Shown here one piece after another: positions 1 to 64,000 of a DNA stretch of 64,000 bases (its first letter is position 1; each line of letters begins with the position of its first letter). The notes below the pieces were generated by a model. The model saw only the letters and a list, made by a program, of their open reading frames with translations. It had not been told where the DNA came from and made no database searches. Origin of the DNA: Planctomycetota bacterium (GTDB lineage Bacteria; Planctomycetota; UBA1135; UBA2386); assembly GCA_046290465.1 (NCBI GenBank), contig JBKAGP010000001.1:2880001-2944000 (forward strand), in the 5' to 3' direction. The translations under genes and the position numbers were made by a program.

Positions 1-1260
1 CACGCCGCCGTTGGTCTGCCGGACGAACATCACGTCCTCGGCGTCGCTCAGGCAGATCACCTGCGCCGACCAGGCGCCGCCGTTCGACACCGTCTCGCCG
101 GCCGTGAAGTCGCCGACCAAGCCGCTGACGTCGATCTCCTGCACCGCGACGCCGCCGCGCACGCCGGCCGCCGCCCCGTCCTCGAGCGACGAGTACTTCA
201 CGACTCGGCAGTCGAAGCCCATCCCCGTGCACCAGTTCTTGAAGCTCGGGATCATCCGCATCGTCGGCGACGGCGCGGTCAGCAGCTTCTGCCCGTCGGA
301 CGGCGGTTGAGCCCACTGGCCGTAGGTCGTCCCGTAGGTGATCTCCTGCGGGTCGGTGAGCCCCAGACCCGGCAGCGGCGCGTAGGGCGCCCACGCGCCC
401 TGCGTGTGCGTCTCGACCGACACCACCGACCGGTCCGTCGCCGCGCTGGCGTGGGCGCCGGCGACGCCGCCCAACGCGACCGGCAGGCAGTTCCACCAGA
501 CCCGGGTGATGACGTCCGAGATCCCCGGCGTGCCCGTCAGCGTGTGCACGTAGAGCTCGTCGTCCCCGGCGGTGCTGACCGAGTAGAGCACGACGCCCGA
601 CCAGGTGTTGCCCGCGTTGCGGATGATGTCGCCGGGGTAGATGGTGGTCGAACCGTCGACCGTGATCTTGGTGGCCTTGCGCGCGCCGCTGTCCCAAACG
701 ACCGGGTCGGCCGCGTCGCCGCTGACGTCGAAGTTCGCCTGGTCGGCGTCGGCCCACAGCTTCGACTGCATCCAGTGCCGGATCGTCGGAGCGGCGAAGT
801 CAGTCGTCGTAGACCCGTCGGGGTCGATGATCAGGCACTCGACGCCGGTGCCGCCGCCGACCCAGCCGTCGAGCAGCGCCTCGACGCGGGAACCGAGCAG
901 GTTTTGGTAGTAGGCCGAGTCCGGGACGCCGGCCGTGCCCGCGTGGAGCGCGGGCGTCGACCACATGAACTCCGCCGGCACCAGCTTCACCAACAGGTGC
1001 GAGCCGCCGTAGCCGGTCGGCAGCGTCTCGGCGAACTTGCCGACGACGATGCCGACGCTGACGAGGCTGAGGTTCTGGTCGGTGGCCGCGGCCTTTGGCG
1101 CGATCAGGTCGCCCTCGCTGACCGCGGCGAACTGGCCGCTGCTGCCCGAGATCAGGACGTGGTACGGCGGGAGCTGCGGCCAGAGCGCACCCGGCGGGCT
1201 GACATGGCGGTCGCCACCGATCAGCATGTAGGGGGTCGTCGCCACCCTGACACTCTGCAT
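1..1260 (-). CDS. Large phage protein, probably virion structural (partial, runs off window, >=420 aa)
   Basis: Hand-translated frame from ATG 1260 (MQSVRVATTPYMLIGGDRH...) is open to position 1, with GC3-rich codons and G/T/V/S-rich composition. Absent from the ORF track because its stop lies outside the window. Confidence 0.7.
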   Translation of the reverse strand, partial: MQSVRVATTPYMLIGGDRHVSPPGALWPQLPPYHVLISGSSGQFAAVSEGDLIAPKAAATDQNLSLVSVGIVVGKFAETLPTGYGGSHLLVKLVPAEFMWSTPALHAGTAGVPDSAYYQNLLGSRVEALLDGWVGGGTGVECLIIDPDGSTTTDFAAPTIRHWMQSKLWADADQANFDVSGDAADPVVWDSGARKATKITVDGSTTIYPGDIIRNAGNTWSGVVLYSVSTAGDDELYVHTLTGTPGISDVITRVWWNCLPVALGGVAGAHASAATDRSVVSVETHTQGAWAPYAPLPGLGLTDPQEITYGTTYGQWAQPPSDGQKLLTAPSPTMRMIPSFKNWCTGMGFDCRVVKYSSLEDGAAAGVRGGVAVQEIDVSGLVGDFTAGETVSNGGAWSAQVICLSDAEDVMFVRQTNGGV

Positions 1261-1308
1261 CGGATGGGTGAACGATTGCGAGAGGGTCGTTCATCCCTGC
1301 TGAACAGA

Positions 1309-1533
1309 TCAGGATTTTTCTTCGTCGACCTGGTCGAGGCTCGGCGGCTCGACCTCCATGGATCGGAAGCGCTGACCGCAGCTGAGGCAGCGGTGGTAGC
1401 GGGTTACGCCGCTTCGGTTCTGACCTGTGCACCGCGCCCGGTTCTTGCCGCAGCGCGGGCATCGTGGCGGAACCCGCGGGACCGTCGGGTAGAAGTCGCT
1501 GTCGTCATCGTCGTCGTCGATGGCCCGGATCAC
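1309..1533 (-). CDS. Small zinc-ribbon protein (Ogr/Delta-like late regulator candidate)
   Basis: CPRC...CLSCGQRF motifs; ATGA overlap with the terL stop. Confidence 0.6.
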   Translation of the reverse strand: MIRAIDDDDDDSDFYPTVPRVPPRCPRCGKNRARCTGQNRSGVTRYHRCLSCGQRFRSMEVEPPSLDQVDEEKS

Positions 1534-3389
1534 GCGGAACCGCCTCCGAACAGGTCGAGCCCGAGCCCGCCGCGCGCGCCGCGGCGCCCCTCCGACCGAC
1601 GCTCCCTACGAGGCTTCCGGGCGACGGCTGCGGCGTCGAGCTTGTGCACGCCGAGCCGGTGCGCCATCGCGACGTTGTAGACCTGGGTGTCCCAGAAGTG
1701 GTTCTGGCTGCCGGCGGTCTTCTTGACCCAGCGGTCCGTCGTCTTCGTCTTGCTGACCACCGAGACCTTGTGCTCGCTCGTCATCTCGCGAAGGAACTGC
1801 TGGTCGACCTCCTGGTAGAGGTGGTAACCGCGGTCGCCGGGTTCGCCGTTCTCGATGCTGTCGGCCAGGTGGTCCTTGAACATGCCGACGTTCAGGCCCC
1901 AGATCTGCATGCCGATCGGCTGACCCGTCCTCGGGTGGCGCTCGACCTTGCGCGGCTTCCATAGAACGGGGTCGTCGTACTCTTGCCCGGAGCACATGTG
2001 CACGATGCCCCTGTGCTTCCTCGCGAAGTCGATCACGTCGTTCTGGCGGTAGTTCGCGTCAACGAACACGCCGGCGATGCGAACGTCGCCCGGCCACGGC
2101 TTGTGGAACAGGATCGCCTCGAGATCGCTGAAGTCGTCAACGCGGCCGTGATCGAGTAGCCACGACTCCATCTTCGGCCCCCACCCGGTCAGCGAGTAGG
2201 CCAGGAAGCGCTTCTGGACGTCGACGCCACCGGTGACGACCAGCACACCTTCCGGAACATCCCCGCGGTTGTAGCCGCCGACGCACTCCTTGATGACCTC
2301 GATCCGCGTGTCCTGCGTTCGGTCGACGTAGACCTCCGCGAGCCACGAGTTGACGAAGTTCTGGTACTCCGGCGTGCCCTTGGCGCTCAGGTACTCGGCC
2401 GCGATCTCCCACCAGGTCAAGAACGGCGAGTAGGCCGCCCAGATGTGGTAGCTCCGGTGCGGGTTTCGCTCGTCGAGTTCGAGACGACCATCGACGAGGT
2501 GATCCTCGAGCGTGACGCCCTTCGGGCACCAGACGCCCTTCGGAAGAAGCTGCGTCCGCTTCTGCTCGTCGTTGATCGGCTTCGCGCACGACTCGCACTC
2601 GTACCAGGCCTTTTTGCGCTCTTTCATGGCGCGCGCGTCGGCGATGTCCTCCGGCCACTTGATCTGGTCGAGCTTCAGGACCTGGTAGGTGCCGCAGTGC
2701 GGGCACGGGACGTGGTAGCGGCGCTGGTCCCCCTTCTCGAACTCGCGGATGATCAGCGAACCTGAGTCGGTCGGCGTGCTCGCGATCACGATGCAGTGGT
2801 TCGGGAAAGTCCGCGTTCGCTCTCGCGCCAGATTGAACGGCGGCGCCTCGCCCCGAGCCTTTGCCGGCCACTTGTCGCACTCGTCTGCGAAGAGCCACCG
2901 CGCGGGGTAGCTGGCGAGGTCCTGCGGGTTGACGGCGCTACGGAACAGGATGCGGGAACGGCGAAGCTGAATCTGGCGCTGCTTCGAGTCGAAACGTCGA
3001 TCCGTCAGCTGCCCGCGCCACGTCGGGCTGACCTCCATGGCCGGCCGGATCTTGTTCTCGCAGAACTCGACGGCCGCCTCCTTCGAAGGCATCACGAGCG
3101 TCGACGGACCAGGGTCGCGGCACGTCGCGTACGCCATCATGTTGATCATCGCCTGCGTCTTGCCGACCTGCGTGCTCGCGACGACCGTGATCTGCCGCAC
3201 CCACCCGCGGCCGATCGAGTCCATCCACTCGGCGCCGTAGGGAGTGCGCGCCGTCCTGTATGGACTACCTGCCTCGGCGCTGTCCGGCGGCAGGAAGAGG
3301 TTCTCGTCGGCCCACTCGCTGACGCGCACCCGCTTGGGGTAGGTGAACGCCTCGCCGCGGCGGCCAGCCCAGAGTGGTGACACCGTCAC
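1530..3389 (-). CDS. Phage terminase large subunit, lambda gpA family
   Basis: SEWAD, ASTQVGKT Walker A, FADECD Walker B, ASTPT, CPHCG, GVDVQ nuclease motif, NHFWDTQVY. GTG start overlaps the terS stop. Confidence 0.93.
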   Translation of the reverse strand: MTVSPLWAGRRGEAFTYPKRVRVSEWADENLFLPPDSAEAGSPYRTARTPYGAEWMDSIGRGWVRQITVVASTQVGKTQAMINMMAYATCRDPGPSTLVMPSKEAAVEFCENKIRPAMEVSPTWRGQLTDRRFDSKQRQIQLRRSRILFRSAVNPQDLASYPARWLFADECDKWPAKARGEAPPFNLARERTRTFPNHCIVIASTPTDSGSLIIREFEKGDQRRYHVPCPHCGTYQVLKLDQIKWPEDIADARAMKERKKAWYECESCAKPINDEQKRTQLLPKGVWCPKGVTLEDHLVDGRLELDERNPHRSYHIWAAYSPFLTWWEIAAEYLSAKGTPEYQNFVNSWLAEVYVDRTQDTRIEVIKECVGGYNRGDVPEGVLVVTGGVDVQKRFLAYSLTGWGPKMESWLLDHGRVDDFSDLEAILFHKPWPGDVRIAGVFVDANYRQNDVIDFARKHRGIVHMCSGQEYDDPVLWKPRKVERHPRTGQPIGMQIWGLNVGMFKDHLADSIENGEPGDRGYHLYQEVDQQFLREMTSEHKVSVVSKTKTTDRWVKKTAGSQNHFWDTQVYNVAMAHRLGVHKLDAAAVARKPRRERRSEGRRGARGGLGLDLFGGGSA

Positions 3390-3853
3390 GCGACCGACTC
3401 CCTCTTCAGCGTCTCGATCGCGAGGCTCATCTCCTCGTCGTAGACCTCCTGCACGAACTCGGGCGTTGGGTTCACGTTGCCGAGACGACGCGCCAAGCGC
3501 GGGCCGAGCATCCGGAGGGCGTTCATCACCTGCGCCCAGCGCTGCGCGTCCTCGCGCTCGCACTCCTCCTTCGAATGCAGCAGCCCCTCGGCCTTGGCGA
3601 GTTCGAGCTCGGCGCGCTTCGCATCGGCAAGGCGCTTCCGCTCCAGAGGCTTGCTCGGCTTCTGCTCCTCGATGCTCGCCTTCGCCTTTCGCGGGCCCGG
3701 GATCCGGCGCTGCTCGGCGCGCCAGGCCTTCGCCCGCTTCGCCCAGGCCTTGATCGCCTCCCCATTCGCGGGGAGAGGCATCCCCTTCGCCCGGTCACGC
3801 TCGATCGTGCGGACGCTGACCCCCAGTGCCTTGGCGAGCTGGCCATTCGTCAT
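3386..3853 (-). CDS. Terminase small subunit (Nu1-like)
   Basis: N-terminal HTH (QLAKALGVSVRTIERDRAKGMP) plus helical coiled coil, directly upstream of terL. Confidence 0.8.
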   Translation of the reverse strand: MTNGQLAKALGVSVRTIERDRAKGMPLPANGEAIKAWAKRAKAWRAEQRRIPGPRKAKASIEEQKPSKPLERKRLADAKRAELELAKAEGLLHSKEECEREDAQRWAQVMNALRMLGPRLARRLGNVNPTPEFVQEVYDEEMSLAIETLKRESVA

Positions 3854-3913
3854 CCAGCTCCACCGCCACCGACAACAACCAAAAATCCGGCCACCACGTA
3901 GCCAGAAACGTCG

Positions 3914-3955
3914 TGCGGACCGCCCACTTGCGAGCCTCGCCGCCCGGAAGGACCC
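3914..3955 (-). other. Putative cos site: cosQ GGGTCCT (3955-3949) and 12-nt cohesive end GGGCGGTCCGCA (3925-3914)
   Basis: Same heptamer and same 23-nt spacing to a GGGCGG-starting 12-mer as in lambda; lies upstream of terS. Confidence 0.7.
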
Positions 3956-4034
3956 GCCCGACCGCACCGGACCTGCGCCCCAGCGCATCGGATGCGCCCG
4001 GCCGCGGCCGGCGCGCCGAGGCTCGCACGAGCGA

Positions 4035-4631
4035 TCACGCGAGCCCCCACACCACGATCGCGCCGATCACGGCGCCGACCAGCCCCATGACGATCGCGAA
4101 CACAGGGCGCCGCCGCTGCCCCTCAACCGCCGCGGCGACGGCGCGCCGCAGACGGTAGATCGCCTCGGCCGCCGACTGGATCTCCTTGGCCTCGTAGCCC
4201 GTCGGATCGAATGTTCCTTCGGCGAGCTGCTCGATGCAAAGCAGGCATCGGCGCAGATGCCTCCCGTTGGCCTTGGCCTCCTCCGCGCGGATCTGCCATG
4301 CGAATCGTTCGTTGGCCAACTCGGCGGACTCCTGGCTCGCGTCGATCAGCATCTTCACCCCAGCAGTTGGAGTGACGTCTTCCCTGCACCACTCCCACAG
4401 TTCAGCCGTGTCGAGCAGGTCGCACACGCCGGAGAGTTCGGCCTCGGCCTTCTCGGCGCGCGCCCTCAGCTCGTCGCGCTCGGCCAGCAAGCGACGCAGC
4501 ATGTTCACGACCGCCTTGATGTGGCGCATCGCGGGGTGGTTTAGCGACCCGTCGTAGTGCCGGAAAACGTCGCCATGGGCCTTGTACTCCCATGCTGTCA
4601 CGTCCGCCTGCGTGACCGGGGTGCTACTCAT
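4035..4631 (-). CDS. Phage hypothetical protein, coiled coil with C-terminal TM helix
   Basis: ATG 4631 overlaps the upstream gene end; hydrophobic C-terminus VFAIVMGLVGAVIGAIVVWGLA. Confidence 0.6.
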   Translation of the reverse strand: MSSTPVTQADVTAWEYKAHGDVFRHYDGSLNHPAMRHIKAVVNMLRRLLAERDELRARAEKAEAELSGVCDLLDTAELWEWCREDVTPTAGVKMLIDASQESAELANERFAWQIRAEEAKANGRHLRRCLLCIEQLAEGTFDPTGYEAKEIQSAAEAIYRLRRAVAAAVEGQRRRPVFAIVMGLVGAVIGAIVVWGLA

Positions 4632-4875
4632 CGTCGATCTCCACGATCTCGCAGGAGTAAACCGGCATATCGCGGTCGCACAGGTATTCGCCTGCCTCGT
4701 TGAACGCTTCACAGCGCCGTCCGTCTGGCGCGTCGGCGTTCTTGGTCGTGCTGGCATACTCCGACTTGAACGCAACGTGCGGCTTGCCGTCTTCGTCGAA
4801 CCACACAAGCAGGCCGGGCTGAGCCCTCTCGACGGTCGTGGGGAATCCCAGGGGGCGCACTTCGATTTGACTCAT
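4624..4875 (-). CDS. Phage hypothetical protein (83 aa)
   Basis: MSQIEVRPLGFP...; overlaps neighbours on both sides. Confidence 0.55.
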   Translation of the reverse strand: MSQIEVRPLGFPTTVERAQPGLLVWFDEDGKPHVAFKSEYASTTKNADAPDGRRCEAFNEAGEYLCDRDMPVYSCEIVEIDDE

Positions 4876-6800
4876 CGCCGCCCCTGCGTCGGAACGCCCG
4901 GCGCGAACCACGACATGCGGCCGGCCTTGGCGTCGTTGTGCATCTGCTCCCAGATCGCGCGCGCCTGCTCGTGCTGCGGCTCATGGCGCAGCAACACGGA
5001 TATGGCGCACGGGAACCACTCGACGACGAACCAGCCGGTGCGGTGCGCGCCCTTGCCCTCGGCCATCTCGACGTCGGGGAGCGGCGTGCCGTCGGTGAAC
5101 GCGGTGTTGTCCCACTCGACCCAACGACCGCCCTGCCGGCGGTAGGCGTGCGCGAGCACGGCCTTGGCGGCGCGCAACGCCATGGCGCGGCCCTCGGGGA
5201 TGTCGAACTCGGTGCACGCCAGGTCGAGGCCGTAGGCGCCGAACGCCTGCTGCCACCACATCACGCCGCGCGTGTAGCGCTTCTCGCGGCCCTTGTCGAA
5301 GTCGCCGAGGATTCGGTCGTCCTTGCGCGGATCCCAGACGTCGCCCGGCTTGCTGCCGAGCTGCGGTACGTAGACCTTCACCACGCGCTGCCGGAACCGC
5401 TGGCGCACGAGCTGCGCGAGCTCGCGGTCGGCCAGGTTGTTCCACAGCTGCACGGCAACGATGCCGGCGTAGCCGACCGAGCGCGCCGCGTCCGGGCCGC
5501 TGGTCGACAGCCGCGGGTCGATCGTCTCCTGCAGCAGGAAGCTGCGCGCCTGGTGCTCCAGCTCCCACTGCAGCGCCGGCGACGCCGTGTAGCGCGCGCC
5601 GGCCGACAGGGTGCCGACGAGCCAGTGCTCGCGGTCGGCCCCGAACCACTCCCCCGGCACGTCCCACGGAGCGATCGGCCGCTCCTTGCCGAGCTGGTCG
5701 GGCGACACGTCCTTCCGGTGGTGCGCGCGCGAGTGCCAGAACACGAGCTCGGGGTGCTGCTGCAGCCGCAGGTGCTCGCCGTCGGCCTCGAGGTGGTGGC
5801 ACGGCCGGTTCGCGTACTTCAGCGCCGACAGGTAGGCCACCCACTCGGCGCCGACGCCGCCGGGCAGCATCGGCTCGCCCCGCACGAACACCTGATCCTC
5901 CTGCGACCCCGTCTGCGTGCTGTTCGGCGCGATCCCGACGACCGGGTAGCCCCAGTCGTGCAGCCGCGCGACGGCGCCGGGCAGCTTCTCGCCGGCCCAG
6001 CGCATGGGGTCGAATCCGGCCGGGTAGAGCGGGTTCCCGTCCGGCAGCAGCTTCTCGATGCCGACGGCGCCGATGGCCAGCGACGCGACCGCCTGCACGC
6101 TGCGGTGCTCGGCCGGCGTGTCCAGATGCCGCGGCCAGACGATCACGAACGGGATGATGCGCGCCTGGCCGTCGGCGAACCGGCTCGGCGACACGATCGG
6201 CTGGAAGAAGTGCCGCCCCACCGGCAGCACGACGCCGTCGCCGAATGTCAGCCGCTGCGCCGCGACGTCGGCGTGCACGTCGGGCACCGTCGGGTCCGAC
6301 GCCGTCACGGCGAACTCGCCGTGAGCCCACGCCTCGCCCGGGTAGTGCCGCAGCCAGACGTCCTGGCACAGCATGCGGCCGACGCGGGCGCGCAAGTGCG
6401 CCGTCCAGGCCGCGCCGTCGACCGCGACCTCGACCAGGTGCAGCGGCTGGCCGTTGAGCTTCAGCGCGCCGCCGAACCAGCCGAGCAGGTCCTGCGGCAG
6501 CGCACCGATCGCGTGCGGCGCCGCGACGCCCTCGGACAGGTCGAGCTCGAGGCGGCCGCCGGCGGGCAGCGTGGCCCAGACGTCGATCGCGTGCACGTCG
6601 CGCCCGCAGGCGTCGCCGAGCACGAACCGCGCGGCGCCAACGCGGCCGCTGGCGTGTGGCGGCAGCCGGTCGATGGTCGAGCGCACCCACCCCTCGAACG
6701 GCACCGGGCCGTGGTTGGCCAGGCGCACGGTCTGCGCCGCGAGCGCAGCACACCAGGCGAATAGGAACGCGAATAAGTACAGCACGTTCTGCAGTCTCAT
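4872..6800 (-). CDS. Phage-encoded secreted protein (642 aa); beta N-terminus with probable alpha/alpha-barrel C-terminus
   Basis: ATG 6800 with signal peptide MRLQNVLYLFAFLFAWCAALAAQ; ATGA overlaps at both ends. Confidence 0.75.
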   Translation of the reverse strand: MRLQNVLYLFAFLFAWCAALAAQTVRLANHGPVPFEGWVRSTIDRLPPHASGRVGAARFVLGDACGRDVHAIDVWATLPAGGRLELDLSEGVAAPHAIGALPQDLLGWFGGALKLNGQPLHLVEVAVDGAAWTAHLRARVGRMLCQDVWLRHYPGEAWAHGEFAVTASDPTVPDVHADVAAQRLTFGDGVVLPVGRHFFQPIVSPSRFADGQARIIPFVIVWPRHLDTPAEHRSVQAVASLAIGAVGIEKLLPDGNPLYPAGFDPMRWAGEKLPGAVARLHDWGYPVVGIAPNSTQTGSQEDQVFVRGEPMLPGGVGAEWVAYLSALKYANRPCHHLEADGEHLRLQQHPELVFWHSRAHHRKDVSPDQLGKERPIAPWDVPGEWFGADREHWLVGTLSAGARYTASPALQWELEHQARSFLLQETIDPRLSTSGPDAARSVGYAGIVAVQLWNNLADRELAQLVRQRFRQRVVKVYVPQLGSKPGDVWDPRKDDRILGDFDKGREKRYTRGVMWWQQAFGAYGLDLACTEFDIPEGRAMALRAAKAVLAHAYRRQGGRWVEWDNTAFTDGTPLPDVEMAEGKGAHRTGWFVVEWFPCAISVLLRHEPQHEQARAIWEQMHNDAKAGRMSWFAPGVPTQGRR

Positions 6801-7663
6801 GAGTTGTTGGCCTCCTCCTCGTTGGCCCGAAGCTTCTCCCGGCGGCTGGCCCACAAGGACCGAGCCTTCTGTCTCTCCGCCTCGCTCAGGTCGGCGACCA
6901 GGTCGACGACGCCGTCGAGCTCCGCAGGCGTCTGCGCAGCGAGGATCGCGTCGCAAGCCCGGACGAACGGCGTCTTCACGCCGGCGAGCCACTCGAGCAG
7001 GATCCGCGGGATCGCGTCGTCCGGCTTCTGCTCGTGGTGCTCGGCGAGCGCCGGACAGCGCGTCTTCGTGACGACGAGCTCGTTGTTGCGCGGCTCCATC
7101 TCGGCGACCACGTCGAACTCGAACTCCATCCCGTCGCGCTGCACGGCCTGCGTGCCGACCTTCCGGATCACCTTCTTGCCGCGATCGTCGACGTCCTGGA
7201 GCCACTCGGACTTGGCGCGCATCGTCGCGATGACGTGCAGCGGCGCGCCGATCATCGCGTCGATCAGCTGGTTGTGCAGCGGCGTCACCGAGGCCCACGC
7301 GCCGAACGAGTTGCCCTTCATCGTCGAGGCCTGCCGATCGACCTGCTCGAGCGCGCCGCCGCGCCCCATCCAGGCATGCGACAGCGAGTCGATGACGAGC
7401 ACGTCGTGCTCCCCGGTGTTCGCGGCGGCCGCGATCGCCTTGACGAACTGGATCGGGCTGTGGTTCTCGAGGTCGAGGACGTCGAAGTCGAACGTGTCGG
7501 CGTACTTGCTCGCGCTGCCGCGCTCGGTGTCGATCAGGGCGACGCGCTTCTGCGCGAACGCGCTCGCGAACTTCAGGGCCGTGTAGGTCTTGCCCGCGCC
7601 GCTGGGGCCGACCAGGGCCATTCGCAGCCGGCTCTCGGACTTGACCGCCTTCTTGAACTGCAT
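6797..7663 (-). CDS. AAA_24/Sak4-like phage ATPase (recombination)
   Basis: MQFKKAVKSESRLRMALVGPSGAGKT, IDTERGSA, VIDSLSHAW, EFEFD. Confidence 0.85.
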   Translation of the reverse strand: MQFKKAVKSESRLRMALVGPSGAGKTYTALKFASAFAQKRVALIDTERGSASKYADTFDFDVLDLENHSPIQFVKAIAAAANTGEHDVLVIDSLSHAWMGRGGALEQVDRQASTMKGNSFGAWASVTPLHNQLIDAMIGAPLHVIATMRAKSEWLQDVDDRGKKVIRKVGTQAVQRDGMEFEFDVVAEMEPRNNELVVTKTRCPALAEHHEQKPDDAIPRILLEWLAGVKTPFVRACDAILAAQTPAELDGVVDLVADLSEAERQKARSLWASRREKLRANEEEANNS

Positions 7664-7665
7664 CG

Positions 7666-8307
7666 TCAATCGCTGGATCTCGGGTCCGGGGCGCCGCCGC
7701 GGCGCCCTCTCATGGGGCTGGGTTCCGGCTCCCCGGTGTGGGTCAGCTGCTCGAGCAGGTGCTCGAACTGGCGCTGCGCAAGAACCGGGGGGACAGGCAC
7801 GACGGCCTCGGCGATCGGCGCAGGAAGGCCTGGCCAACGCGGGTCACCCATCAGGTCGCGCGCCTCGGTGGCGAGCGCGACGTCGTCGGCCGCCTTGATG
7901 AGGCTGCCCGCCTCAGCGCTCAGCTTCCGGAGACCGAACCGGGCCCGGATGCAGCCCAGCAAGCGTGCCTCGGTCGTCGCGAAGCTCTCGAAGTAGCCAT
8001 CGCGCTCGACCCACAGGGCGCCCTTCACCGGGCGGATGATGTCGCCGAGGTAGGCCTCAGCCGCGTCGTGCAGCAGCGCTTGCAGCAGCAGCTCGCGATC
8101 GTCGACGCCGGCGCCGCGGACGAGCCGAGCGACCAGCACGCTGTGCTGCGCGACCGAGTAGAACCGCTCGCACCGGCCGGCGAAGCGGCACGTGCGCGCC
8201 AGGCTGTGCGCGATGTCGGTGGCGTCAACCTCCTCGGGCCGCGGGTCGAGCGGCCAGAACCTCCGACCGTCGGCCATGCCGATCCACTCGCCGATCCGCT
8301 CAGGCAC
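7666..8307 (-). CDS. HD-domain 5'-deoxynucleotidase (YfbR/YfdR-like)
   Basis: DIAHSLA..CRFAG, YSVAQHS, LLHDAAEAYLGD..RPVK, IKAAD. Confidence 0.88.
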   Translation of the reverse strand: MPERIGEWIGMADGRRFWPLDPRPEEVDATDIAHSLARTCRFAGRCERFYSVAQHSVLVARLVRGAGVDDRELLLQALLHDAAEAYLGDIIRPVKGALWVERDGYFESFATTEARLLGCIRARFGLRKLSAEAGSLIKAADDVALATEARDLMGDPRWPGLPAPIAEAVVPVPPVLAQRQFEHLLEQLTHTGEPEPSPMRGRRGGAPDPRSSD

Positions 8308-9319
8308 CCTCGACCCCCCGCATCACGTCGCGAAGCACGCTCTTGGCGGTCTTCGGTTCGGCCGGAGCCGACCCGGATCCGCCGAGAACCGGGTCGCTCT
8401 CGTCGATCACGACAGGCGGCCGCAGGTCCCGCTCCTTGCGCTTCATGCGCTCGTGGTCCCTCACGGCCAACCACTCGCAGCTGTCGAGCCAGCGGCTCAG
8501 CAGGGCGCCGTAGTCGCTGTTCGACTTGGACTTCGCGATCGCGACGAGATCGTGCACGTCGGCGACCGTGAGGCCGCGCGCGACGTGCGGAGCGACCTGC
8601 TTGCGGATCGCGCTCCGGCGGGCGACCGCGAACGGGATCACCGCCCGGTAGCGGGTCTCCATCAGCGCGTCCGTCACCGCCTCGAGCGTGTGCTCGTCGA
8701 CCTCGCCGCTCTCAGGCTGCGTCGCCGAAGGCGGCGCTTCTGCCGGCCGCGCAGCGGCCGACTCCCGGTCAGGCACTGACCCTCGCGCGGGCACGCGCGC
8801 ATTGGGTTGTACTGGGTTCTTACTGGGTTCGGGTGTCCTGGGGGGACACCCTTTAGGGTCCTGGGGGGACACCCTTTCGTCCGATTTGGACACCCTTTCG
8901 GGCTCAATGGGTGCCCCGGGAGGACACCCTTTCTCGTCAAAGGGTGTCCCAGCAGGACACCGTTCTTCGGCCCGAAAGGGTGCCCCGTCGGGACACCCTT
9001 TCGCCGCCGACTCGCCGCCGACCAGCGCCTGCCAAGCGTCATCAGCGGCGCCCGGCGATACGACCCAGACGGACATGCCGCGCGACCGGCCGCCCTTGCC
9101 GCGACGCTCGAGCTGCACCAGGCCGGCCTCGGCGAGCTGGTCGAGCACCTTCCGCACGACGCGCGGCGTCGACCCAACGCGGCGCGCGATGCCGGGCGCC
9201 GACGGCCAGGCGCGGCCGTCCTTGTCGGCGTGACAGAGGAGAACGAGGAGCACTCGCGCCTTCACCGGCAGCGCCTCGGACGAAGCCATCACGGCCAAAC
9301 GGTCCAGCAGTCCAGGCAT
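8300..9319 (-). CDS. Phage replication initiator with N-terminal HTH
   Basis: HADKDGRAWPS..IARRVG..PRVVRKVLDQLAEAGLV winged HTH; central KGCP repeats are the translation of DNA iterons. Confidence 0.8.
   Translation of the reverse strand: MPGLLDRLAVMASSEALPVKARVLLVLLCHADKDGRAWPSAPGIARRVGSTPRVVRKVLDQLAEAGLVQLERRGKGGRSRGMSVWVVSPGAADDAWQALVGGESAAKGCPDGAPFRAEERCPAGTPFDEKGCPPGAPIEPERVSKSDERVSPQDPKGCPPRTPEPSKNPVQPNARVPARGSVPDRESAAARPAEAPPSATQPESGEVDEHTLEAVTDALMETRYRAVIPFAVARRSAIRKQVAPHVARGLTVADVHDLVAIAKSKSNSDYGALLSRWLDSCEWLAVRDHERMKRKERDLRPPVVIDESDPVLGGSGSAPAEPKTAKSVLRDVMRGVEGA
8831..9003. repeat. Iteron array / putative phage origin inside the initiator gene
   Basis: Six GGACACC(CTTT) copies, most paired with inverted GGGTG(T/C)CC half-sites. 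Confidence 0.8.
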
Positions 9320-9636
9320 CAGGCTCCCCCCTCGATCGGCAGCTGCTTCTGCAGCAGCGGCACGCGCTCGTGCGCGTGCAGCTCAGCGAAGCCGGCCTCG
9401 GTGACGTGGAACATCGCGGTGCCGAGCGCGCGGGACACCATCGGGGTCCTCCGCTCGACCAACCCGCGGCCCTCGAGGTCGAGCAGCAGCTCCCAGTCCG
9501 GGGAGTCGGTCCGCGCGACGTAGTTGTTGCGGTAGCAGCGCTCGAGGCAGGTGTACTTCCGGCGCTGCTGCGGCGTCAGGTCGCGCAGGCCGACGGCGTG
9601 CTCGAGCAGGCTGAGCTGGCGGGGTGTGGTGCTCAC
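9319..9636 (-). CDS. Phage hypothetical protein (winged-helix-like)
   Basis: GTG start after GGAGG, overlapping the upstream stop; LEGRGLV...FHVTEAG pattern. Confidence 0.6.
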   Translation of the reverse strand: MSTTPRQLSLLEHAVGLRDLTPQQRRKYTCLERCYRNNYVARTDSPDWELLLDLEGRGLVERRTPMVSRALGTAMFHVTEAGFAELHAHERVPLLQKQLPIEGGA

Positions 9637-10661
9637 GAGGCACCTCCCGCGTCGGGCCATTCGCGCACCCGCAGGTCCTCGGGCCACTCCTCGGGGTTGC
9701 CGCCCTTGCGGTCCTCCAAGCGCCAGTGACGCTGGTAGCAGGAGGTGCCGTCTGGCGACGTCACGAAGGTCCAGCCAGTCGCCATCATTGCGCGCTGCCG
9801 AAGCGAACTCGGACCGCCCAGCTCCATCAGCGCCGCATCCGTTCCCTGGGGCTCGTCAGCTCGACACGATGCCTGCTCGAAAGGCACAGCCCCGAGCTGC
9901 TTCACGAAGCACGCGACACCAGCCTCGCCGCACTGCTCCACGATGCTGTGAATCCACGCGACGTCGCACGGGCGCGACTTCGGGCCAGACTCGCCGCCGA
10001 CGATGGCCCAATCGAGGCCCTCAAGGTATGGCTGGCCGACACCAGACCCGTCGACAGCCGCCGCCCCCTCGAACTCGATCGGCCCGAGCAGCGGCTCGGC
10101 ACTCACGAATCGCACCGCGGCCGGCGTGTCGAGCAGGATCGGGATGCGCTCGTCGGCGGTGGCCTGGTCCTCGGCGCTGACGCCCAGCCAGACGTTCGGG
10201 AGCACGCAACCATGCCCCTCACGCAGCGTCAGGCCCGAACGCTGCCAAGCCTGAAGCAGCTCGCGCATGCGCTTCGGCCGCTTCGTCAGAATCTGGAACG
10301 TGTGCGCTCGCGCTTGAGCCATCGTCGCGAACACGGCCGAGATGAACTCGTCCGGCACGTCGTCGTGGAACAGGTCAGCCATCGAGTTCACGAACACGCG
10401 GCGCGGCTTCTTCCAGCGCAGCGGCTCGTCAAGTCGCTCCTGGTGGCAACGCACGTCGGTGAAGCGGCGCGGCCGGCGTTCGAACTCGTACCCGGGCGGC
10501 GGCGACCCGACACCGGGGTCCACGGGCACCGTCTGCCTGCCGTAGTGCCGCGGCCAGTCGCGCTCGGCGTAGCAGTTCGCGCAGCCGGCGCTGACCTTCG
10601 TGCACCCCGTCACCGGGTTCCACGTGGCGTCGGTCCACTGGATCTTCGTCGAGTCGCTCAA
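9633..10661 (-). CDS. DUF5131 / phage Gp37-Gp68 family three-Cys (radical SAM-like) protein
   Basis: IQWTDATWNPVTGCTKVSAGCANCYA, FVNSMADLFH, FQILTKR, SAEPLLG, GGESG, FVKQLG. Confidence 0.92.
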   Translation of the reverse strand: MSDSTKIQWTDATWNPVTGCTKVSAGCANCYAERDWPRHYGRQTVPVDPGVGSPPPGYEFERRPRRFTDVRCHQERLDEPLRWKKPRRVFVNSMADLFHDDVPDEFISAVFATMAQARAHTFQILTKRPKRMRELLQAWQRSGLTLREGHGCVLPNVWLGVSAEDQATADERIPILLDTPAAVRFVSAEPLLGPIEFEGAAAVDGSGVGQPYLEGLDWAIVGGESGPKSRPCDVAWIHSIVEQCGEAGVACFVKQLGAVPFEQASCRADEPQGTDAALMELGGPSSLRQRAMMATGWTFVTSPDGTSCYQRHWRLEDRKGGNPEEWPEDLRVREWPDAGGAS

Positions 10662-11254
10662 GAGGCACCTCCCAGCTCGCGCTGTCCGGCCTCGTAAGCG
10701 CGGTTCACCGCCGCCATCAGCTCGTCGCTGCCGCCGGTGTCCGGGTGCGCACCGCGCGCGGCGACGCGGTACGCCTGGCGCAGCTCGTCCAGCGACGCCG
10801 GCCGCTCATCGAGGCCCAGGACCGACCACCAGCTCGCCGGCGTCGAGTCCTCGGGCAGCGCCCGGTAGCCGGCGAACGCCTGCTCGGTCGTCCCGACGCC
10901 CCAGCGCTCCATGCCGCGCATCGCCTCGAGGTGCTGCGCGATCGCGCGCATGTTCTGCTCGGGACGCGGGTGCCTGTCGCACGCGAACACGAGCTTCACG
11001 CCCTCGCGCTCGAAGTAGACGGCGACACCCGGGTCATCCGGCGTGCGCTGGTTCGATCGCGGCCATCCGTCGAGGCGGGGCTCGATGTTCGACGAGACGA
11101 TCAGGCTCTTGCCGCGCAGCATCCTGACCTGGTCCCAGATCTGGTCGACGGCGCGCGCAACCGTGAGGCGCCCCGCGCCCTTCTTGGGGTTGCGTGCGTA
11201 CGGCTTCGTCCGTTTCTGGAACGGCGGCCACGACAACGGGTAGGCCTGGCTCAA
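10658..11254 (-). CDS. Phage J-domain-containing protein
   Basis: C-terminal WWSVLGL...AYR....AHPDTGGS..LMAAVNRAY; TTG start with GGAGG. Confidence 0.85.
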   Translation of the reverse strand: MSQAYPLSWPPFQKRTKPYARNPKKGAGRLTVARAVDQIWDQVRMLRGKSLIVSSNIEPRLDGWPRSNQRTPDDPGVAVYFEREGVKLVFACDRHPRPEQNMRAIAQHLEAMRGMERWGVGTTEQAFAGYRALPEDSTPASWWSVLGLDERPASLDELRQAYRVAARGAHPDTGGSDELMAAVNRAYEAGQRELGGAS

Positions 11255-11322
11255 GAGTCACCTCCCTCGAGCCGCCGGGGGTTCGCCGACGCACGGGTCG
11301 CCCGAGCTACGGTCAGGTGACG

Positions 11323-11529
11323 ATGACAAACATCAAAACGATCACGATCACCTTCCGCGAAGAGACCTACTCGGCCCTCTACTGGACCGAGGACGACTGG
11401 GTCGTCGTCGACCATCAGGAGCTCGGCAAGAAGGAAGCCGAGATGCGTGGACTGCCGCCCCACCTCCTTGCGCACACGCTGCTCCGCGAGCTGGCCGAGC
11501 AGAAAGTTCTCCGGCGTCGGCCGATCTAA
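11323..11529 (+). CDS. Small hypothetical protein (68 aa), divergent, at the prophage end
   Basis: MTNIKTITITFREETYSALY...; strong GC3 codon bias. Confidence 0.55.
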   Translation: MTNIKTITITFREETYSALYWTEDDWVVVDHQELGKKEAEMRGLPPHLLAHTLLRELAEQKVLRRRPI

Positions 11530-11673
11530 CTTCCCGTCTAACACAGTGACGGAATGACCCCGATCTAACTGCCCTGATCGCCCCCGTATGGCGGTATGCG
11601 AATAACGCTTACCAACTCCCCTGCAACGTGTTAGATGCCATCGAGGAGAGGGAGGCAGAGGGTCTGGAGGGCT

Positions 11674-11718
11674 TTGAAAATGCCAGGGTCGGCGGTTCAA
11701 ATCCGCCCCTGCCCACCA
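11674..11718 (+). other. att core: 3' half of tRNA-Phe(GAA) duplicate
   Basis: TTGAAAA anticodon loop, T-arm GGCGG-TTCAAAT-CCGCC, acceptor 3' strand CCTGCCC-A-CCA. No matching 5' GGGCAGG or D-arm upstream. Confidence 0.85.
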
Positions 11719-12759
11719 CCCTTTCAGGGCGGTCATACAACGGGTTACGACGGCGAGCACGGCCAGCCTCCTTGCTGCCAATTTCGGCCAACCCGCACCC
11801 CATGACGAGGGGAGCCAGCGGCCGAAGAGGTCACGGCAGCAGCCGTGACTGCGGTGGATCCTAGCGCGCTGGCGCGAGCGCGCTCAGCACTGAGTGTGGC
11901 TCCCCTACGGACGCATCGACGTAAGCTCGTCTGGAGTTCGAACTACCCGGCACGGGAAGCAGCGTTCGAAGCCGCAAAGCGGATTCCCGAGAACAGGCAC
12001 GCCACGAGCAGATCCTCGACCTCACGTTCGACGGAGCCGCAACAAAGCGAAGCAGCAGCTTCTACTCATCGACCATCACTCCCATGTTCGATCGGGACGG
12101 AAGATGGCGACTCGCCAACCCTGCAGCATCGAATGCTTGGAGTCTGCGGTGGCCCCCATGATGACAGGAGATCGGCCACCGCATTGACGAGCCGCCAGTG
12201 TGGGAAGTGCTGCGCGGCAGCCTGTTTCATGGAGCCCACTGCGGGCTTGTCGCGGGATCTCCCCACGCACCATGGGCCGCCGCGCAGCGAAGGTCCTCGA
12301 GTCGCCTTGAATGAGCTACTTGCGACTCCTCGGCGCCCGACGTCATCGACTGCTCGACGAACATCACCCAACGACTGCCCTGCCGTCCTGAATCGAGCTC
12401 ACACGATGCTTGCGCAGGTCGTCATGCAGCAGCGATCCGCATCCCAGAGTTGCAGCCGCAGACACTTGAGGATCTCGCACGGGCTGAGTGGACGCGATCA
12501 AGGCAAGCACAACGAACAGCGTTGACAGCAAGTTCCACCAGCTGCGAACTCGCTGCTCGCTGCTATGCACCCGACTGTGCCGAAGGATATCTCTCGGTTC
12601 ACGCACATCGACTCGCCGCCCTTCGAGGGCGCTCCGTCAGGACGCCGCGCGGGAAACGACCGGATCGGACATTGCCCGCACCTGCGCATCGCGCATGCAA
12701 CTCGCGATCACCGAGCCGGCCGCGCACCACACTTGCGCGCTAACGGCCACGCCATGCAA

Positions 12760-13083
12760 TCACCCCCGCTTGCTGGATTGACGCCAGTCGTTCGCAGAGT
12801 CGTAGAACTCGCCGTCATCGCCTTGCACCGTGGCAGTCAATCGCGCGGCGATTACTAGCATCTTGGTGACGTCGACGGGTTCAGGATCGGTGGTGAACAC
12901 ATTGCCCTCGAACCAGTCGAACCAACCGTTCTTACCATATCGAACGGCGCACGGGCCGTTCGCTGGATCACGATACAATTCCGTGTCGGAGTCGATGATC
13001 GCGTACCACTCACGAATGGTGATCTCGCAACCTTCGTTGCGATCCCAATCCACGGCACGAGTAATCCTGAGGTCGTAGCCCAT
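12760..13083 (-). CDS. Hypothetical protein (107 aa)
   Basis: MGYDLRITRAVDW...VQGDDGEFY; GGAGG-free but protein-like composition, directly after the RRM gene. Confidence 0.65.
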   Translation of the reverse strand: MGYDLRITRAVDWDRNEGCEITIREWYAIIDSDTELYRDPANGPCAVRYGKNGWFDWFEGNVFTTDPEPVDVTKMLVIAARLTATVQGDDGEFYDSANDWRQSSKRG

Positions 13084-13091
13084 CGGAGGGG

Positions 13092-13385
13092 CTACCACGC
13101 GCTGCGACCGCGTCCGCGGCTGCCTCCACCAGAGTTGCGTTCCTGCGCCTCGTTGACGCGGAGGGTCCGACCATCGAGGTCCTTGCCATCCATCGCCTGG
13201 ATGGCAGCCTGAGCGTCTTCCTCGGTCGCCATTTCGACGAACGCGAATCCTCGAGATTGCCCCGTATCGCGATCGGTCATGATGGACACGCTGCTGACTT
13301 TGCGTGCATCTTGGCTGAACGCTTCCGTGAGCGAGTCTTCGGTCGAGTGGAAGGAGAGATTGCCTACGTAGAGCCTGTTGCCCAT
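13092..13385 (-). CDS. RRM RNA-binding protein
   Basis: RNP2 LYVGNL, RNP1 RGFAFVEM, LRVNEA, Gly/Arg tail. Confidence 0.93.
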   Translation of the reverse strand: MGNRLYVGNLSFHSTEDSLTEAFSQDARKVSSVSIMTDRDTGQSRGFAFVEMATEEDAQAAIQAMDGKDLDGRTLRVNEAQERNSGGGSRGRGRSAW

Positions 13386-13880
13386 GTCTGTCGAGTGCCT
13401 TGCTTGGCGGTGGTTGCAGACTGCGAGGTCGGTGATCGTTGCCACACGACAACAAGGTCATTCGCAGGTCACTGGTGTTCCAGCATCTCGCCAGCCAGAG
13501 GAGGCGGGTCGAGGGCACTGACGGCTAGGGCCGACGATGCGGACGCATACGCACGCGAATTCGATCAGACAGCAAGGAGGCGACGTCAGCTTTTGGCTCG
13601 ACGACTCCTCCGCAGGGGACCTTAGCCGCAAGTTGGGGGCGACCGTCCAAACCAAATCAACTGAACAGCAAGAAGTTCCGCCCGCTGCCGTCTGACCGGT
13701 CAGTTGTGCTCACAGCCGAATCCGCGTGGGGCCAGCCATGCGTGGCGCTGAAGGCAGTCACCTGACTTGACTTACGCCCAAGCAAGCTCAGATCCCGCGC
13801 CAGAGTCACGGATCTCATCTACATGGCGCGTCGGTTCGCGCCAACATCCGAGAATCGACCACCGCCAGCTGCCTGACCAG

Positions 13881-14924
13881 CTAGACCTCCAGCAGGACCT
13901 TCGTGCACCCATCGAGCCGCCTGCTGAACAGCTCGTAGCCGCGGGCCGCCTCGTCCAGCGCCATGCGGTGCGAGAACAGCTGCCCGAGTTGGTGGCGTCG
14001 CTCGGCGACGAGCGGCATGGTCACGTCCATCATCGCGCGCGCCGGGCAGCGGCCCGCGCGGTAGGTCAGGTTCTTGTCGTAGGCCTGGCCCGGCGAGAAC
14101 GCGAAGTGCGGCTCACAGTGCACGCCCGCCGCTGCGATGGTGCCGCCGGGGCGGACCAGATCGAACGACACCTGCGTCGCACGTTCGCTGCCGACGCACT
14201 CCAGCACGACGTCGACCCCGCGACCGGCGGTCGCGTCGGCCAACTCCGCCATCGCCCGCGCATCGTTCGGGTCGACCGCCGTCGCGCCGAAGCGCGCCGC
14301 CAGCGCGCGCCGTTCGGGCTGCAGGTCGAGCGCGAACACGCGCTCCGACGACCGCGTCGCGGCGAGCGTCGCGCAGATGCCGACCGGACCGGCGCCGACG
14401 ACGGCGACGACGTGCTCGGGCTCGATCGCCCCCATCTGCGCGCAGTAGAAACCCGTCGACAGCACGTCGCCGGCCAGCAGCGCCTCTTCCGCGACGGCAC
14501 CGTCCGGCACCCGGACCAGCGTCGTGTCTGCCAGCGGCACGCGCACGAACTCCGCCTGGCCACCGTGCAGGCCGCGGCCACCCTGGACCCAGCCGAACAG
14601 TTCGCCGCGCTCGCAGCGCGCGGTCAGGCCTCGCGCGCAGTAGAAGCAGGCCCCGCAGCTGGTCGTGAACGGCGCGACGACGCGGTCGCCGGGCGCGAGG
14701 TGCTCGACCGCCGAGCCGACCTCGACGACCTCCCCGACGAACTCGTGCCCCATGACGGTGCCGACGTCGAGGCCGTGCTCGCGGCCGAGGTAGGGGTGCA
14801 GGTCGGAGCCGCAGATGGCGGCGAGCTGCACGCGGATCAGGGCGTCACCCGGTTCGGCGACGGTGGCCGGCGGGAGCTGCTGGACCTCGACCCGACCGAC
14901 CTCCGCAAACGTGACGGCTCGCAT
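13881..14924 (-). CDS. Zn-dependent alcohol dehydrogenase family protein
   Basis: CGSD, GHEFVG, C..C..C.......C cluster, GAGPVG. Confidence 0.92.
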   Translation of the reverse strand: MRAVTFAEVGRVEVQQLPPATVAEPGDALIRVQLAAICGSDLHPYLGREHGLDVGTVMGHEFVGEVVEVGSAVEHLAPGDRVVAPFTTSCGACFYCARGLTARCERGELFGWVQGGRGLHGGQAEFVRVPLADTTLVRVPDGAVAEEALLAGDVLSTGFYCAQMGAIEPEHVVAVVGAGPVGICATLAATRSSERVFALDLQPERRALAARFGATAVDPNDARAMAELADATAGRGVDVVLECVGSERATQVSFDLVRPGGTIAAAGVHCEPHFAFSPGQAYDKNLTYRAGRCPARAMMDVTMPLVAERRHQLGQLFSHRMALDEAARGYELFSRRLDGCTKVLLEV

Positions 14925-14953
14925 CCCCCGATCCTATCGCCGATGCTCTGCGC

Positions 14954-16306
14954 ATGGTCCGCGCCCTCACCGTGTCCATGCTGCTCGCCACCCTCGTCCC
15001 GGCGCAGCAGCACTCCCGCCGAGATCGCCCCAACGTCGTCATCGTCTTCACCGACGACCAGGGCTACGGCGACCTGTCGTGCTACGGGCACCCGACGATC
15101 CACACGCCCAACCTCGACGCGCTCGCCGCCGCCGGCTGCAAGATGACGCAGTTCTACGTCGCGGCACCGCTGTGCTCGCCGTCGCGCGCGGCGCTGCTGA
15201 CCGGCTGCTACCCGAAGCGGGTCGGCATGCACCGGCACGTGATCTTCCCGCAGTACGACTACGGCCTGCACACCGACGAGGTCACGATCGCCGACATGCT
15301 GCGCGAGCGCGGCTACGCGACCGGGTGCTTCGGCAAGTGGCACCTCGGGCACCGGCCGGGACTGCTGCCGCTCGACCAGGGCTTCGACGAGTACGTCGGC
15401 GTGCCCTACTCGAACGACATGGCGCAGATCCACCGCAAGAAGGGCAACAGGTACCCCTACCGCCTGCCGTTCATGAACGGCAACGACGTGGTCGAGTGGG
15501 AGCCGGATCAGCGGCTGCTGACGCGGCGCGCGACCGAGGCGGCGGTGGCGTTCATCGAGAAGAACCAGGACCGGCCGTTCTTCGCCTACGTGCCGCACTC
15601 GATGCCGCACATCCCGCTCTACGCGTCGGAGGCGTTCGCCGGCAAGAGCCCGCGCGGGCTCTACGGTGACGTGATCGAGGAGATCGACTGGAGCGTCGGT
15701 GAGATCGTCGGCACGCTCGATCGCCTCGGGCTGAGCGACGACACGATCGTCGTGTTCACCAGCGACAACGGGCCGTGGCTGCCGTTCAAGCGCGACGGCG
15801 GCAGCGCCGGGCTGCTGCGCGGCGGCAAGGGCACCAACTGGGAGGGCGGCCAGCGCGTGCCGTTCCTGGTCAAGTGGCCCGGCAAGGTGCCGGCCGGTTC
15901 GGTGCAGCGCGAGGTCTCGACCGCGATGGACCTGCTGCCGACGATCGCACGGCTGACCGGCGCGAAGCTGCCCGAGGACCGCACCATCGACGGCCACGAC
16001 GTGCGCGAACTGTGGTTCGGCCGCCGCGGCGCGAAGTCCCCGACCGGGCACTTCCTCTACTACAAGAACAAGGGCGGGCTCGCCGGCGTGCGCCGTGGCC
16101 CGTGGAAGCTGCTGCTCGACAAGGGCGAGCTCTACCACCTCGAGCACGACCCGCGCGAGAACTGGAACGTCGCCAGGCAGCACGCCGGGCTGGTCGACGA
16201 GCTGCGGCAGCTGGCGAAGGACCTCGACGCCGAGATCACCGCCAACGCGCGACCGACGCGCACGGTCGAAGAGCTGCGGTTCGATCCGAGCAAACCGGCG
16301 AAGTAG
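14954..16306 (+). CDS. Arylsulfatase (formylglycine-type), secreted
   Basis: PNVVIVFTDDQGYGD, CSPSRAALLTG, GKWHLG, FTSDNG. Confidence 0.95.
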   Translation: MVRALTVSMLLATLVPAQQHSRRDRPNVVIVFTDDQGYGDLSCYGHPTIHTPNLDALAAAGCKMTQFYVAAPLCSPSRAALLTGCYPKRVGMHRHVIFPQYDYGLHTDEVTIADMLRERGYATGCFGKWHLGHRPGLLPLDQGFDEYVGVPYSNDMAQIHRKKGNRYPYRLPFMNGNDVVEWEPDQRLLTRRATEAAVAFIEKNQDRPFFAYVPHSMPHIPLYASEAFAGKSPRGLYGDVIEEIDWSVGEIVGTLDRLGLSDDTIVVFTSDNGPWLPFKRDGGSAGLLRGGKGTNWEGGQRVPFLVKWPGKVPAGSVQREVSTAMDLLPTIARLTGAKLPEDRTIDGHDVRELWFGRRGAKSPTGHFLYYKNKGGLAGVRRGPWKLLLDKGELYHLEHDPRENWNVARQHAGLVDELRQLAKDLDAEITANARPTRTVEELRFDPSKPAK

Positions 16307-16365
16307 GCGGGCCTGCGCCAGGGATGGGGCCAGAACACGGGCAAGCGTGGCCCGTACAGCAAGAA

Positions 16366-16394
16366 CGCCGCCCGACGGAATCCGTCGGACGGCG
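16366..16394. terminator. Hairpin between convergent genes
   Basis: CGCCGcCCGACGGA-A-TCCGTCGGaCGGCG inverted repeat. Confidence 0.55.
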
Positions 16395-16416
16395 CTCCTG
16401 CACGAGGAATACGAAG

Positions 16417-17532
16417 CTAGTTACCCTTCTTCGCCGCAGCTTCGGCGGCCGCGATCATCTCTTCGAGCACTTCTTCCATCTGCTTCTCACCGCGGATGTT
16501 CTTGTGCTTGATGACGCCTTCGTGATCGATGTAGTAGAGGGTGGGCCAGCCGCGAACGCGCCAGTCTTCACTGATGCGCGGCGTGTTGCCTTCGTCGCGG
16601 AAGCTCCGCCACGTGACGCCCATCTCCTTCTGCTTCTCCTTGTAGAGGGCCATCCCCTTGTCGGTGTTCGTGCGATCGGAGTTGACGCCGATCAGCGCGA
16701 AGGGACGGTCCTTCCACTTATCCACGAGCGACCGCTCGTGCGGGATCATCGCCCGGCAGGGCGGTCACCAGAAGCCCCAGAAGTCGAGCAGGACGACCTT
16801 GCCGCGGTAGTCGCTGAGCTTGAACGCGACGCCTTCGACGTCGACGCCTTCGATCTCGGGTGCAACCGAGCCGACTGCCAGCTTCTTGACCTCGACGAGC
16901 GCCTCCTTGGCCTCCTCGAGCATGTCCGCGTCCTTGGTCAGCTGCTGCACCTTCTCCAGGTCGGCGATGGCGCCGGCGCTGTCGTCACGGCTGAGCAGCT
17001 GGCGCGAACGCGCGAGCAGGGCCTTGGCGCGGATCTCCTTGTCGCCGTGGTTGTCGGCGATGTCGTTGAGCAGCGACATCGCGGAGCGACCGGCCATGCG
17101 CGCGACGCGCGGCAGGTAGTCGACGACCTCGCCGATCTGCTTGCTCTCGGCGTGGTCCGAAGCGAGCGTCTTGACCGCCCACTTGACGGCGTTGCGCTCG
17201 GTGCTCGCGTTCTTGAGGATGAAGCCGAGGAACGGCACCGCGGCTTCCTTGCCGGCGTGCTCCTGGGCGAACTCCTGCGCCGTCTCGACGAACTCCTTCG
17301 TCGGTTGGCGATAGGCCGAGCGCGGGACGCGCTCGCCGGCCTGCTTGGCCTGCGCGATCTTCTGTTTCAGCTCCGACTGGTGCTTCGCCATTGCCTTGGC
17401 GAAGTCCCGGGCGAGCTTCGTGTAGGCCGCCTGCGGATCCTGCTGCTTGGCCAGCGCTTCGACGTCGCTCTGGGCAACGACGAGGGCCGGGGTCATCAGC
17501 AGGAGCGCAGCGGCGAGAACGGGTCTCAACAT
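16417..17532 (-). CDS. Secreted TlpA/thioredoxin-like selenoprotein (371 aa, Sec256 in UPPC) with helical N-domain
   Basis: LLDFWGFW-TGA-PPCRAMIPHERS joins two ORF-track fragments in frame; the TGA sits exactly at the first Cys of CxxC; SECIS-like hairpin follows. Confidence 0.88.
16723..16740 (-). promoter_or_regulatory. Bacterial SECIS element candidate
   Basis: Perfect hairpin CACGAGC-GGTC-GCTCGTG; the loop begins 31 nt after the UGA. Confidence 0.75.
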
Positions 17533-17679
17533 TGCGTAGTTCCTCGAGGGTTTGGGTAGGCGCAGTCGATACGGACCGCGCATCGATCGTTCCGGAGACG
17601 ATAGCCAGAAAGTCGTGTACGAAACGTATCCAGCCGCCGGGCAAGTTGTCCCACGCGAGCAACCGGCCCTTGCGGCCGG

Positions 17680-19329
17680 CTACTTGCCCGGATCGGCGTT
17701 CTCGCCCTCTTCGGCCTTCGGCTTGACCAGGTCTGCGCGCTTCGGCTTGAGCTTGTCGAACAGCTCCTTGTCGATCACGTAGTACCACGGGCCGAACCGG
17801 CGGGTCAGCTTGTCGGCCTCCTCCTGGCCGGCCTCGACCTTGCCGTCGTAGGTCTGCCACTCGGACGCCGCCGTGTCGAGCGTGTCCTCGAACGCGAGCG
17901 CCGCGCTGCTGACGTCCTTGCCCTCGGCGCTGCCGCCGGCGGCGCCGTCCTTGGCGTAGCTGAGCACGACGTAGGTCTCGCCCTCCTTCTTGTACTGGAA
18001 CTCGTTGCCCCACGGATCGGGACCGACCGACTTCAAGAACGGCTCGCCCTCCTCGCGCGGCGCGACCAGCTCCTCGAAGTTCTCGGGGAGGCGCTCGTTG
18101 GCCGCCTGGAAGGCGTCGATGGCCTTGACCATCGCCTCGATCGTCGAACGCGCGAGGCGCCGCTTGTCGAGCTCGGCCTGCTCGAGGCGCGGGCCGGCCG
18201 GCTGCTCGATCAGGTCGGCCACGAACTCGGCCGTCACCATCAGGTAGCGGTTGTTGGCGGCCGGCTTCTCCTCGCCTTCCTTCGCCTCCTGCGCGCCGAT
18301 GCCCGCGGTCACCTCGTCGCCCTCGCCGTAGACGAGTTCGCCGAAGCGCAGCGTGTAGCGCACCCCGCTCTTGGTCTCGAAGATCAGGTCGCCCTCGTTG
18401 CTGACCAGCTTGCCGCCGGCCAGGAAGTAACCCTTGGCCTGCAGCTGCTGGCGCAGGATCTGCGCCTCGAAGCCGTTGGCGCGCTCGAGCCGCGCGGTCA
18501 GCCCCTCGGGCTTGGGCCGCACGCCGACGATCTTGATCTGGCCGAGCGTGTTGCCGATCTCGGTCGCCTTCTCGACGTTGGTCTCCTCCTTGGCCTCGTC
18601 GAGCCCCGCGAGCGCGAACTTGTTGTCCTCACCCTTGGCGAGGACCAGCTTGTCGCCGCGCACGATCTGGCCCTTCTGCTCGTCGACCGAGTAGTTGTCG
18701 AAGACGATCTTGTCGATGTTCCAGGCCTTGGCCTGCAGCAGATCGGTCTCGATCCAGTCGGCGAACTGCGTCGACAGCGAGCCTTCCAGCTTGGTCTTGT
18801 AGATGCGCTTCTTGTCGGGGAGGCGGCAGTAGAACATAGAGGCCTTGCCCTCGACCTCCTTGCCGACGATCAGGTCGGCGAGCACGTTACCGGCCTTGTC
18901 CTTGAGCTTGATGCGCTTGCCGCGGCCCTCGGTCTCGACGCCCTCGGCGAGCGGGTCGATCAGGCCGAACTGCGCGTGGTCGCCCTTGGTGTCGCCGACC
19001 ACCGCGTCCTTCTTGAGGCCGATCAGCATCGCGGCGGCCTTGCCCATCTGGTCCTTCGCGTCGGCGGGGTAGTTGCCGTGCGAGGGGATGCGCCAGACGC
19101 CCTTGTCGTCGCGCTTGACGGCGAACGCGTAGATGTCGCTCGACGACTCGCGGAACGCGGTCACCTCGAGCTCGTTGATGACGTCGCCATCGGTGAACTC
19201 GGGGAAGAACACCTGGCCCTGGTCATCGAAGAGGTCGAGGCGGACCTCGCCGGGCTTCATCGAGATGGCGAGCACGGTCAGCGCCGCAGCGGCGCCGAGC
19301 GCGATTCCGGTCTTGGCGAACTCGTTCAT
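17680..19329 (-). CDS. DUF4340 domain protein with inserted GspG-like domain
   Basis: N-terminal TM anchor, W.IPSHGNYPAD motif, adjacent to GldG-type ABC genes; internal DPWGN.FQY...SYAKDG..GG..EGKDV. Confidence 0.8.
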   Translation of the reverse strand: MNEFAKTGIALGAAAALTVLAISMKPGEVRLDLFDDQGQVFFPEFTDGDVINELEVTAFRESSSDIYAFAVKRDDKGVWRIPSHGNYPADAKDQMGKAAAMLIGLKKDAVVGDTKGDHAQFGLIDPLAEGVETEGRGKRIKLKDKAGNVLADLIVGKEVEGKASMFYCRLPDKKRIYKTKLEGSLSTQFADWIETDLLQAKAWNIDKIVFDNYSVDEQKGQIVRGDKLVLAKGEDNKFALAGLDEAKEETNVEKATEIGNTLGQIKIVGVRPKPEGLTARLERANGFEAQILRQQLQAKGYFLAGGKLVSNEGDLIFETKSGVRYTLRFGELVYGEGDEVTAGIGAQEAKEGEEKPAANNRYLMVTAEFVADLIEQPAGPRLEQAELDKRRLARSTIEAMVKAIDAFQAANERLPENFEELVAPREEGEPFLKSVGPDPWGNEFQYKKEGETYVVLSYAKDGAAGGSAEGKDVSSAALAFEDTLDTAASEWQTYDGKVEAGQEEADKLTRRFGPWYYVIDKELFDKLKPKRADLVKPKAEEGENADPGK

Positions 19330-21974
19330 CAGTTGGATCCTCCGACCAGGCGGTTGTCCGGGACGATCGACGACGCACGCATCGTGCGACGCAGGTAGGT
19401 CAACAGGCCGAGCAGGATGCCCGGCACCGCGGCGAGCAGCATCGTGATCAGCCGGTAGCGATCGTGGATGCCGGTGCGCGCCGCGTCGCGATCGTGCTGC
19501 GCCTCCTCGAGGCGGCGCTTCTTGCGGTCCTCGATCTGCGCCTTCTCCAGCTCGAACTTGCGGTTCTCGTTCTGCTGGACCTCGACGATCTTGACCTCCT
19601 TGGCCTGCTGGTCGAGGTTCTGGTCCTCACGGATCTTCGCGACCGCGTCGTCGAGACGCTGCTGCGCCTTGTCGAGCGATTCCTTGGCAGCCTCTTCGGC
19701 CGCCTCCTTCTCCTTCTGCCACTCGTCCTCGAACTCGCGCTGCGCATCCTCGACGGCGGTCAGCTTGCGCAGGATCGGGCGGCGCTTGCGCAGCTCGATC
19801 AGGCTCTCGTCGCCGACCAGCGTGTCGATGCAGTTGAGCGCGAAGGTCACGTTGTCGAAGCGCACGTTGGGGTCGAGCACCTGGCTGCGCAGCTGGAAGA
19901 ACTGGTTGCCGATCATGTCGAGGTCGGCGACGTAGATCAGGTCCAGCCCCTTGCTCTGGCCCTCGGCCGGCTTGCCCTCGATGCGGGCGGCCAGGGTCAG
20001 GTCGTCGTTCTTGCGCTCACGGCGCGCGTACGGGTTGAGCTGCGGGCCGCCGAAGAAGCTCTGCTGGAACAGCTCGCTCTTCTTGACGATGCCGTTGGTC
20101 TCCTTGGTCGTCGCCGGGCCGCGCGACTGCAGCAGCGGCGTGAACGTCACGCCATCCTTGCCGGCCGACTCGACGTAGCCGCCGAACATCGACACGACGC
20201 TCTGCAGGCCGCTGGTGATCGGGCTGTCCGTCGCCATGCCGGCGTCGCGCACGAACACGATCTCCTGGTTGATGCGGCCGCCGGGGAACGTGCGGTAGCT
20301 CAGGTCCCAGACGATCTCACCGACCGGCGCGTTGACGCCGATCTGCGACAGGAAGCCGTTCCAGTTGCCCTTCGGCGGGCCGCCGCCACCCATCATGCGG
20401 GCCTGCGGGCCACCCTTGGGGTCGTCCGCCGCGGTGCCCGGCGCGCCGATCGGCTGCGGGTCCTCGAACAGGATCGTCGGGTTGCCGGCGAGGATCCACG
20501 CCTGCAGGCGGTCCATCGGCTCCTGCTCCAGCGAGCTGGCCTGCGGCACGATCAGGCAGTCGAGGCCGTCCGGGTAGTCCGTGGCCGGGTCGACGTTCTC
20601 GATGTCGTATTGCTGCTCGAGCTCCTGCGCGATCGCCCAGCGCGGCTTCTGCGCGAAGGTCTGCATGTCGAAGCCGCCGAACAGCTCGACGTCGGTCTTG
20701 AGGATGCCGACCGTCTTGCGGCCGGCGTTGCTGACCGTGCGGATGCTGCGCATCAGCTCGTACTCGAGCGGCACGGCCGGCCCGACGAACGGCGTCACCA
20801 CCTCGTTGGTGCCGCACTGCACCGCGAAGCCGAGATACATCTGCAGGTCGGCCATGCCGCCGCCCGGCATCGGCACGGTGACCTGCTGCGAGCGGATGCC
20901 GAACTCGCTCTCGGCCTGGCGGGCCTCCGGCGAATAGGGCTCGGGGATGATGACCTGCTTCTCGACGGCGGCGCCGCCGATCGCGTCGAACTGGTCCAGC
21001 AGGTTGAGCAGCAGCTTCTTCTGCTGCACGAAGCCCTCGGGCACCTGCTCGCTTACGTAGGCGGTGATGTAGACCGGCTTGTCGCGGTCGAGGTCGGCGA
21101 GCAGCGTGGTGGTCTCGTCGCCGAGCGAGTGGATGCCTTCGACGGTCACGTCGACGCGCGGCAGCGCCTGCACGCCGAGGATCGTCGCGGCGAAGGCGAT
21201 CACCGCGAGGCTCGCGAACCGCAGGCCGCTGTGCACGCCCTGCACGCCTTCGGTCCACTGGCGACGGCCGAGCAGCGCCAGGCCGAGGTAGAAGAACGCG
21301 ACCGTCACACCGAGGAACAGCACGAAGCCCGAGAACGGCAGCTCCCCGCCGGCGAACAGCGCGAACTGGCCGGTCGGGCCGTTGACCTCCCAACTCGGGA
21401 AGCCGAGCCAGCCGGCGACCTTGCCGAAGTAGACGACCGTGGCGCTGAGCAGCACCGAGACGATCAGCGCGACCGTGCCGTTCTGCGTCAGCTGCGAGCC
21501 CACCATCGAGATCGCCACCAGCATCACACCGAACAGCCAGAAGCCGACGTAGTTGGCGAACAGCTGGCCCATGTCCGGGTTGCCGAGCAGCATCAGCGCG
21601 ATCGGCATCACCAGCGTGAACAGCAGCGACACGGTGTAGACCGAGACCGCCGACAGGAACTTGCCGAGCTGCAGGTCGAGGTCGGTGCCGGGCAGCGTGA
21701 ACAGCAGTTCGTGCGTGCCGTTGGCGCGTTCGCTCGCCCAGATGTTCATCGTCGAGGCCGACACGAACAGGATCGCCAGCAGCGGGAAGCCGTAGGCATC
21801 GTTGAGCACGTCCAGGTTCGCGAGGTTGTCGCGGAAGAACGCGCCGCTGTCCCAGAACATCAGCCAGCCGCAGCAGGCCAGCACGAACAGGATGATGAAG
21901 ACGTAGCCGGTCGGGTTGCCGAACCAGCTCTTCAGGTCGCGCATCCAGATGGCGCGCACGATGTTGAGGTTCAT
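19329..21974 (-). CDS. GldF/GldG-like fused ABC permease plus auxiliary domain
   Basis: RDLKSWFGNPTGYV, ERANGTHELLFTLP, HSLG..T..LL, LEYELMRSI, C-terminal coiled coil and TM. Confidence 0.88.
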   Translation of the reverse strand: MNLNIVRAIWMRDLKSWFGNPTGYVFIILFVLACCGWLMFWDSGAFFRDNLANLDVLNDAYGFPLLAILFVSASTMNIWASERANGTHELLFTLPGTDLDLQLGKFLSAVSVYTVSLLFTLVMPIALMLLGNPDMGQLFANYVGFWLFGVMLVAISMVGSQLTQNGTVALIVSVLLSATVVYFGKVAGWLGFPSWEVNGPTGQFALFAGGELPFSGFVLFLGVTVAFFYLGLALLGRRQWTEGVQGVHSGLRFASLAVIAFAATILGVQALPRVDVTVEGIHSLGDETTTLLADLDRDKPVYITAYVSEQVPEGFVQQKKLLLNLLDQFDAIGGAAVEKQVIIPEPYSPEARQAESEFGIRSQQVTVPMPGGGMADLQMYLGFAVQCGTNEVVTPFVGPAVPLEYELMRSIRTVSNAGRKTVGILKTDVELFGGFDMQTFAQKPRWAIAQELEQQYDIENVDPATDYPDGLDCLIVPQASSLEQEPMDRLQAWILAGNPTILFEDPQPIGAPGTAADDPKGGPQARMMGGGGPPKGNWNGFLSQIGVNAPVGEIVWDLSYRTFPGGRINQEIVFVRDAGMATDSPITSGLQSVVSMFGGYVESAGKDGVTFTPLLQSRGPATTKETNGIVKKSELFQQSFFGGPQLNPYARRERKNDDLTLAARIEGKPAEGQSKGLDLIYVADLDMIGNQFFQLRSQVLDPNVRFDNVTFALNCIDTLVGDESLIELRKRRPILRKLTAVEDAQREFEDEWQKEKEAAEEAAKESLDKAQQRLDDAVAKIREDQNLDQQAKEVKIVEVQQNENRKFELEKAQIEDRKKRRLEEAQHDRDAARTGIHDRYRLITMLLAAVPGILLGLLTYLRRTMRASSIVPDNRLVGGSN

Positions 21975-21986
21975 GGTCGGCGTCTC

Positions 21987-22715
21987 CTAGCTGTGGGTGG
22001 TCAGCGCGTGGAAGGCCTGGTCCATCTGGCCAGCGCCCTTCGACTTGAACTCCGCCGGCGCGCCGTCGAACGCGAGCCGGCCGTCGTTGACCAGCATGAC
22101 GCGCCCGGCCATCGCCTCGACCTCCTGGAAGAGGTGCGTCGACAGCAGGATCGTGCGCGTCTCGCCGAGCTTCTTGACCAGCTCGCGCACGTGGCGGATC
22201 TGGTTGGGGTCGAGGCCCGTGGTCGGCTCGTCGAGGATCAGCACCTCCGGGTCGTGCAGCAGCACCTGCGCCATGCCGACGCGCTGCTTCTGGCCCTTCG
22301 AGCACTTGCCGATCGGCTTGTCGAGCAGCTCGCGCAGGTCACACTCCTCGGTCACGTAGTCGAGGCGCTCCTTGAAGCGACCGCCGAGGCCGCGCGCATC
22401 GCCGAAGAACTTCAGCAGCTCGCGCGCCGTCATCTCGGGGTAGAGCGGGCCGTTCTCGGGCAGGTAGCCGAGCTTCTGCGCCGCCTGGACGCGGTTCTCG
22501 GAGACGTCGATGCCGCACAGCCTGGCCTGCCCCGAGGTCGGGGCGAGGTAGCCGGTGAGCACCTTCATGGTCGTGGACTTGCCGGCGCCGTTGGGACCCA
22601 GGAACGCGACGACTTCGCCGCGCCGGATCGTGAACGACAGGTGATCGATGGCAGCAAACGACCCGTAGTACTTGCACAGGTCGACAGCCTCGATCATCGG
22701 TTCTGCTTCGGTCAT
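21987..22715 (-). CDS. ABC transporter ATP-binding protein (GldA-like)
   Basis: GPNGAGKST, SKGQKQR, ILDEPT, STH. Confidence 0.93.
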   Translation of the reverse strand: MTEAEPMIEAVDLCKYYGSFAAIDHLSFTIRRGEVVAFLGPNGAGKSTTMKVLTGYLAPTSGQARLCGIDVSENRVQAAQKLGYLPENGPLYPEMTARELLKFFGDARGLGGRFKERLDYVTEECDLRELLDKPIGKCSKGQKQRVGMAQVLLHDPEVLILDEPTTGLDPNQIRHVRELVKKLGETRTILLSTHLFQEVEAMAGRVMLVNDGRLAFDGAPAEFKSKGAGQMDQAFHALTTHS

Positions 22716-23121
22716 GAGATCGATATCAGAAGGGTCGTGAGCGGACATGGGCGGGCGCGACGCGTCAGCTCTCGCAACACATCGCCCCACCGATTTCGGG
22801 GCAAAAGGCTTAGCGGTCCCGTCCAGGCCATGCAACCGTCGGACGGTCCGGGCTTCGAACTGCCGGGGCAGCTCGATGCATGCGAAGCGCCGACGAACGC
22901 CCCACCCGCCCCGAAACTCCCGACAATCCCTCAGTCCGAAACCCTGGTCGGTCCGCCGCCCTGGTCCGTTCCGTAACTCTGGTTCCGCGCAACTCTGGTT
23001 CCGGGACCAGACCTTCCCGACCACCGGCCCCGCGCCAGATGGCCTGGTCCCGGGGGCGCCCCCTGCGCCCCCGCCCCGGTCCGCAAGGTCCGGCCAGGCT
23101 CCACTCGGCTCGTGCGGCCGT

Positions 23122-23763
23122 TCAGCGGCAGCGGAAGCCGTAGCCCCAGCCAGCGCCCCAGCCGTAGCCCCAGCCCCAGCCCGGTCCCCAGAAGCCGCCG
23201 CCCCAGAACGGGTCGTTCCAGTAGCGATCGCGGTAGCGGCCCCGCAGCTGCTGCGCCGGCGCAAACGGCGTCACCTGGCCGACCGCACCAACCCCGTCGC
23301 GCACCGCGAACCGCACGTCGAACGAGTCGACGTCACTCGGGTAGGTGGTCGGCGGCCGGAACACCAGGTCGACGCGCGTGGTCGTGCCCGGCTCGGCGCG
23401 CGGCCGCCCGGCGACCGCCTGGGGCAGCAGCGGATCCTTCAGGTAGCCGTCGACGAACAGCTCCTCGACCCGGATCGAGTCGACGTCCAGTTCGAGCGGC
23501 ACCTCGCCGTTGTTCTCGACCTCGAACGCAACGTGCAGGTCGACCACCTCCTGGTCGTCGTCGGTGAAGCGCGCCTGCGCGCCGTCGGACCAGATCCGCA
23601 CCTCCCCGCGCGTGCGCGCGTCCTCGTCCCGTTCGACCTGGTAGACCGCAGCGCCGCGCCCCTCGGGGCTGGTGCCGGTCAGGTTCTCGCGAGGAGCGAA
23701 GTAGCGCGGCTGCCAGCAGCCGGCCGTCAACGCCAGGAGAGGAAGCCAGAGGAGACCTCGCAT
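23122..23763 (-). CDS. Lipoprotein with Gly/Trp-rich C-terminal tail
   Basis: Lipobox LTAG-C; tail WGGGFWGPGWGWGYGWGAGWGYGF. Confidence 0.75.
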   Translation of the reverse strand: MRGLLWLPLLALTAGCWQPRYFAPRENLTGTSPEGRGAAVYQVERDEDARTRGEVRIWSDGAQARFTDDDQEVVDLHVAFEVENNGEVPLELDVDSIRVEELFVDGYLKDPLLPQAVAGRPRAEPGTTTRVDLVFRPPTTYPSDVDSFDVRFAVRDGVGAVGQVTPFAPAQQLRGRYRDRYWNDPFWGGGFWGPGWGWGYGWGAGWGYGFRCR

Positions 23764-23994
23764 GCTGGGGGCATAGCCTACCGCATCCGCGAAACAACCT
23801 GCGCCTGCGACCGGACCAGTCGCACCTGACCGCCACGCGGCCCGACGCCCGCCCGCGCCCCCACCCGCTGCGAACGCCCGCTCGTAGCCCGAATGCGCAG
23901 GAACGTGGCGCCACCAGCGCATGGCCTCGCCAACGTGTCCGCAATCGCCGCATTGGGTGAAAACGCACGCCGACGCGCGGCTTCGGAAGGAACG

Positions 23995-24900
23995 ATGACC
24001 AGCCACCCCCTCCTCTCCCGTTCGCTTCCGATGCTGTTCGCCGTCGCCATTGCGGGCGCGGCGGTCGCACAGGAGGCGAGCCAGCAGCAAAGCGGCTTCC
24101 TCACCGGCCTGCGCGGCTTCGAGAACTTCCACGAGCCGCTCGGCCAGCCCCTCTACTTCGAGTCGCCGTTCAACGACACCGGCGTGCGCGCCCTCTACCT
24201 GCGCCACGACTTCTCCGACAACTCGCCGCTGATGGGCGGCGACGTGACGATCTACGCGGTGCAGGCGCGCGTCGCGCTGTCCGAGCGCTGGCAGTTCCTC
24301 GCCACCAAGGACGGCTACTCCGAGCTGTCGACCGGCCTGCTCGGCGACGACGAAGGCTGGAACGACCTCGCGTTCGGCATCAAGTACGTGCTGCACGCCG
24401 ACGAGCAGCAGGACTGCGTCGTGTCGACCGGCATCCGCTACATGGCCGAGAACGGCCACCGCGGCATCCTGCAGGGCGGCGTCGACGAGTGGAGTCCGTT
24501 CGTCAGCATGGCCAAGGGCTACGGCGACTTCCACGTCCTGTCCAACGTGACGCTGCGCGTGCCGAGCGACACCAACGACGGCAACGTCGTCGGCCACTGG
24601 GACGTGCACCTCGACTACAGCGTCAACCCCGACAGCCAGGCCGTGTTCGCGCCGCTGTTCGAGATCCACGGCGTGCACTACCTCGACGACGGCGCCACCG
24701 CGCTGCCGATCGGCGGCCTCGACTACGCCAACCTCGGCACCCAGCCGGCCGAGAACTTCGTCGCCTGGGCCGGCATCGGCGCGCGCCTCGAGATCGGCCA
24801 CCAGTTCGAGATCGGCGCCTGCTACGAGTTCGCCCTGACGGATCCGGACGACGACATCATGGACAGCCGGATCACCGTCGACTTCATCGCCCGCTGGTAG
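23995..24900 (+). CDS. Putative outer-membrane beta-barrel protein
   Basis: Signal peptide, amphipathic strands, C-terminal ITVDFIARW. Confidence 0.7.
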   Translation: MTSHPLLSRSLPMLFAVAIAGAAVAQEASQQQSGFLTGLRGFENFHEPLGQPLYFESPFNDTGVRALYLRHDFSDNSPLMGGDVTIYAVQARVALSERWQFLATKDGYSELSTGLLGDDEGWNDLAFGIKYVLHADEQQDCVVSTGIRYMAENGHRGILQGGVDEWSPFVSMAKGYGDFHVLSNVTLRVPSDTNDGNVVGHWDVHLDYSVNPDSQAVFAPLFEIHGVHYLDDGATALPIGGLDYANLGTQPAENFVAWAGIGARLEIGHQFEIGACYEFALTDPDDDIMDSRITVDFIARW

Positions 24901-24961
24901 GGTTCGCGGTTCGGCGGCGCCCCCCGCATCCGGGCCGCCGCCGCCGGCGAACAGCCTGCCC

Positions 24962-25480
24962 GTGAAGACGTGGCGCCTGCAATCGAGCCTCTGGGTCCCG
25001 CACACCCCCGAGCAGGTGTTTCCGTTCTTCGCGGACGCACAGAATCTCGAACTGCTGACGCCACCGTGGCTTTCGTTCAAGATCCTGACGCCGATGCCGA
25101 TCCACATGCACGTCGGTCAGCTGATCGACTACCGGATCACGCTGCGCGGCCTGCCGATGCGCTGGCGCACGCGCATCGCCCGCTGGGAGCCGGACCACGC
25201 GTTTGCCGACGAGCAGCTGCTGGGCCCCTACCGGGTCTGGCACCACACCCACACGTTCACGCCGCAGGACGGCGGCACGGTCCTCGGCGACGACGTGGTG
25301 ATGCGGCCACGCGGCGGCCCGCTGGCGCCGTTCGTGATGAAGTTCGTGCGCGGCGACGTCGAACGCATCTTCGAATTCCGGGCCCGGGTGATGGCGGCGC
25401 GCTTCGGCGGCAGCGAGGACCGCGCCAGCGTGCGCTGGGTCGACGACCAGCCGGTCAGCGTCCCAGCCGGTGCACGGTGA
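24962..25480 (+). CDS. SRPBCC family protein
   Basis: VFPFFADAQNLE.LTPPWL, F.DEQ..GPYR.W.HTH.F. Confidence 0.88.
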   Translation: MKTWRLQSSLWVPHTPEQVFPFFADAQNLELLTPPWLSFKILTPMPIHMHVGQLIDYRITLRGLPMRWRTRIARWEPDHAFADEQLLGPYRVWHHTHTFTPQDGGTVLGDDVVMRPRGGPLAPFVMKFVRGDVERIFEFRARVMAARFGGSEDRASVRWVDDQPVSVPAGAR

Positions 25481-27146
25481 CGGGCATGCGCCCGCCGACG
25501 CGCTCGACGACCTGGCTCGCATAGCGCTGCAGCACCTCGCGCGGCGCGCCGAACGCCGGCGCCATGGCGCGATCGATCGGCGTCTCGATCAGGTAGATCG
25601 CGCCCAGGTCGCCCTGGCGCTGCAGCTGCGCGATCCGTCGGCCGAGCCGCTGGAAGGTGCGCACCGACACCGCGGCGTGACCCTTGACGATCAGGTGCTG
25701 CGCCGGCGCGCCGACCCACAGCGTGGTCGCGCGGTCGCCGGGCAGACGCGCGACGGCGCCGTCGAGCGCGCCGGTCAGCGACGCCATCTCGAGGGTCGGG
25801 AACGCGCGGCCGTCGACCAGCTGCCACAGCCGCAGCGGCGCGAGCACGGCGGCGAGCGCCAGCACGACCGCCGCGCCGCGCCGCGGCAGCTGCGGCACCA
25901 GCGCCAGCGGCGCCAGCGCCACCAGCCAGACGAATGGCAGGAACAGGCGCATCGCGGTGGGGTCGGCGGCATCGCCGTAGAACCACGCCAGCACCAGCAG
26001 CGTGATCGCCAGCGCCGGCGCCGCGACCAGCAGGTCGACGCGGGACGTTCGGCCGCTGGCGACGCGCCAGCCGAACGCCAGCACGCCGACGATCGCGACC
26101 GCGCCGGGCAGCGGGTTGCGCAGCGACGGCGCGAACATCTCGGTGAAGAACGCGCCGGTGTGCTCGACCAGGTTGCCCAACGAGACCAGCGTGCGACCGG
26201 CCGCTTCGGGCGTGAAGTGAGGATCCTGCGCGTGCTGCACCAGGAAGAACAGCGGCGTCACCAGCGTCGGGATCGCCGCCAGCAGCCACCAGCAGCGCGC
26301 CGTCGGCGCGAACCGACGCCGCACCGCCAGCCACACCAGGCCGCCGAGCAGCGCCATCGCCGGCAGCGACTCGTAGCGGGCCTGCGCGAACAGCGCGCTG
26401 CAGCCGAGCAGGGCCGCGAAGCGCGGCTCGTCCGGACGTTCGACGAACGCGAGCGCCGCGATCGTCGTCAGCAGCAGCAGCACGGTGGCGAGCAGTTCGA
26501 ACCCCGCCGACGTCGCGACCACGCCGGTCAGCGGCACGGCCAGCAGCAGCAGCGGCGCGGCGAGTCCGGCGAGCAGGCCCAGCCGCCGCCGCACCGCGAC
26601 GAACGCCGCGAACAGCCCGACCAGCAGCAGCGCCTGGTTGACGAAGAACGCGTTGGCCAGCCGGTAGCCCGCGACGTCGTGCACGAGGCTGCACGCGAAC
26701 GCGAACAGCGTCGGCCGCTTGTCGACCATGTTCTCGAGCGGGAACGGCCGCCCCTCGAACGGGATCGCGCCGGTCGTCATCACCGCGTGCCGCTGCAGGT
26801 GCATGTTCTGGCTGACGCCGACCAGGCTGGTCTCGTCGAACTGCACGCGCATCTGCGGCGGCGACAGCAGGACGACGACGACGACCGCGACGATCGCCAG
26901 CACCAGCCCCGGCCACCACGCCCGCGCCGTCTCGCGCAGCGACGCCTCCCGCGCCCGCCACCGCCACCAGAAGCACAGCGCCGCGAATGCGCAGGTCAGC
27001 GGCATCCACCAGTAGAGCATCCAGCCGAGCCACGCGAGGCCGCCGCCGCCGTCGGCCCACCCCCACCACCATCCCGCCAACAGCATCGGCGGCACCAGGG
27101 ACACCCCGAGCGGCAACAGCACACCGGCACCCGAACGTTCGCTCAC
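25455..27146 (-). CDS. Polytopic membrane protein (GT-C/PMT-like candidate)
   Basis: About 12 hydrophobic segments, FDE loop motif, ARYE. Confidence 0.65.
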   Translation of the reverse strand: MSERSGAGVLLPLGVSLVPPMLLAGWWWGWADGGGGLAWLGWMLYWWMPLTCAFAALCFWWRWRAREASLRETARAWWPGLVLAIVAVVVVVLLSPPQMRVQFDETSLVGVSQNMHLQRHAVMTTGAIPFEGRPFPLENMVDKRPTLFAFACSLVHDVAGYRLANAFFVNQALLLVGLFAAFVAVRRRLGLLAGLAAPLLLLAVPLTGVVATSAGFELLATVLLLLTTIAALAFVERPDEPRFAALLGCSALFAQARYESLPAMALLGGLVWLAVRRRFAPTARCWWLLAAIPTLVTPLFFLVQHAQDPHFTPEAAGRTLVSLGNLVEHTGAFFTEMFAPSLRNPLPGAVAIVGVLAFGWRVASGRTSRVDLLVAAPALAITLLVLAWFYGDAADPTAMRLFLPFVWLVALAPLALVPQLPRRGAAVVLALAAVLAPLRLWQLVDGRAFPTLEMASLTGALDGAVARLPGDRATTLWVGAPAQHLIVKGHAAVSVRTFQRLGRRIAQLQRQGDLGAIYLIETPIDRAMAPAFGAPREVLQRYASQVVERVGGRMPVTVHRLGR

Positions 27147-27311
27147 GCCCGCAGCCTAGCCCCAGCCCCCCAACACCGCGCCCCCGAACGCCGCATACCG
27201 AACCGGGTTCATCCTGCGCCACGCTGCCGCTTCGGCGGCGTGTGCGGCGTCGCAAGACCTCGGCGCGCAAGACCGACGCTCCGGGCAAACGCCAGAGGCC
27301 CGCCCTCCCCG

Positions 27312-28898
<1,587 letters not shown>

Positions 28899-28908
28899 GC
28901 GCGCATGC

Positions 28909-29055
28909 TACGAGGTTTCGTAGGCACAGCTACGAGTTCTCGTCAATCACGACATCTCGTAGCACAGGCGATTCCCAATCGGATTCGTTAAACGCATTCA
29001 ATCAACGACTTACAGGATCTGAGCCGAATCGACGCGGCATGGCACGGCACCTGCT
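28909..29055 (+). promoter_or_regulatory. Sigma54 promoter: three UAS palindromes, IHF site, -24/-12 box
   Basis: ACGA-N4-TCGT x3 (28909-28961), AATCAACGACTTA (29000-29012), TGGCACGGCACCTGCT (29040-29055). Confidence 0.85.
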
Positions 29056-29132
29056 CTACCTCCAGCACGAGCGGCCCACGTCGGGCCGCGAATCCAGAAC
29101 GAACCCAAACGACCCCTTCCGGAGACAGAACC

Positions 29133-29675
29133 ATGTCGCGCATTCCCGCCATCGATCCCGCCCAAGCCCAAGGCCAGCAGAAGGACCTGCTCGACGCCGT
29201 GCAGAAGAAGATGGGCAAGGCCCCCAACATGACCCGCGTGATGGCCAACGCCCCGGCCGTTCTCGAAAGCTACCTGCAGCTGAGCGGCGCGCTCGGCAAG
29301 GGCCAGCTCGACGCCAAGGTCCGCGAGCAGATCGCGCTGACCGTCGGCGAGATCAACCGCTGCGACTACTGCCTGAGCGCGCACACCGCCATCGGCGGCA
29401 TGGTCGGCCTCGGCTCGCACGAGATCGAGAACGCCCGTTCGGCCAAGTCCGACGACGCCAAGACCAACGCGATCCTCGACGTCGCGCGCACGCTGACCGT
29501 CAACCGCGGCTGGTTGACCGACGACGAACTGCAGAAGGCGCGCAACGCCGGCATCGGCGACGGCGAGCTGCTCGAGATCACCGCCAACGTCTCGCTGAAC
29601 ATCCTGACGAACTACGTCAACCACCTCGCCGGCACCGAGATCGACTTCCCCAAGGTGGAGCCGGCAGGCGTCTAG
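29133..29675 (+). CDS. AhpD/carboxymuconolactone decarboxylase family peroxidase-related protein
   Basis: REQIAL.VGEINRCDYCLSAH. Confidence 0.9.
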   Translation: MSRIPAIDPAQAQGQQKDLLDAVQKKMGKAPNMTRVMANAPAVLESYLQLSGALGKGQLDAKVREQIALTVGEINRCDYCLSAHTAIGGMVGLGSHEIENARSAKSDDAKTNAILDVARTLTVNRGWLTDDELQKARNAGIGDGELLEITANVSLNILTNYVNHLAGTEIDFPKVEPAGV

Positions 29676-29731
29676 CCGCCGCGCGCGCACGGACACCGAT
29701 ACCAACCAGAGAGACAGAGAGGACCCCCACC

Positions 29732-30103
29732 ATGAAACTCGCAATCGTGATCACCTCCGACCCGAAGACCGGCGAGGACGGCTTCGGCCGCGCCTTCCAG
29801 GGCATGGCGCTCGCCGCCGAGGCGAAGGCCGCCGGCGACGAGGTCGACATCGTGTTCGTCGGCCCCGGCACGCGCTGGCCCGGCGAACTGCAGCAGTTCG
29901 ACCACCCGCTCAACGAGCTCTACAGCAACGTGCGCGACCGCGTGCAGGGCGCGTCGTGCGCCTGCGCCGATGCGTTTGGCGCCAGCGACGACCTCGAGGC
30001 CTGCGGCGTACCCAAGCTGACCGACCTCGCCCTGCCTGGCACCTCCGGTGTCGCGAGCCTGCGGCGCTACCTCGCCGACGGCTGGCAGACGCAGGTCTTC
30101 TAG
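29732..30103 (+). CDS. DsrE family protein
   Basis: EVDIVFVGPG, GASCACADAFG. Confidence 0.75.
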   Translation: MKLAIVITSDPKTGEDGFGRAFQGMALAAEAKAAGDEVDIVFVGPGTRWPGELQQFDHPLNELYSNVRDRVQGASCACADAFGASDDLEACGVPKLTDLALPGTSGVASLRRYLADGWQTQVF

Positions 30104-30135
30104 CCACCCCCTGACGCCCGACCCGGAGACTCCCG

Positions 30136-30750
30136 ATGGCACGCGAATACCTTCGACGGATGCTGACCCCTTCGGTGCGGGCGGCGCAGACGCACTACTA
30201 CGGCCGGTCCTACCCGGACCAGGGCAAAGAGCCGCTCGAAGAACGGCTCGGCCCCGACGAACTCGCGTTCGTGGCGCAGCGCGACTCGTTCTACCTGGCG
30301 ACGGTGACCGAGGACGGTTGGCCCTACCTGCAGCACCGCGGCGGACCGCCGGGGTTCCTGGTCGCCGACGGCGCGACCACCCTGCTGTTCGCCGACTACG
30401 GCGGCAACCGGCAGCTGATCAGCGCCGGCAGCGTGCAGCGAGAACAGCGCGTGAGCCTGTTCTTGATGGACTATCCGGCGCGCACGCGGCTGAAGATCCT
30501 CGGCACCGCCGAGGTGCTCGACGCGCGCGAGCACCCGGACCTGGTCGCACGCAGCGCGCCACCCGGCGGCCACGCCGCCACCGCCGAGCGGATCTTCCGC
30601 ATCCGCGTCGTCGCCACCGACTGGAACTGCCCCAAGTTCATCACCGAGCGCTACACGCGCCCGGAGATCGCCCAACGGATGAAGCCCCTGCAGCAACGCA
30701 TCCAAGAACTCGAGCAACAGCTCGCCCACCACCAACACCCCGACACCTGA
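30136..30750 (+). CDS. Pyridoxamine 5'-phosphate oxidase-related FMN-binding protein
   Basis: FYLAT..EDGWPY.QHRGGPPGF, ADY.GNRQ, DWNCP. Confidence 0.9.
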   Translation: MAREYLRRMLTPSVRAAQTHYYGRSYPDQGKEPLEERLGPDELAFVAQRDSFYLATVTEDGWPYLQHRGGPPGFLVADGATTLLFADYGGNRQLISAGSVQREQRVSLFLMDYPARTRLKILGTAEVLDAREHPDLVARSAPPGGHAATAERIFRIRVVATDWNCPKFITERYTRPEIAQRMKPLQQRIQELEQQLAHHQHPDT

Positions 30751-30798
30751 CCCGAAAGTTGCAGGACGAACCGCGTACCGTACGGCAACTCTCGGTTG

Positions 30799-30830
30799 GC
30801 AGCGCGTCCACTAGATGGACGCGCTCCTAG
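30799..30830. repeat. REP-like palindrome, copy 1
   Basis: GCAGCGCGTCCA-CTAGA-TGGACGCGCTCCTAG. Confidence 0.75.
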
Positions 30831-32626
30831 CGCACGACCAGCTCGACCACTTCGTCGTCGGGCTCCACCAGCTCCATGGGAGAGATCCTCGGGATCGGCG
30901 CACCAACCGGCGGCCGCCAGCGCGCCCGCAGCTCGAACGCCGTGTCGGTCATCGGCAGCGTCACGACGAAGCGACCGTCGTCGTCGGCCGTCCAGCTCTG
31001 GGCAAGCGCACTCCCGACAAGCTGGCCAAGCTCGAACGACATGCCCTGCCGCGGCCCCGAAGCGAGCACGACCGCGCCGGCCGCCGGCTTGCCGTCCTCG
31101 AGCAATACGCGTCCCTCGACGGCCCGCGTCTCCAGCAGGGACAGCCGCATCTCCGCGCCTCCCGCCGGCAGCGCCATCAGGCCAACGCCCCCGCCCTTGA
31201 CGTAGACGCCCGCCCGCGTGGCGTCGTCCGGATAGGCAAACTGCAGACGGCCGACGCGGTCCGTGACGAAGTCGACGATCGCGTCGAAGCCGCTCTCGTG
31301 GATCAGACGGACGCGCGCGTCGGTCGCCGGCAGCCCCTGGTGGTCGACGACCTGCAGCCTGCACATCGCGACCTCGTCCATCGCGATCTCGCCGAGATCG
31401 ACGTCCTTGCCGACCTGCGCGCACGCCGCCACCCACAGCACCGGCGCCAGCGAACGGTCCGTCTCGGCCGCGAAACCAAAGCGCCGCGCCTCCGACGGGG
31501 ACAGCACCAGCAGCACGCGGCAGCCGGACTGCGGACTGCAGCCGTGCTCGACGAAGCGGCCCTGGTCGTCGGTGCGCACCATCTGCAGCGGCGCACCGAA
31601 GCGCGCGTCGCCGCTGCCGCCGAGGCCGATCGGATGATCGAAGTAGACCGCCACGCCCGCCATCGGCTTGCCCTCGGCATCGCGCAGCCGCCCTCGGACC
31701 GCGTAGCCATCCGCGAGGACCGCGTTCGCGATGCGACGGCCACGCGCGGGCACCACCTGCAGCATCGAGGCGTAGCCGCGCTTCTCGATGCGCAGCAGCT
31801 GCGTGCCGGTCCTGCCGGTCAACGCATTGACGCTCGGCAGCCGGAACCGCGCAACGCCTTCGGCGTCGGTCTCGGCGACCCGCACCGACGTCACGCTTGG
31901 ATCCCGGCCACCTGCGGAGTAGCTCGGCATCGACGCAAGCGAGGCGCCGGCAACCGGCTCGCCAGCACCATCGCGGCAGCGCACCTCGACGGCCACCGGC
32001 TCCGGCACGGCAACCTCGGTCTCGACGCCACGTGCAACGCGCTTGCGCACCAGCAGGAGACCGGTCTTGCCGCGCACCTCGATCTTCCAGGCGAAGCCCG
32101 GCAACATCGGCATCGTCGCGCTGCCGTCCACGACCTCGAGCGTCGCGCGGTAGCCGTTGCGCGTGTAGCACGAGGCCACGACTGTCAGCGGCGCCTCGTC
32201 CGCCCACGCCTCGAAGCCACCGAAGGTCAGCTTCGGCGCCGCGAACGGCTCGGCCTCGTGTAACCGCACCGGCGGCCCGGGCACGACGTTTTCGGCCACG
32301 GCGGTCATCATCTGGACATCGCCGTCCGGCCAGTGCGCCCACACCGAGTAGCCACGGCCACGCAGGCACTCGGCACGAAACCGCCCGCCTGCGTCTGTTT
32401 GCACGACCACATGATCGAGCACGCCGATGTCGAAGCGCGCCGGCACGGGACGCGAGATCAAGACCACCGTCGCGCCCGCGCGTTTGGCGCCGCGTTCGTC
32501 CTCGACCCAACCGAGAACGGTCCCGCGATCCAGATCCTTCGCCGCCTTCTGACCCGGCAGGACCGCAGCAACGAGGAGCCCGAGAATCACCGAGAAGGAC
32601 AGCAGGCCGAGGCGCATCTTCGCCAC
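30827..32626 (-). CDS. Secreted protein with carboxypeptidase-regulatory-like (Ig/transthyretin-like) repeats
   Basis: Signal peptide; repeated GR..D..G.P.AGA.V and TD..GRF motifs. Confidence 0.75.
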   Translation of the reverse strand: MAKMRLGLLSFSVILGLLVAAVLPGQKAAKDLDRGTVLGWVEDERGAKRAGATVVLISRPVPARFDIGVLDHVVVQTDAGGRFRAECLRGRGYSVWAHWPDGDVQMMTAVAENVVPGPPVRLHEAEPFAAPKLTFGGFEAWADEAPLTVVASCYTRNGYRATLEVVDGSATMPMLPGFAWKIEVRGKTGLLLVRKRVARGVETEVAVPEPVAVEVRCRDGAGEPVAGASLASMPSYSAGGRDPSVTSVRVAETDAEGVARFRLPSVNALTGRTGTQLLRIEKRGYASMLQVVPARGRRIANAVLADGYAVRGRLRDAEGKPMAGVAVYFDHPIGLGGSGDARFGAPLQMVRTDDQGRFVEHGCSPQSGCRVLLVLSPSEARRFGFAAETDRSLAPVLWVAACAQVGKDVDLGEIAMDEVAMCRLQVVDHQGLPATDARVRLIHESGFDAIVDFVTDRVGRLQFAYPDDATRAGVYVKGGGVGLMALPAGGAEMRLSLLETRAVEGRVLLEDGKPAAGAVVLASGPRQGMSFELGQLVGSALAQSWTADDDGRFVVTLPMTDTAFELRARWRPPVGAPIPRISPMELVEPDDEVVELVVR

Positions 32627-32642
32627 GATACCGCAGCCGGAC

Positions 32643-33272
32643 TCAGTGGGCGCGTGCCTCCGCGGCCGCCATGCCGCGATCGTGCAGCCGCCCCAACAGC
32701 AGCTGTGCCAGCGCGGCTCCCGACACCGCCATCGTCATGTCCCACTGGGCGTCCCACGGGTCCCCCTGGTGGCCCAGCCACTCGGGCCCCGCGTCCGGGT
32801 AGAACAGCAGCACGACCCACATCTCGAGCAGTTCGTAGGCAGCGCTGAATCCCAGGCAGCAGCCGACGCACAGCCAGAACACGGTCCAGCCGTTGTGCAT
32901 GCCGCGGCGTCGCACCAACCACTCCTTGAGCAGGATCGCCGGCACGAAGCCCTGGAAGAAGTGGCCGAAGCGATCGACCGGGTTGCGCTCGAAGCCGAAC
33001 AGGTCCATCACGAACTGCGGCACCGGCACCTCGGCGAACGTCCAGCGACCGCCGACGCACTGGATCAGGAAGAACCAGGTCAGCAGCACGTACGACAGCG
33101 TGCTGAAGCAGAACCAGCGTCGCCGCACCACGAACACCAGCATCACCAACAGCAGCGGCAGCACTTCGAACGCCCAGGTCGGCTTGTCGGGTGCGCCGAG
33201 CAGCGACCAGATCGCGCCGGCGACGCAGACGGCCATCAGCACGGCAAACGAGCGGTCGGCGGCGGACTTCAT
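32643..33272 (-). CDS. DUF2238 (YjdF-like) membrane protein
   Basis: RNPVDRFGHFFQG, YELLE, QGDPWDAQWDM. Confidence 0.88.
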   Translation of the reverse strand: MKSAADRSFAVLMAVCVAGAIWSLLGAPDKPTWAFEVLPLLLVMLVFVVRRRWFCFSTLSYVLLTWFFLIQCVGGRWTFAEVPVPQFVMDLFGFERNPVDRFGHFFQGFVPAILLKEWLVRRRGMHNGWTVFWLCVGCCLGFSAAYELLEMWVVLLFYPDAGPEWLGHQGDPWDAQWDMTMAVSGAALAQLLLGRLHDRGMAAAEARAH

Positions 33273-33370
33273 CCCGACAGGCTAACGGACCCGCCGCACG
33301 CGGCGCGAGCCCGCCGCCCCGCGCCGCCATGCGAAGTTGCCAGCGCCGCGGGCCCGACGATACTGGCGCG

Positions 33371-33901
33371 ATGCTCGCGCTCCGACGCCTGGCCGCCTAC
33401 GCGATCGACCACCTGCTGTTCTCTTTGTGGGTCACCGCGGCCATCGCCGTGGTCGTGTCGCTGCAGGACGGTGCGCCGACCTGGACCGACGACCCGTGGC
33501 GATCGCAGGCGTTCGGCGCGCTGTTCACGACGCTGCCGTTCTGGCTGTACTTCACCTGGTGCGAAGCGAGCCCGCGCGGCCGCACGCTCGGCAAGCTGGC
33601 GCGCGGCCTGCGGGTGCGCGACGCGCGGCGCGACACCGCGCCGTCGCTCGGCTCCGCCGCGCTGCGCAGCGCCGTCAAGCTGATCCCGTGGGAGCTCGGC
33701 CACACCGCCGCGCACCAGCTGCTCGCCGCAGGCCTCGGCGACCGCGAACCGCCGACGTGGGCGATGGCGCTGTCGTACGCCTCGATGGGCCTGGCCTTCG
33801 TCTACGTCGTGATGCTGTTCGTCGGCGACGGCCGCGCGCCGCACGACCGCATCGCCCGGACCCGCGTGGTGGGCCCTTCGAGGCGAGGCACCAAGGACTG
33901 A
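33371..33901 (+). CDS. RDD family protein
   Basis: RRLAAYAID, TLGK...GLRV, HDRIARTRVV. Confidence 0.88.
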   Translation: MLALRRLAAYAIDHLLFSLWVTAAIAVVVSLQDGAPTWTDDPWRSQAFGALFTTLPFWLYFTWCEASPRGRTLGKLARGLRVRDARRDTAPSLGSAALRSAVKLIPWELGHTAAHQLLAAGLGDREPPTWAMALSYASMGLAFVYVVMLFVGDGRAPHDRIARTRVVGPSRRGTKD

Positions 33902-33909
33902 CCCGCGGA

Positions 33910-35208
33910 TCAGTTCCGCGGCCGGAACGCGTCCTGCGAGCACAGGTAGCTGTAGCGCTCGGAGAACGCCTCGGGCGTCATGTTGGCGGCCTGCGCGATC
34001 GCGGCCAGGCGATCCGCGTGCGCGAAGTCGTCCGGCTCGAGCCGGATCTGGTACTCGCGCGCGACGCGGTAGGCCTCCGACTCCGGGTTGACCGTGCGCA
34101 CCCGCGGCCGGCCGGTCGCCGGATCGTTGAACGTGCCGAACCGCAGCGGCACCAGTTCGCCGCGCTGGATCGTCACCATCGCGCCGACCTCGTCCTGGCG
34201 GCCGCTGCGGATCAGGCCGCGCAGGTAGTCGATCGCGCCGTAGCCGAGGTCGCGGGTGTACTCGATGTCGAACGGGATCGGCGGCGCACTGCGCAGCTCG
34301 TAGCCGATGTTCTTGGCGACGATCGTCACCTGGTGGCCGTTGTCGGCGAGCCGCTTGCGCACGATGTCCGTCAACAGGCGGTGCAGGTGCACCTCCGACA
34401 GACGCACGTGGCCGTGGTCGTCGCGTTCGCCGTGCGGCATCGCCTTGTCGAGGTCGTCCGCCGGGAACCGCAGGCTCAGACCTTCGGCCATCACCGCGAC
34501 CCCGAACGGCCGGCCGTGCGCGATGCGCTTGTAGATCGACGTCTCGAGGATGTCGACGACGTGGTCCAGCCGGATCGGCTGGTCCGCCGGGAAGTCCTCG
34601 GGGATCACCGTCAGCGTCGCGCCGGCCGACTTGCCGATGCCCTGGGCGAGGTGGCCCGCCTGCCGCCCCATCGCGACCACGAAGAACCAGCGCCGCGTCG
34701 TCAGCGCGTCGGTCATCAGGTTGGTGACCTGCTCGGCGCCGACGTGGCGCGCGGTCTGGTAGCCGAACGTCGGCACGTCGCCGGGCAGCGGCAGGTCGTT
34801 GTCGATCGTCTTCGGCACGTGCGCGACGCGCAGCCGGCCGGCCGCCGCCTGTGCGACCACCGCGGCCGAGTAGCCGGTGTCGTCGCCACCGATGGTCAGC
34901 AGCGCGTCGAGTTCGAGCTCCTTCAGCGCCCGCACGGTCGCGTCGAGCTTGTCGGGCTGCTTGGTCGGGTTGGCCCGTGACGTGAACAGCACCGAGCCGC
35001 CCTGCAGGTGGATGCGGCTGACGTCCTCGACCGTCAGCGGCTGCACGTGCGACGTCTCCCCCTGCATCAGCCGCGAGAAGCCGTCCGGGATGCCGACGAC
35101 CGTCCAGCCGGAGTTGATCGCCTCGATCGTCGCCGCGCAGATGACCGAGTTCATACCGGGAGCAGGACCACCCCCGCAGAGAATGCCGAGCTTGACGTTG
35201 TCGCCCAT
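33910..35208 (-). CDS. pfp: Pyrophosphate-dependent phosphofructokinase
   Basis: GGGPAPG, GGDDT and PKTIDND (Asp/Lys PPi signature), MGR. Confidence 0.88.
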   Translation of the reverse strand: MGDNVKLGILCGGGPAPGMNSVICAATIEAINSGWTVVGIPDGFSRLMQGETSHVQPLTVEDVSRIHLQGGSVLFTSRANPTKQPDKLDATVRALKELELDALLTIGGDDTGYSAAVVAQAAAGRLRVAHVPKTIDNDLPLPGDVPTFGYQTARHVGAEQVTNLMTDALTTRRWFFVVAMGRQAGHLAQGIGKSAGATLTVIPEDFPADQPIRLDHVVDILETSIYKRIAHGRPFGVAVMAEGLSLRFPADDLDKAMPHGERDDHGHVRLSEVHLHRLLTDIVRKRLADNGHQVTIVAKNIGYELRSAPPIPFDIEYTRDLGYGAIDYLRGLIRSGRQDEVGAMVTIQRGELVPLRFGTFNDPATGRPRVRTVNPESEAYRVAREYQIRLEPDDFAHADRLAAIAQAANMTPEAFSERYSYLCSQDAFRPRN

Positions 35209-35277
35209 ATCGGGCGGTTGGGTTACCGGCACGCCCGCTGCTTCGCAACGACGCGCGCCGCAATCGTGGCGCGCCGC

Positions 35278-35904
35278 TCAGCGACCACCCATCGAACCCG
35301 CCACCGCACCTTCGCAGCTCGGACAGTCCGTATCGCCCCAGGCCTTCATCCGGCCGGCCTCCTGCATCGAGCGCAGCAGTTCCATGCCCTTCTTGGAGTG
35401 TTCGCGCAGTTCGTCACCCCATCGCCGGCGTTCGTCGTCCGTCAGCCGCAGCAGGTCCATGCGCCGATCGAGCCAGCTCTGCACCAGTTCGTGCAACGCC
35501 TGCAGCCGCACCTTCAGGTCGTCGCTGCGGAACGCACGCCGCTCGGCATCGGACAGGCCCTTGCCCCAGGTGTTGCCGCCGTGCTTGAACGACACGAAGT
35601 CGGGCCGCGCGCGGTAGTGACGGAACGCCTCGAGCACGTAGATGCAGGTCGGGCAGCCGTAGACGAAGTGCTGCCACTCGCCGTCGCCGGCGGCGAGCAC
35701 GCGATCGACGGTGCCGTTGTCGACCCCGTCGACGTAGAGACCCTCGAGCGTCGCGTAGAAGATCTCGTGACCCATGTCGACCTTGCGACGCGGCTCGGCT
35801 GCAGCCGGCGCAGGGTCCTGCGCGACTGGCGACCCGGCTGGCGACCCGGCTGGCGACCAGAGACAAGCGGACATCACGATCATTGCGGTGGTCAGGGTCT
35901 TCAT
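35278..35904 (-). CDS. Secreted hypothetical protein with two CxxC motifs
   Basis: Signal peptide, SPAG 12-bp tandem repeat, CPTC and CPSC. Confidence 0.7.
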   Translation of the reverse strand: MKTLTTAMIVMSACLWSPAGSPAGSPVAQDPAPAAAEPRRKVDMGHEIFYATLEGLYVDGVDNGTVDRVLAAGDGEWQHFVYGCPTCIYVLEAFRHYRARPDFVSFKHGGNTWGKGLSDAERRAFRSDDLKVRLQALHELVQSWLDRRMDLLRLTDDERRRWGDELREHSKKGMELLRSMQEAGRMKAWGDTDCPSCEGAVAGSMGGR

Positions 35905-36106
35905 GGTGGTCTCGCTGGACGTCGCCAACCGGACGTCGATATGGGCCGGTTGTTATCCGACGCGCTCCTCTTTCGGGCCACGGCAACGGGCAATCAACCC
36001 GGCCTTCGCACCTTGCGTGTTTGGTGAGCTACGCTCCAATGTCTGGCCAACCTCACGCTCGACCACCCCCCGGCGTGAGGGGCTCAATACTCACTTCCAC
36101 TTGCAC

Positions 36107-38047
36107 ATGCACAAGCATCTCCTCCTGGCGGCCGCCGCGGCCGCCGCTCTCGCGTCGATGGCTTCGGCCCAAATCGGCCGCGAAACCCTCGTCATCGACC
36201 TCGAAACCCCGACCGGCGGCAACAACGGCCACCTCGGCTGCGCCTACGATCTGATCAACGGCCGCATCTACACCACCTCGCGCGGCAACGGCACCGCGAC
36301 GGTCGGCCCGCACACGATCAATGTCTGGGACACCTCGGGCGCGCTGCTCACGTCGCTCGGCCAGACGCCGGCGTCGGACGCGACCACGTGGGGCTACCGT
36401 GACGGCGCCAGCTCGATCGTCGGCCAGGTCTTCTTCGGCTGGGACGGCGGCATCGACGTCTACGACGTCGACCCGACCACCGGCAACCTGCTGCCGGCCG
36501 CCTCGCTGATCGCCGCTGGCGGCGTCACCGCGCTGACGCAGCCGAGCCCGACCGATCCCGGCCTGATCACCAGCGCCGCCGTCGGCGGCACGCACCGCGC
36601 GCTGGCCTTCAACTTCTACGGCAACGGCGGCTTCGGCTCGTTCTTCGTCGGCAACTTCGGCGGCGACATCTTCGAAGTCGACGCAGCCGGCAACGTGCTG
36701 AACCAGTTCCCGAACACCAGCGCCATCACCTGGTCGTCGTACGGCTTCGCGCTGGACGACAAGGGCGACGCCGACGAGACCAACGACACGCTGTGGATCA
36801 ACGCGGCTCCCAACGCCAGCCGCATCGTCGAGTACTCGATCGACCGCATCAACCTGGCGCTGACGCCGACCGGCCTCAGCTTCGACCGCAACCAGCCGGG
36901 CACCGCCCAGGGCGGCCTCGCGCTCGTGCCGGGTGGCCTCGACGGCCGTAACTGTGGTTACGACCTGATCGGCGTCGACCAGGGCACGCCCGACACGCTC
37001 GCCGGCTACCGCGTCATCCAGTGGGAAGGCTCCGACCCGGCCAACGAGCCGCAGCTGCTCACCGGTGTCGACGGCGGCACGCTGTCGGCCGACGCGTCGA
37101 TCGCCAACATCGTCACGACGACCCTCGAGGTCGACGTGCAGTCGGCCGGCACGGCCGGCCTGCCGTACGTGCTCTACGCTGACGTCGAGCCGTTCACGGC
37201 GCGCGCTCCGGGTCCGCTGCCGTTCGTCGGCGCGTCGATCTGGGAGTTCGCGTTCCCGAACCTGACCGGCGTCAGCGCCGGCACGTTCGTCGGCGGCACC
37301 CCCGCGGTGTTCCCGAACTTCCTGACGACGGTGCCGGCCGGCACCAGCGTGACCTGGCAGGCGTTCTGCATCGACGTCTCGGCGCCGGTCGCGGCCTGTG
37401 GCCAGAACCTGACGTTCCTCGGCCTGCCGTGGGCGGCGTCGACGATGGCGAGCCACACCCGCGGCGTCGACCCGCAGGACATCGCGACGATCCGCGCGAC
37501 GGGCGCGAACTCGTTCAACAACGACACCACGTCGGGCTTCTTCTCGATCACGGCCGACGCCAACTCGGCCGCCGACCCGATCGTCTCGGTGACGTTCGAC
37601 TGGGCGACGTCGAGCAACCCGGCGCAGGGCACGATGGTGTTCGACACCGACCAGACCGGCATGGCCAACACCTTCTGGGAAGGCAACGGCGGCGGCTGCG
37701 GCGGCACCTACCGCAACGGCTCGGACGTCACGGTCGGCCTCGACTACACCAACGCTGCGAACAACCTGTTCGACACGGCCACGTGCGCGGGCTCGATCGC
37801 GCACTGTGAGGCCACCAACCCGACGACGGCTCCGACCTACCAGACGCTGAAGTGGCACTTCACGCCGGGCACCTGGGTGCCGGGCACGGTGTTCGAGTTC
37901 GACATCGACACCGATGGCGGCGCCGGCATCACCGGCGACGCGATGGCCGGCATGGTCGTCACGGTCGAGACCCAGAGCGGCGCCATCTACACGGGCGAGC
38001 TGCAGGTCGACCTCGCGACCCCGCAGTCGAGCTTCGTCAAGCTCTAG
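36107..38047 (+). CDS. Secreted Thr/Gly-rich beta protein (surface/extracellular)
   Basis: Signal peptide ending ASAQ; very strong codon bias. Confidence 0.8.
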
Positions 38048-38253
38048 GAAGCCGACCGGCGCGCGCCCCGTTGCGGGCGCGCGCCGCACGCCCCGCGGCC
38101 GTCTGGCCGCGTGCGGGCGCACCGTGGCGCGTAGCAGCGCACGAACGGGAGCAGTCGCGGCAGAAGCCTGTGCGACTCGATGGACGCGGCCCCTATGATC
38201 CCGCGACCTGCGCTGGCATCGCCCGCGCCCTCTCGTCTCCGCACCCACGTTCC

Positions 38254-39294
38254 ATGAGCAACACGTTCCCCAAGCTGCACAATGCCGCCTGGCCGGGCCT
38301 CGTCGGCAAGGAAGAAGGCACCGACAACCCGCCGATCCCGTTCGAGCAGATGCTCGAGTGGACCGCCAATGCCGAAGTGAACGGCAACCGGTTCGACGGC
38401 ATCGACCTGTTCCTGTCGCTGCCGCACACCGACATCGACTCGAGCAAGGACGACCTGAAGGCGCTCGCCGAGCAGGTCGCCGGCAAGGGCCTCGTGGTCG
38501 GCTCGCTGGTCGCGCCGGTCTGGCCGCCGACCGGCGGCGGCTCGGCGATGGGCGACGAGAGCGAGCGCAAGGCGTTCTTGACGCAGGTCGAGAAGGCCTG
38601 CCGGATCGCGCGCGACCTGAAGGAGCTCGGCATCCGCCCGTACGGCATCGTGCGCATCGACTCGGCCGCCGGCGTCGGCGACTGGGCCAAGGATCCGGAC
38701 GGCAACCAGAAGATCCTCGCCGACACCTTCCGCAAGGCCGCCGACATCGCGCAGGACCACGGCGAGAAGCTCGCCGCCGAGGGCGAGATCTGCTGGGGCG
38801 GCATGCACAGCTGGAAGCGCATGCTCGAACTGCTCGAGCTGACCGACCGCAAGGGCACCGTCGGCTTCCAGGCCGACATGGCGCACACGCTGCTCTACAC
38901 GCTCGGCTACAACGCGCCCGAGGACCGCATCCTGCCCGAGGACTACGAGTGGGGCGACCGCGACGGCCTCGACGCCGCCTACACCGAGATGACCGCGGCG
39001 CTGCGGCCGTGGGTGCTCGACTTCCACGTCGCGCAGAACGACGCGACCGTGTTCGGCTCGGGCTCGCACGACAAGACCGGCCGCCACTGCCTGCCCAAGG
39101 ACCCCAACGGCAAGCTGGACATCGCGCACTACGCCGGCTTCTGGCTGCGTGAGAACGGCCAGCCGACCAAGGCCGTGCAGCACCTGTGCTGGGACGGCTG
39201 CATGTTCCCGAACAAGGTCATGCAGGACCCGCAGACCTGGAACGACATCCTCGAGGCGATGCTGGCGGTGCGCGACGCGCACGGCTGGTCCTAG
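38254..39294 (+). CDS. Sugar phosphate isomerase/epimerase TIM-barrel protein
   Basis: [20 protein letters not shown]. Confidence 0.85.
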
Positions 39295-39305
39295 GAGCGA
39301 CCACC

Positions 39306-40889
<1,584 letters not shown>

Positions 40890-40893
<4 letters not shown>

Positions 40894-42071
40894 CGCGGCA
40901 GCGGGGTGTTGGGCGCCACCGCGTTGTCGGGCCACGGGAAGTCCTCGCCGAACACCAGCAGCCGCTGGTAGCTCTCCGGCACGAAGAACGACTCGTCGAC
41001 CTTGCCGTCGTCGCCGGTCACCGCGGCGAGGTCCAGCCGCAGGTGCCTCGCCAAGAACGGGTACGCCGCCATGCGCTTGCTGGTGCCGTAGTCGTGGCCT
41101 TCGTCGGCGAAGTGCGCGTTCTGCACCAGGTCCTTCTTGCCGTAGAGCTCGTAGACCCGCTGCACGTACGGAAACTCGACCCTCGGCGTATTGAGCGTCC
41201 AGTCGCCGCCGTTGCTGACCATCAGCATCGGCCGCGGCGCCGCCATCGCCGCGATCTCGACGTTGTTGGTCTTGTGCCGCGCGCTCCAGTGGATCGGCAT
41301 GCCGCTCTCGCACACGCAACCGCCGAAGAAGTGCGCCGAGATCTGGCACACCGGCACCGCAACGCGCACGCGCTCGTCGACCGCCGTCAGCAAGAACGTC
41401 TGCGTGCCGCCGCCCGAACAGCCGGTCATGCCGATGCGCTGCGCGTCGACGTCCGCCATCGCGACCAACAGGTCGAGCGCACGCATGCTGTTCCACGTCT
41501 GCAGCCGCAGCACCTCGGGCGTCGCACGATGCGACCAGCCGCGCTCCTTGGTATCGCCGTAGCCGACCATGTCGTAGGCCAGCACCACCGCCCCCATCTT
41601 GGCCAACACCGCGCAGCGCGCCTGCCGCGCCGGCGCGAACCGACCGTTGTGCCCGTGCGGGCTCAGGATGCCGGCGAGCTTGCCCTCGGACCTGGTCGGT
41701 CGATACAGCGAGCCGGTGACGTAGAAGCCCGGCGCGCTCTCGAACGCAACCTCGCAGACGGTGTAGTCGCCGTGGTCGCGCCGGTCGGTGAACCGCGGCC
41801 GCAGCGACGTTCGCGGCGGCAGCTCGGTCAGCCCCGCGCCGGCGAGCAGCCCCGCACGCAGCGTCGCGCGCCGCTCCTCCCAGCCGGCGCGGTCGTCGTA
41901 GGTCGACGCAAACGCCGCCAGCTCCTTTGCGGCGTCGGGCTGGGACTGCGCCGAGCCGACCCGCAGCTCGGGGGCCGGCTGCTGCGCCGCCAGCGCAGAC
42001 CACAACGAACCGACCAGAACCAACGACCGACCCAGAACCAACAACCAACGAGGTGCCATGGCGAACGCCAT
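40890..42071 (-). CDS. Alpha/beta hydrolase (acetyl xylan esterase-like), secreted
   Basis: PHGH, YDMVGYG, GCSGGG nucleophile elbow, GHDY. Confidence 0.85.
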
Positions 42072-42127
42072 GCTAGCGGGCAAAGCCCCGTCCGCACGCG
42101 GACACGCCGCTTCCGCGATCACGGTCG

Positions 42128-42159
42128 GCAGCGCGTCCACTACATGGACGCGCTCCTAG
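42128..42159. repeat. REP-like palindrome, copy 2
   Basis: GCAGCGCGTCCA-CTACA-TGGACGCGCTCCTAG; one mismatch to copy 1. Confidence 0.75.
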
Positions 42160-42169
42160 TGCGCCGCCG

Positions 42170-43465
42170 CTACCGATGCATGCGCAGCGCCGCCGACGCG
42201 CACGCCGCGACCTTGCGGTCCTCGTGCCCGACCAGCCGTTCCAGCTGCGCGCGCGCCTCGGCCGAGAGCCGTTCGAAGCGTCCGGCGACGATCGCCAGCT
42301 CGCACAGCAGCCGCGCATCGTCGCTGTCCATGCGGGCGACGACGACCTGCTCGACGCGCGCCTGGTCGCCGGCGTCGATCTCGATCCGCGCCAGCGCGCG
42401 TGCCGCCCGCCGCTGCGCGTCGATGCCGCCGACCTCGAGCAGGAGCACGTGCGCCAGCGCCGAGATCGACATCCCGTCGGCGACGTGCGCCAGCGAACGC
42501 GCCGCCGCCAGCCGGATCATGCCGTCGTATTGCTCGACGAACCGGAACTTGCCGGAGAAGCCCTCCTGCAGCCGCCACTGCACCTCGAGGTGCTCCGGGT
42601 GCTCGTCGAGCATCGCGCGATGCAGCGCGTTGCGCACCGCCGGCGTCGCGTGCCCGCGCAGCATCTCGGCGGCGAGTTCGCGCACGTAGGGACTGCCGTC
42701 GTCGAGCAACGTCAACAGGTCGGCCTGCGACGCCTCGCGCGGCACCTCGAGCCGATGCAGCAACCGCGCAACATCGCGCGTACTGTAGGTCGGCCGCCGC
42801 CGGCCGCCGAGGCCAGGCCCGGCCGCCGCCGCCGGCCCGTTGTTGACGAACGCCTTGAACAGCACCGCGCGCCGCGCATCGTTGCGCTGCCGCTCGGTTC
42901 CGTAGGGCGCCAGCGTCGCGACCGTTCGCATCGCCGGACCGAGCAGCGGATCGTGCACCTCGCTGCCGATCACGACCATCGTGACCGCCGCCAGCGCCTC
43001 GACGCCGCGCGGCCCCATCGCGTGGAGCGCCTCGAGCACGTGCTCGCGCGGCGCCTTCTCGTCGGCGAGTGCGCCGATCATCGCCCGGACCTCGGCGGCG
43101 CCGCCGCGGGCCAGCGCGCGCACCGCCTGCCGCCGCGCCCCCTCGTCGCGCAGCGCTTCGATCCACGCCTCGGGCGAACGCCCCTGCGGGTCCTGCAGGT
43201 CCTCGGGGGCGAGGGTCGCCTCGTCGCCCCCGCCGCCGTCGCCGCGCGACCACACCGACAGCGCCGTCACCACGCCGATCGCCAGCACCGCCGCGGCCAG
43301 CAGCCAGCGCGACGCCGGCCGCTCGGGGATCGCCGCGACCGCGTCGGCCGGCTGCTCGAGCCGCGCCATCGTGCGCGCCACCAGACGGTCGTCCGGCGTC
43401 TGCCCTTCGACCTCGGCCAGCATCGTGTCGAGCAGCCGTTCTTCGAGTGGTCCTCGTCCGCTCAT
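42170..43465 (-). CDS. Putative anti-sigma factor: single TM plus HEAT-like repeats
   Basis: ATGA-coupled to the ECF sigma; TM WLLAAAVLAIGVV; LLDDGSPYVRELAA repeats. Confidence 0.7.
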   Translation of the reverse strand: MSGRGPLEERLLDTMLAEVEGQTPDDRLVARTMARLEQPADAVAAIPERPASRWLLAAAVLAIGVVTALSVWSRGDGGGGDEATLAPEDLQDPQGRSPEAWIEALRDEGARRQAVRALARGGAAEVRAMIGALADEKAPREHVLEALHAMGPRGVEALAAVTMVVIGSEVHDPLLGPAMRTVATLAPYGTERQRNDARRAVLFKAFVNNGPAAAAGPGLGGRRRPTYSTRDVARLLHRLEVPREASQADLLTLLDDGSPYVRELAAEMLRGHATPAVRNALHRAMLDEHPEHLEVQWRLQEGFSGKFRFVEQYDGMIRLAAARSLAHVADGMSISALAHVLLLEVGGIDAQRRAARALARIEIDAGDQARVEQVVVARMDSDDARLLCELAIVAGRFERLSAEARAQLERLVGHEDRKVAACASAALRMHR

Positions 43466-44040
43466 CGCACGCTCCTCCGAAGGCATTCCCGCAGGCTCTG
43501 CCGCACCCGCTGCAGCGCCGTCTTGACGCCGTTCTCGCGGATGCCGAGCGCCGCGGCGACGTCGGCACGCGACCGTTCTTCGCCGTAGAACAACCGCACC
43601 AGCGTGCGGCTGCGTTCGGCCAACTGATGCACGCACGCGCGCAGCGCCTCGACCCGCGCATCGCCACCGTCGTCACCGGCGGCCTGCGCAAAGACCTCCT
43701 CGGCAAGCCGAGCACGCTGCTCTGCAAGCCGAGCATGCCGCTCGGCCAGCCGTCCCTGCTGGCGCCGGCTGCGCAGCCACAGGTGCCGCGCCGTCTGCCG
43801 CAAGAACGCGGCGACCTCGCGCTCGTCGCGATCGCCGGTGCCCTTGCGCAACGCCACCAAGAACGCCTCCTGCGTCAGGTCGTCGGCCTCGTCCGCCGTG
43901 CATCCGAGCACCCGCAAGAACCGCCAGACGCCCCGCACGTGCCGGCGCACCAGCGCTTCTTCTGCGACCCGCGCCGGGGCGGCTCGTGGCGCGGCGCTCG
44001 CTCGGGGAGTTCGCGGCATGATCAGCGTGGAAGAACCCAT
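43462..44040 (-). CDS. ECF sigma-70 factor
   Basis: ADDLTQEAF region 2; region 4 VAAALGIRENGVKTALQRVRQSLREC. Confidence 0.9.
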   Translation of the reverse strand: MGSSTLIMPRTPRASAAPRAAPARVAEEALVRRHVRGVWRFLRVLGCTADEADDLTQEAFLVALRKGTGDRDEREVAAFLRQTARHLWLRSRRQQGRLAERHARLAEQRARLAEEVFAQAAGDDGGDARVEALRACVHQLAERSRTLVRLFYGEERSRADVAAALGIRENGVKTALQRVRQSLRECLRRSVR

Positions 44041-44084
44041 CGCGACCTGCTCGCCCGCGACGTCCGCAGGGTATTCGGCGGAGT

Positions 44085-45581
44085 CTACTTTCGGCGCGGA
44101 TTCGGCGCGTCGAGCGCGCGCTGCGCCAGATAGCGACGGTGCAGGTCGGCCAGCACGTCGGGGCGTTCGCTCGCGAGGTTGCGCTGCTCGCGCGGATCGT
44201 CGGCGAGGTGAAAGAGCTGCCAGTCGCCCGGACGCTGCGGCTCCTTCTTGCCGTAGCGCACGATCTTCCAGTCCCCGAGTCGCAGCGCGCGCCGGTTGCT
44301 GCCCGAACTCCACACCCAGTAGAGTTCGCGCTCGCCAACGCCGGCCGCCGCCCACGCGGCATCGTCGCCCATCATCAGCGGACCGATGTCGACGCCGTCG
44401 ACGCCCGCGGGCGTCGCGCCGCCGCAGATCCGCGCCAGCGTCGGCAGCCAGTCGATGCAGTGCACCGGCTCGTCGACCTCGCGCGCCGGCACCTTGCCCG
44501 GCCACACCGCAAACCCCGGCACGTGCACGCCGCCTTCGTAGGTGTCGGTCTTCTTGCCGCGCATCGGGATCGGCTGGTTGAAGTCGGTCAGCTTGAGGTC
44601 GGCGGGATAGGCGTTGCCGCCCCAGCTGCCCTGCGGCCCGTTGTCCGACGTGAACAGGATCAGGGTGTCGTCGCGCTGGCCGGTGCGCTGCAGCGCGTCG
44701 ACGACCTGCCCGATCGCGTGGTCCATGTGGTGCACCGCCGCCAGCAGCAACCGCTTCTCCGGGTCCTGCTCGCGCTGGATCAGCCCCTCGGGGTCGTGGA
44801 ACCACGGGATCTCGTTCTCGTCGAGCCAACGCTGCGGATCGTCCGGATCGAGCTGCGTCGGCCGATCGACGAAGCGACCGCGCTCGTCGAGCGGCGTGTG
44901 CACCGCGTGGAACGCGAGGTAGAGGAAGAACGGCTCGTCGCGCTTCTGCTCGATCACGCGCACCGCTTCGCGCGCGGTCAGGTCGGTCGCGTGGGTGCCG
45001 TTCTCCCAGCCGGGGATGATGCGGTCGTCGCGGTGCCAGTTTTCGGCGAAGCGGCCCTTGCGGTAGCGGTGGTCGTACATGCCGACCGCGCCGGCGAGCG
45101 AGCCGTAGCTGTGGTCGAAGCCGAACCGGGTCGGCCCGTGTTCGACCGACGTGCCGAGGTGCCACTTGCCGACCAGGTAGGTCGCGTAGCCCGCATCGCG
45201 AAACATCGAGCCGAGCGTCGGCGTGCCGATCGGAAAGGCGGGCGCGTTGTTGGCCTGCTGCGCGTGCGGCCCGAAGCGCGACGGGTAGCGGCCGGTCATC
45301 ACGGCGACGCGCGTCGGCGTGCACTGCGGCATCACGTAGTGCTGGGTGAAGCGCGTGCCAGAACGGGCGAGGGCGTCGAGGTTGGGCGAGTAGACGGCGG
45401 GGTTGTGGTAGCCGATGTCGCCCCAGCCCTGGTCGTCGGTGACGATGACGAGGACGTTGGGGCGGGTGGGGTTGATGGGCTGCGTGGGGCTGGCCGACTG
45501 GGCGAGAAGGTGCGGGAGGGTGGCGGCGAGGGCGAGCAGCGGCGGGAGCAGGGTGGGCGTGGCGATGCGGCGGCGGGGCAT
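44085..45581 (-). CDS. Arylsulfatase, secreted
   Basis: TDDQGWGD, CTPTR..MTGRY, GKWHLG, FTSDNG. Confidence 0.93.
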   Translation of the reverse strand: MPRRRIATPTLLPPLLALAATLPHLLAQSASPTQPINPTRPNVLVIVTDDQGWGDIGYHNPAVYSPNLDALARSGTRFTQHYVMPQCTPTRVAVMTGRYPSRFGPHAQQANNAPAFPIGTPTLGSMFRDAGYATYLVGKWHLGTSVEHGPTRFGFDHSYGSLAGAVGMYDHRYRKGRFAENWHRDDRIIPGWENGTHATDLTAREAVRVIEQKRDEPFFLYLAFHAVHTPLDERGRFVDRPTQLDPDDPQRWLDENEIPWFHDPEGLIQREQDPEKRLLLAAVHHMDHAIGQVVDALQRTGQRDDTLILFTSDNGPQGSWGGNAYPADLKLTDFNQPIPMRGKKTDTYEGGVHVPGFAVWPGKVPAREVDEPVHCIDWLPTLARICGGATPAGVDGVDIGPLMMGDDAAWAAAGVGERELYWVWSSGSNRRALRLGDWKIVRYGKKEPQRPGDWQLFHLADDPREQRNLASERPDVLADLHRRYLAQRALDAPNPRRK

Positions 45582-45917
45582 GGGGGCAATGTCGCAGGAA
45601 TGATCGGGGTTGCCCAGCATCGCGGCGGCTGGGACCGCCGCGGCTCCGCTCACCGGGCCAACGCGGCGGAGTTCGGGGCCGGGCAGGGCGAGCAATACGT
45701 AGAGAGGGTGGTCCCGGCGGGACGAGCGCGCGCGTGCCGTTCGCAGCATTCGCGCAAGTCCCTTGCTTACAACGCACTCCGGCGGCGCCAGAGCAACGAC
45801 CGGCGCGCCCGATGCCATCGTGACTTGACGGTCCCGGCCGGGGCACAGAAGATTTCCCATCCTCTCGTCTCGCCCGGCCGCGTAACGCGACCGAACCTCA
45901 CACACCAGGGAACCTCC

Positions 45918-46394
45918 ATGCGCATCGAACCGGTCTACCTAGTCGCCCCGAAACCCGAGCAGAAGAACGTGCCCACGCGGCGCGCGTTCTTGATCGCCGG
46001 GGGAACGTTCTTGGCCGGGCTGGGCCTCGGCGGTGCGTGCGGGTTTGCGGCGGGTTCGCGTGGGTCGGGTAAGGGTGAGGGCGCGGTGGAGGAGCGGCTG
46101 GAGCCGACTGGGAACGCGGAGCTCGATGAGCTGCGGCGGTTGGCGGTGGAGGCTCCGGTGGAGGAGTTGATGGAGAAGGCGACTGCCTTTCTCGACCTGC
46201 TTGCGCAGAAGTACGACTCGGACAAGATCGGCTGGCGAGGCGCAGACCGCATTGCCGATCAGCTGCTAAATGGGCCGGCCCGCTCAGACGGCCGCCTCCT
46301 TGCTCGCTGGCTGATGCAGGTCATCGAACGTCGCGACTCCAAAGAGGCACAAGCACGCCTCAGGCTTCTGCCTAGACTCGCCAAGGTTCGCTAG
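45918..46394 (+). CDS. Hypothetical protein with twin-arginine-like segment and TM
   Basis: TRRAFLIAGG followed by a hydrophobic stretch. Confidence 0.6.
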   Translation: MRIEPVYLVAPKPEQKNVPTRRAFLIAGGTFLAGLGLGGACGFAAGSRGSGKGEGAVEERLEPTGNAELDELRRLAVEAPVEELMEKATAFLDLLAQKYDSDKIGWRGADRIADQLLNGPARSDGRLLARWLMQVIERRDSKEAQARLRLLPRLAKVR

Positions 46395-46657
46395 TGCAGG
46401 GATCTGGCCACATCAAGGTATCCGCCACCGCCGTGCCCGGAGGCACGATTCAGGTGCAAGTCGGATCCGGTGTGTCCACAGTAGAGGTCTCGCTCGGCGG
46501 AGCCGGCGACACCAAGTCATTCAACGTGCCGGACAGCGGAAGTCTCTCCGTTCCAGTCCCGGCCGGTGCAACCGGCGGCATGGTAGTCGCCGTGTCTATC
46601 GGCAAGGGGCTCGCCAAGAAGATCATCTTGGTCGAGATCCTCTCAACTTCTCCGTGA
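46394..46657 (+). CDS. Small beta-rich hypothetical protein
   Basis: 87-aa ORF abutting the upstream gene. Confidence 0.5.
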   Translation: MQGSGHIKVSATAVPGGTIQVQVGSGVSTVEVSLGGAGDTKSFNVPDSGSLSVPVPAGATGGMVVAVSIGKGLAKKIILVEILSTSP

Positions 46658-46676
46658 CCCACCGAGTGCCCACGTC

Positions 46677-47756
46677 ATGAGATTCCTAGTGCCGTCCATC
46701 GCCTCGCTCGTAGCCGCTGGCTTAGCGGATCAAGCAGTCAGCCAGAACCACTGCGTTGTCCCGAGCGCCTTTGCGACGACGGATGCACCGCGCTTCTGCG
46801 CGCTCCCGGGAGCTGCCGACCCATTCCGCCATCAGATCCTCGTCGGCCCAAGCCATTTGTCACCCATGGTCGGGAAGGCGATCACAGCGATCGAGTTTCG
46901 CCGATCGGCTGACTCAGACATGTTCAATGGAGGTGCCATTCACCTCGACCTGCAACTATCAACGTCTCCACTTGCACCGCTGGAGACCTCCGAGCTGTTC
47001 GCCAACAACGCAGGCTCGCAGCCCGTATCGGCGTTCACTGGGCAGGTTGCAGTGCCGACATCGCCCGCAGCCGTCGGACCGAACGTGCCATGGTCCCCCG
47101 ACAACGTAGTGAAGATTCAGCTGAGCGCACCCTTCGCCTACACCGGAGGCACGCTATGCATCGATCTCACTGGCACGCCAGTAGCCGGACAGGAAGTCAA
47201 TTGGTGGATGGCTGACGCGTGCTTCGAGAGCGTGACGGGAAGCACGATTGACCTCGGCGGTGGGTGCGGCAACTTCGGAGGAGCAACATCGCAGTGGAGC
47301 ACAGTCGACAAACGGTCACTCGTACCTGGCGGCTATGCGCACTTTCGGGCCTTCGGCACTCCTTATGGGCTTAGCATTGCGGCGTTCGGCGCGAAGAGCC
47401 CCATTGGAGTTCCGCTGGCAGCACTTGGCTTCAACGCACAAGCGGGTTGCGACCTTTACTTGTCAACATTCGAGTCGCTCATGGCCGGGCTGTTCATCCC
47501 CGACCCTGCACTTCCTGCTCGCGGTGGACGAAGCGACATCACGTTCAAGCTTGTGGCAGACCCACTCCTATTGGGCGCCAGCATGACCACGCAGTGGCTC
47601 GACTGGACGCAACAGTCGACCAGCAACGCGATCGAATGGACAATCGCATCGTCCGTCCCCACGCTTGACATGGCATTGGTGGAAGGCCATCCCCAGTCGT
47701 CGGAGGGTCACGTTTCGACCTACATGGCCCACGTCCTCCGCTTCGAATACCAATAA
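46677..47756 (+). CDS. Secreted hypothetical protein, atypical (lower GC3) codon usage
   Basis: Signal peptide; 359-aa open frame. Confidence 0.7.
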   Translation: MRFLVPSIASLVAAGLADQAVSQNHCVVPSAFATTDAPRFCALPGAADPFRHQILVGPSHLSPMVGKAITAIEFRRSADSDMFNGGAIHLDLQLSTSPLAPLETSELFANNAGSQPVSAFTGQVAVPTSPAAVGPNVPWSPDNVVKIQLSAPFAYTGGTLCIDLTGTPVAGQEVNWWMADACFESVTGSTIDLGGGCGNFGGATSQWSTVDKRSLVPGGYAHFRAFGTPYGLSIAAFGAKSPIGVPLAALGFNAQAGCDLYLSTFESLMAGLFIPDPALPARGGRSDITFKLVADPLLLGASMTTQWLDWTQQSTSNAIEWTIASSVPTLDMALVEGHPQSSEGHVSTYMAHVLRFEYQ

Positions 47757-47758
47757 CC

Positions 47759-48577
47759 CTACCCCTGACACCCCGGGCACCAATACACCCGCCGCCCAGC
47801 ACTCTCCCCCTTCACCACCACCACCCCACACACCCGACACCCCTTCCCCGCGCGCGCAAACACATAATGCCGCCGCTCCCGACGCGGCACCCCCTCCGCC
47901 TCCAACCTCCGATTGTCGTCCGGATCGTTGGTCACCCCCTTCAGCCGGTACGCGCGCCGCGCGATCTCCAGGATCGCATCCGCCAGCGCCGCGACCTGCC
48001 CATCCGACAGATCCTTGGGCCGCAGCTCCGGCACCAGCCCGCTGACGAACAGGATCTCGCTGCGCAGGTAGTTGCCGAGCCCGCTGACGAACCCCTGGTC
48101 CAACAGCAGCGCCCCGAGCGAACGCCCGGCAAATCGCGCGTCGCGCAGTCGCTTGCGCACCGTCGCCGCCCGCACCTGGCCCGACAGCACGTCCGGCCCG
48201 AGCTTGCTCAAGAACGGGTGGCCTGCAAGCTCTTCGTCCGCGAGCACCTCGATCTCCGAGGCCGAGTAGAGCAGCGCCGACCGCGTCTCCGTGTGCACCG
48301 CAAAGCGCAGCTGGCGGTTGGTCTTGGGCTCGCAGCCGCGCGCGACCACATACCACCGCCCGTAGAGCTGGTTGTGCGCATAGACGTTCCACCCGCCCTC
48401 GAACCGCGTCAGCAGCGCCTTGCCGCGTGATTCGACCGCCACCACCTCACGCCCGCGCAGCATGTCCGCATGCTCGGCCAGCCGCGCAAACGCAAACCAC
48501 ACCTCCTCGGCGCGCTTGCCACGCAGAGCGCGCGCGATGCGGTCGGCCTCCTGCCGGATCTCGGGCCCTTCGGGCAT
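47759..48577 (-). CDS. nei: Endonuclease VIII (Fpg/Nei glycosylase)
   Basis: MPEGPE, HNQLYG, GLGNYLRSE H2TH, C-terminal CxxC..CxxC zinc finger. Confidence 0.92.
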   Translation of the reverse strand: MPEGPEIRQEADRIARALRGKRAEEVWFAFARLAEHADMLRGREVVAVESRGKALLTRFEGGWNVYAHNQLYGRWYVVARGCEPKTNRQLRFAVHTETRSALLYSASEIEVLADEELAGHPFLSKLGPDVLSGQVRAATVRKRLRDARFAGRSLGALLLDQGFVSGLGNYLRSEILFVSGLVPELRPKDLSDGQVAALADAILEIARRAYRLKGVTNDPDDNRRLEAEGVPRRERRHYVFARAGKGCRVCGVVVVKGESAGRRVYWCPGCQG

Positions 48578-48621
48578 GCCAACATGCTTCGCCCACAGCG
48601 GCGCGACGGACGCGCCCGAAG

Positions 48622-50295
48622 TTAGCGAACGACCACGCGCTGCGGTTCGGTCGTTACCACCACCGCATCCGAACGGCGCCCCTGGCGGAAGCTCTGGACC
48701 ACTCGGACACGCATGCCCTTCCCGCCCGGCGGCGCGAGCAGCACGCACCGGCCCTCCGCATCCGTGGTGGCGCGCGACATCGCGCGCCACGGCAGCTCGC
48801 CGATGCCGTCCGGCATGCCGGAGAGCCGTTCGCCGCGCAGCCACACGACGTCGAGCCGGTGCCGCGAGAAGTTGGCCGGCAGCGCCAGCTGCACCTGCTG
48901 TCCGGCGACCGGCAGCCCATCGTCGTCCACGATCGTCAGCGGCATCGCGACCATGCGCTGCAGGCGCACCTCGAGCGGCGCCTGGCCCTCGGCCGCGTGC
49001 ACCGACACCAACCCGCACGTCCAGCGAAGGTCCTCCGGCACCACCGCGACCCACGTCGGCCCCGCGGCGACACCGACGTCGAGCCGACCATCGCGATGGC
49101 GGCCCGCCGCGCGCAGCTGGGTGCAGAACCAGCTCGTCCCCGGCACCCAAGTACGCACCGCATACCGTTCGATCGGCGCGCCCGAATCGGCATCGACGAC
49201 CCGCAGCGGGACCGCATCCCAACGCCGCAGCGGGACGACCACGTCATGCTCGCCCCACGCGAGCTCCGCCGTGGCTCGCAGCGGCTCGCAGTCGCCGCAT
49301 CCGTAGAGCTTGACCCGCGGCATCCGCGAGACCCCGTCGAACTGCGGCAGCACAAACGTCCCGTCGGGCCCGGTGACGACATCCATGTCGAGGTCGGCCG
49401 CGCGCGGCAGCCGCATCGCCACGCCCTCGACCGGCAGCCCGTGCTGGTCGACGCAACGCCCGGCAAGGTAGGGCCGCCGCGCCACCACCAGCGTCACGCT
49501 CTGGTCGGATTCTTCGGTCAGCAGCAGCCGCGACGGCTCGGGGCGCAGCGCCGGATCGACCGGGACGACCTCGACGGTTGACGACCACAACCGCTCCGGC
49601 ACGACGAAGCGGCCGTGCTCGTCGCTCTGCACACGAATCCGTTCTCCGTAGCGCTCCTCCCACCACACGCGGCAGAACGGTGCTGCCGTCATCGGCTGGT
49701 CCGGATACGGCTCGGGCGGCGGCTTCCAGCCGGGCGTCGGACCGGTGGGCCCCTTGCCAGCACGCATCCGGCGACGAACCACCAGATCGAACGCCATCTT
49801 CTGCGGCCTGCCGTCGCCATCCCTCACGACCCCGCGCAGCGCGACGCCGCGCATGCACGAGAAGGCACACCAATAGGTCGCGCCGGCGCGCAGCGAGCCG
49901 GCCCAATAACGATCCCGCGCGCAGTCGGGATGCTCGAAGCGCAGCTCGACCTCGACGCCGGGGCGGGCCAGCACGTCGAGTTCGAACACGCCGTCCTCGC
50001 CGGCCAGGACCGACGGCCGCCGCCGCAGGTCGGCGTCGTCGCCCGGCTCGACCGCGCCGGAGTAGATGGCCGTGACCTTGCAGCCGGCGAGCGGCTGGCG
50101 CGGCCGCTTCGAGCAGCAGAAGCCGACGATACGGGCGTGTCGCGGGCTGGCTGGCTTCGCGGTCGACGGATCCTGGACCGTTGTGCGCGCCGCACACAGG
50201 TCGGTTGGTGGCGATGCCGCAACCGCAGCCAAGAGCAGCAACATCGGCCAGCAACGCCACCACGGCCAACGGCCACGCAAATCCAAGCGCATCAT
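48622..50295 (-). CDS. Secreted carboxypeptidase-regulatory-like repeat protein
   Basis: Hydrophobic N-terminus; G..VD..G.PV.G and TD.EGR repeats. Confidence 0.65.
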   Translation of the reverse strand: MMRLDLRGRWPWWRCWPMLLLLAAVAASPPTDLCAARTTVQDPSTAKPASPRHARIVGFCCSKRPRQPLAGCKVTAIYSGAVEPGDDADLRRRPSVLAGEDGVFELDVLARPGVEVELRFEHPDCARDRYWAGSLRAGATYWCAFSCMRGVALRGVVRDGDGRPQKMAFDLVVRRRMRAGKGPTGPTPGWKPPPEPYPDQPMTAAPFCRVWWEERYGERIRVQSDEHGRFVVPERLWSSTVEVVPVDPALRPEPSRLLLTEESDQSVTLVVARRPYLAGRCVDQHGLPVEGVAMRLPRAADLDMDVVTGPDGTFVLPQFDGVSRMPRVKLYGCGDCEPLRATAELAWGEHDVVVPLRRWDAVPLRVVDADSGAPIERYAVRTWVPGTSWFCTQLRAAGRHRDGRLDVGVAAGPTWVAVVPEDLRWTCGLVSVHAAEGQAPLEVRLQRMVAMPLTIVDDDGLPVAGQQVQLALPANFSRHRLDVVWLRGERLSGMPDGIGELPWRAMSRATTDAEGRCVLLAPPGGKGMRVRVVQSFRQGRRSDAVVVTTEPQRVVVR

Positions 50296-50442
50296 CGAAA
50301 CGTTCCTTCTGGATCGGCGGCGACCGAGGCTCCACCTGTAGCGCACCGGCGCCGCATCGACCACCCCCGCCGCTGCATCCACGTGCGCGGTGCCCGCGAA
50401 CCCGCGGACCGCTCCGCCGATCCGGCGACGAACACCCCCGCC

Positions 50443-52206
50443 ATGCGCACGACCCTGCAGACAGCCTTCCTCCTCGCCGTGACCAGCCTCCCGGCCGCCG
50501 CCGCGGCGCAGTCCTTCCGCCTCGACTTCCAGGACGGCGTCGGCTCGTGGAGCACCGTGCTCGACGGCGTGATGGGCGGACGTTCGACCGGTCGCGTCAC
50601 GCAGCCCGAGGCCGGCGTCCTGCGCTTCACCGGGCGACTGTCGCTCGAGAACAACGGCGGCTTCTCGCAGATGCGCACTGCGGTCGCTCGCGGTGCGCTG
50701 GCCGGCGCCGAGGGCATCGAGCTCGACGTGCGCGGCGACGGGCGCAGCTACAAGTTTGACATCCGGCAGAGCACGGTGCGCATGATGGCCGGCGCCTACC
50801 AGCAGGAGTTCGCCACCAAGGACGGCGAGTGGACGCGGGTGCGCCTGCCGCTGACCGGCTTCACGCTCTACAGCTTTGGCCGCAAGGTCCGCCGCGCGCC
50901 GCCGCTCGACGCCAGCAAGATCGAGTCGCTCGGCATCACGCTCGCCGACAAGAAGGCCGGCAGCTTTGCGCTCGAGGTGCGTTCGATCGCCGCCTACGGC
51001 GCCGACGCCAGCCCCGGTGATGGCGGCGACGCTGCCGGCAGTGGCGGTGACGACCTCGCGTCGGTCGCCAGGAGCGCCGGCCTCGACACGCTGCTGCGAC
51101 TGGTCGAAGCCGCCGGCCTCCCCCTGCCGCAGACGCCGGTCACGATCCTGGCGCCGACTGACGAGGCGTTTGCCGCGATCCCGCGCGAGTCGTTGCGCAA
51201 CCTGCTGCGGCCGGAGTCGCGCGAGACGCTGCGCCTGATCCTGAGCCACCACATCCTGCCGGCGCCGCAGGCGGCCGGCGACCTGCTGCAACGCCGCACG
51301 CTGACCAGCCTCGCCGGCCAACCGCTCGCCGTCGACGACGTCGTGCGCACCGTCGGCGGCGCCGGACTGGTCGCCACCGACGTGCGCTTCGACGGCGGCC
51401 TGGTGCACGTCGTCGACACCGTGCTGATGCCGGAGACGCGTTCGATCGCCGAGGTCGCCGCCGCGACGCCGGAACTCGCGACGCTCGTCACCGCCGTCAC
51501 CACCGCCGGCCTCGCCGAACAGCTCGGCCCGGACAACGGACCGTGGACGGTGTTTGCGCCGGTCGACAGCGCGTTTGCCAGGTTGCCGAACGGCACGCTC
51601 GCAACGCTGCTCGAGCAGGGAAACCGGCGCCAGCTCACCGAGATCCTCGGCCTGCACGTCGTGCCCGGCCGCATCGCCGCGCGCGACCTGCTGGCCAAGA
51701 AGCAGCTGACGACGCTGATGGGCGCGCCGATCGAATTGCGCCTGGTCGATCGCAAGCTGCAGGTCGGCGATGCCACGATCGTCACGACCGACGTGCAGGC
51801 CGCCAACGGCGTCGTGCACCTGATCGACCGCGTGCTCACCGAGCCGGCCGGCGGTGGCGAGCGCGGCAAGGACGTTCGCCAGCTGCAGCCGCGCGAGCCC
51901 CGCGCCGTCGACGTGTCGACCGAAGCGATGCGCGTCTACGAAGCCGCGATCCGCCGCGGCGCGGGCCTGTGGAACGACGGCAACCGCGACGGCTGCGCCG
52001 CCGTCTACGAGGTCGCGATCCTGTCCATGATCGCGCTCGGCCGCGACCGCCTGCCGGCTGCCGTGGTCGAGGTGCTGGTCGAGGCGAGCCAACGCGGCGG
52101 CCGACAGGATGCGGTCCAGGCCGCCTGGACCTATCGCAACGCGCTCGACGAGGTCTACCGCCGCTTGCGTAGCGGCGCGGAGCCGCAGCGCCGCGACCAG
52201 CGGTGA
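50443..52206 (+). CDS. CIA30 plus two fasciclin (FAS1) domain secreted protein
   Basis: W.TVLDGVMGGRS, NNGGF; TILAPTDEAF and TVFAPVDSAF; NGVVHLIDRVL. Confidence 0.9.
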   Translation: MRTTLQTAFLLAVTSLPAAAAAQSFRLDFQDGVGSWSTVLDGVMGGRSTGRVTQPEAGVLRFTGRLSLENNGGFSQMRTAVARGALAGAEGIELDVRGDGRSYKFDIRQSTVRMMAGAYQQEFATKDGEWTRVRLPLTGFTLYSFGRKVRRAPPLDASKIESLGITLADKKAGSFALEVRSIAAYGADASPGDGGDAAGSGGDDLASVARSAGLDTLLRLVEAAGLPLPQTPVTILAPTDEAFAAIPRESLRNLLRPESRETLRLILSHHILPAPQAAGDLLQRRTLTSLAGQPLAVDDVVRTVGGAGLVATDVRFDGGLVHVVDTVLMPETRSIAEVAAATPELATLVTAVTTAGLAEQLGPDNGPWTVFAPVDSAFARLPNGTLATLLEQGNRRQLTEILGLHVVPGRIAARDLLAKKQLTTLMGAPIELRLVDRKLQVGDATIVTTDVQAANGVVHLIDRVLTEPAGGGERGKDVRQLQPREPRAVDVSTEAMRVYEAAIRRGAGLWNDGNRDGCAAVYEVAILSMIALGRDRLPAAVVEVLVEASQRGGRQDAVQAAWTYRNALDEVYRRLRSGAEPQRRDQR

Positions 52207-52216
52207 GCCGCCGCCG

Positions 52217-52981
52217 CTAGAACTTGCCGCTGTTGCCGGTGTCCGCGGGGATCACCTCCGCGTTGACCCACCGCTCGACGATGATCCCGTCCTCGAGCCG
52301 AAACAGGTCGAACACCGCCTGCGCCTCCCCGCCGACGTCGACCTCGCAGTAGGTCACGACGAAGTTGCCCTGCCCAAGCAACCGAAACAGGTTGCCGTAG
52401 TGCACCTCCCGCGCCGCAAGATCGTCGACCCAAGCCTGCCGCCCATCGGCGACCGCGAGATCGTGCTGCACGAGATCCTCGGCCACGAAGTCCCCCATCT
52501 CCTCGTGCGCGCCCCCGAGCAGCACCCGTTCGAAGAACGCGTCGACGAGTTCTTTGTTGGCCTGGGTCCGATCCAGATCCCGAACCTCGGTCGGCCCCCC
52601 AAGCTGCGAACGCCCGTCGCCCCGAGCAGCCGCCCACGGCGAGATCACGTCCCAGTGCTCGACGATCTTGTCGTCTTCGTCCGTGTCGAACATGTCGGTC
52701 GTCACCCACCGCGCCTCCCCCTCGTTGAGATCCTGCGACACCTGGCAGAACACGTAGCGCCCATCCTCGATCGCCCGCACCACCCGAATGTCCCGCTTCG
52801 TCCACCGCTCGAGGAACGGCCCGAAGAACGCCAAGAACCCTTCGCGCCCGTCGGCGACGCCGGTCGAGTGCTGCGTGTAGCGGGCGCCGGTGAAGTCGTG
52901 GATGGCGTCGTGGATGTGGCCGTCGCGGATGCCGTGCAGGTAGAGGTTGAGGGCGTTTTGGAGTTTGGGGGTGGGGTGCAT
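52217..52981 (-). CDS. Tandem SnoaL/NTF2-like protein
   Basis: YTQHS..VADGREGF, KIVEHWD, second repeat IVERW. Confidence 0.85.
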   Translation of the reverse strand: MHPTPKLQNALNLYLHGIRDGHIHDAIHDFTGARYTQHSTGVADGREGFLAFFGPFLERWTKRDIRVVRAIEDGRYVFCQVSQDLNEGEARWVTTDMFDTDEDDKIVEHWDVISPWAAARGDGRSQLGGPTEVRDLDRTQANKELVDAFFERVLLGGAHEEMGDFVAEDLVQHDLAVADGRQAWVDDLAAREVHYGNLFRLLGQGNFVVTYCEVDVGGEAQAVFDLFRLEDGIIVERWVNAEVIPADTGNSGKF

Positions 52982-53118
52982 GGGGGGATGGTTGGGTGGT
53001 GGTGGCGGAGTGGTCGCGGGGTGATGGCGGGGGTGGGCGCGGGGTGCTGGTGGGGTGGGTCGCGGGGGCGCGACGCGCGTTGCATCGGTGGGTTGGCGTG
53101 TCTACGATGCGCGGGCGC

Positions 53119-53193
53119 GCGGGTGTAGTTCAGTGGTAGAACGTCAGCTTCCCAAGCTGAATGTCGTCGGTTCGATCCCGATCACCCGCTCCA
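53119..53193 (+). tRNA. tRNA-Gly (CCC)
   Basis: Acceptor GCGGGTG/CACCCGC, U73, CCA; anticodon arm TCAGC-TTCCCAA-GCTGA; TTCGA T-loop. Confidence 0.96.
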
Positions 53194-54511
53194 TTCCTTC
53201 CAGGGACTTACGCGCGACGCGCCCGAAGCTCCCCTTGCCGTGTGCCAGTTTAGTGCCAGGAAGTCCGCGGAGCTGTGAGCGGCTGCCACCACCACCGCCA
53301 CGCGGTAACCGTTCGACCGCGTCTCTCAGATCGTCGCACACGAGGTGCGCGTAGACACGAGCTGTCAGCTCAGGCGAACTGTGGCCCATGAGTTTCTGCA
53401 CCTGGTGCAGGCCAACGCCGGCACGGAGCAGTCGCGTTCCGTAAGTGTGCCGCAGGGCATGGATGTCGAGCTTCTGGCCCGACGCGTCGATCTTCTCGAG
53501 CTCGGCGCGGTCGAGCAGCCGGTCGAAGATGCGCATCGCGTTCCGGCTTTGCTTGCCCCATGGCTCGCCCCGCGGGGTCAGGAAGATTCGATCGCCGTCC
53601 CCGGGCACGTCGCCGAGTAGCTCGGTCTGGAGTTCTCGCAGCGCGACGAGCTCCTGGACCAGCTCTTTGCGGATGGGGTTGGTTTGTTCGCGACCTGACT
53701 TTGCCGTCTCTGCGCGCAGCCGAAGCGTCGCGCTTTCCTCGTCGAGGTCCTGCCAGACGGTCTGGCTGAGGGCTCCCCAACGGGCGCCGGTCTCCACGAG
53801 CGCGAGCCAGAGAGGGTACTGCGGCACCCGATGCGAGCGCTCGCGGCCGGCGTAGCGACTCCCCTTCGTGCCGTTCTTGATCGTGCGTTCGGCCGCCACG
53901 TGGCGCGCCTGCTCGGCGTCGTCCTCGATCGCGGCCGTGAGGAATCGTTCGATCTCTGCTTCCGTGAGGGCACGCCGACGGTAGCGCTGGTGCTTCTGCC
54001 CCTGCGGCAGTCGCTTGAGCTTCGCCAGCGGGTTCGATGCGATGACGTCGCAGTCGACCGCCCACCGCAGCATCCCCTGGACGGCCGCCACGTCGAGGTT
54101 CGCGGTCCGGTTGGACGCACCGTCTTCGATGCGCCGGCGACGCCACTCGAGCAGGTCGCTCGTCTGCAACTCCGAGACACGCCTGGCGCGCAGTCCCCCG
54201 AGCACGCGCTTCAGTCGGCCTTTCAGGTTGCTCAGGTGCCCGGCACTGACCCTCTGCTCGAGATCGGATTCGTAGAGTCCCCGAACCTCTTCGAGCAGGC
54301 GGTCGTGGGACTCCTCGCGACCAAGCCCGGCGAGCTCGAGGTCCCGCCGACGGATGATGTCTCCGAGTTGACGCTCGGCGACCCGCCGATCCGTCGAAAG
54401 CACCTGGCGGCGCCGCTTACCGCTCGCGTCGCTCCAGTCTCCCACGTAGACCGTGCCACGTTTGTTCCGCCGCCTGACGAGGCGCCCACGTCCGATTGCG
54501 CGGCCTCTCAC
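53144..54511 (-). CDS. Tyrosine recombinase/integrase
   Basis: ETGAR, TAK, HALRHTY, LMGH, RVY catalytic set; GTGA overlap with xis; stop lies inside the tRNA (antisense). Confidence 0.93.
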   Translation of the reverse strand: MRGRAIGRGRLVRRRNKRGTVYVGDWSDASGKRRRQVLSTDRRVAERQLGDIIRRRDLELAGLGREESHDRLLEEVRGLYESDLEQRVSAGHLSNLKGRLKRVLGGLRARRVSELQTSDLLEWRRRRIEDGASNRTANLDVAAVQGMLRWAVDCDVIASNPLAKLKRLPQGQKHQRYRRRALTEAEIERFLTAAIEDDAEQARHVAAERTIKNGTKGSRYAGRERSHRVPQYPLWLALVETGARWGALSQTVWQDLDEESATLRLRAETAKSGREQTNPIRKELVQELVALRELQTELLGDVPGDGDRIFLTPRGEPWGKQSRNAMRIFDRLLDRAELEKIDASGQKLDIHALRHTYGTRLLRAGVGLHQVQKLMGHSSPELTARVYAHLVCDDLRDAVERLPRGGGGGSRSQLRGLPGTKLAHGKGSFGRVARKSLEGMERVIGIEPTTFSLGS

Positions 54512-54870
54512 CGGTTCAGCTCCTCGGACATGCCATCCAACCACTCCTCGATCGTGCGTACGCGCCACCGCTTCGAGCCACCGAAGCGAATCGCTGGCGG
54601 CAGGTCGCCGGCCTTCTCCAGTCGACGGACGGTCCGCACGTCGCACTGAAGCAGCTCAGACAGATCGCGTTCGGTGAACATCTTTCGCAGGGTCGGACGT
54701 GTACGCAGTCGCTGCTCGATCTCCTCGAGCTTCTTCTCCAGGGTGTCTTCGAGCTGAGCCATGAGGCTTGCGATCACATCGGAGTGTCGCGCGCCGGCAT
54801 CACCATCAGGCACGGATGGGAGAAGGCGATCGCCCTCATCACGCATCGAATCTGGAGAGAGTTCACCCAA
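54508..54870 (-). CDS. Excisionase / AlpA-like HTH protein
   Basis: FTERDLSELLQCDVRTVRRLEKAGDLPPAIRFGGSKRWRVRTIEEWL. Confidence 0.85.
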   Translation of the reverse strand: MGELSPDSMRDEGDRLLPSVPDGDAGARHSDVIASLMAQLEDTLEKKLEEIEQRLRTRPTLRKMFTERDLSELLQCDVRTVRRLEKAGDLPPAIRFGGSKRWRVRTIEEWLDGMSEELNR

Positions 54871-54871
54871 T

Positions 54872-56290
54872 CTACCAACCTCGCTTCTTCTTCGGAACAG
54901 ACCCTTGGATGGCCGCCCTCAACACCCCCCTTCGCTGTTCCATCGTCTGGACGGGAGTTCGATTACTGACGTAGTAGGGACCACGATTCTCGCTTTGCCT
55001 GCGTTTGATCCTCCGTGCCCGTTGCGAGGCCTCCATCGCACGGACTCGCCGATGGGCCTCCTTCAACGTCGCGGAGGCGAGCCCACCAACCAATCGTTGA
55101 CACGTGATGAAGTGCTCGAGTTCCTCGATGTCCTTCTCGTAGGCCTCATAGAACCTCGCGAGCAGCTTTGCCGTAGATGCAGGAACCTCCCCGCCTAGAC
55201 AGTCCTCTTCAATCCGGTCGAGGTCCGCGCCGCGCCCTTCATCAACCTTCCGGACGAAGTTGCTTGGATTCGCCCTCGATCTCGTGACGACCTTCCATGC
55301 CTTCATGAACTCCTGGTCGCCCGTTTGCCGGACATAGTGCAGGACCACTTCGCGAATCGCATCACACCCGATCACGGGGGGCGTCATCCTCGCCAATTCC
55401 CCCGGAGCGATGAACGTGTATCCGTTCAGCCTCGGGCTGACGAGCTTCAGCATGCCCTTCCGGCCAACCGGTTCTCCCGAGGCGTCGCGAGACTCCGAGT
55501 CACTCGTTCCATCCGTGAAGATCTCGACGGTGAAGCTGCGCCCGGTGCTCTCGTGATTCCGTGCCGTTCTCTCGGCTCCCGAGCGCATTGCGCGCTCGAT
55601 GCGCTCGGCTTCGGTGATGCTCGGCCCCTCGTCTTGCCGCGGGCGCAGACTCGAAGCATCGAGCAACCCCAACTCGAAGAGAACAGCTGGATGCTCGACA
55701 AAGTCACGCAAGGAGCTGAGGCGCGCCACCTCCGCCTTCCGCTTCGAGAGTCGCTGACGGGCAGCTCGGACATGTTCGATCCACGCGCGCACGGAATCCA
55801 AACCGGCCTTGTCGCGCACCACGCCCACGTCGCCGCTGAGAAGACGTTCGAGGAACGACCTATCACGCGCCTCGAATCGCCGCAGCAGCGGATCGATCTC
55901 GCCTCCCTCCACTGGCTTGGGATCCGGCGCGGGTGTCGGCGCCGGCGTAGGGTCATCAACCTGACCGCGCTCTTGGCCGCCCGCATTCGGCAGTTCCGGA
56001 TCGCCATTCAGAGCGCGAACCACAAGGAAAACGATGGCGAGAGCCGCGACCACGATCACAGCGGTCTTCGCCCGGAACGCAACATTGGTAGCCATACCCC
56101 ACAGAATGCCGTTCGCAACCACTTCCAGGAAGGGCGTGCATCCGAACACACACCCGTAGATGAACACCGAAGCGGCGACGAGCAGCGACGACACCATGCG
56201 CCGCCGCTCGTCCACGCCCCACACCGGCGGCGGAGGCGCTTTCGCGTAGCGCACCTCCGGACGCATCAATCGCTCCTGCAGCAGCGTCAC
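54872..56290 (-). CDS. Membrane-anchored hypothetical protein (2-3 TM, Pro-rich linker, helical domain)
   Basis: GTGA-coupled to the vWA gene; PTPAPTPAP linker. Confidence 0.7.
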   Translation of the reverse strand: MTLLQERLMRPEVRYAKAPPPPVWGVDERRRMVSSLLVAASVFIYGCVFGCTPFLEVVANGILWGMATNVAFRAKTAVIVVAALAIVFLVVRALNGDPELPNAGGQERGQVDDPTPAPTPAPDPKPVEGGEIDPLLRRFEARDRSFLERLLSGDVGVVRDKAGLDSVRAWIEHVRAARQRLSKRKAEVARLSSLRDFVEHPAVLFELGLLDASSLRPRQDEGPSITEAERIERAMRSGAERTARNHESTGRSFTVEIFTDGTSDSESRDASGEPVGRKGMLKLVSPRLNGYTFIAPGELARMTPPVIGCDAIREVVLHYVRQTGDQEFMKAWKVVTRSRANPSNFVRKVDEGRGADLDRIEEDCLGGEVPASTAKLLARFYEAYEKDIEELEHFITCQRLVGGLASATLKEAHRRVRAMEASQRARRIKRRQSENRGPYYVSNRTPVQTMEQRRGVLRAAIQGSVPKKKRGW

Positions 56291-57126
56291 GACTGCTCCT
56301 TCCCTCTGAACGCCTCGAGCAAGGCGACCGCGGACTGGTCGGAGATCTGGCCATCGCTGCGTTTCCTCTCGAGGAGCGCCACCGCAGAGCCTCCCAGCGA
56401 CTCCGCCACCGCCGCCTCGACGGCGGCGATCAGACCATCGCCCTCCTCCACGTTCTGGAAGTCGACGAACCGCCCACCGGTCTTGCTCGCGATGTCACGG
56501 TATTGCTTCTCCGCCGGAGCATCCCTCCCACACCGAACCATGAAGCAGCGAATCTTGGCCCCACTCAAACAAGCGAGGATGCGTTCATGAGTCATGCCGA
56601 ACTCGCAGAGATCGATAGAGTCGTGGTCTCCTGCGAACTCGGGAACGAACTCCTGCGCGTATCCGTGGGACGCATGGTCGCCGACGCAGACCAACACGCG
56701 ATTCCGCGCCACCCAGGGCAGTTGGCTGGCGAAGAGCAGACCGGCACCAAGGGCCTCAACCGAAGTGTCGTTGCCCTCGGTGAATCCCGCACCGTCGACG
56801 AACTTCCGCAGCTGGTCAACTCGGCTCGCCCCGATGAACTCGCCACGTGTGGGACCGCCATCACCGAAGAAGGCGAACGGCGTCTGGCACGTGTGGTCTC
56901 GGTAGAAGCCGAAGGTCATCCGCAGATGTTGGTGACGAGCTACCAGGCGTCGCAGAAGCTCCATCGAACGCGTCTTCACCGCATCGATGAAGGGCTCCAT
57001 CGATGCCGTAGCGTCCGCAAGGACCGCCACGTCGACCCCGCTCTCAACTCGGAGCGCGCGTGACTGCGAGAGAAGGGAACTGCTGGTCAACGCACGCCTC
57101 GTTGATCGGATCGTCGGGAACTTCAT
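56287..57126 (-). CDS. von Willebrand factor A domain protein
   Basis: VDVAVLADATASM (MIDAS DxTxS), FYRDH, GND..EA, W...RVLVCVGDHASHG. Confidence 0.85.
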   Translation of the reverse strand: MKFPTIRSTRRALTSSSLLSQSRALRVESGVDVAVLADATASMEPFIDAVKTRSMELLRRLVARHQHLRMTFGFYRDHTCQTPFAFFGDGGPTRGEFIGASRVDQLRKFVDGAGFTEGNDTSVEALGAGLLFASQLPWVARNRVLVCVGDHASHGYAQEFVPEFAGDHDSIDLCEFGMTHERILACLSGAKIRCFMVRCGRDAPAEKQYRDIASKTGGRFVDFQNVEEGDGLIAAVEAAVAESLGGSAVALLERKRSDGQISDQSAVALLEAFRGKEQS

Positions 57127-57959
57127 GATCGCGCTCCTTCTTGCCCCTGAAGAGCCTCCCACTGCGAGTTGACGTAGAGGAAGATCGCATCGAAGGCGTC
57201 GTTCAACCACGCCAGGTCAAAGGACGGACGGGTGTCGCTGTGGAACTGCTTCACCAGATCCCGCCAGACCTTCCTGGACTCACCCTGCCCTGCCTCCGAG
57301 CCAAAGGTCTCCCCCGGGTCCTCCGGTAGCGCAACCCTGAGCACCGGGCCTCCGTCTTCCATCCCAAGAGTCGCCAGGGAGCCATCCAGCGACTGCAGAA
57401 GGCGAGACACCCGCTCGTCCCACTGCTCACACCGAGCGAGGAAGGCCTCGTATCGCTCGCCAACAGGGAAGAAGCTGTGCTCAAGGAACTCGAGGAAGTC
57501 CCCACGGGCGGCCTCGATGTCACGTCGGGAATCACGCAGATCCTCGACGAACTTCAGATCGGCACCGGCCTCCGCAAGACGCAGCCGCTCGCGCAGGTCA
57601 TTCAGCTCTCGGTGCAGCTCGGCGTTACGAGTGCGTTCCGCTCTCAGATCCTGCTCGATCTTCTGCTTATCCACGACAGCATCGAGCGCTCTCCCATCCG
57701 CCACGAACGCCTGGTGCTCCAGGCCCTGCATTCGCTCGCGGCTCTCGTTGGCCCGCCTCTCCAGGTCGATGACCCAGAAGGCCAGGATGGACAATGCGCC
57801 AACGACCAACGACGCCATCGCGGCCGGCACGACCCCAGCCCCCTCGGACGCCATGACCGCGACGCCGAGGCTTGCGCAGGCTCCCAGACCGAAGAGCCCC
57901 ACCGCCCCGATGACCCGGGACCTCAAGCCATCTGGCCACGCTACGCGGAACCTCACCAT
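57123..57959 (-). CDS. 2-TM, coiled-coil protein with C-terminal J-domain-like segment (HSD)
   Basis: RKVWRDLVKQFHSD...F..VN..WEAL. Confidence 0.65.
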   Translation of the reverse strand: MVRFRVAWPDGLRSRVIGAVGLFGLGACASLGVAVMASEGAGVVPAAMASLVVGALSILAFWVIDLERRANESRERMQGLEHQAFVADGRALDAVVDKQKIEQDLRAERTRNAELHRELNDLRERLRLAEAGADLKFVEDLRDSRRDIEAARGDFLEFLEHSFFPVGERYEAFLARCEQWDERVSRLLQSLDGSLATLGMEDGGPVLRVALPEDPGETFGSEAGQGESRKVWRDLVKQFHSDTRPSFDLAWLNDAFDAIFLYVNSQWEALQGQEGARS

Positions 57960-59461
57960 GGCAGACGAACGCCTCCATCGCGCATCTTCTTCTCGCCGCC
58001 GCTCGACGGCGGCGGGATCTTGAGGCGCGCATAGTCCGCCGCACCCCAGGTGTAGCCGATGTCTTCCTTCGTCAGCTTGCGTCTACGACGCACGTTCTCG
58101 TTGGGCGGCTGCTCGCCCAACATCTGCTTGATGAACTTGCCATCGACCTTCTTGCGCCACGCCCCAACCATCGGAGCACGCGCGACGACCTCGTAACCGT
58201 TCCCAAGGGAGGCCTGCGGGAAGTCCTGAAACTCGTAGGGGTAGACGTTGTGATCCTCGCGCAACTCGTGACCGATCGTTGTGCTCCGGCCTTGCGGCGA
58301 CTTCGTGTCGGTTCGCTTCTCCTGCCAGAACACGTGCTTTCCGAAGAAGCCCGACAGCCACTCAGCCGCATCAGGTGACGCAAGCCGTCCAACGCAGAGG
58401 TTGCCGATCTGCCCGACTGCCTCGCTGGCCTGCTCTCGTCCGCCGAAACGGGCGATCAGGCCGCCTGGGTCCTGAATCGTCGCCGCTGTCCGAACGCCCT
58501 TGATGCGCCCAAGGAGAAGCGCCTCTCGGTAGGAGGCGAGAATCGACTCCGGCGTCTCGTCGACGAAGAGGAACGTCTCATCGACGGGGTAGTTCTCAGC
58601 CCGATCGCGCAGCCGAGCGACGAGAAGACGGAACACAAACGAATTCCACGCCTCGATCGTCTTGGAGTTCCTTGACGATCCCCTGAGGACGATCACCCCT
58701 CCCGAGTTCAGCCATCCATCCACCGTGATGTAGTGCTCTGCCCGCCGCTCGAGCAAACTAGCGAGACGCCATGGCCCCAGCTTGACGTTCAGTGTCTGCA
58801 GCATGTTCTGACTCGCCTCTACGCCCTTCCTCAGATACTCGCGAAGCAGGCTCTTGCCGCGAGGGTGCAGCTGGAGGACGTGCCGCAGGAGGGACTCATC
58901 CCCACACGCGATAAGAAGGTCGTAGAGAAACCAATCGCCTCCGCGCAGCTGTAGCGTGTGCACGATTGCTTCGAGCAGCTGTTGAGCTGCTGGGGTGAAG
59001 AAGTCATGCGACTTCTTCGAGTCCTCGATCATCATGTGGGCGAGCTCCTGACCGTCTTCCGGCGTCACGCAGCTCTTGCCCAGATGCAGAGCGATTCCGC
59101 TCTCGCTGTAGGCATGAAGGTCGATCAGGTACTCAGGCGGGCACCACCCAAGCACGCTCGGCATTAGGTCCTCGCCCTTCGCGTCGAAGATTACGATGCG
59201 ACAGCGAGGACGCACCCGACCATCCCACGGCCTCGCACCCAGCACGTTCCGAAGCAACATCCGTAGCTCCAGCGTCTTCCCCGAACCGGTCTGGCCGAAG
59301 TACATGAAGTTCGGAGCCAGACAACCATCCGGAAGGATGTTCCCCGCAAAAGGGTAGGCCGCCGACAGGCGTAGACGTTTTAGTGCCTCCGGACAGGTCC
59401 GAGCCATCTGCGACAACGAAAGCAGTTCCCCGCTCTCAATAGGATGCGGAGTCGGGGTCAT
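57953..59461 (-). CDS. Type IV coupling protein-like ATPase (TrwB/TraD family), no N-terminal TM
   Basis: GQTGSGKT, IFDAKGE, FF..AA, FLFVDE, GR.KG....IQ. Confidence 0.85.
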   Translation of the reverse strand: MTPTPHPIESGELLSLSQMARTCPEALKRLRLSAAYPFAGNILPDGCLAPNFMYFGQTGSGKTLELRMLLRNVLGARPWDGRVRPRCRIVIFDAKGEDLMPSVLGWCPPEYLIDLHAYSESGIALHLGKSCVTPEDGQELAHMMIEDSKKSHDFFTPAAQQLLEAIVHTLQLRGGDWFLYDLLIACGDESLLRHVLQLHPRGKSLLREYLRKGVEASQNMLQTLNVKLGPWRLASLLERRAEHYITVDGWLNSGGVIVLRGSSRNSKTIEAWNSFVFRLLVARLRDRAENYPVDETFLFVDETPESILASYREALLLGRIKGVRTAATIQDPGGLIARFGGREQASEAVGQIGNLCVGRLASPDAAEWLSGFFGKHVFWQEKRTDTKSPQGRSTTIGHELREDHNVYPYEFQDFPQASLGNGYEVVARAPMVGAWRKKVDGKFIKQMLGEQPPNENVRRRRKLTKEDIGYTWGAADYARLKIPPPSSGGEKKMRDGGVRLPW

Positions 59462-60105
59462 GAATCATCCTCCTCGCCCCGGAAGCTCCGGATGTGTTCA
59501 TCGCAAGCGGCGCGAGCAACCTCTTCAACCTGCGACGCTCCAAGACATCGGTATCCCGCGTAGAGCGGGGTCACCTCTTCCGCTGTGACGGCGAACTGGG
59601 CGTAGAAGCTGGCCAAGAGCAGCGGCAACGTGACGGCCAGTGCGAGACCATGCGTCGACCAGTAGCCATCTCTGATGTCTCGCAGGTCGGCATCGACCAG
59701 CAGGAACGTCACCGCCACGGCCAGGGCGTAGCCGACCAGCACACGAACGAAGGGGCGAAGGTGGTGCCACAACCTCCGTCGAAGGTCGATCTCTCGCCCG
59801 TCTCGCGCACAAAGCGTCCCGTGAAGCAACGGCGGCAACGCGCCGAGGATCAGGAGGATCTCCGGCCAGTAGTAGAGGACCGTTCCTGCTCGCCCTGCCC
59901 CGCTGACGATCCCCAGCCTCCCCCATGACAGGCACGACCAAGTCACCAACCAGGCCGGGAACAGGACCACCGCACACTCGGCGAACAAGCGGACGCCCGT
60001 CCCCACCGTGTCTGGCAGCACAACGCCGCAGGGGCTCGGGTCCCGCCTCGCGATGCGGTCCAGCCTCATGCTGATGAGCTCGTAGGCCAACGGGTGCGCA
60101 TCCAT
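59458..60105 (-). CDS. 4-TM membrane protein
   Basis: Four hydrophobic segments; overlaps both the relaxase stop and the T4CP start. Confidence 0.7.
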   Translation of the reverse strand: MDAHPLAYELISMRLDRIARRDPSPCGVVLPDTVGTGVRLFAECAVVLFPAWLVTWSCLSWGRLGIVSGAGRAGTVLYYWPEILLILGALPPLLHGTLCARDGREIDLRRRLWHHLRPFVRVLVGYALAVAVTFLLVDADLRDIRDGYWSTHGLALAVTLPLLLASFYAQFAVTAEEVTPLYAGYRCLGASQVEEVARAACDEHIRSFRGEEDDS

Positions 60106-62786
60106 CACAGCCTCACCCCCAATCCCGGCGACTGGGACTGACGCCACGCCTGATCTTCCAGCTGCAGCTGGTCCTGGATCGTCGTCGCAAGCTCCTCCCT
60201 CCGACTACGCTGCATGCTGCGGGACAACTCGGCGAGCCCCTCTCCAACCGCGATCTCGTGCGTGTAGACATGGAGGTCGTGCGCCTGCCTGGTCAGCGCC
60301 ACGTAGCTGAGTTCTGCGTCCAGATTCCCCGGATCGGCTAGCACGAGTGCTCGATCCACGGTCTTGCCCTGGACACGGTGGATCGTTGCCGCGAATCCTA
60401 GCTCGACGTGCGGATACACGCGCAGATCGACGTCGGCAAACAGTTCGGCCCCGTTGCGCCCCTCTCGATCAAGACGCACGCGCAGATGACGACCGCTCGC
60501 AGCAACGACCTCTCCGAAGTCTCCGTTCACTACGCCACCGGGCTTCTTTGCCCACAAGCGCCCCCGCCCACCGAACGCAGTGACGTCAACTCGGAACGAG
60601 TTGCGGCGCAGCACGACGCGGTCACCGAGGTGGAAGCACAACGGAGAAGCTCCAGCGCCCCGATACAGCTTGGTGCCGCGCTCACCGAGTTCCACGGGCG
60701 CACCGACCCGCTCGCCACGCTCGATTCGGGCCTTCTGCACCTGCTCGTTCAGCCGAGTAACTTGCGAGCGCGTCGATGCGATGATCAGCGTGTCTCGCCT
60801 CTGACCGGCCCCATAGGACATGTAGCGATCGACACAGGCGTTGATCGGACTCTCCTCCCCACCGCAGACGTGGAGTCTGTCGTGTTCTGCGAGCAGGCGA
60901 AGCGCCTCGTCGGCCTCGCGACTGCGGACGTGACCGCTGAGAGCCTGCATCCACGGTTGCTCCCGCTGCCTCCAGTTCTTCTTGAGCTCGATGTGGCCGA
61001 CCAGATCCGCGAGCCTTGAGAACAGAGAGGCGCCTGAAAGCACAGGACCAAGCTGGCGCTCGTCACCACACAGGATGACCTTCGCCCCCGCTTGCTTGGC
61101 CCTATCGATCACCTTGGCCAGCTTGCGGAATCCCACCATCGCAGCCTCATCGACGACGATGTAGTCGCCCTTCCGAACCTGCATGTGCGACGGGTTCCAG
61201 GTCATACTCCTCGGGTTGACCAAAACCCGCAGGAGCATGCGCACGTGATGGCGCAGCGCTCTTGCCGGCACCGAATGCGACAGGCGCTCGAACCGGTCCA
61301 CGGTGAACGTGCTCTCGATCCGCGCTCCGGCCGCCAGCTCCTCGCGCGCCACACCTGTCGGAGCAAGCCCGATCACGCGTCGCCCCTCCGCATCTGCCGC
61401 CGCCACCAGCGCGGCAAGCAGCCGCGTCTTGCCGGTCCCGGCCGCCCCCTTGAGGACCTTGATAGCGCCCTTCGTCCCAGCGAGGTGCTTCAACGCTACT
61501 CGCTGCTCCCGATCCAGCCCGAGACGCCGAGCCACCTTGTCGAGCTGCTCTTCGCGAACGCGGTGCCCCGCCGCCTTGTGCATTGCCTCGGCATTCGCCA
61601 GGGCGTCCACCTCCACCCCGTAGTTCTCGCGAGTGGTGTAGAGCACGCTGCCGCGTCGCTCGCCCAGCCTGTGAACCCGCTCATCGTTCTGCAACACGTG
61701 ATCCACCGCCCGTACGACATCGCCGATCCGCGCATGACCACCTCGGCATGCATATGCGGCGACCCTCTGAACGTCGGTCTCGCGGAAGGAGGAATGTTGC
61801 GCGGCGACCTGACCGACCGCCCGGCTGGCAGCTCGCCGCGCATTTGTCCGGCTGCGGTCCAGGTTTCCCTTCGCCCGCCATCCGAACAGCCTGCTGATGC
61901 TCTGCTTCGTCACGCCATACCGCGACGCTGTCGCCCGCCACTCGCCGACCAGATCGTCGAAGGAACGCTCGATCTTGCTCGGCCGGATCCGTAGCTGGAT
62001 CGCCTCGCGGGCCTTCGCCGACTCGTATCCCAACTGCCCCGCCTTCTGCAGGAGCTTCGCCCGCGCCTTCGAGAACTCCTTGAGGACCTCTTCTGGAATC
62101 CCGCAGAGCTCGAAACCGTCTTTCGTCTTGCGGACCGCGAGCCCTTCGGCCCGGAGCCGCGAGGCCAACTCGGACGTCGCCATCGCGCCCAAAGCCATCT
62201 TCGCCTCGTATAGCGAACGGCTCTGCAAGGAACCCCAGGTACCGTCCTGTCTCAGGCCGGCATTGAAGATCACAACGTGGCAATGCAGCTGCGGATCCCC
62301 GTGGCGAGACTCGATGTGCCAGAACTTCACGACCACGAGTCCGGCAACCTGTTCGGAGCGCATCCCACCCTTTCCTCTCCGCGCCTTCACCACGTGGTCT
62401 TCGATGTGTCGGACCAGTGAGTCAACCGTCTCGTTCACCGCCCCCTGCACAGTTCGGCGCACGTCGTCGCTACCGAGCAGAGCAACGACGCTGACGCTCT
62501 TCGGGACGCTGATGGTCATGTCCCAAGCCGCATCACTGTCGTCCCCGTAGTTCTGACGCAACTGCTCGGCTTGAGGGCCAATCGCCCTACTCATGTCCGA
62601 GAACCTCTGCAACGTGACCTTCTCACCAAGCAGATCCAGTTCGTCTGCCCCCACACCCCCAAAGACGGGGACCGCACCGTCCTGCAGCAGGTAGCGCAGA
62701 AAGCGAAGTTCGTCACCTTCGCGCTCGATGTCCTGCCTGTGGTAGGACACGAGGTTGCCGGATCCCGATGACATGGAGACGAGCAT
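60105..62786 (-). CDS. MOBF (TrwC/TraI-like) relaxase with RecD-like helicase
   Basis: DMTISVPKSVS, H..SR.GDPQLHCH (HUH), GAAGTGKT, DEAAM, GDERQL, TIHRVQG, YVALTR. Confidence 0.93.
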   Translation of the reverse strand: MLVSMSSGSGNLVSYHRQDIEREGDELRFLRYLLQDGAVPVFGGVGADELDLLGEKVTLQRFSDMSRAIGPQAEQLRQNYGDDSDAAWDMTISVPKSVSVVALLGSDDVRRTVQGAVNETVDSLVRHIEDHVVKARRGKGGMRSEQVAGLVVVKFWHIESRHGDPQLHCHVVIFNAGLRQDGTWGSLQSRSLYEAKMALGAMATSELASRLRAEGLAVRKTKDGFELCGIPEEVLKEFSKARAKLLQKAGQLGYESAKAREAIQLRIRPSKIERSFDDLVGEWRATASRYGVTKQSISRLFGWRAKGNLDRSRTNARRAASRAVGQVAAQHSSFRETDVQRVAAYACRGGHARIGDVVRAVDHVLQNDERVHRLGERRGSVLYTTRENYGVEVDALANAEAMHKAAGHRVREEQLDKVARRLGLDREQRVALKHLAGTKGAIKVLKGAAGTGKTRLLAALVAAADAEGRRVIGLAPTGVAREELAAGARIESTFTVDRFERLSHSVPARALRHHVRMLLRVLVNPRSMTWNPSHMQVRKGDYIVVDEAAMVGFRKLAKVIDRAKQAGAKVILCGDERQLGPVLSGASLFSRLADLVGHIELKKNWRQREQPWMQALSGHVRSREADEALRLLAEHDRLHVCGGEESPINACVDRYMSYGAGQRRDTLIIASTRSQVTRLNEQVQKARIERGERVGAPVELGERGTKLYRGAGASPLCFHLGDRVVLRRNSFRVDVTAFGGRGRLWAKKPGGVVNGDFGEVVAASGRHLRVRLDREGRNGAELFADVDLRVYPHVELGFAATIHRVQGKTVDRALVLADPGNLDAELSYVALTRQAHDLHVYTHEIAVGEGLAELSRSMQRSRREELATTIQDQLQLEDQAWRQSQSPGLGVRL

Positions 62787-63035
62787 CTGCTGCGTGGTCT
62801 AGTTGGCGCTGAGGTGGAAAGCGGAACTGCGACGCAGGCGTTGCCCTTCGCACCGGGGCGCTCGGTGCGGCGTCCTCATGGCAGCCCGTTGGATGTAGCC
62901 AACGAGCTCAAGAACCAACTCATCAGCCATGAAGTGCGGTCGCACGAGATGGCCCATCCCGCCCCATCTGCGCAGACCGTCTCCCAGCTCCAGATGGACA
63001 GACGCTGGCTCCTGTGTCCTCGGTGACATCATCGT

Positions 63036-63395
63036 TCAGCTCCCGTTCATGTCGTGGTTCGGCACCGGCATCACGGGCACCTTCTCCTTCACCCACTTGT
63101 TGACGGCCTTGCGGCCGACGTCGCCGTCCTTAGCGAAGTTCAGCAGAATCGCCTCGCCGAACGCCTTCTGACGCTCGCCCAACACAGCCACTGCGTGCAG
63201 CAGCTGGTTTGCTACGAGGCCTACGCCGCCAGCTGGTGACTCGACCTCCCGGCCTTCCACGCCGATCGCGTCAGCAAGCAAGTCGCGAATCACCTCGGAG
63301 AGCGACTTCCCGGAGCGCTTGGCCCTCAGCATGAGTTCGGCGTACATGTCCGAGTCCAGACGAACGGAGGTCACCTTGCCGCTGAGATTGGTCAT
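63036..63395 (-). CDS. Ribbon-helix-helix protein (relaxosome accessory candidate)
   Basis: VTSVRLDSDMYAELMLRAKRSGKSLSEVIRDLL. Confidence 0.8.
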   Translation of the reverse strand: MTNLSGKVTSVRLDSDMYAELMLRAKRSGKSLSEVIRDLLADAIGVEGREVESPAGGVGLVANQLLHAVAVLGERQKAFGEAILLNFAKDGDVGRKAVNKWVKEKVPVMPVPNHDMNGS

Positions 63396-63913
63396 GCGTT
63401 TTCCTCGACGGTGATGGCGTCGGCCCACACGGCCTCGAAGTTGGCCTCGTCTTCCTCGTCCTCCGTGAAGATGGCGAGGACCTCGACCGCATTTGGGTAA
63501 CCCCCGAACGTCGGGGCCGTCGCTCGCGCGGCGATCGAGTAGCCGCGCATCCGGACTTCCGAGATCACCCGATCCCAAACCGCTGCTCGAGCCCCAGACC
63601 GCACACCATCGATGAGCAGCACGAGGCCACGCCGGTCGCTCAGCGGACGCACGAACCTAGTGGTGCGCCCAGGATCGACGGCCAACTGTGACCAGGCCAT
63701 GGAAGCCGCAATGACCTCAGGATCGTCCGGCCTAGCTGGCCAAGCCTGATCGAGGTCATCCTCCTGATCCGCTGCCATGATCAAGCCACGATGGACCAGT
63801 TCGCTAATCGCGGACGAAACGCTCAGGCCTTCCCGTCGGGCGAAGGCAACGAGGTCGCTATGCAGGCCCAGGTCGAGACGACAGGCAACAGTGCGCAAGG
63901 CGAACCTGCTCAC
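63392..63913 (-). CDS. RHH-containing hypothetical protein
   Basis: VACRLDLGLHSDLVAFARREGLSVSSAISELV. Confidence 0.7.
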   Translation of the reverse strand: MSRFALRTVACRLDLGLHSDLVAFARREGLSVSSAISELVHRGLIMAADQEDDLDQAWPARPDDPEVIAASMAWSQLAVDPGRTTRFVRPLSDRRGLVLLIDGVRSGARAAVWDRVISEVRMRGYSIAARATAPTFGGYPNAVEVLAIFTEDEEDEANFEAVWADAITVEENA

Positions 63914-63999
63914 TTGCCCTCCTCAGCGATGACCGCGTCAGCCCACAGCTCCATGAACAAGGCCTCTTCGCCGCTGTCATCGCAGAAGATGGCGACGAC
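63910..63999 (-). CDS. 3' end of a gene paralogous to 63392-63913 (partial)
   Basis: VVAIFCDDSGEEALFMELWADAVIAEEGK* resembles VLAIFTEDEEDEANFEAVWADAITVEENA*. Confidence 0.6.
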   Translation of the reverse strand, partial: VVAIFCDDSGEEALFMELWADAVIAEEGK

Positions 64000-64000
64000 C

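Follow-up and report, generated by a model that had tools for sequence, protein, structure and literature searches.

What a J-like membrane protein, a vWA protein and a second membrane protein are doing between the conjugation and the excision genes of a planctomycetal mobile element, and whether the three form one system, are the questions raised by this locus. The original prediction, made from the letters of the window (the whole 64,000-nucleotide stretch of Planctomycetota DNA analyzed here), described an unbroken leftward chain of genes, and this was borne out by the ORF list and the sequence: all eight ORFs lie where they had been placed on the minus strand, overlapping or abutting, in the order TrwC relaxase, 4-TM protein, type IV coupling protein (T4CP), P278, vWA protein, P472, xis and int, and the chain terminates at tRNA-Gly(CCC), which marks one boundary of a genomic island. 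The relaxase, of MOBF type and fused to a helicase (60105..62786; Pfam TrwC 1.3e-60, AAA_30 1.3e-42), is the sole TrwC match in the genome, and a ribbon-helix-helix (RHH) protein encoded 5′ of it (63036..63578, minus strand; Pfam RHH_1 7.5e-8), kept in the related loci L009 and L010, is a candidate relaxosome accessory. By ORF coordinates, the stop of the 4-TM gene (59458..60147; four hydrophobic segments) and the start of the T4CP share 4 nt, and the T4CP stop (57953..59461) overlaps by 7 nt the ATG of P278, a 278-amino-acid TM/coiled-coil/J-like protein (57123..57959) assigned from alignments, a C-terminal profile and TM segments. In the sequence, the P278 stop and a vWA start share an ATGA at 57123-57126, from which the vWA gene most likely starts at 57126 (56287..57126, 279 amino acids; identified by fold, MIDAS-like motif and this start) rather than at the GTG at 57210 of the listed ORF (56287-57210). 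A GTGA likewise joins the vWA stop to the start of P472, a 472-amino-acid membrane protein (54872..56290; ORF and TM segments), which is abutted by xis, an excisionase-like HTH protein (54508..54870; Pfam HTH_17 1.5e-8, NCBIfam excise domain 0.014). The tyrosine integrase ORF as listed (int, 53144..54646; Pfam Phage_integrase 6.4e-21) enters the tRNA gene that serves as integration site (53119..53193, plus strand; ARAGORN) and overlaps xis, so the actual integrase gene is shorter, with an uncertain start and end. Compared with the 90% identical copy of the element (L009), seven genes (xis, P472, vWA, P278, T4CP, the 4-TM gene and the relaxase; int was left out) are under purifying selection (dN/dS 0.13-0.39), which argues that they are genuine genes.

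The island spans ∼77.5 kb of the chromosome. An exact repeat search of its own genome found the last 47 bp of the tRNA gene (53147-53193) again ∼77.4 kb downstream (window-equivalent 130588-130634); this second att repeat lies beyond the window. A genome of another genus (G691) has a copy of the island, with 99.993% identity across 14,008 bp at one end and 100% across 10,637 bp at the opposite end; identity stops exactly at both att repeats, whereas the flanking chromosomes match in scattered pieces at 65-76% (mostly 70-76%). Near-identity of the islands in such dissimilar chromosomes points to very recent transfer between the two genera. With an integrase, att repeats at a tRNA gene, a relaxase and a T4CP, and with no mating-pair-formation genes found, the island has the composition of an integrative mobilizable element (IME). 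No T4SS family was detected among the 74 island ORFs scanned, no VirB4, TrbI or TrbL, nor a recognizable VirB6 or VirB10, was found in its own genome, none of the 5 other carrier genomes yielded VirB4, and in a sample of 301 Planctomycetota genomes VirB4 occurred in none, vs 18 with TrwC. The absence of VirB4 at all three levels fits the earlier idea of a non-canonical transfer channel. A T4SS hidden among the unannotated island ORFs was considered and set aside: none of these exceeds 541 amino acids, ORFs of 476 and 541 amino acids have no family, and small novel channel proteins are possible. The portion of a published survey available here likewise describes Planctomycetes chromosomes examined without a complete mating-pair-formation system (10.1101/2024.01.22.576637). 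The planctomycetal MOBF + T4CP elements of that survey are, like the present one, chromosomal, with TrwC and a T4CP and without a complete mating-pair-formation system; this element carries in addition a J-like protein and a vWA protein, neither of which is mentioned in that portion of the survey, and its T4CP is of a distinct TM-less clade (10.1101/2024.01.22.576637).

Relatives of the vWA gene show which of the three genes belong together. A full-length member of the vWA family (E ≤ 6.5e-93) was present in 6 of 339 class genomes scanned, and all six had the order T4CP, J, vWA, with the pair directly 3′ of the T4CP; the co-occurrence elsewhere implied by the original prediction thus holds for J and vWA. 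The six genomes amount to about four independent lineages, as G000 and G691 carry the same element and that of G689 is 90% identical. The ATGA overlap of J stop and vWA start recurs in L011 and L059 and is replaced by a 3-nt spacer in L042; in elements that differ in cargo, the pair has diverged in step with the T4CP, to which it is translationally coupled. The vWA family was absent from 20 other planctomycetal TrwC loci, a metagenome scan with vWA returned only the L011 record already in the set, and a viral-contig scan and a plasmid tblastn with vWA returned no match. P472, by contrast, speaks against the three-gene unit, being found in only three of the six vWA-family genomes, all of one clade, and absent from L011, L042 and L059. 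The conserved unit is two genes, not three.

P472 itself is a TM-helical protein, as had been called, in which two to three N-terminal TM helices are joined by a Pro-rich linker to a large C-terminal part that is helical and highly charged. It had no match in Pfam, NCBIfam, PADLOC, PHROGs or a PDB profile search; its AF2 model (pLDDT 48.3) was too poor for fold searching, and an Atlas structure search gave no usable match to the whole protein or to residues 130-472. Its homologs are two non-self sequences plus that of L009, against which it evolves at dN/dS 0.19, and its synonymous divergence is unlike that of the neighboring genes. P472 is a clade-specific addition, which probably arrived together with the xis segment.

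P278 has two N-terminal TM helices, oriented N-in, C-in by charge (from hydrophobicity), a coiled-coil/helical middle and, at the C-terminus, a J-domain in which HSD replaces the HPD tripeptide. That the domain is J-like, as was originally proposed, is supported by divergent homologs that hold the canonical tripeptide at the aligned site: those of L011, L059 and L042 (19-27% identity) have HPD (in FHPDK, FHPDR and LHPDH), while the tripeptide is HSD in the window, P0010 and P0011 and HGD in P0012. Throughout the family, neither the tripeptide's His and Asp nor the remainder of the domain varies. A family profile covering the last 75 residues matched mostly J domains in the PDB, and the top 37 matches were J domains without exception (best match Sec63, 1.2e-4; DnaJ, 5e-4), and the L011 homolog matched Pfam DnaJ (PF00226) at 1.9e-5 (25.1 bits, below the cut-off of 27.8). 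P278 from the window had no DnaJ match on its own, either in Pfam at E ≤ 10 or in a single-sequence PDB search, and together with HSD here and HGD in a relative, this suggests that proteins of this clade may stimulate Hsp70 less strongly or not at all. All J-proteins of the family have N-terminal TM segments, numbering two to six.

The original vWA-MIDAS assignment also stands. The AF2 model of the vWA protein (pLDDT 62.8, pTM 0.69) matched vWA domains of TFIIH and integrin beta in Foldseek (E ∼3e-6, probability 1.00), and in VIA it matched VWF A1 (Z 12.0), TFIIH p34 (Z 11.9) and the bacterial vWA 4fx5 within a range of Z 12.0-11.5, with an rmsd of 3.2-3.6 over 161-172 residues for the top alignments (Z 12.0/11.9/11.9); in a profile search of the PDB, integrin beta-8 was matched at 1.2e-6. 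The motif, of the form DxTxS..T..D, is a MIDAS-like variant in which the first Ser is Thr (D38-A-T40-A-S42 ... T121 ... D150). Its residues are invariant in six close vWA sequences; D150 is invariant in all 19 sequences of the wider set, and D38, T40, S42 and T121 are at least 90% conserved in ten sequences and variable in a few distant ones. The window protein falls under the Pfam gathering cut-offs of the nearest models, VWA_4 (13.7 bits, cut-off 27) and Integrin_beta (13.7 bits, cut-off 24.8); outgroup members exceed that of PF00092. The protein is cytoplasmic, with no TM segment by hydrophobicity. A conserved peptide lies at its N-terminus, and a Tat/Sec signal there was dropped because the segment is not hydrophobic in the window or in homologs.

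The T4CP that precedes the pair is clear at the family level (Pfam TrwB_AAD_bind 49.3 bits, cut-off 20.5; TraG-D_C 27.7 bits, cut-off 22) and has a Walker A motif, GQTGSGKT, and a Walker B-like FLFVDE. It has no N-terminal TM anchor of the kind that marks a type IV coupling protein, and hydrophobic or TM segments are absent from the T4CPs of the window, L009, L042 and L059. In a T4CP tree, the four J/vWA-linked proteins lie outside the clade of five other planctomycetal T4CPs (support 97/96), and TM helices occur in 4 of these 5 vs 0 of the 4 linked to J and vWA. The J + vWA pair is thus strictly linked to one clade of TM-less T4CPs. A separate 4-TM gene lies 5′ of the T4CP, polytopic proteins occupy the equivalent position in L042 and L059, and L099 combines a TM-less T4CP and a small TM partner without J and vWA; the 4-TM protein, which had no family match in Pfam, NCBIfam, PADLOC or PHROGs, is a possible membrane anchor of the T4CP. 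The closest plasmid T4CPs are cyanobacterial (24-27% identity), and the pair was not beside them in the two contexts inspected.

More distant relatives connect the vWA subfamily to Hsp70 chaperones. In the outgroup locus L043 the vWA gene is followed by that of a DnaJ-TPR protein (DnaJ 1.9e-17), in a neighborhood of PLD nuclease, sigma-54-type AAA, FtsK-like ATPase, vWA and DnaJ-TPR; in L045, among housekeeping genes and outside mobile elements, the gene ahead of vWA encodes a multi-TM protein that ends in a canonical J-domain (6e-12 to DnaJ); and in L044 two Hsp70-like genes lie within about 7.4 kb of vWA. Two of 83 distant relatives scanned (P0028 and P0064) are fusions of Hsp70 with vWA, many of the others being vWA-alpha-kinase or UBC-vWA proteins, and the P0028 vWA matches the family profile with 99.8% probability (E 2.8e-28) and shares family-specific motifs. 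The link of this vWA subfamily to J-domains and Hsp70 is therefore recurrent, fusions included, and the earlier suggestion that the module is chaperone-linked gains independent support from it. A literature search found no paper on such a link, and the sequences suggest that the subfamily represents an undescribed class of Hsp70 adaptors. The element itself has no Hsp70 gene.

The position of J and vWA behind a T4CP, the J/Hsp70 neighbors of outgroup vWA genes and the Hsp70-vWA fusions make the pair a likely Hsp70-recruiting T4CP accessory. Our preferred reading, held tentatively and a little short of probable, is that in this tRNA-Gly IME a membrane J-protein and a MIDAS-type vWA protein, acting as a coupled pair behind a TM-less T4CP, recruit host Hsp70 (DnaK) to the T4CP, preparing or handing over the relaxase-DNA. 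The J-domain of P278 would face the cytoplasm and engage DnaK, the MIDAS site of vWA would let it serve as an adaptor by binding an acidic residue on the T4CP, the relaxase or Hsp70, and the J-protein/vWA/T4CP complex would act in DNA transfer. Given the L045 pair outside mobile elements and the conflict-like context of L043, a role of J and vWA that is not specific to transfer is possible.

The same genes could instead be a conflict system (entry exclusion, anti-phage defense or anti-defense) that happens to sit beside the mobilization genes, with vWA as sensor or adaptor, the J-domain coupling Hsp70 and P472 taking part or not. Such a reading would be in keeping with the look of L043 (PLD nuclease, AAA+, FtsK-like ATPase, vWA, DnaJ-TPR) and with the other defense genes on the island (Hachiman HamA plus helicase, AAA_13), as well as with published accounts, in the portions available here, of vWA proteins as core parts of chaperone-based conflict systems (PMC7159879) and of TerY-like vWA genes flanking EssC-like and VirB4-like ATPases in type III-A CoCoNuTs (PMC11090510). 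However, no described system was matched by J, vWA or P472 in PADLOC, PHROGs, NCBIfam or Pfam, consistent with the original view that they are undescribed: the best PADLOC-DB 2.0 scores were 15.7 bits for vWA (RTasTM, E 0.0021) and 11.6 bits for P278 (JetC), neither meaningful, and neither the pair nor P472 had a PHROG. No effector domain (nuclease, protease, pore or kinase) was found in the three proteins, the L045 pair lies among housekeeping genes, and the pair keeps pace with the T4CP while cargo changes around it. Defense cargo commonly differs between close relatives. We consider a conflict system unlikely here.

A scaffold that works independently of Hsp70, in which a degenerate J-like fold on a TM/coiled-coil protein tethers the TM-less T4CP and vWA bridges the two via its MIDAS, would account for the lack of TM helices in all four linked T4CPs vs their presence in four of five others, for the N-terminal TM segments of every J-protein, and for HSD or HGD in place of HPD in the window clade. 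Pam16, a J-like partner protein without HPD that acts structurally, is a precedent. Against a scaffold of this kind, the domain is invariant in the tripeptide His and Asp and elsewhere, three lineages retain a full HPD, a complete Hsp70 is fused to the same vWA subfamily and the 4-TM protein is already a candidate anchor, so that we regard it as doubtful. Least probable is that the pair is passive cargo, a captured general module of membrane protein quality control (a DjlA-like J-protein plus vWA) with no role in transfer. The L045 arrangement of a multi-TM protein with C-terminal J followed by vWA is of that type, and the island is rich in membrane cargo (RND pumps, P-type ATPase), but the pair is limited to one T4CP clade and its position between T4CP and xis/int, with overlapping codons, is fixed in four divergent lineages whose cargo differs.

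A membrane J-protein that recruits Hsp70 to a T4CP would have several partial parallels. Like DjlA-type III JDPs, P278 has an N-terminal TM anchor and a C-terminal J-domain predicted on the cytoplasmic side, a layout that in DjlA localizes DnaK at the inner membrane; unlike DjlA, it has no TerB-like domain, and it has a coiled coil, HSD, a place in a relaxase-T4CP operon and a vWA partner. An example of TerB with DnaJ occurs in L107. Sec63 (with BiP) and Pam18/Pam16 (with mtHsp70) also place a membrane-tethered J-domain beside a translocation machine; those J-domains are eukaryotic and draw in imported proteins from the trans side, whereas that of P278 is predicted to lie in the donor cytoplasm, on the cis side of a motor for DNA/protein export. 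MoxR-vWA pairs and vWA-MoxR-VMAP systems resemble the role proposed for the pair, in that a MIDAS vWA protein serves a ring ATPase as co-chaperone or adaptor, as far as the portion of the source available here describes them (PMC7159879), but the operon (53144-63913) has no MoxR AAA+, VMAP or effector gene, and its vWA partners are a J-domain protein and an FtsK/HerA-type T4CP. The TerY-like vWA genes of type III-A CoCoNuTs, which also flank SpoVK, are likewise tightly joined to pumping ATPases of the FtsK/HerA superfamily, an association left unexplained, and with no J-domain partnership reported, in the available portion of that study (PMC11090510). Our locus differs in having no McrBC/CoCoNuT core, no TerY-P phosphatase/kinase and another vWA subfamily; Pfam found no PP2C phosphatase or Ser/Thr kinase family, the partners of the TerY-P triad, among the neighbors. 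Phage RB43 Rki, as described in the available part of its source, is another case of a mobile element with its own J-domain protein for host DnaK (predicted for P278), although Rki acts on sigma-32 stability and has no membrane anchor, transfer-ATPase coupling or vWA partner (PMC3486835).

An extension of the preferred reading, which we judge improbable though less so than passive cargo, is that TM-less T4CP, 4-TM partner, J-protein and vWA adaptor together harness host Hsp70 within a translocation machine that exports large islands between genera independently of VirB4. If true, export that harnesses Hsp70 would give bacterial DNA transfer an equivalent of the Sec63-BiP and PAM motors. The J + vWA pair at the T4CP offers a testable way into the spread of MOBF relaxase/T4CP elements in Planctomycetota, and because the island carries copper and RND efflux genes along with its defense genes, the way it is transferred has a bearing on how metal resistance spreads among environmental bacteria.

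In the window's genome, which is assembled as a single contig of 6.59 Mb, a chain of genes runs along the minus strand from 62786 down to 53144. It begins with a TrwC relaxase-helicase (from 62786; TrwC, 1.3e-60), followed by a 229-aa protein with about four transmembrane (TM) segments, a 502-aa type IV coupling protein (T4CP; TrwB_AAD_bind, 49.3 bits, and TraG-D_C, 27.7 bits, each above its cut-off), the J-like protein P278, a vWA-like protein, the 472-aa membrane protein P472 and an excisionase (xis; HTH_17), the last two together spanning 54508-56290. A tyrosine integrase ends the chain at 53144, where a tRNA-Gly(CCC) gene lies at 53119-53193. By ORF coordinates, the 4-TM and T4CP genes overlap by 4 nt and the T4CP and P278 genes by 7 nt; P278/vWA and vWA/P472 junctions are ATGA and GTGA overlaps, respectively. 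The ATGA overlap likely moves the vWA start to 57126, giving a protein of 279 aa. The listed integrase ORF runs through the tRNA-Gly gene at 53144-53193 (translation end ...GIEPTTFSLGS), so the true start and end of this gene are shorter than the mechanical ORF.

P278 has two N-terminal hydrophobic segments with positively charged flanks on both sides, indicating an N-in, C-in topology, then a helical middle part with weak matches to coiled-coil families and 70 conserved C-terminal residues. Searched alone, it matched no J domain in Pfam or in a single-sequence search of the PDB. The FHSDT of the window aligned with FHPDK, FHPDR and LHPDH of homologs from three divergent lineages (27, 20 and 19% identity), the homolog at locus L011 matched Pfam DnaJ (1.9e-5), and when a profile of the family's C-terminal region was compared with the PDB the matches were mostly J domains, the top 37 without exception (best Sec63, 1.2e-4; DnaJ, 5e-4). 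These matches place P278 in the J-domain family, and the label "J-like (HSD)" in the original prediction was correct. The vWA protein showed no TM segment by hydrophobicity and matched Pfam only weakly (VWA_4, 0.046; Integrin_beta, 0.051), and carries an invariant motif D38-x-T40-x-S42 ... T121 ... D150. Its AF2 model (pLDDT 62.8, pTM 0.69) retrieved the vWA domains of TFIIH and integrin beta with Foldseek (E ~3e-6, probability 1.00) and VWF A1, TFIIH p34 and a bacterial vWA with VIA-align (Z 12.0-11.9), and its sequence profile reached integrin beta-8 in the PDB (1.2e-6). P472, a clade-specific membrane protein, has two to three TM helices, then a linker rich in proline and a C-terminal part that is helical and charged; it yielded no usable structural model and no detectable relatives outside its own clade.

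The vWA family is small: a word-indexed search gave 5 matches, a set of 1.84 billion proteins yielded 8 representative clusters at E < 1e-30, and of 339 genomes from the class 6 have a member (E ≤ 6.5e-93). The order T4CP, J-protein, vWA was kept in all six carriers (G000, the window's own genome; G691; G689; G631, locus L011; G157, locus L042; G692, locus L059), with the relaxase upstream and xis/int downstream where the contig reaches; these count as about four lineages, since the G691 element is that of the window and the G689 element is 90% identical to it. The ATGA overlap of J-protein and vWA genes recurs in L011 and L059, and a 3-nt spacer separates them in L042. P472 is limited to the window, G691 and G689, and is absent from L011, L042 and L059, where vWA is directly followed by xis-like or other small genes. 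Proteins P0007 and P0008 appear to be encoded on contigs of the same length as those of P0003 and P0002. Between the window and L009, the 90%-identical copy of the element, dS was 0.12-0.17 for vWA, P278, the 4-TM gene and the relaxase and 0.38 for T4CP, but 0.70 for P472 and 0.55 for xis, suggesting a separate history for the P472-xis segment. This mosaic across 54508-56290 relative to adjacent genes suggests, from sequence comparison, recombination inside the module. dN/dS between the window and L009 was 0.13-0.39 for all chain genes compared.

The coupling proteins associated with the pair form a distinctive set. When nine planctomycetal T4CPs were placed in a tree, the five not linked to J/vWA formed a clade (support 97/96) that excluded the four J/vWA-linked ones, with the L042 T4CP on a long branch. 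None of these four has a TM segment, and in each case a small polytopic membrane protein is encoded ahead of the T4CP, whereas four of the five others have TM segments of their own. The vWA family was found at none of the 20 other TrwC loci of the phylum, only 4 of which have a T4CP detectable with that of the window. At L042, a 476-aa cytidine/MafB19-like deaminase-domain protein (1.6e-13, 1.4e-9) is encoded between relaxase and T4CP operon (L042 3484-4914, on contig C4 of G157), and the same 44.7-kb contig also holds a second, unrelated module of TrwC relaxase, T4CP, DUF2726 and integrase (L062).

Outside the element, the nearest outgroup vWA genes in the phylum sample (L043, L044 and L045) all lie near Hsp70-system genes. 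At L043 a 1034-aa DnaJ-TPR protein (DnaJ, 1.9e-17) directly follows vWA; at L044 two divergent Hsp70-like genes lie at most ~7.4 kb from it; and at L045 the gene before it encodes a multi-TM protein ending in a canonical J-domain (HPD present; 6e-12 to DnaJ), the same two-gene architecture as in the window, yet sited among housekeeping genes. A scan of 83 more distant relatives turned up two Hsp70-vWA fusions (P0028 and P0064); many of the rest are VWA_4-type proteins of the vWA-alpha-kinase or UBC-vWA kind. Aligned with the family profile, the vWA part of P0028 reached 99.8% probability (E 2.8e-28), and it shares motifs that are specific to the family and lie outside the generic vWA core. Besides vWA and DnaJ-TPR, the L043 cluster (L043 711-13827, on contig C3 of G415) encodes small unknowns, a PLD-like nuclease, a sigma-54-type AAA+ protein and an FtsK/SpoIIIE-like ATPase of 1250 aa; it is a candidate for a conflict or secretion system based on chaperones.

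The last 47 bp of tRNA-Gly recur 77.4 kb downstream, beyond the window, bounding an island of ~77.5 kb. Its remainder encodes ParA, RadC, an AAA_13 ATPase, a ClpX-like AAA protein and DUF5131, along with a Hachiman pair (HamA and helicase), a histidine kinase, a multicopper oxidase and several transporters (a copper P-type ATPase, three RND pumps and one of the CDF family). In the own-genome stretches L001 (9896-19020) and L002 (17-2995; window-equivalent 72896-84995), this cargo includes the 782-aa AAA_13 ATPase and DUF5131, an HTH protein with a 476-aa unknown and the 498-aa ClpX-like AAA+ protein, and the Hachiman-like HamA (2.3e-9) with a 992-aa DEAD helicase. None of 74 scanned island ORFs (11 + 63) matched T4SS families; the window's genome gave no match for VirB4 (PF03135, TIGR00929), TrbI/VirB10 or TrbL/VirB6; and VirB4 was absent from the five other carrier genomes. 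Across 301 sampled Planctomycetota genomes VirB4 was found in none, versus TrwC in 18. These counts agree with a preprint survey (10.1101/2024.01.22.576637) in which 21 chromosomes are reported to carry 29 MOBF relaxases, many of them beside a T4CP, with no complete MPF system. G691 belongs to another genus and is assembled as one contig. Its copy of the island is 99.993% identical over the left 14,008 bp, which reach to the tRNA, and 100% identical over the right 10,637 bp, which reach to the att repeat, whereas the chromosome beside the tRNA matches G691 only at 65-76% (mostly 70-76%) in pieces scattered elsewhere. The island moved recently between genera; chimeric assembly could formally account for the identity as well, but each copy sits at tRNA-Gly within a complete contig. 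Around 489185-643706 of G691 contig C1, extra 47-50-bp copies of the tRNA-Gly repeat at ~541752 and ~489185, beyond the two att copies, suggest several tandem-stacked islands.

Elsewhere in the window, phage-like genes at 1530-11254, including a terminase large subunit gpA (1530-3563; ATPase 6.6e-62, nuclease 7.2e-52), an HTH_36 protein (8300-9319) and a DUF5131 protein (9633-10661), may be a prophage or remnant apart from the island. GC content falls to 0.62 at 12-14 kb. A 96-nt "tRNA-Arg(gcg)" called by ARAGORN on the minus strand (49965-50060), within a 1156-aa ORF (48622-52092), is probably a false call or odd element.

Our tentative reading, to which we would give slightly less than an even chance, is that a membrane J-protein and a MIDAS vWA protein together make up the conserved unit, a two-gene module of Hsp70 co-chaperone/adaptor type, recruited behind a TM-less T4CP and likely bringing DnaK there. 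One lineage of mobilization modules would have recruited the pair, which would then bring DnaK to the membrane-associated coupling protein, where it could assist in unfolding, holding or passing on the relaxase-DNA substrate or in putting the motor together. DnaK recruitment is proposed from gene linkage and from what J-domains and vWA adaptors are known to do. A conflict or exclusion system is an unlikely identity for the pair, and we find it comparably doubtful that the two proteins are an Hsp70-independent membrane scaffold for the T4CP. The HPD proline is replaced throughout the window's clade (HSD in three sequences, HGD in one), and stimulation of Hsp70 may be altered there. That the pair is passive cargo seems more improbable still.

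The domains and the type of element were known already, and our literature search turned up no description of a J-domain protein paired with a vWA protein or of such a pair tied to a coupling protein. As far as searched, what is new is that a coupling protein has a putative J+vWA accessory hard-wired to it, and that this vWA subfamily has a wider tie to Hsp70.
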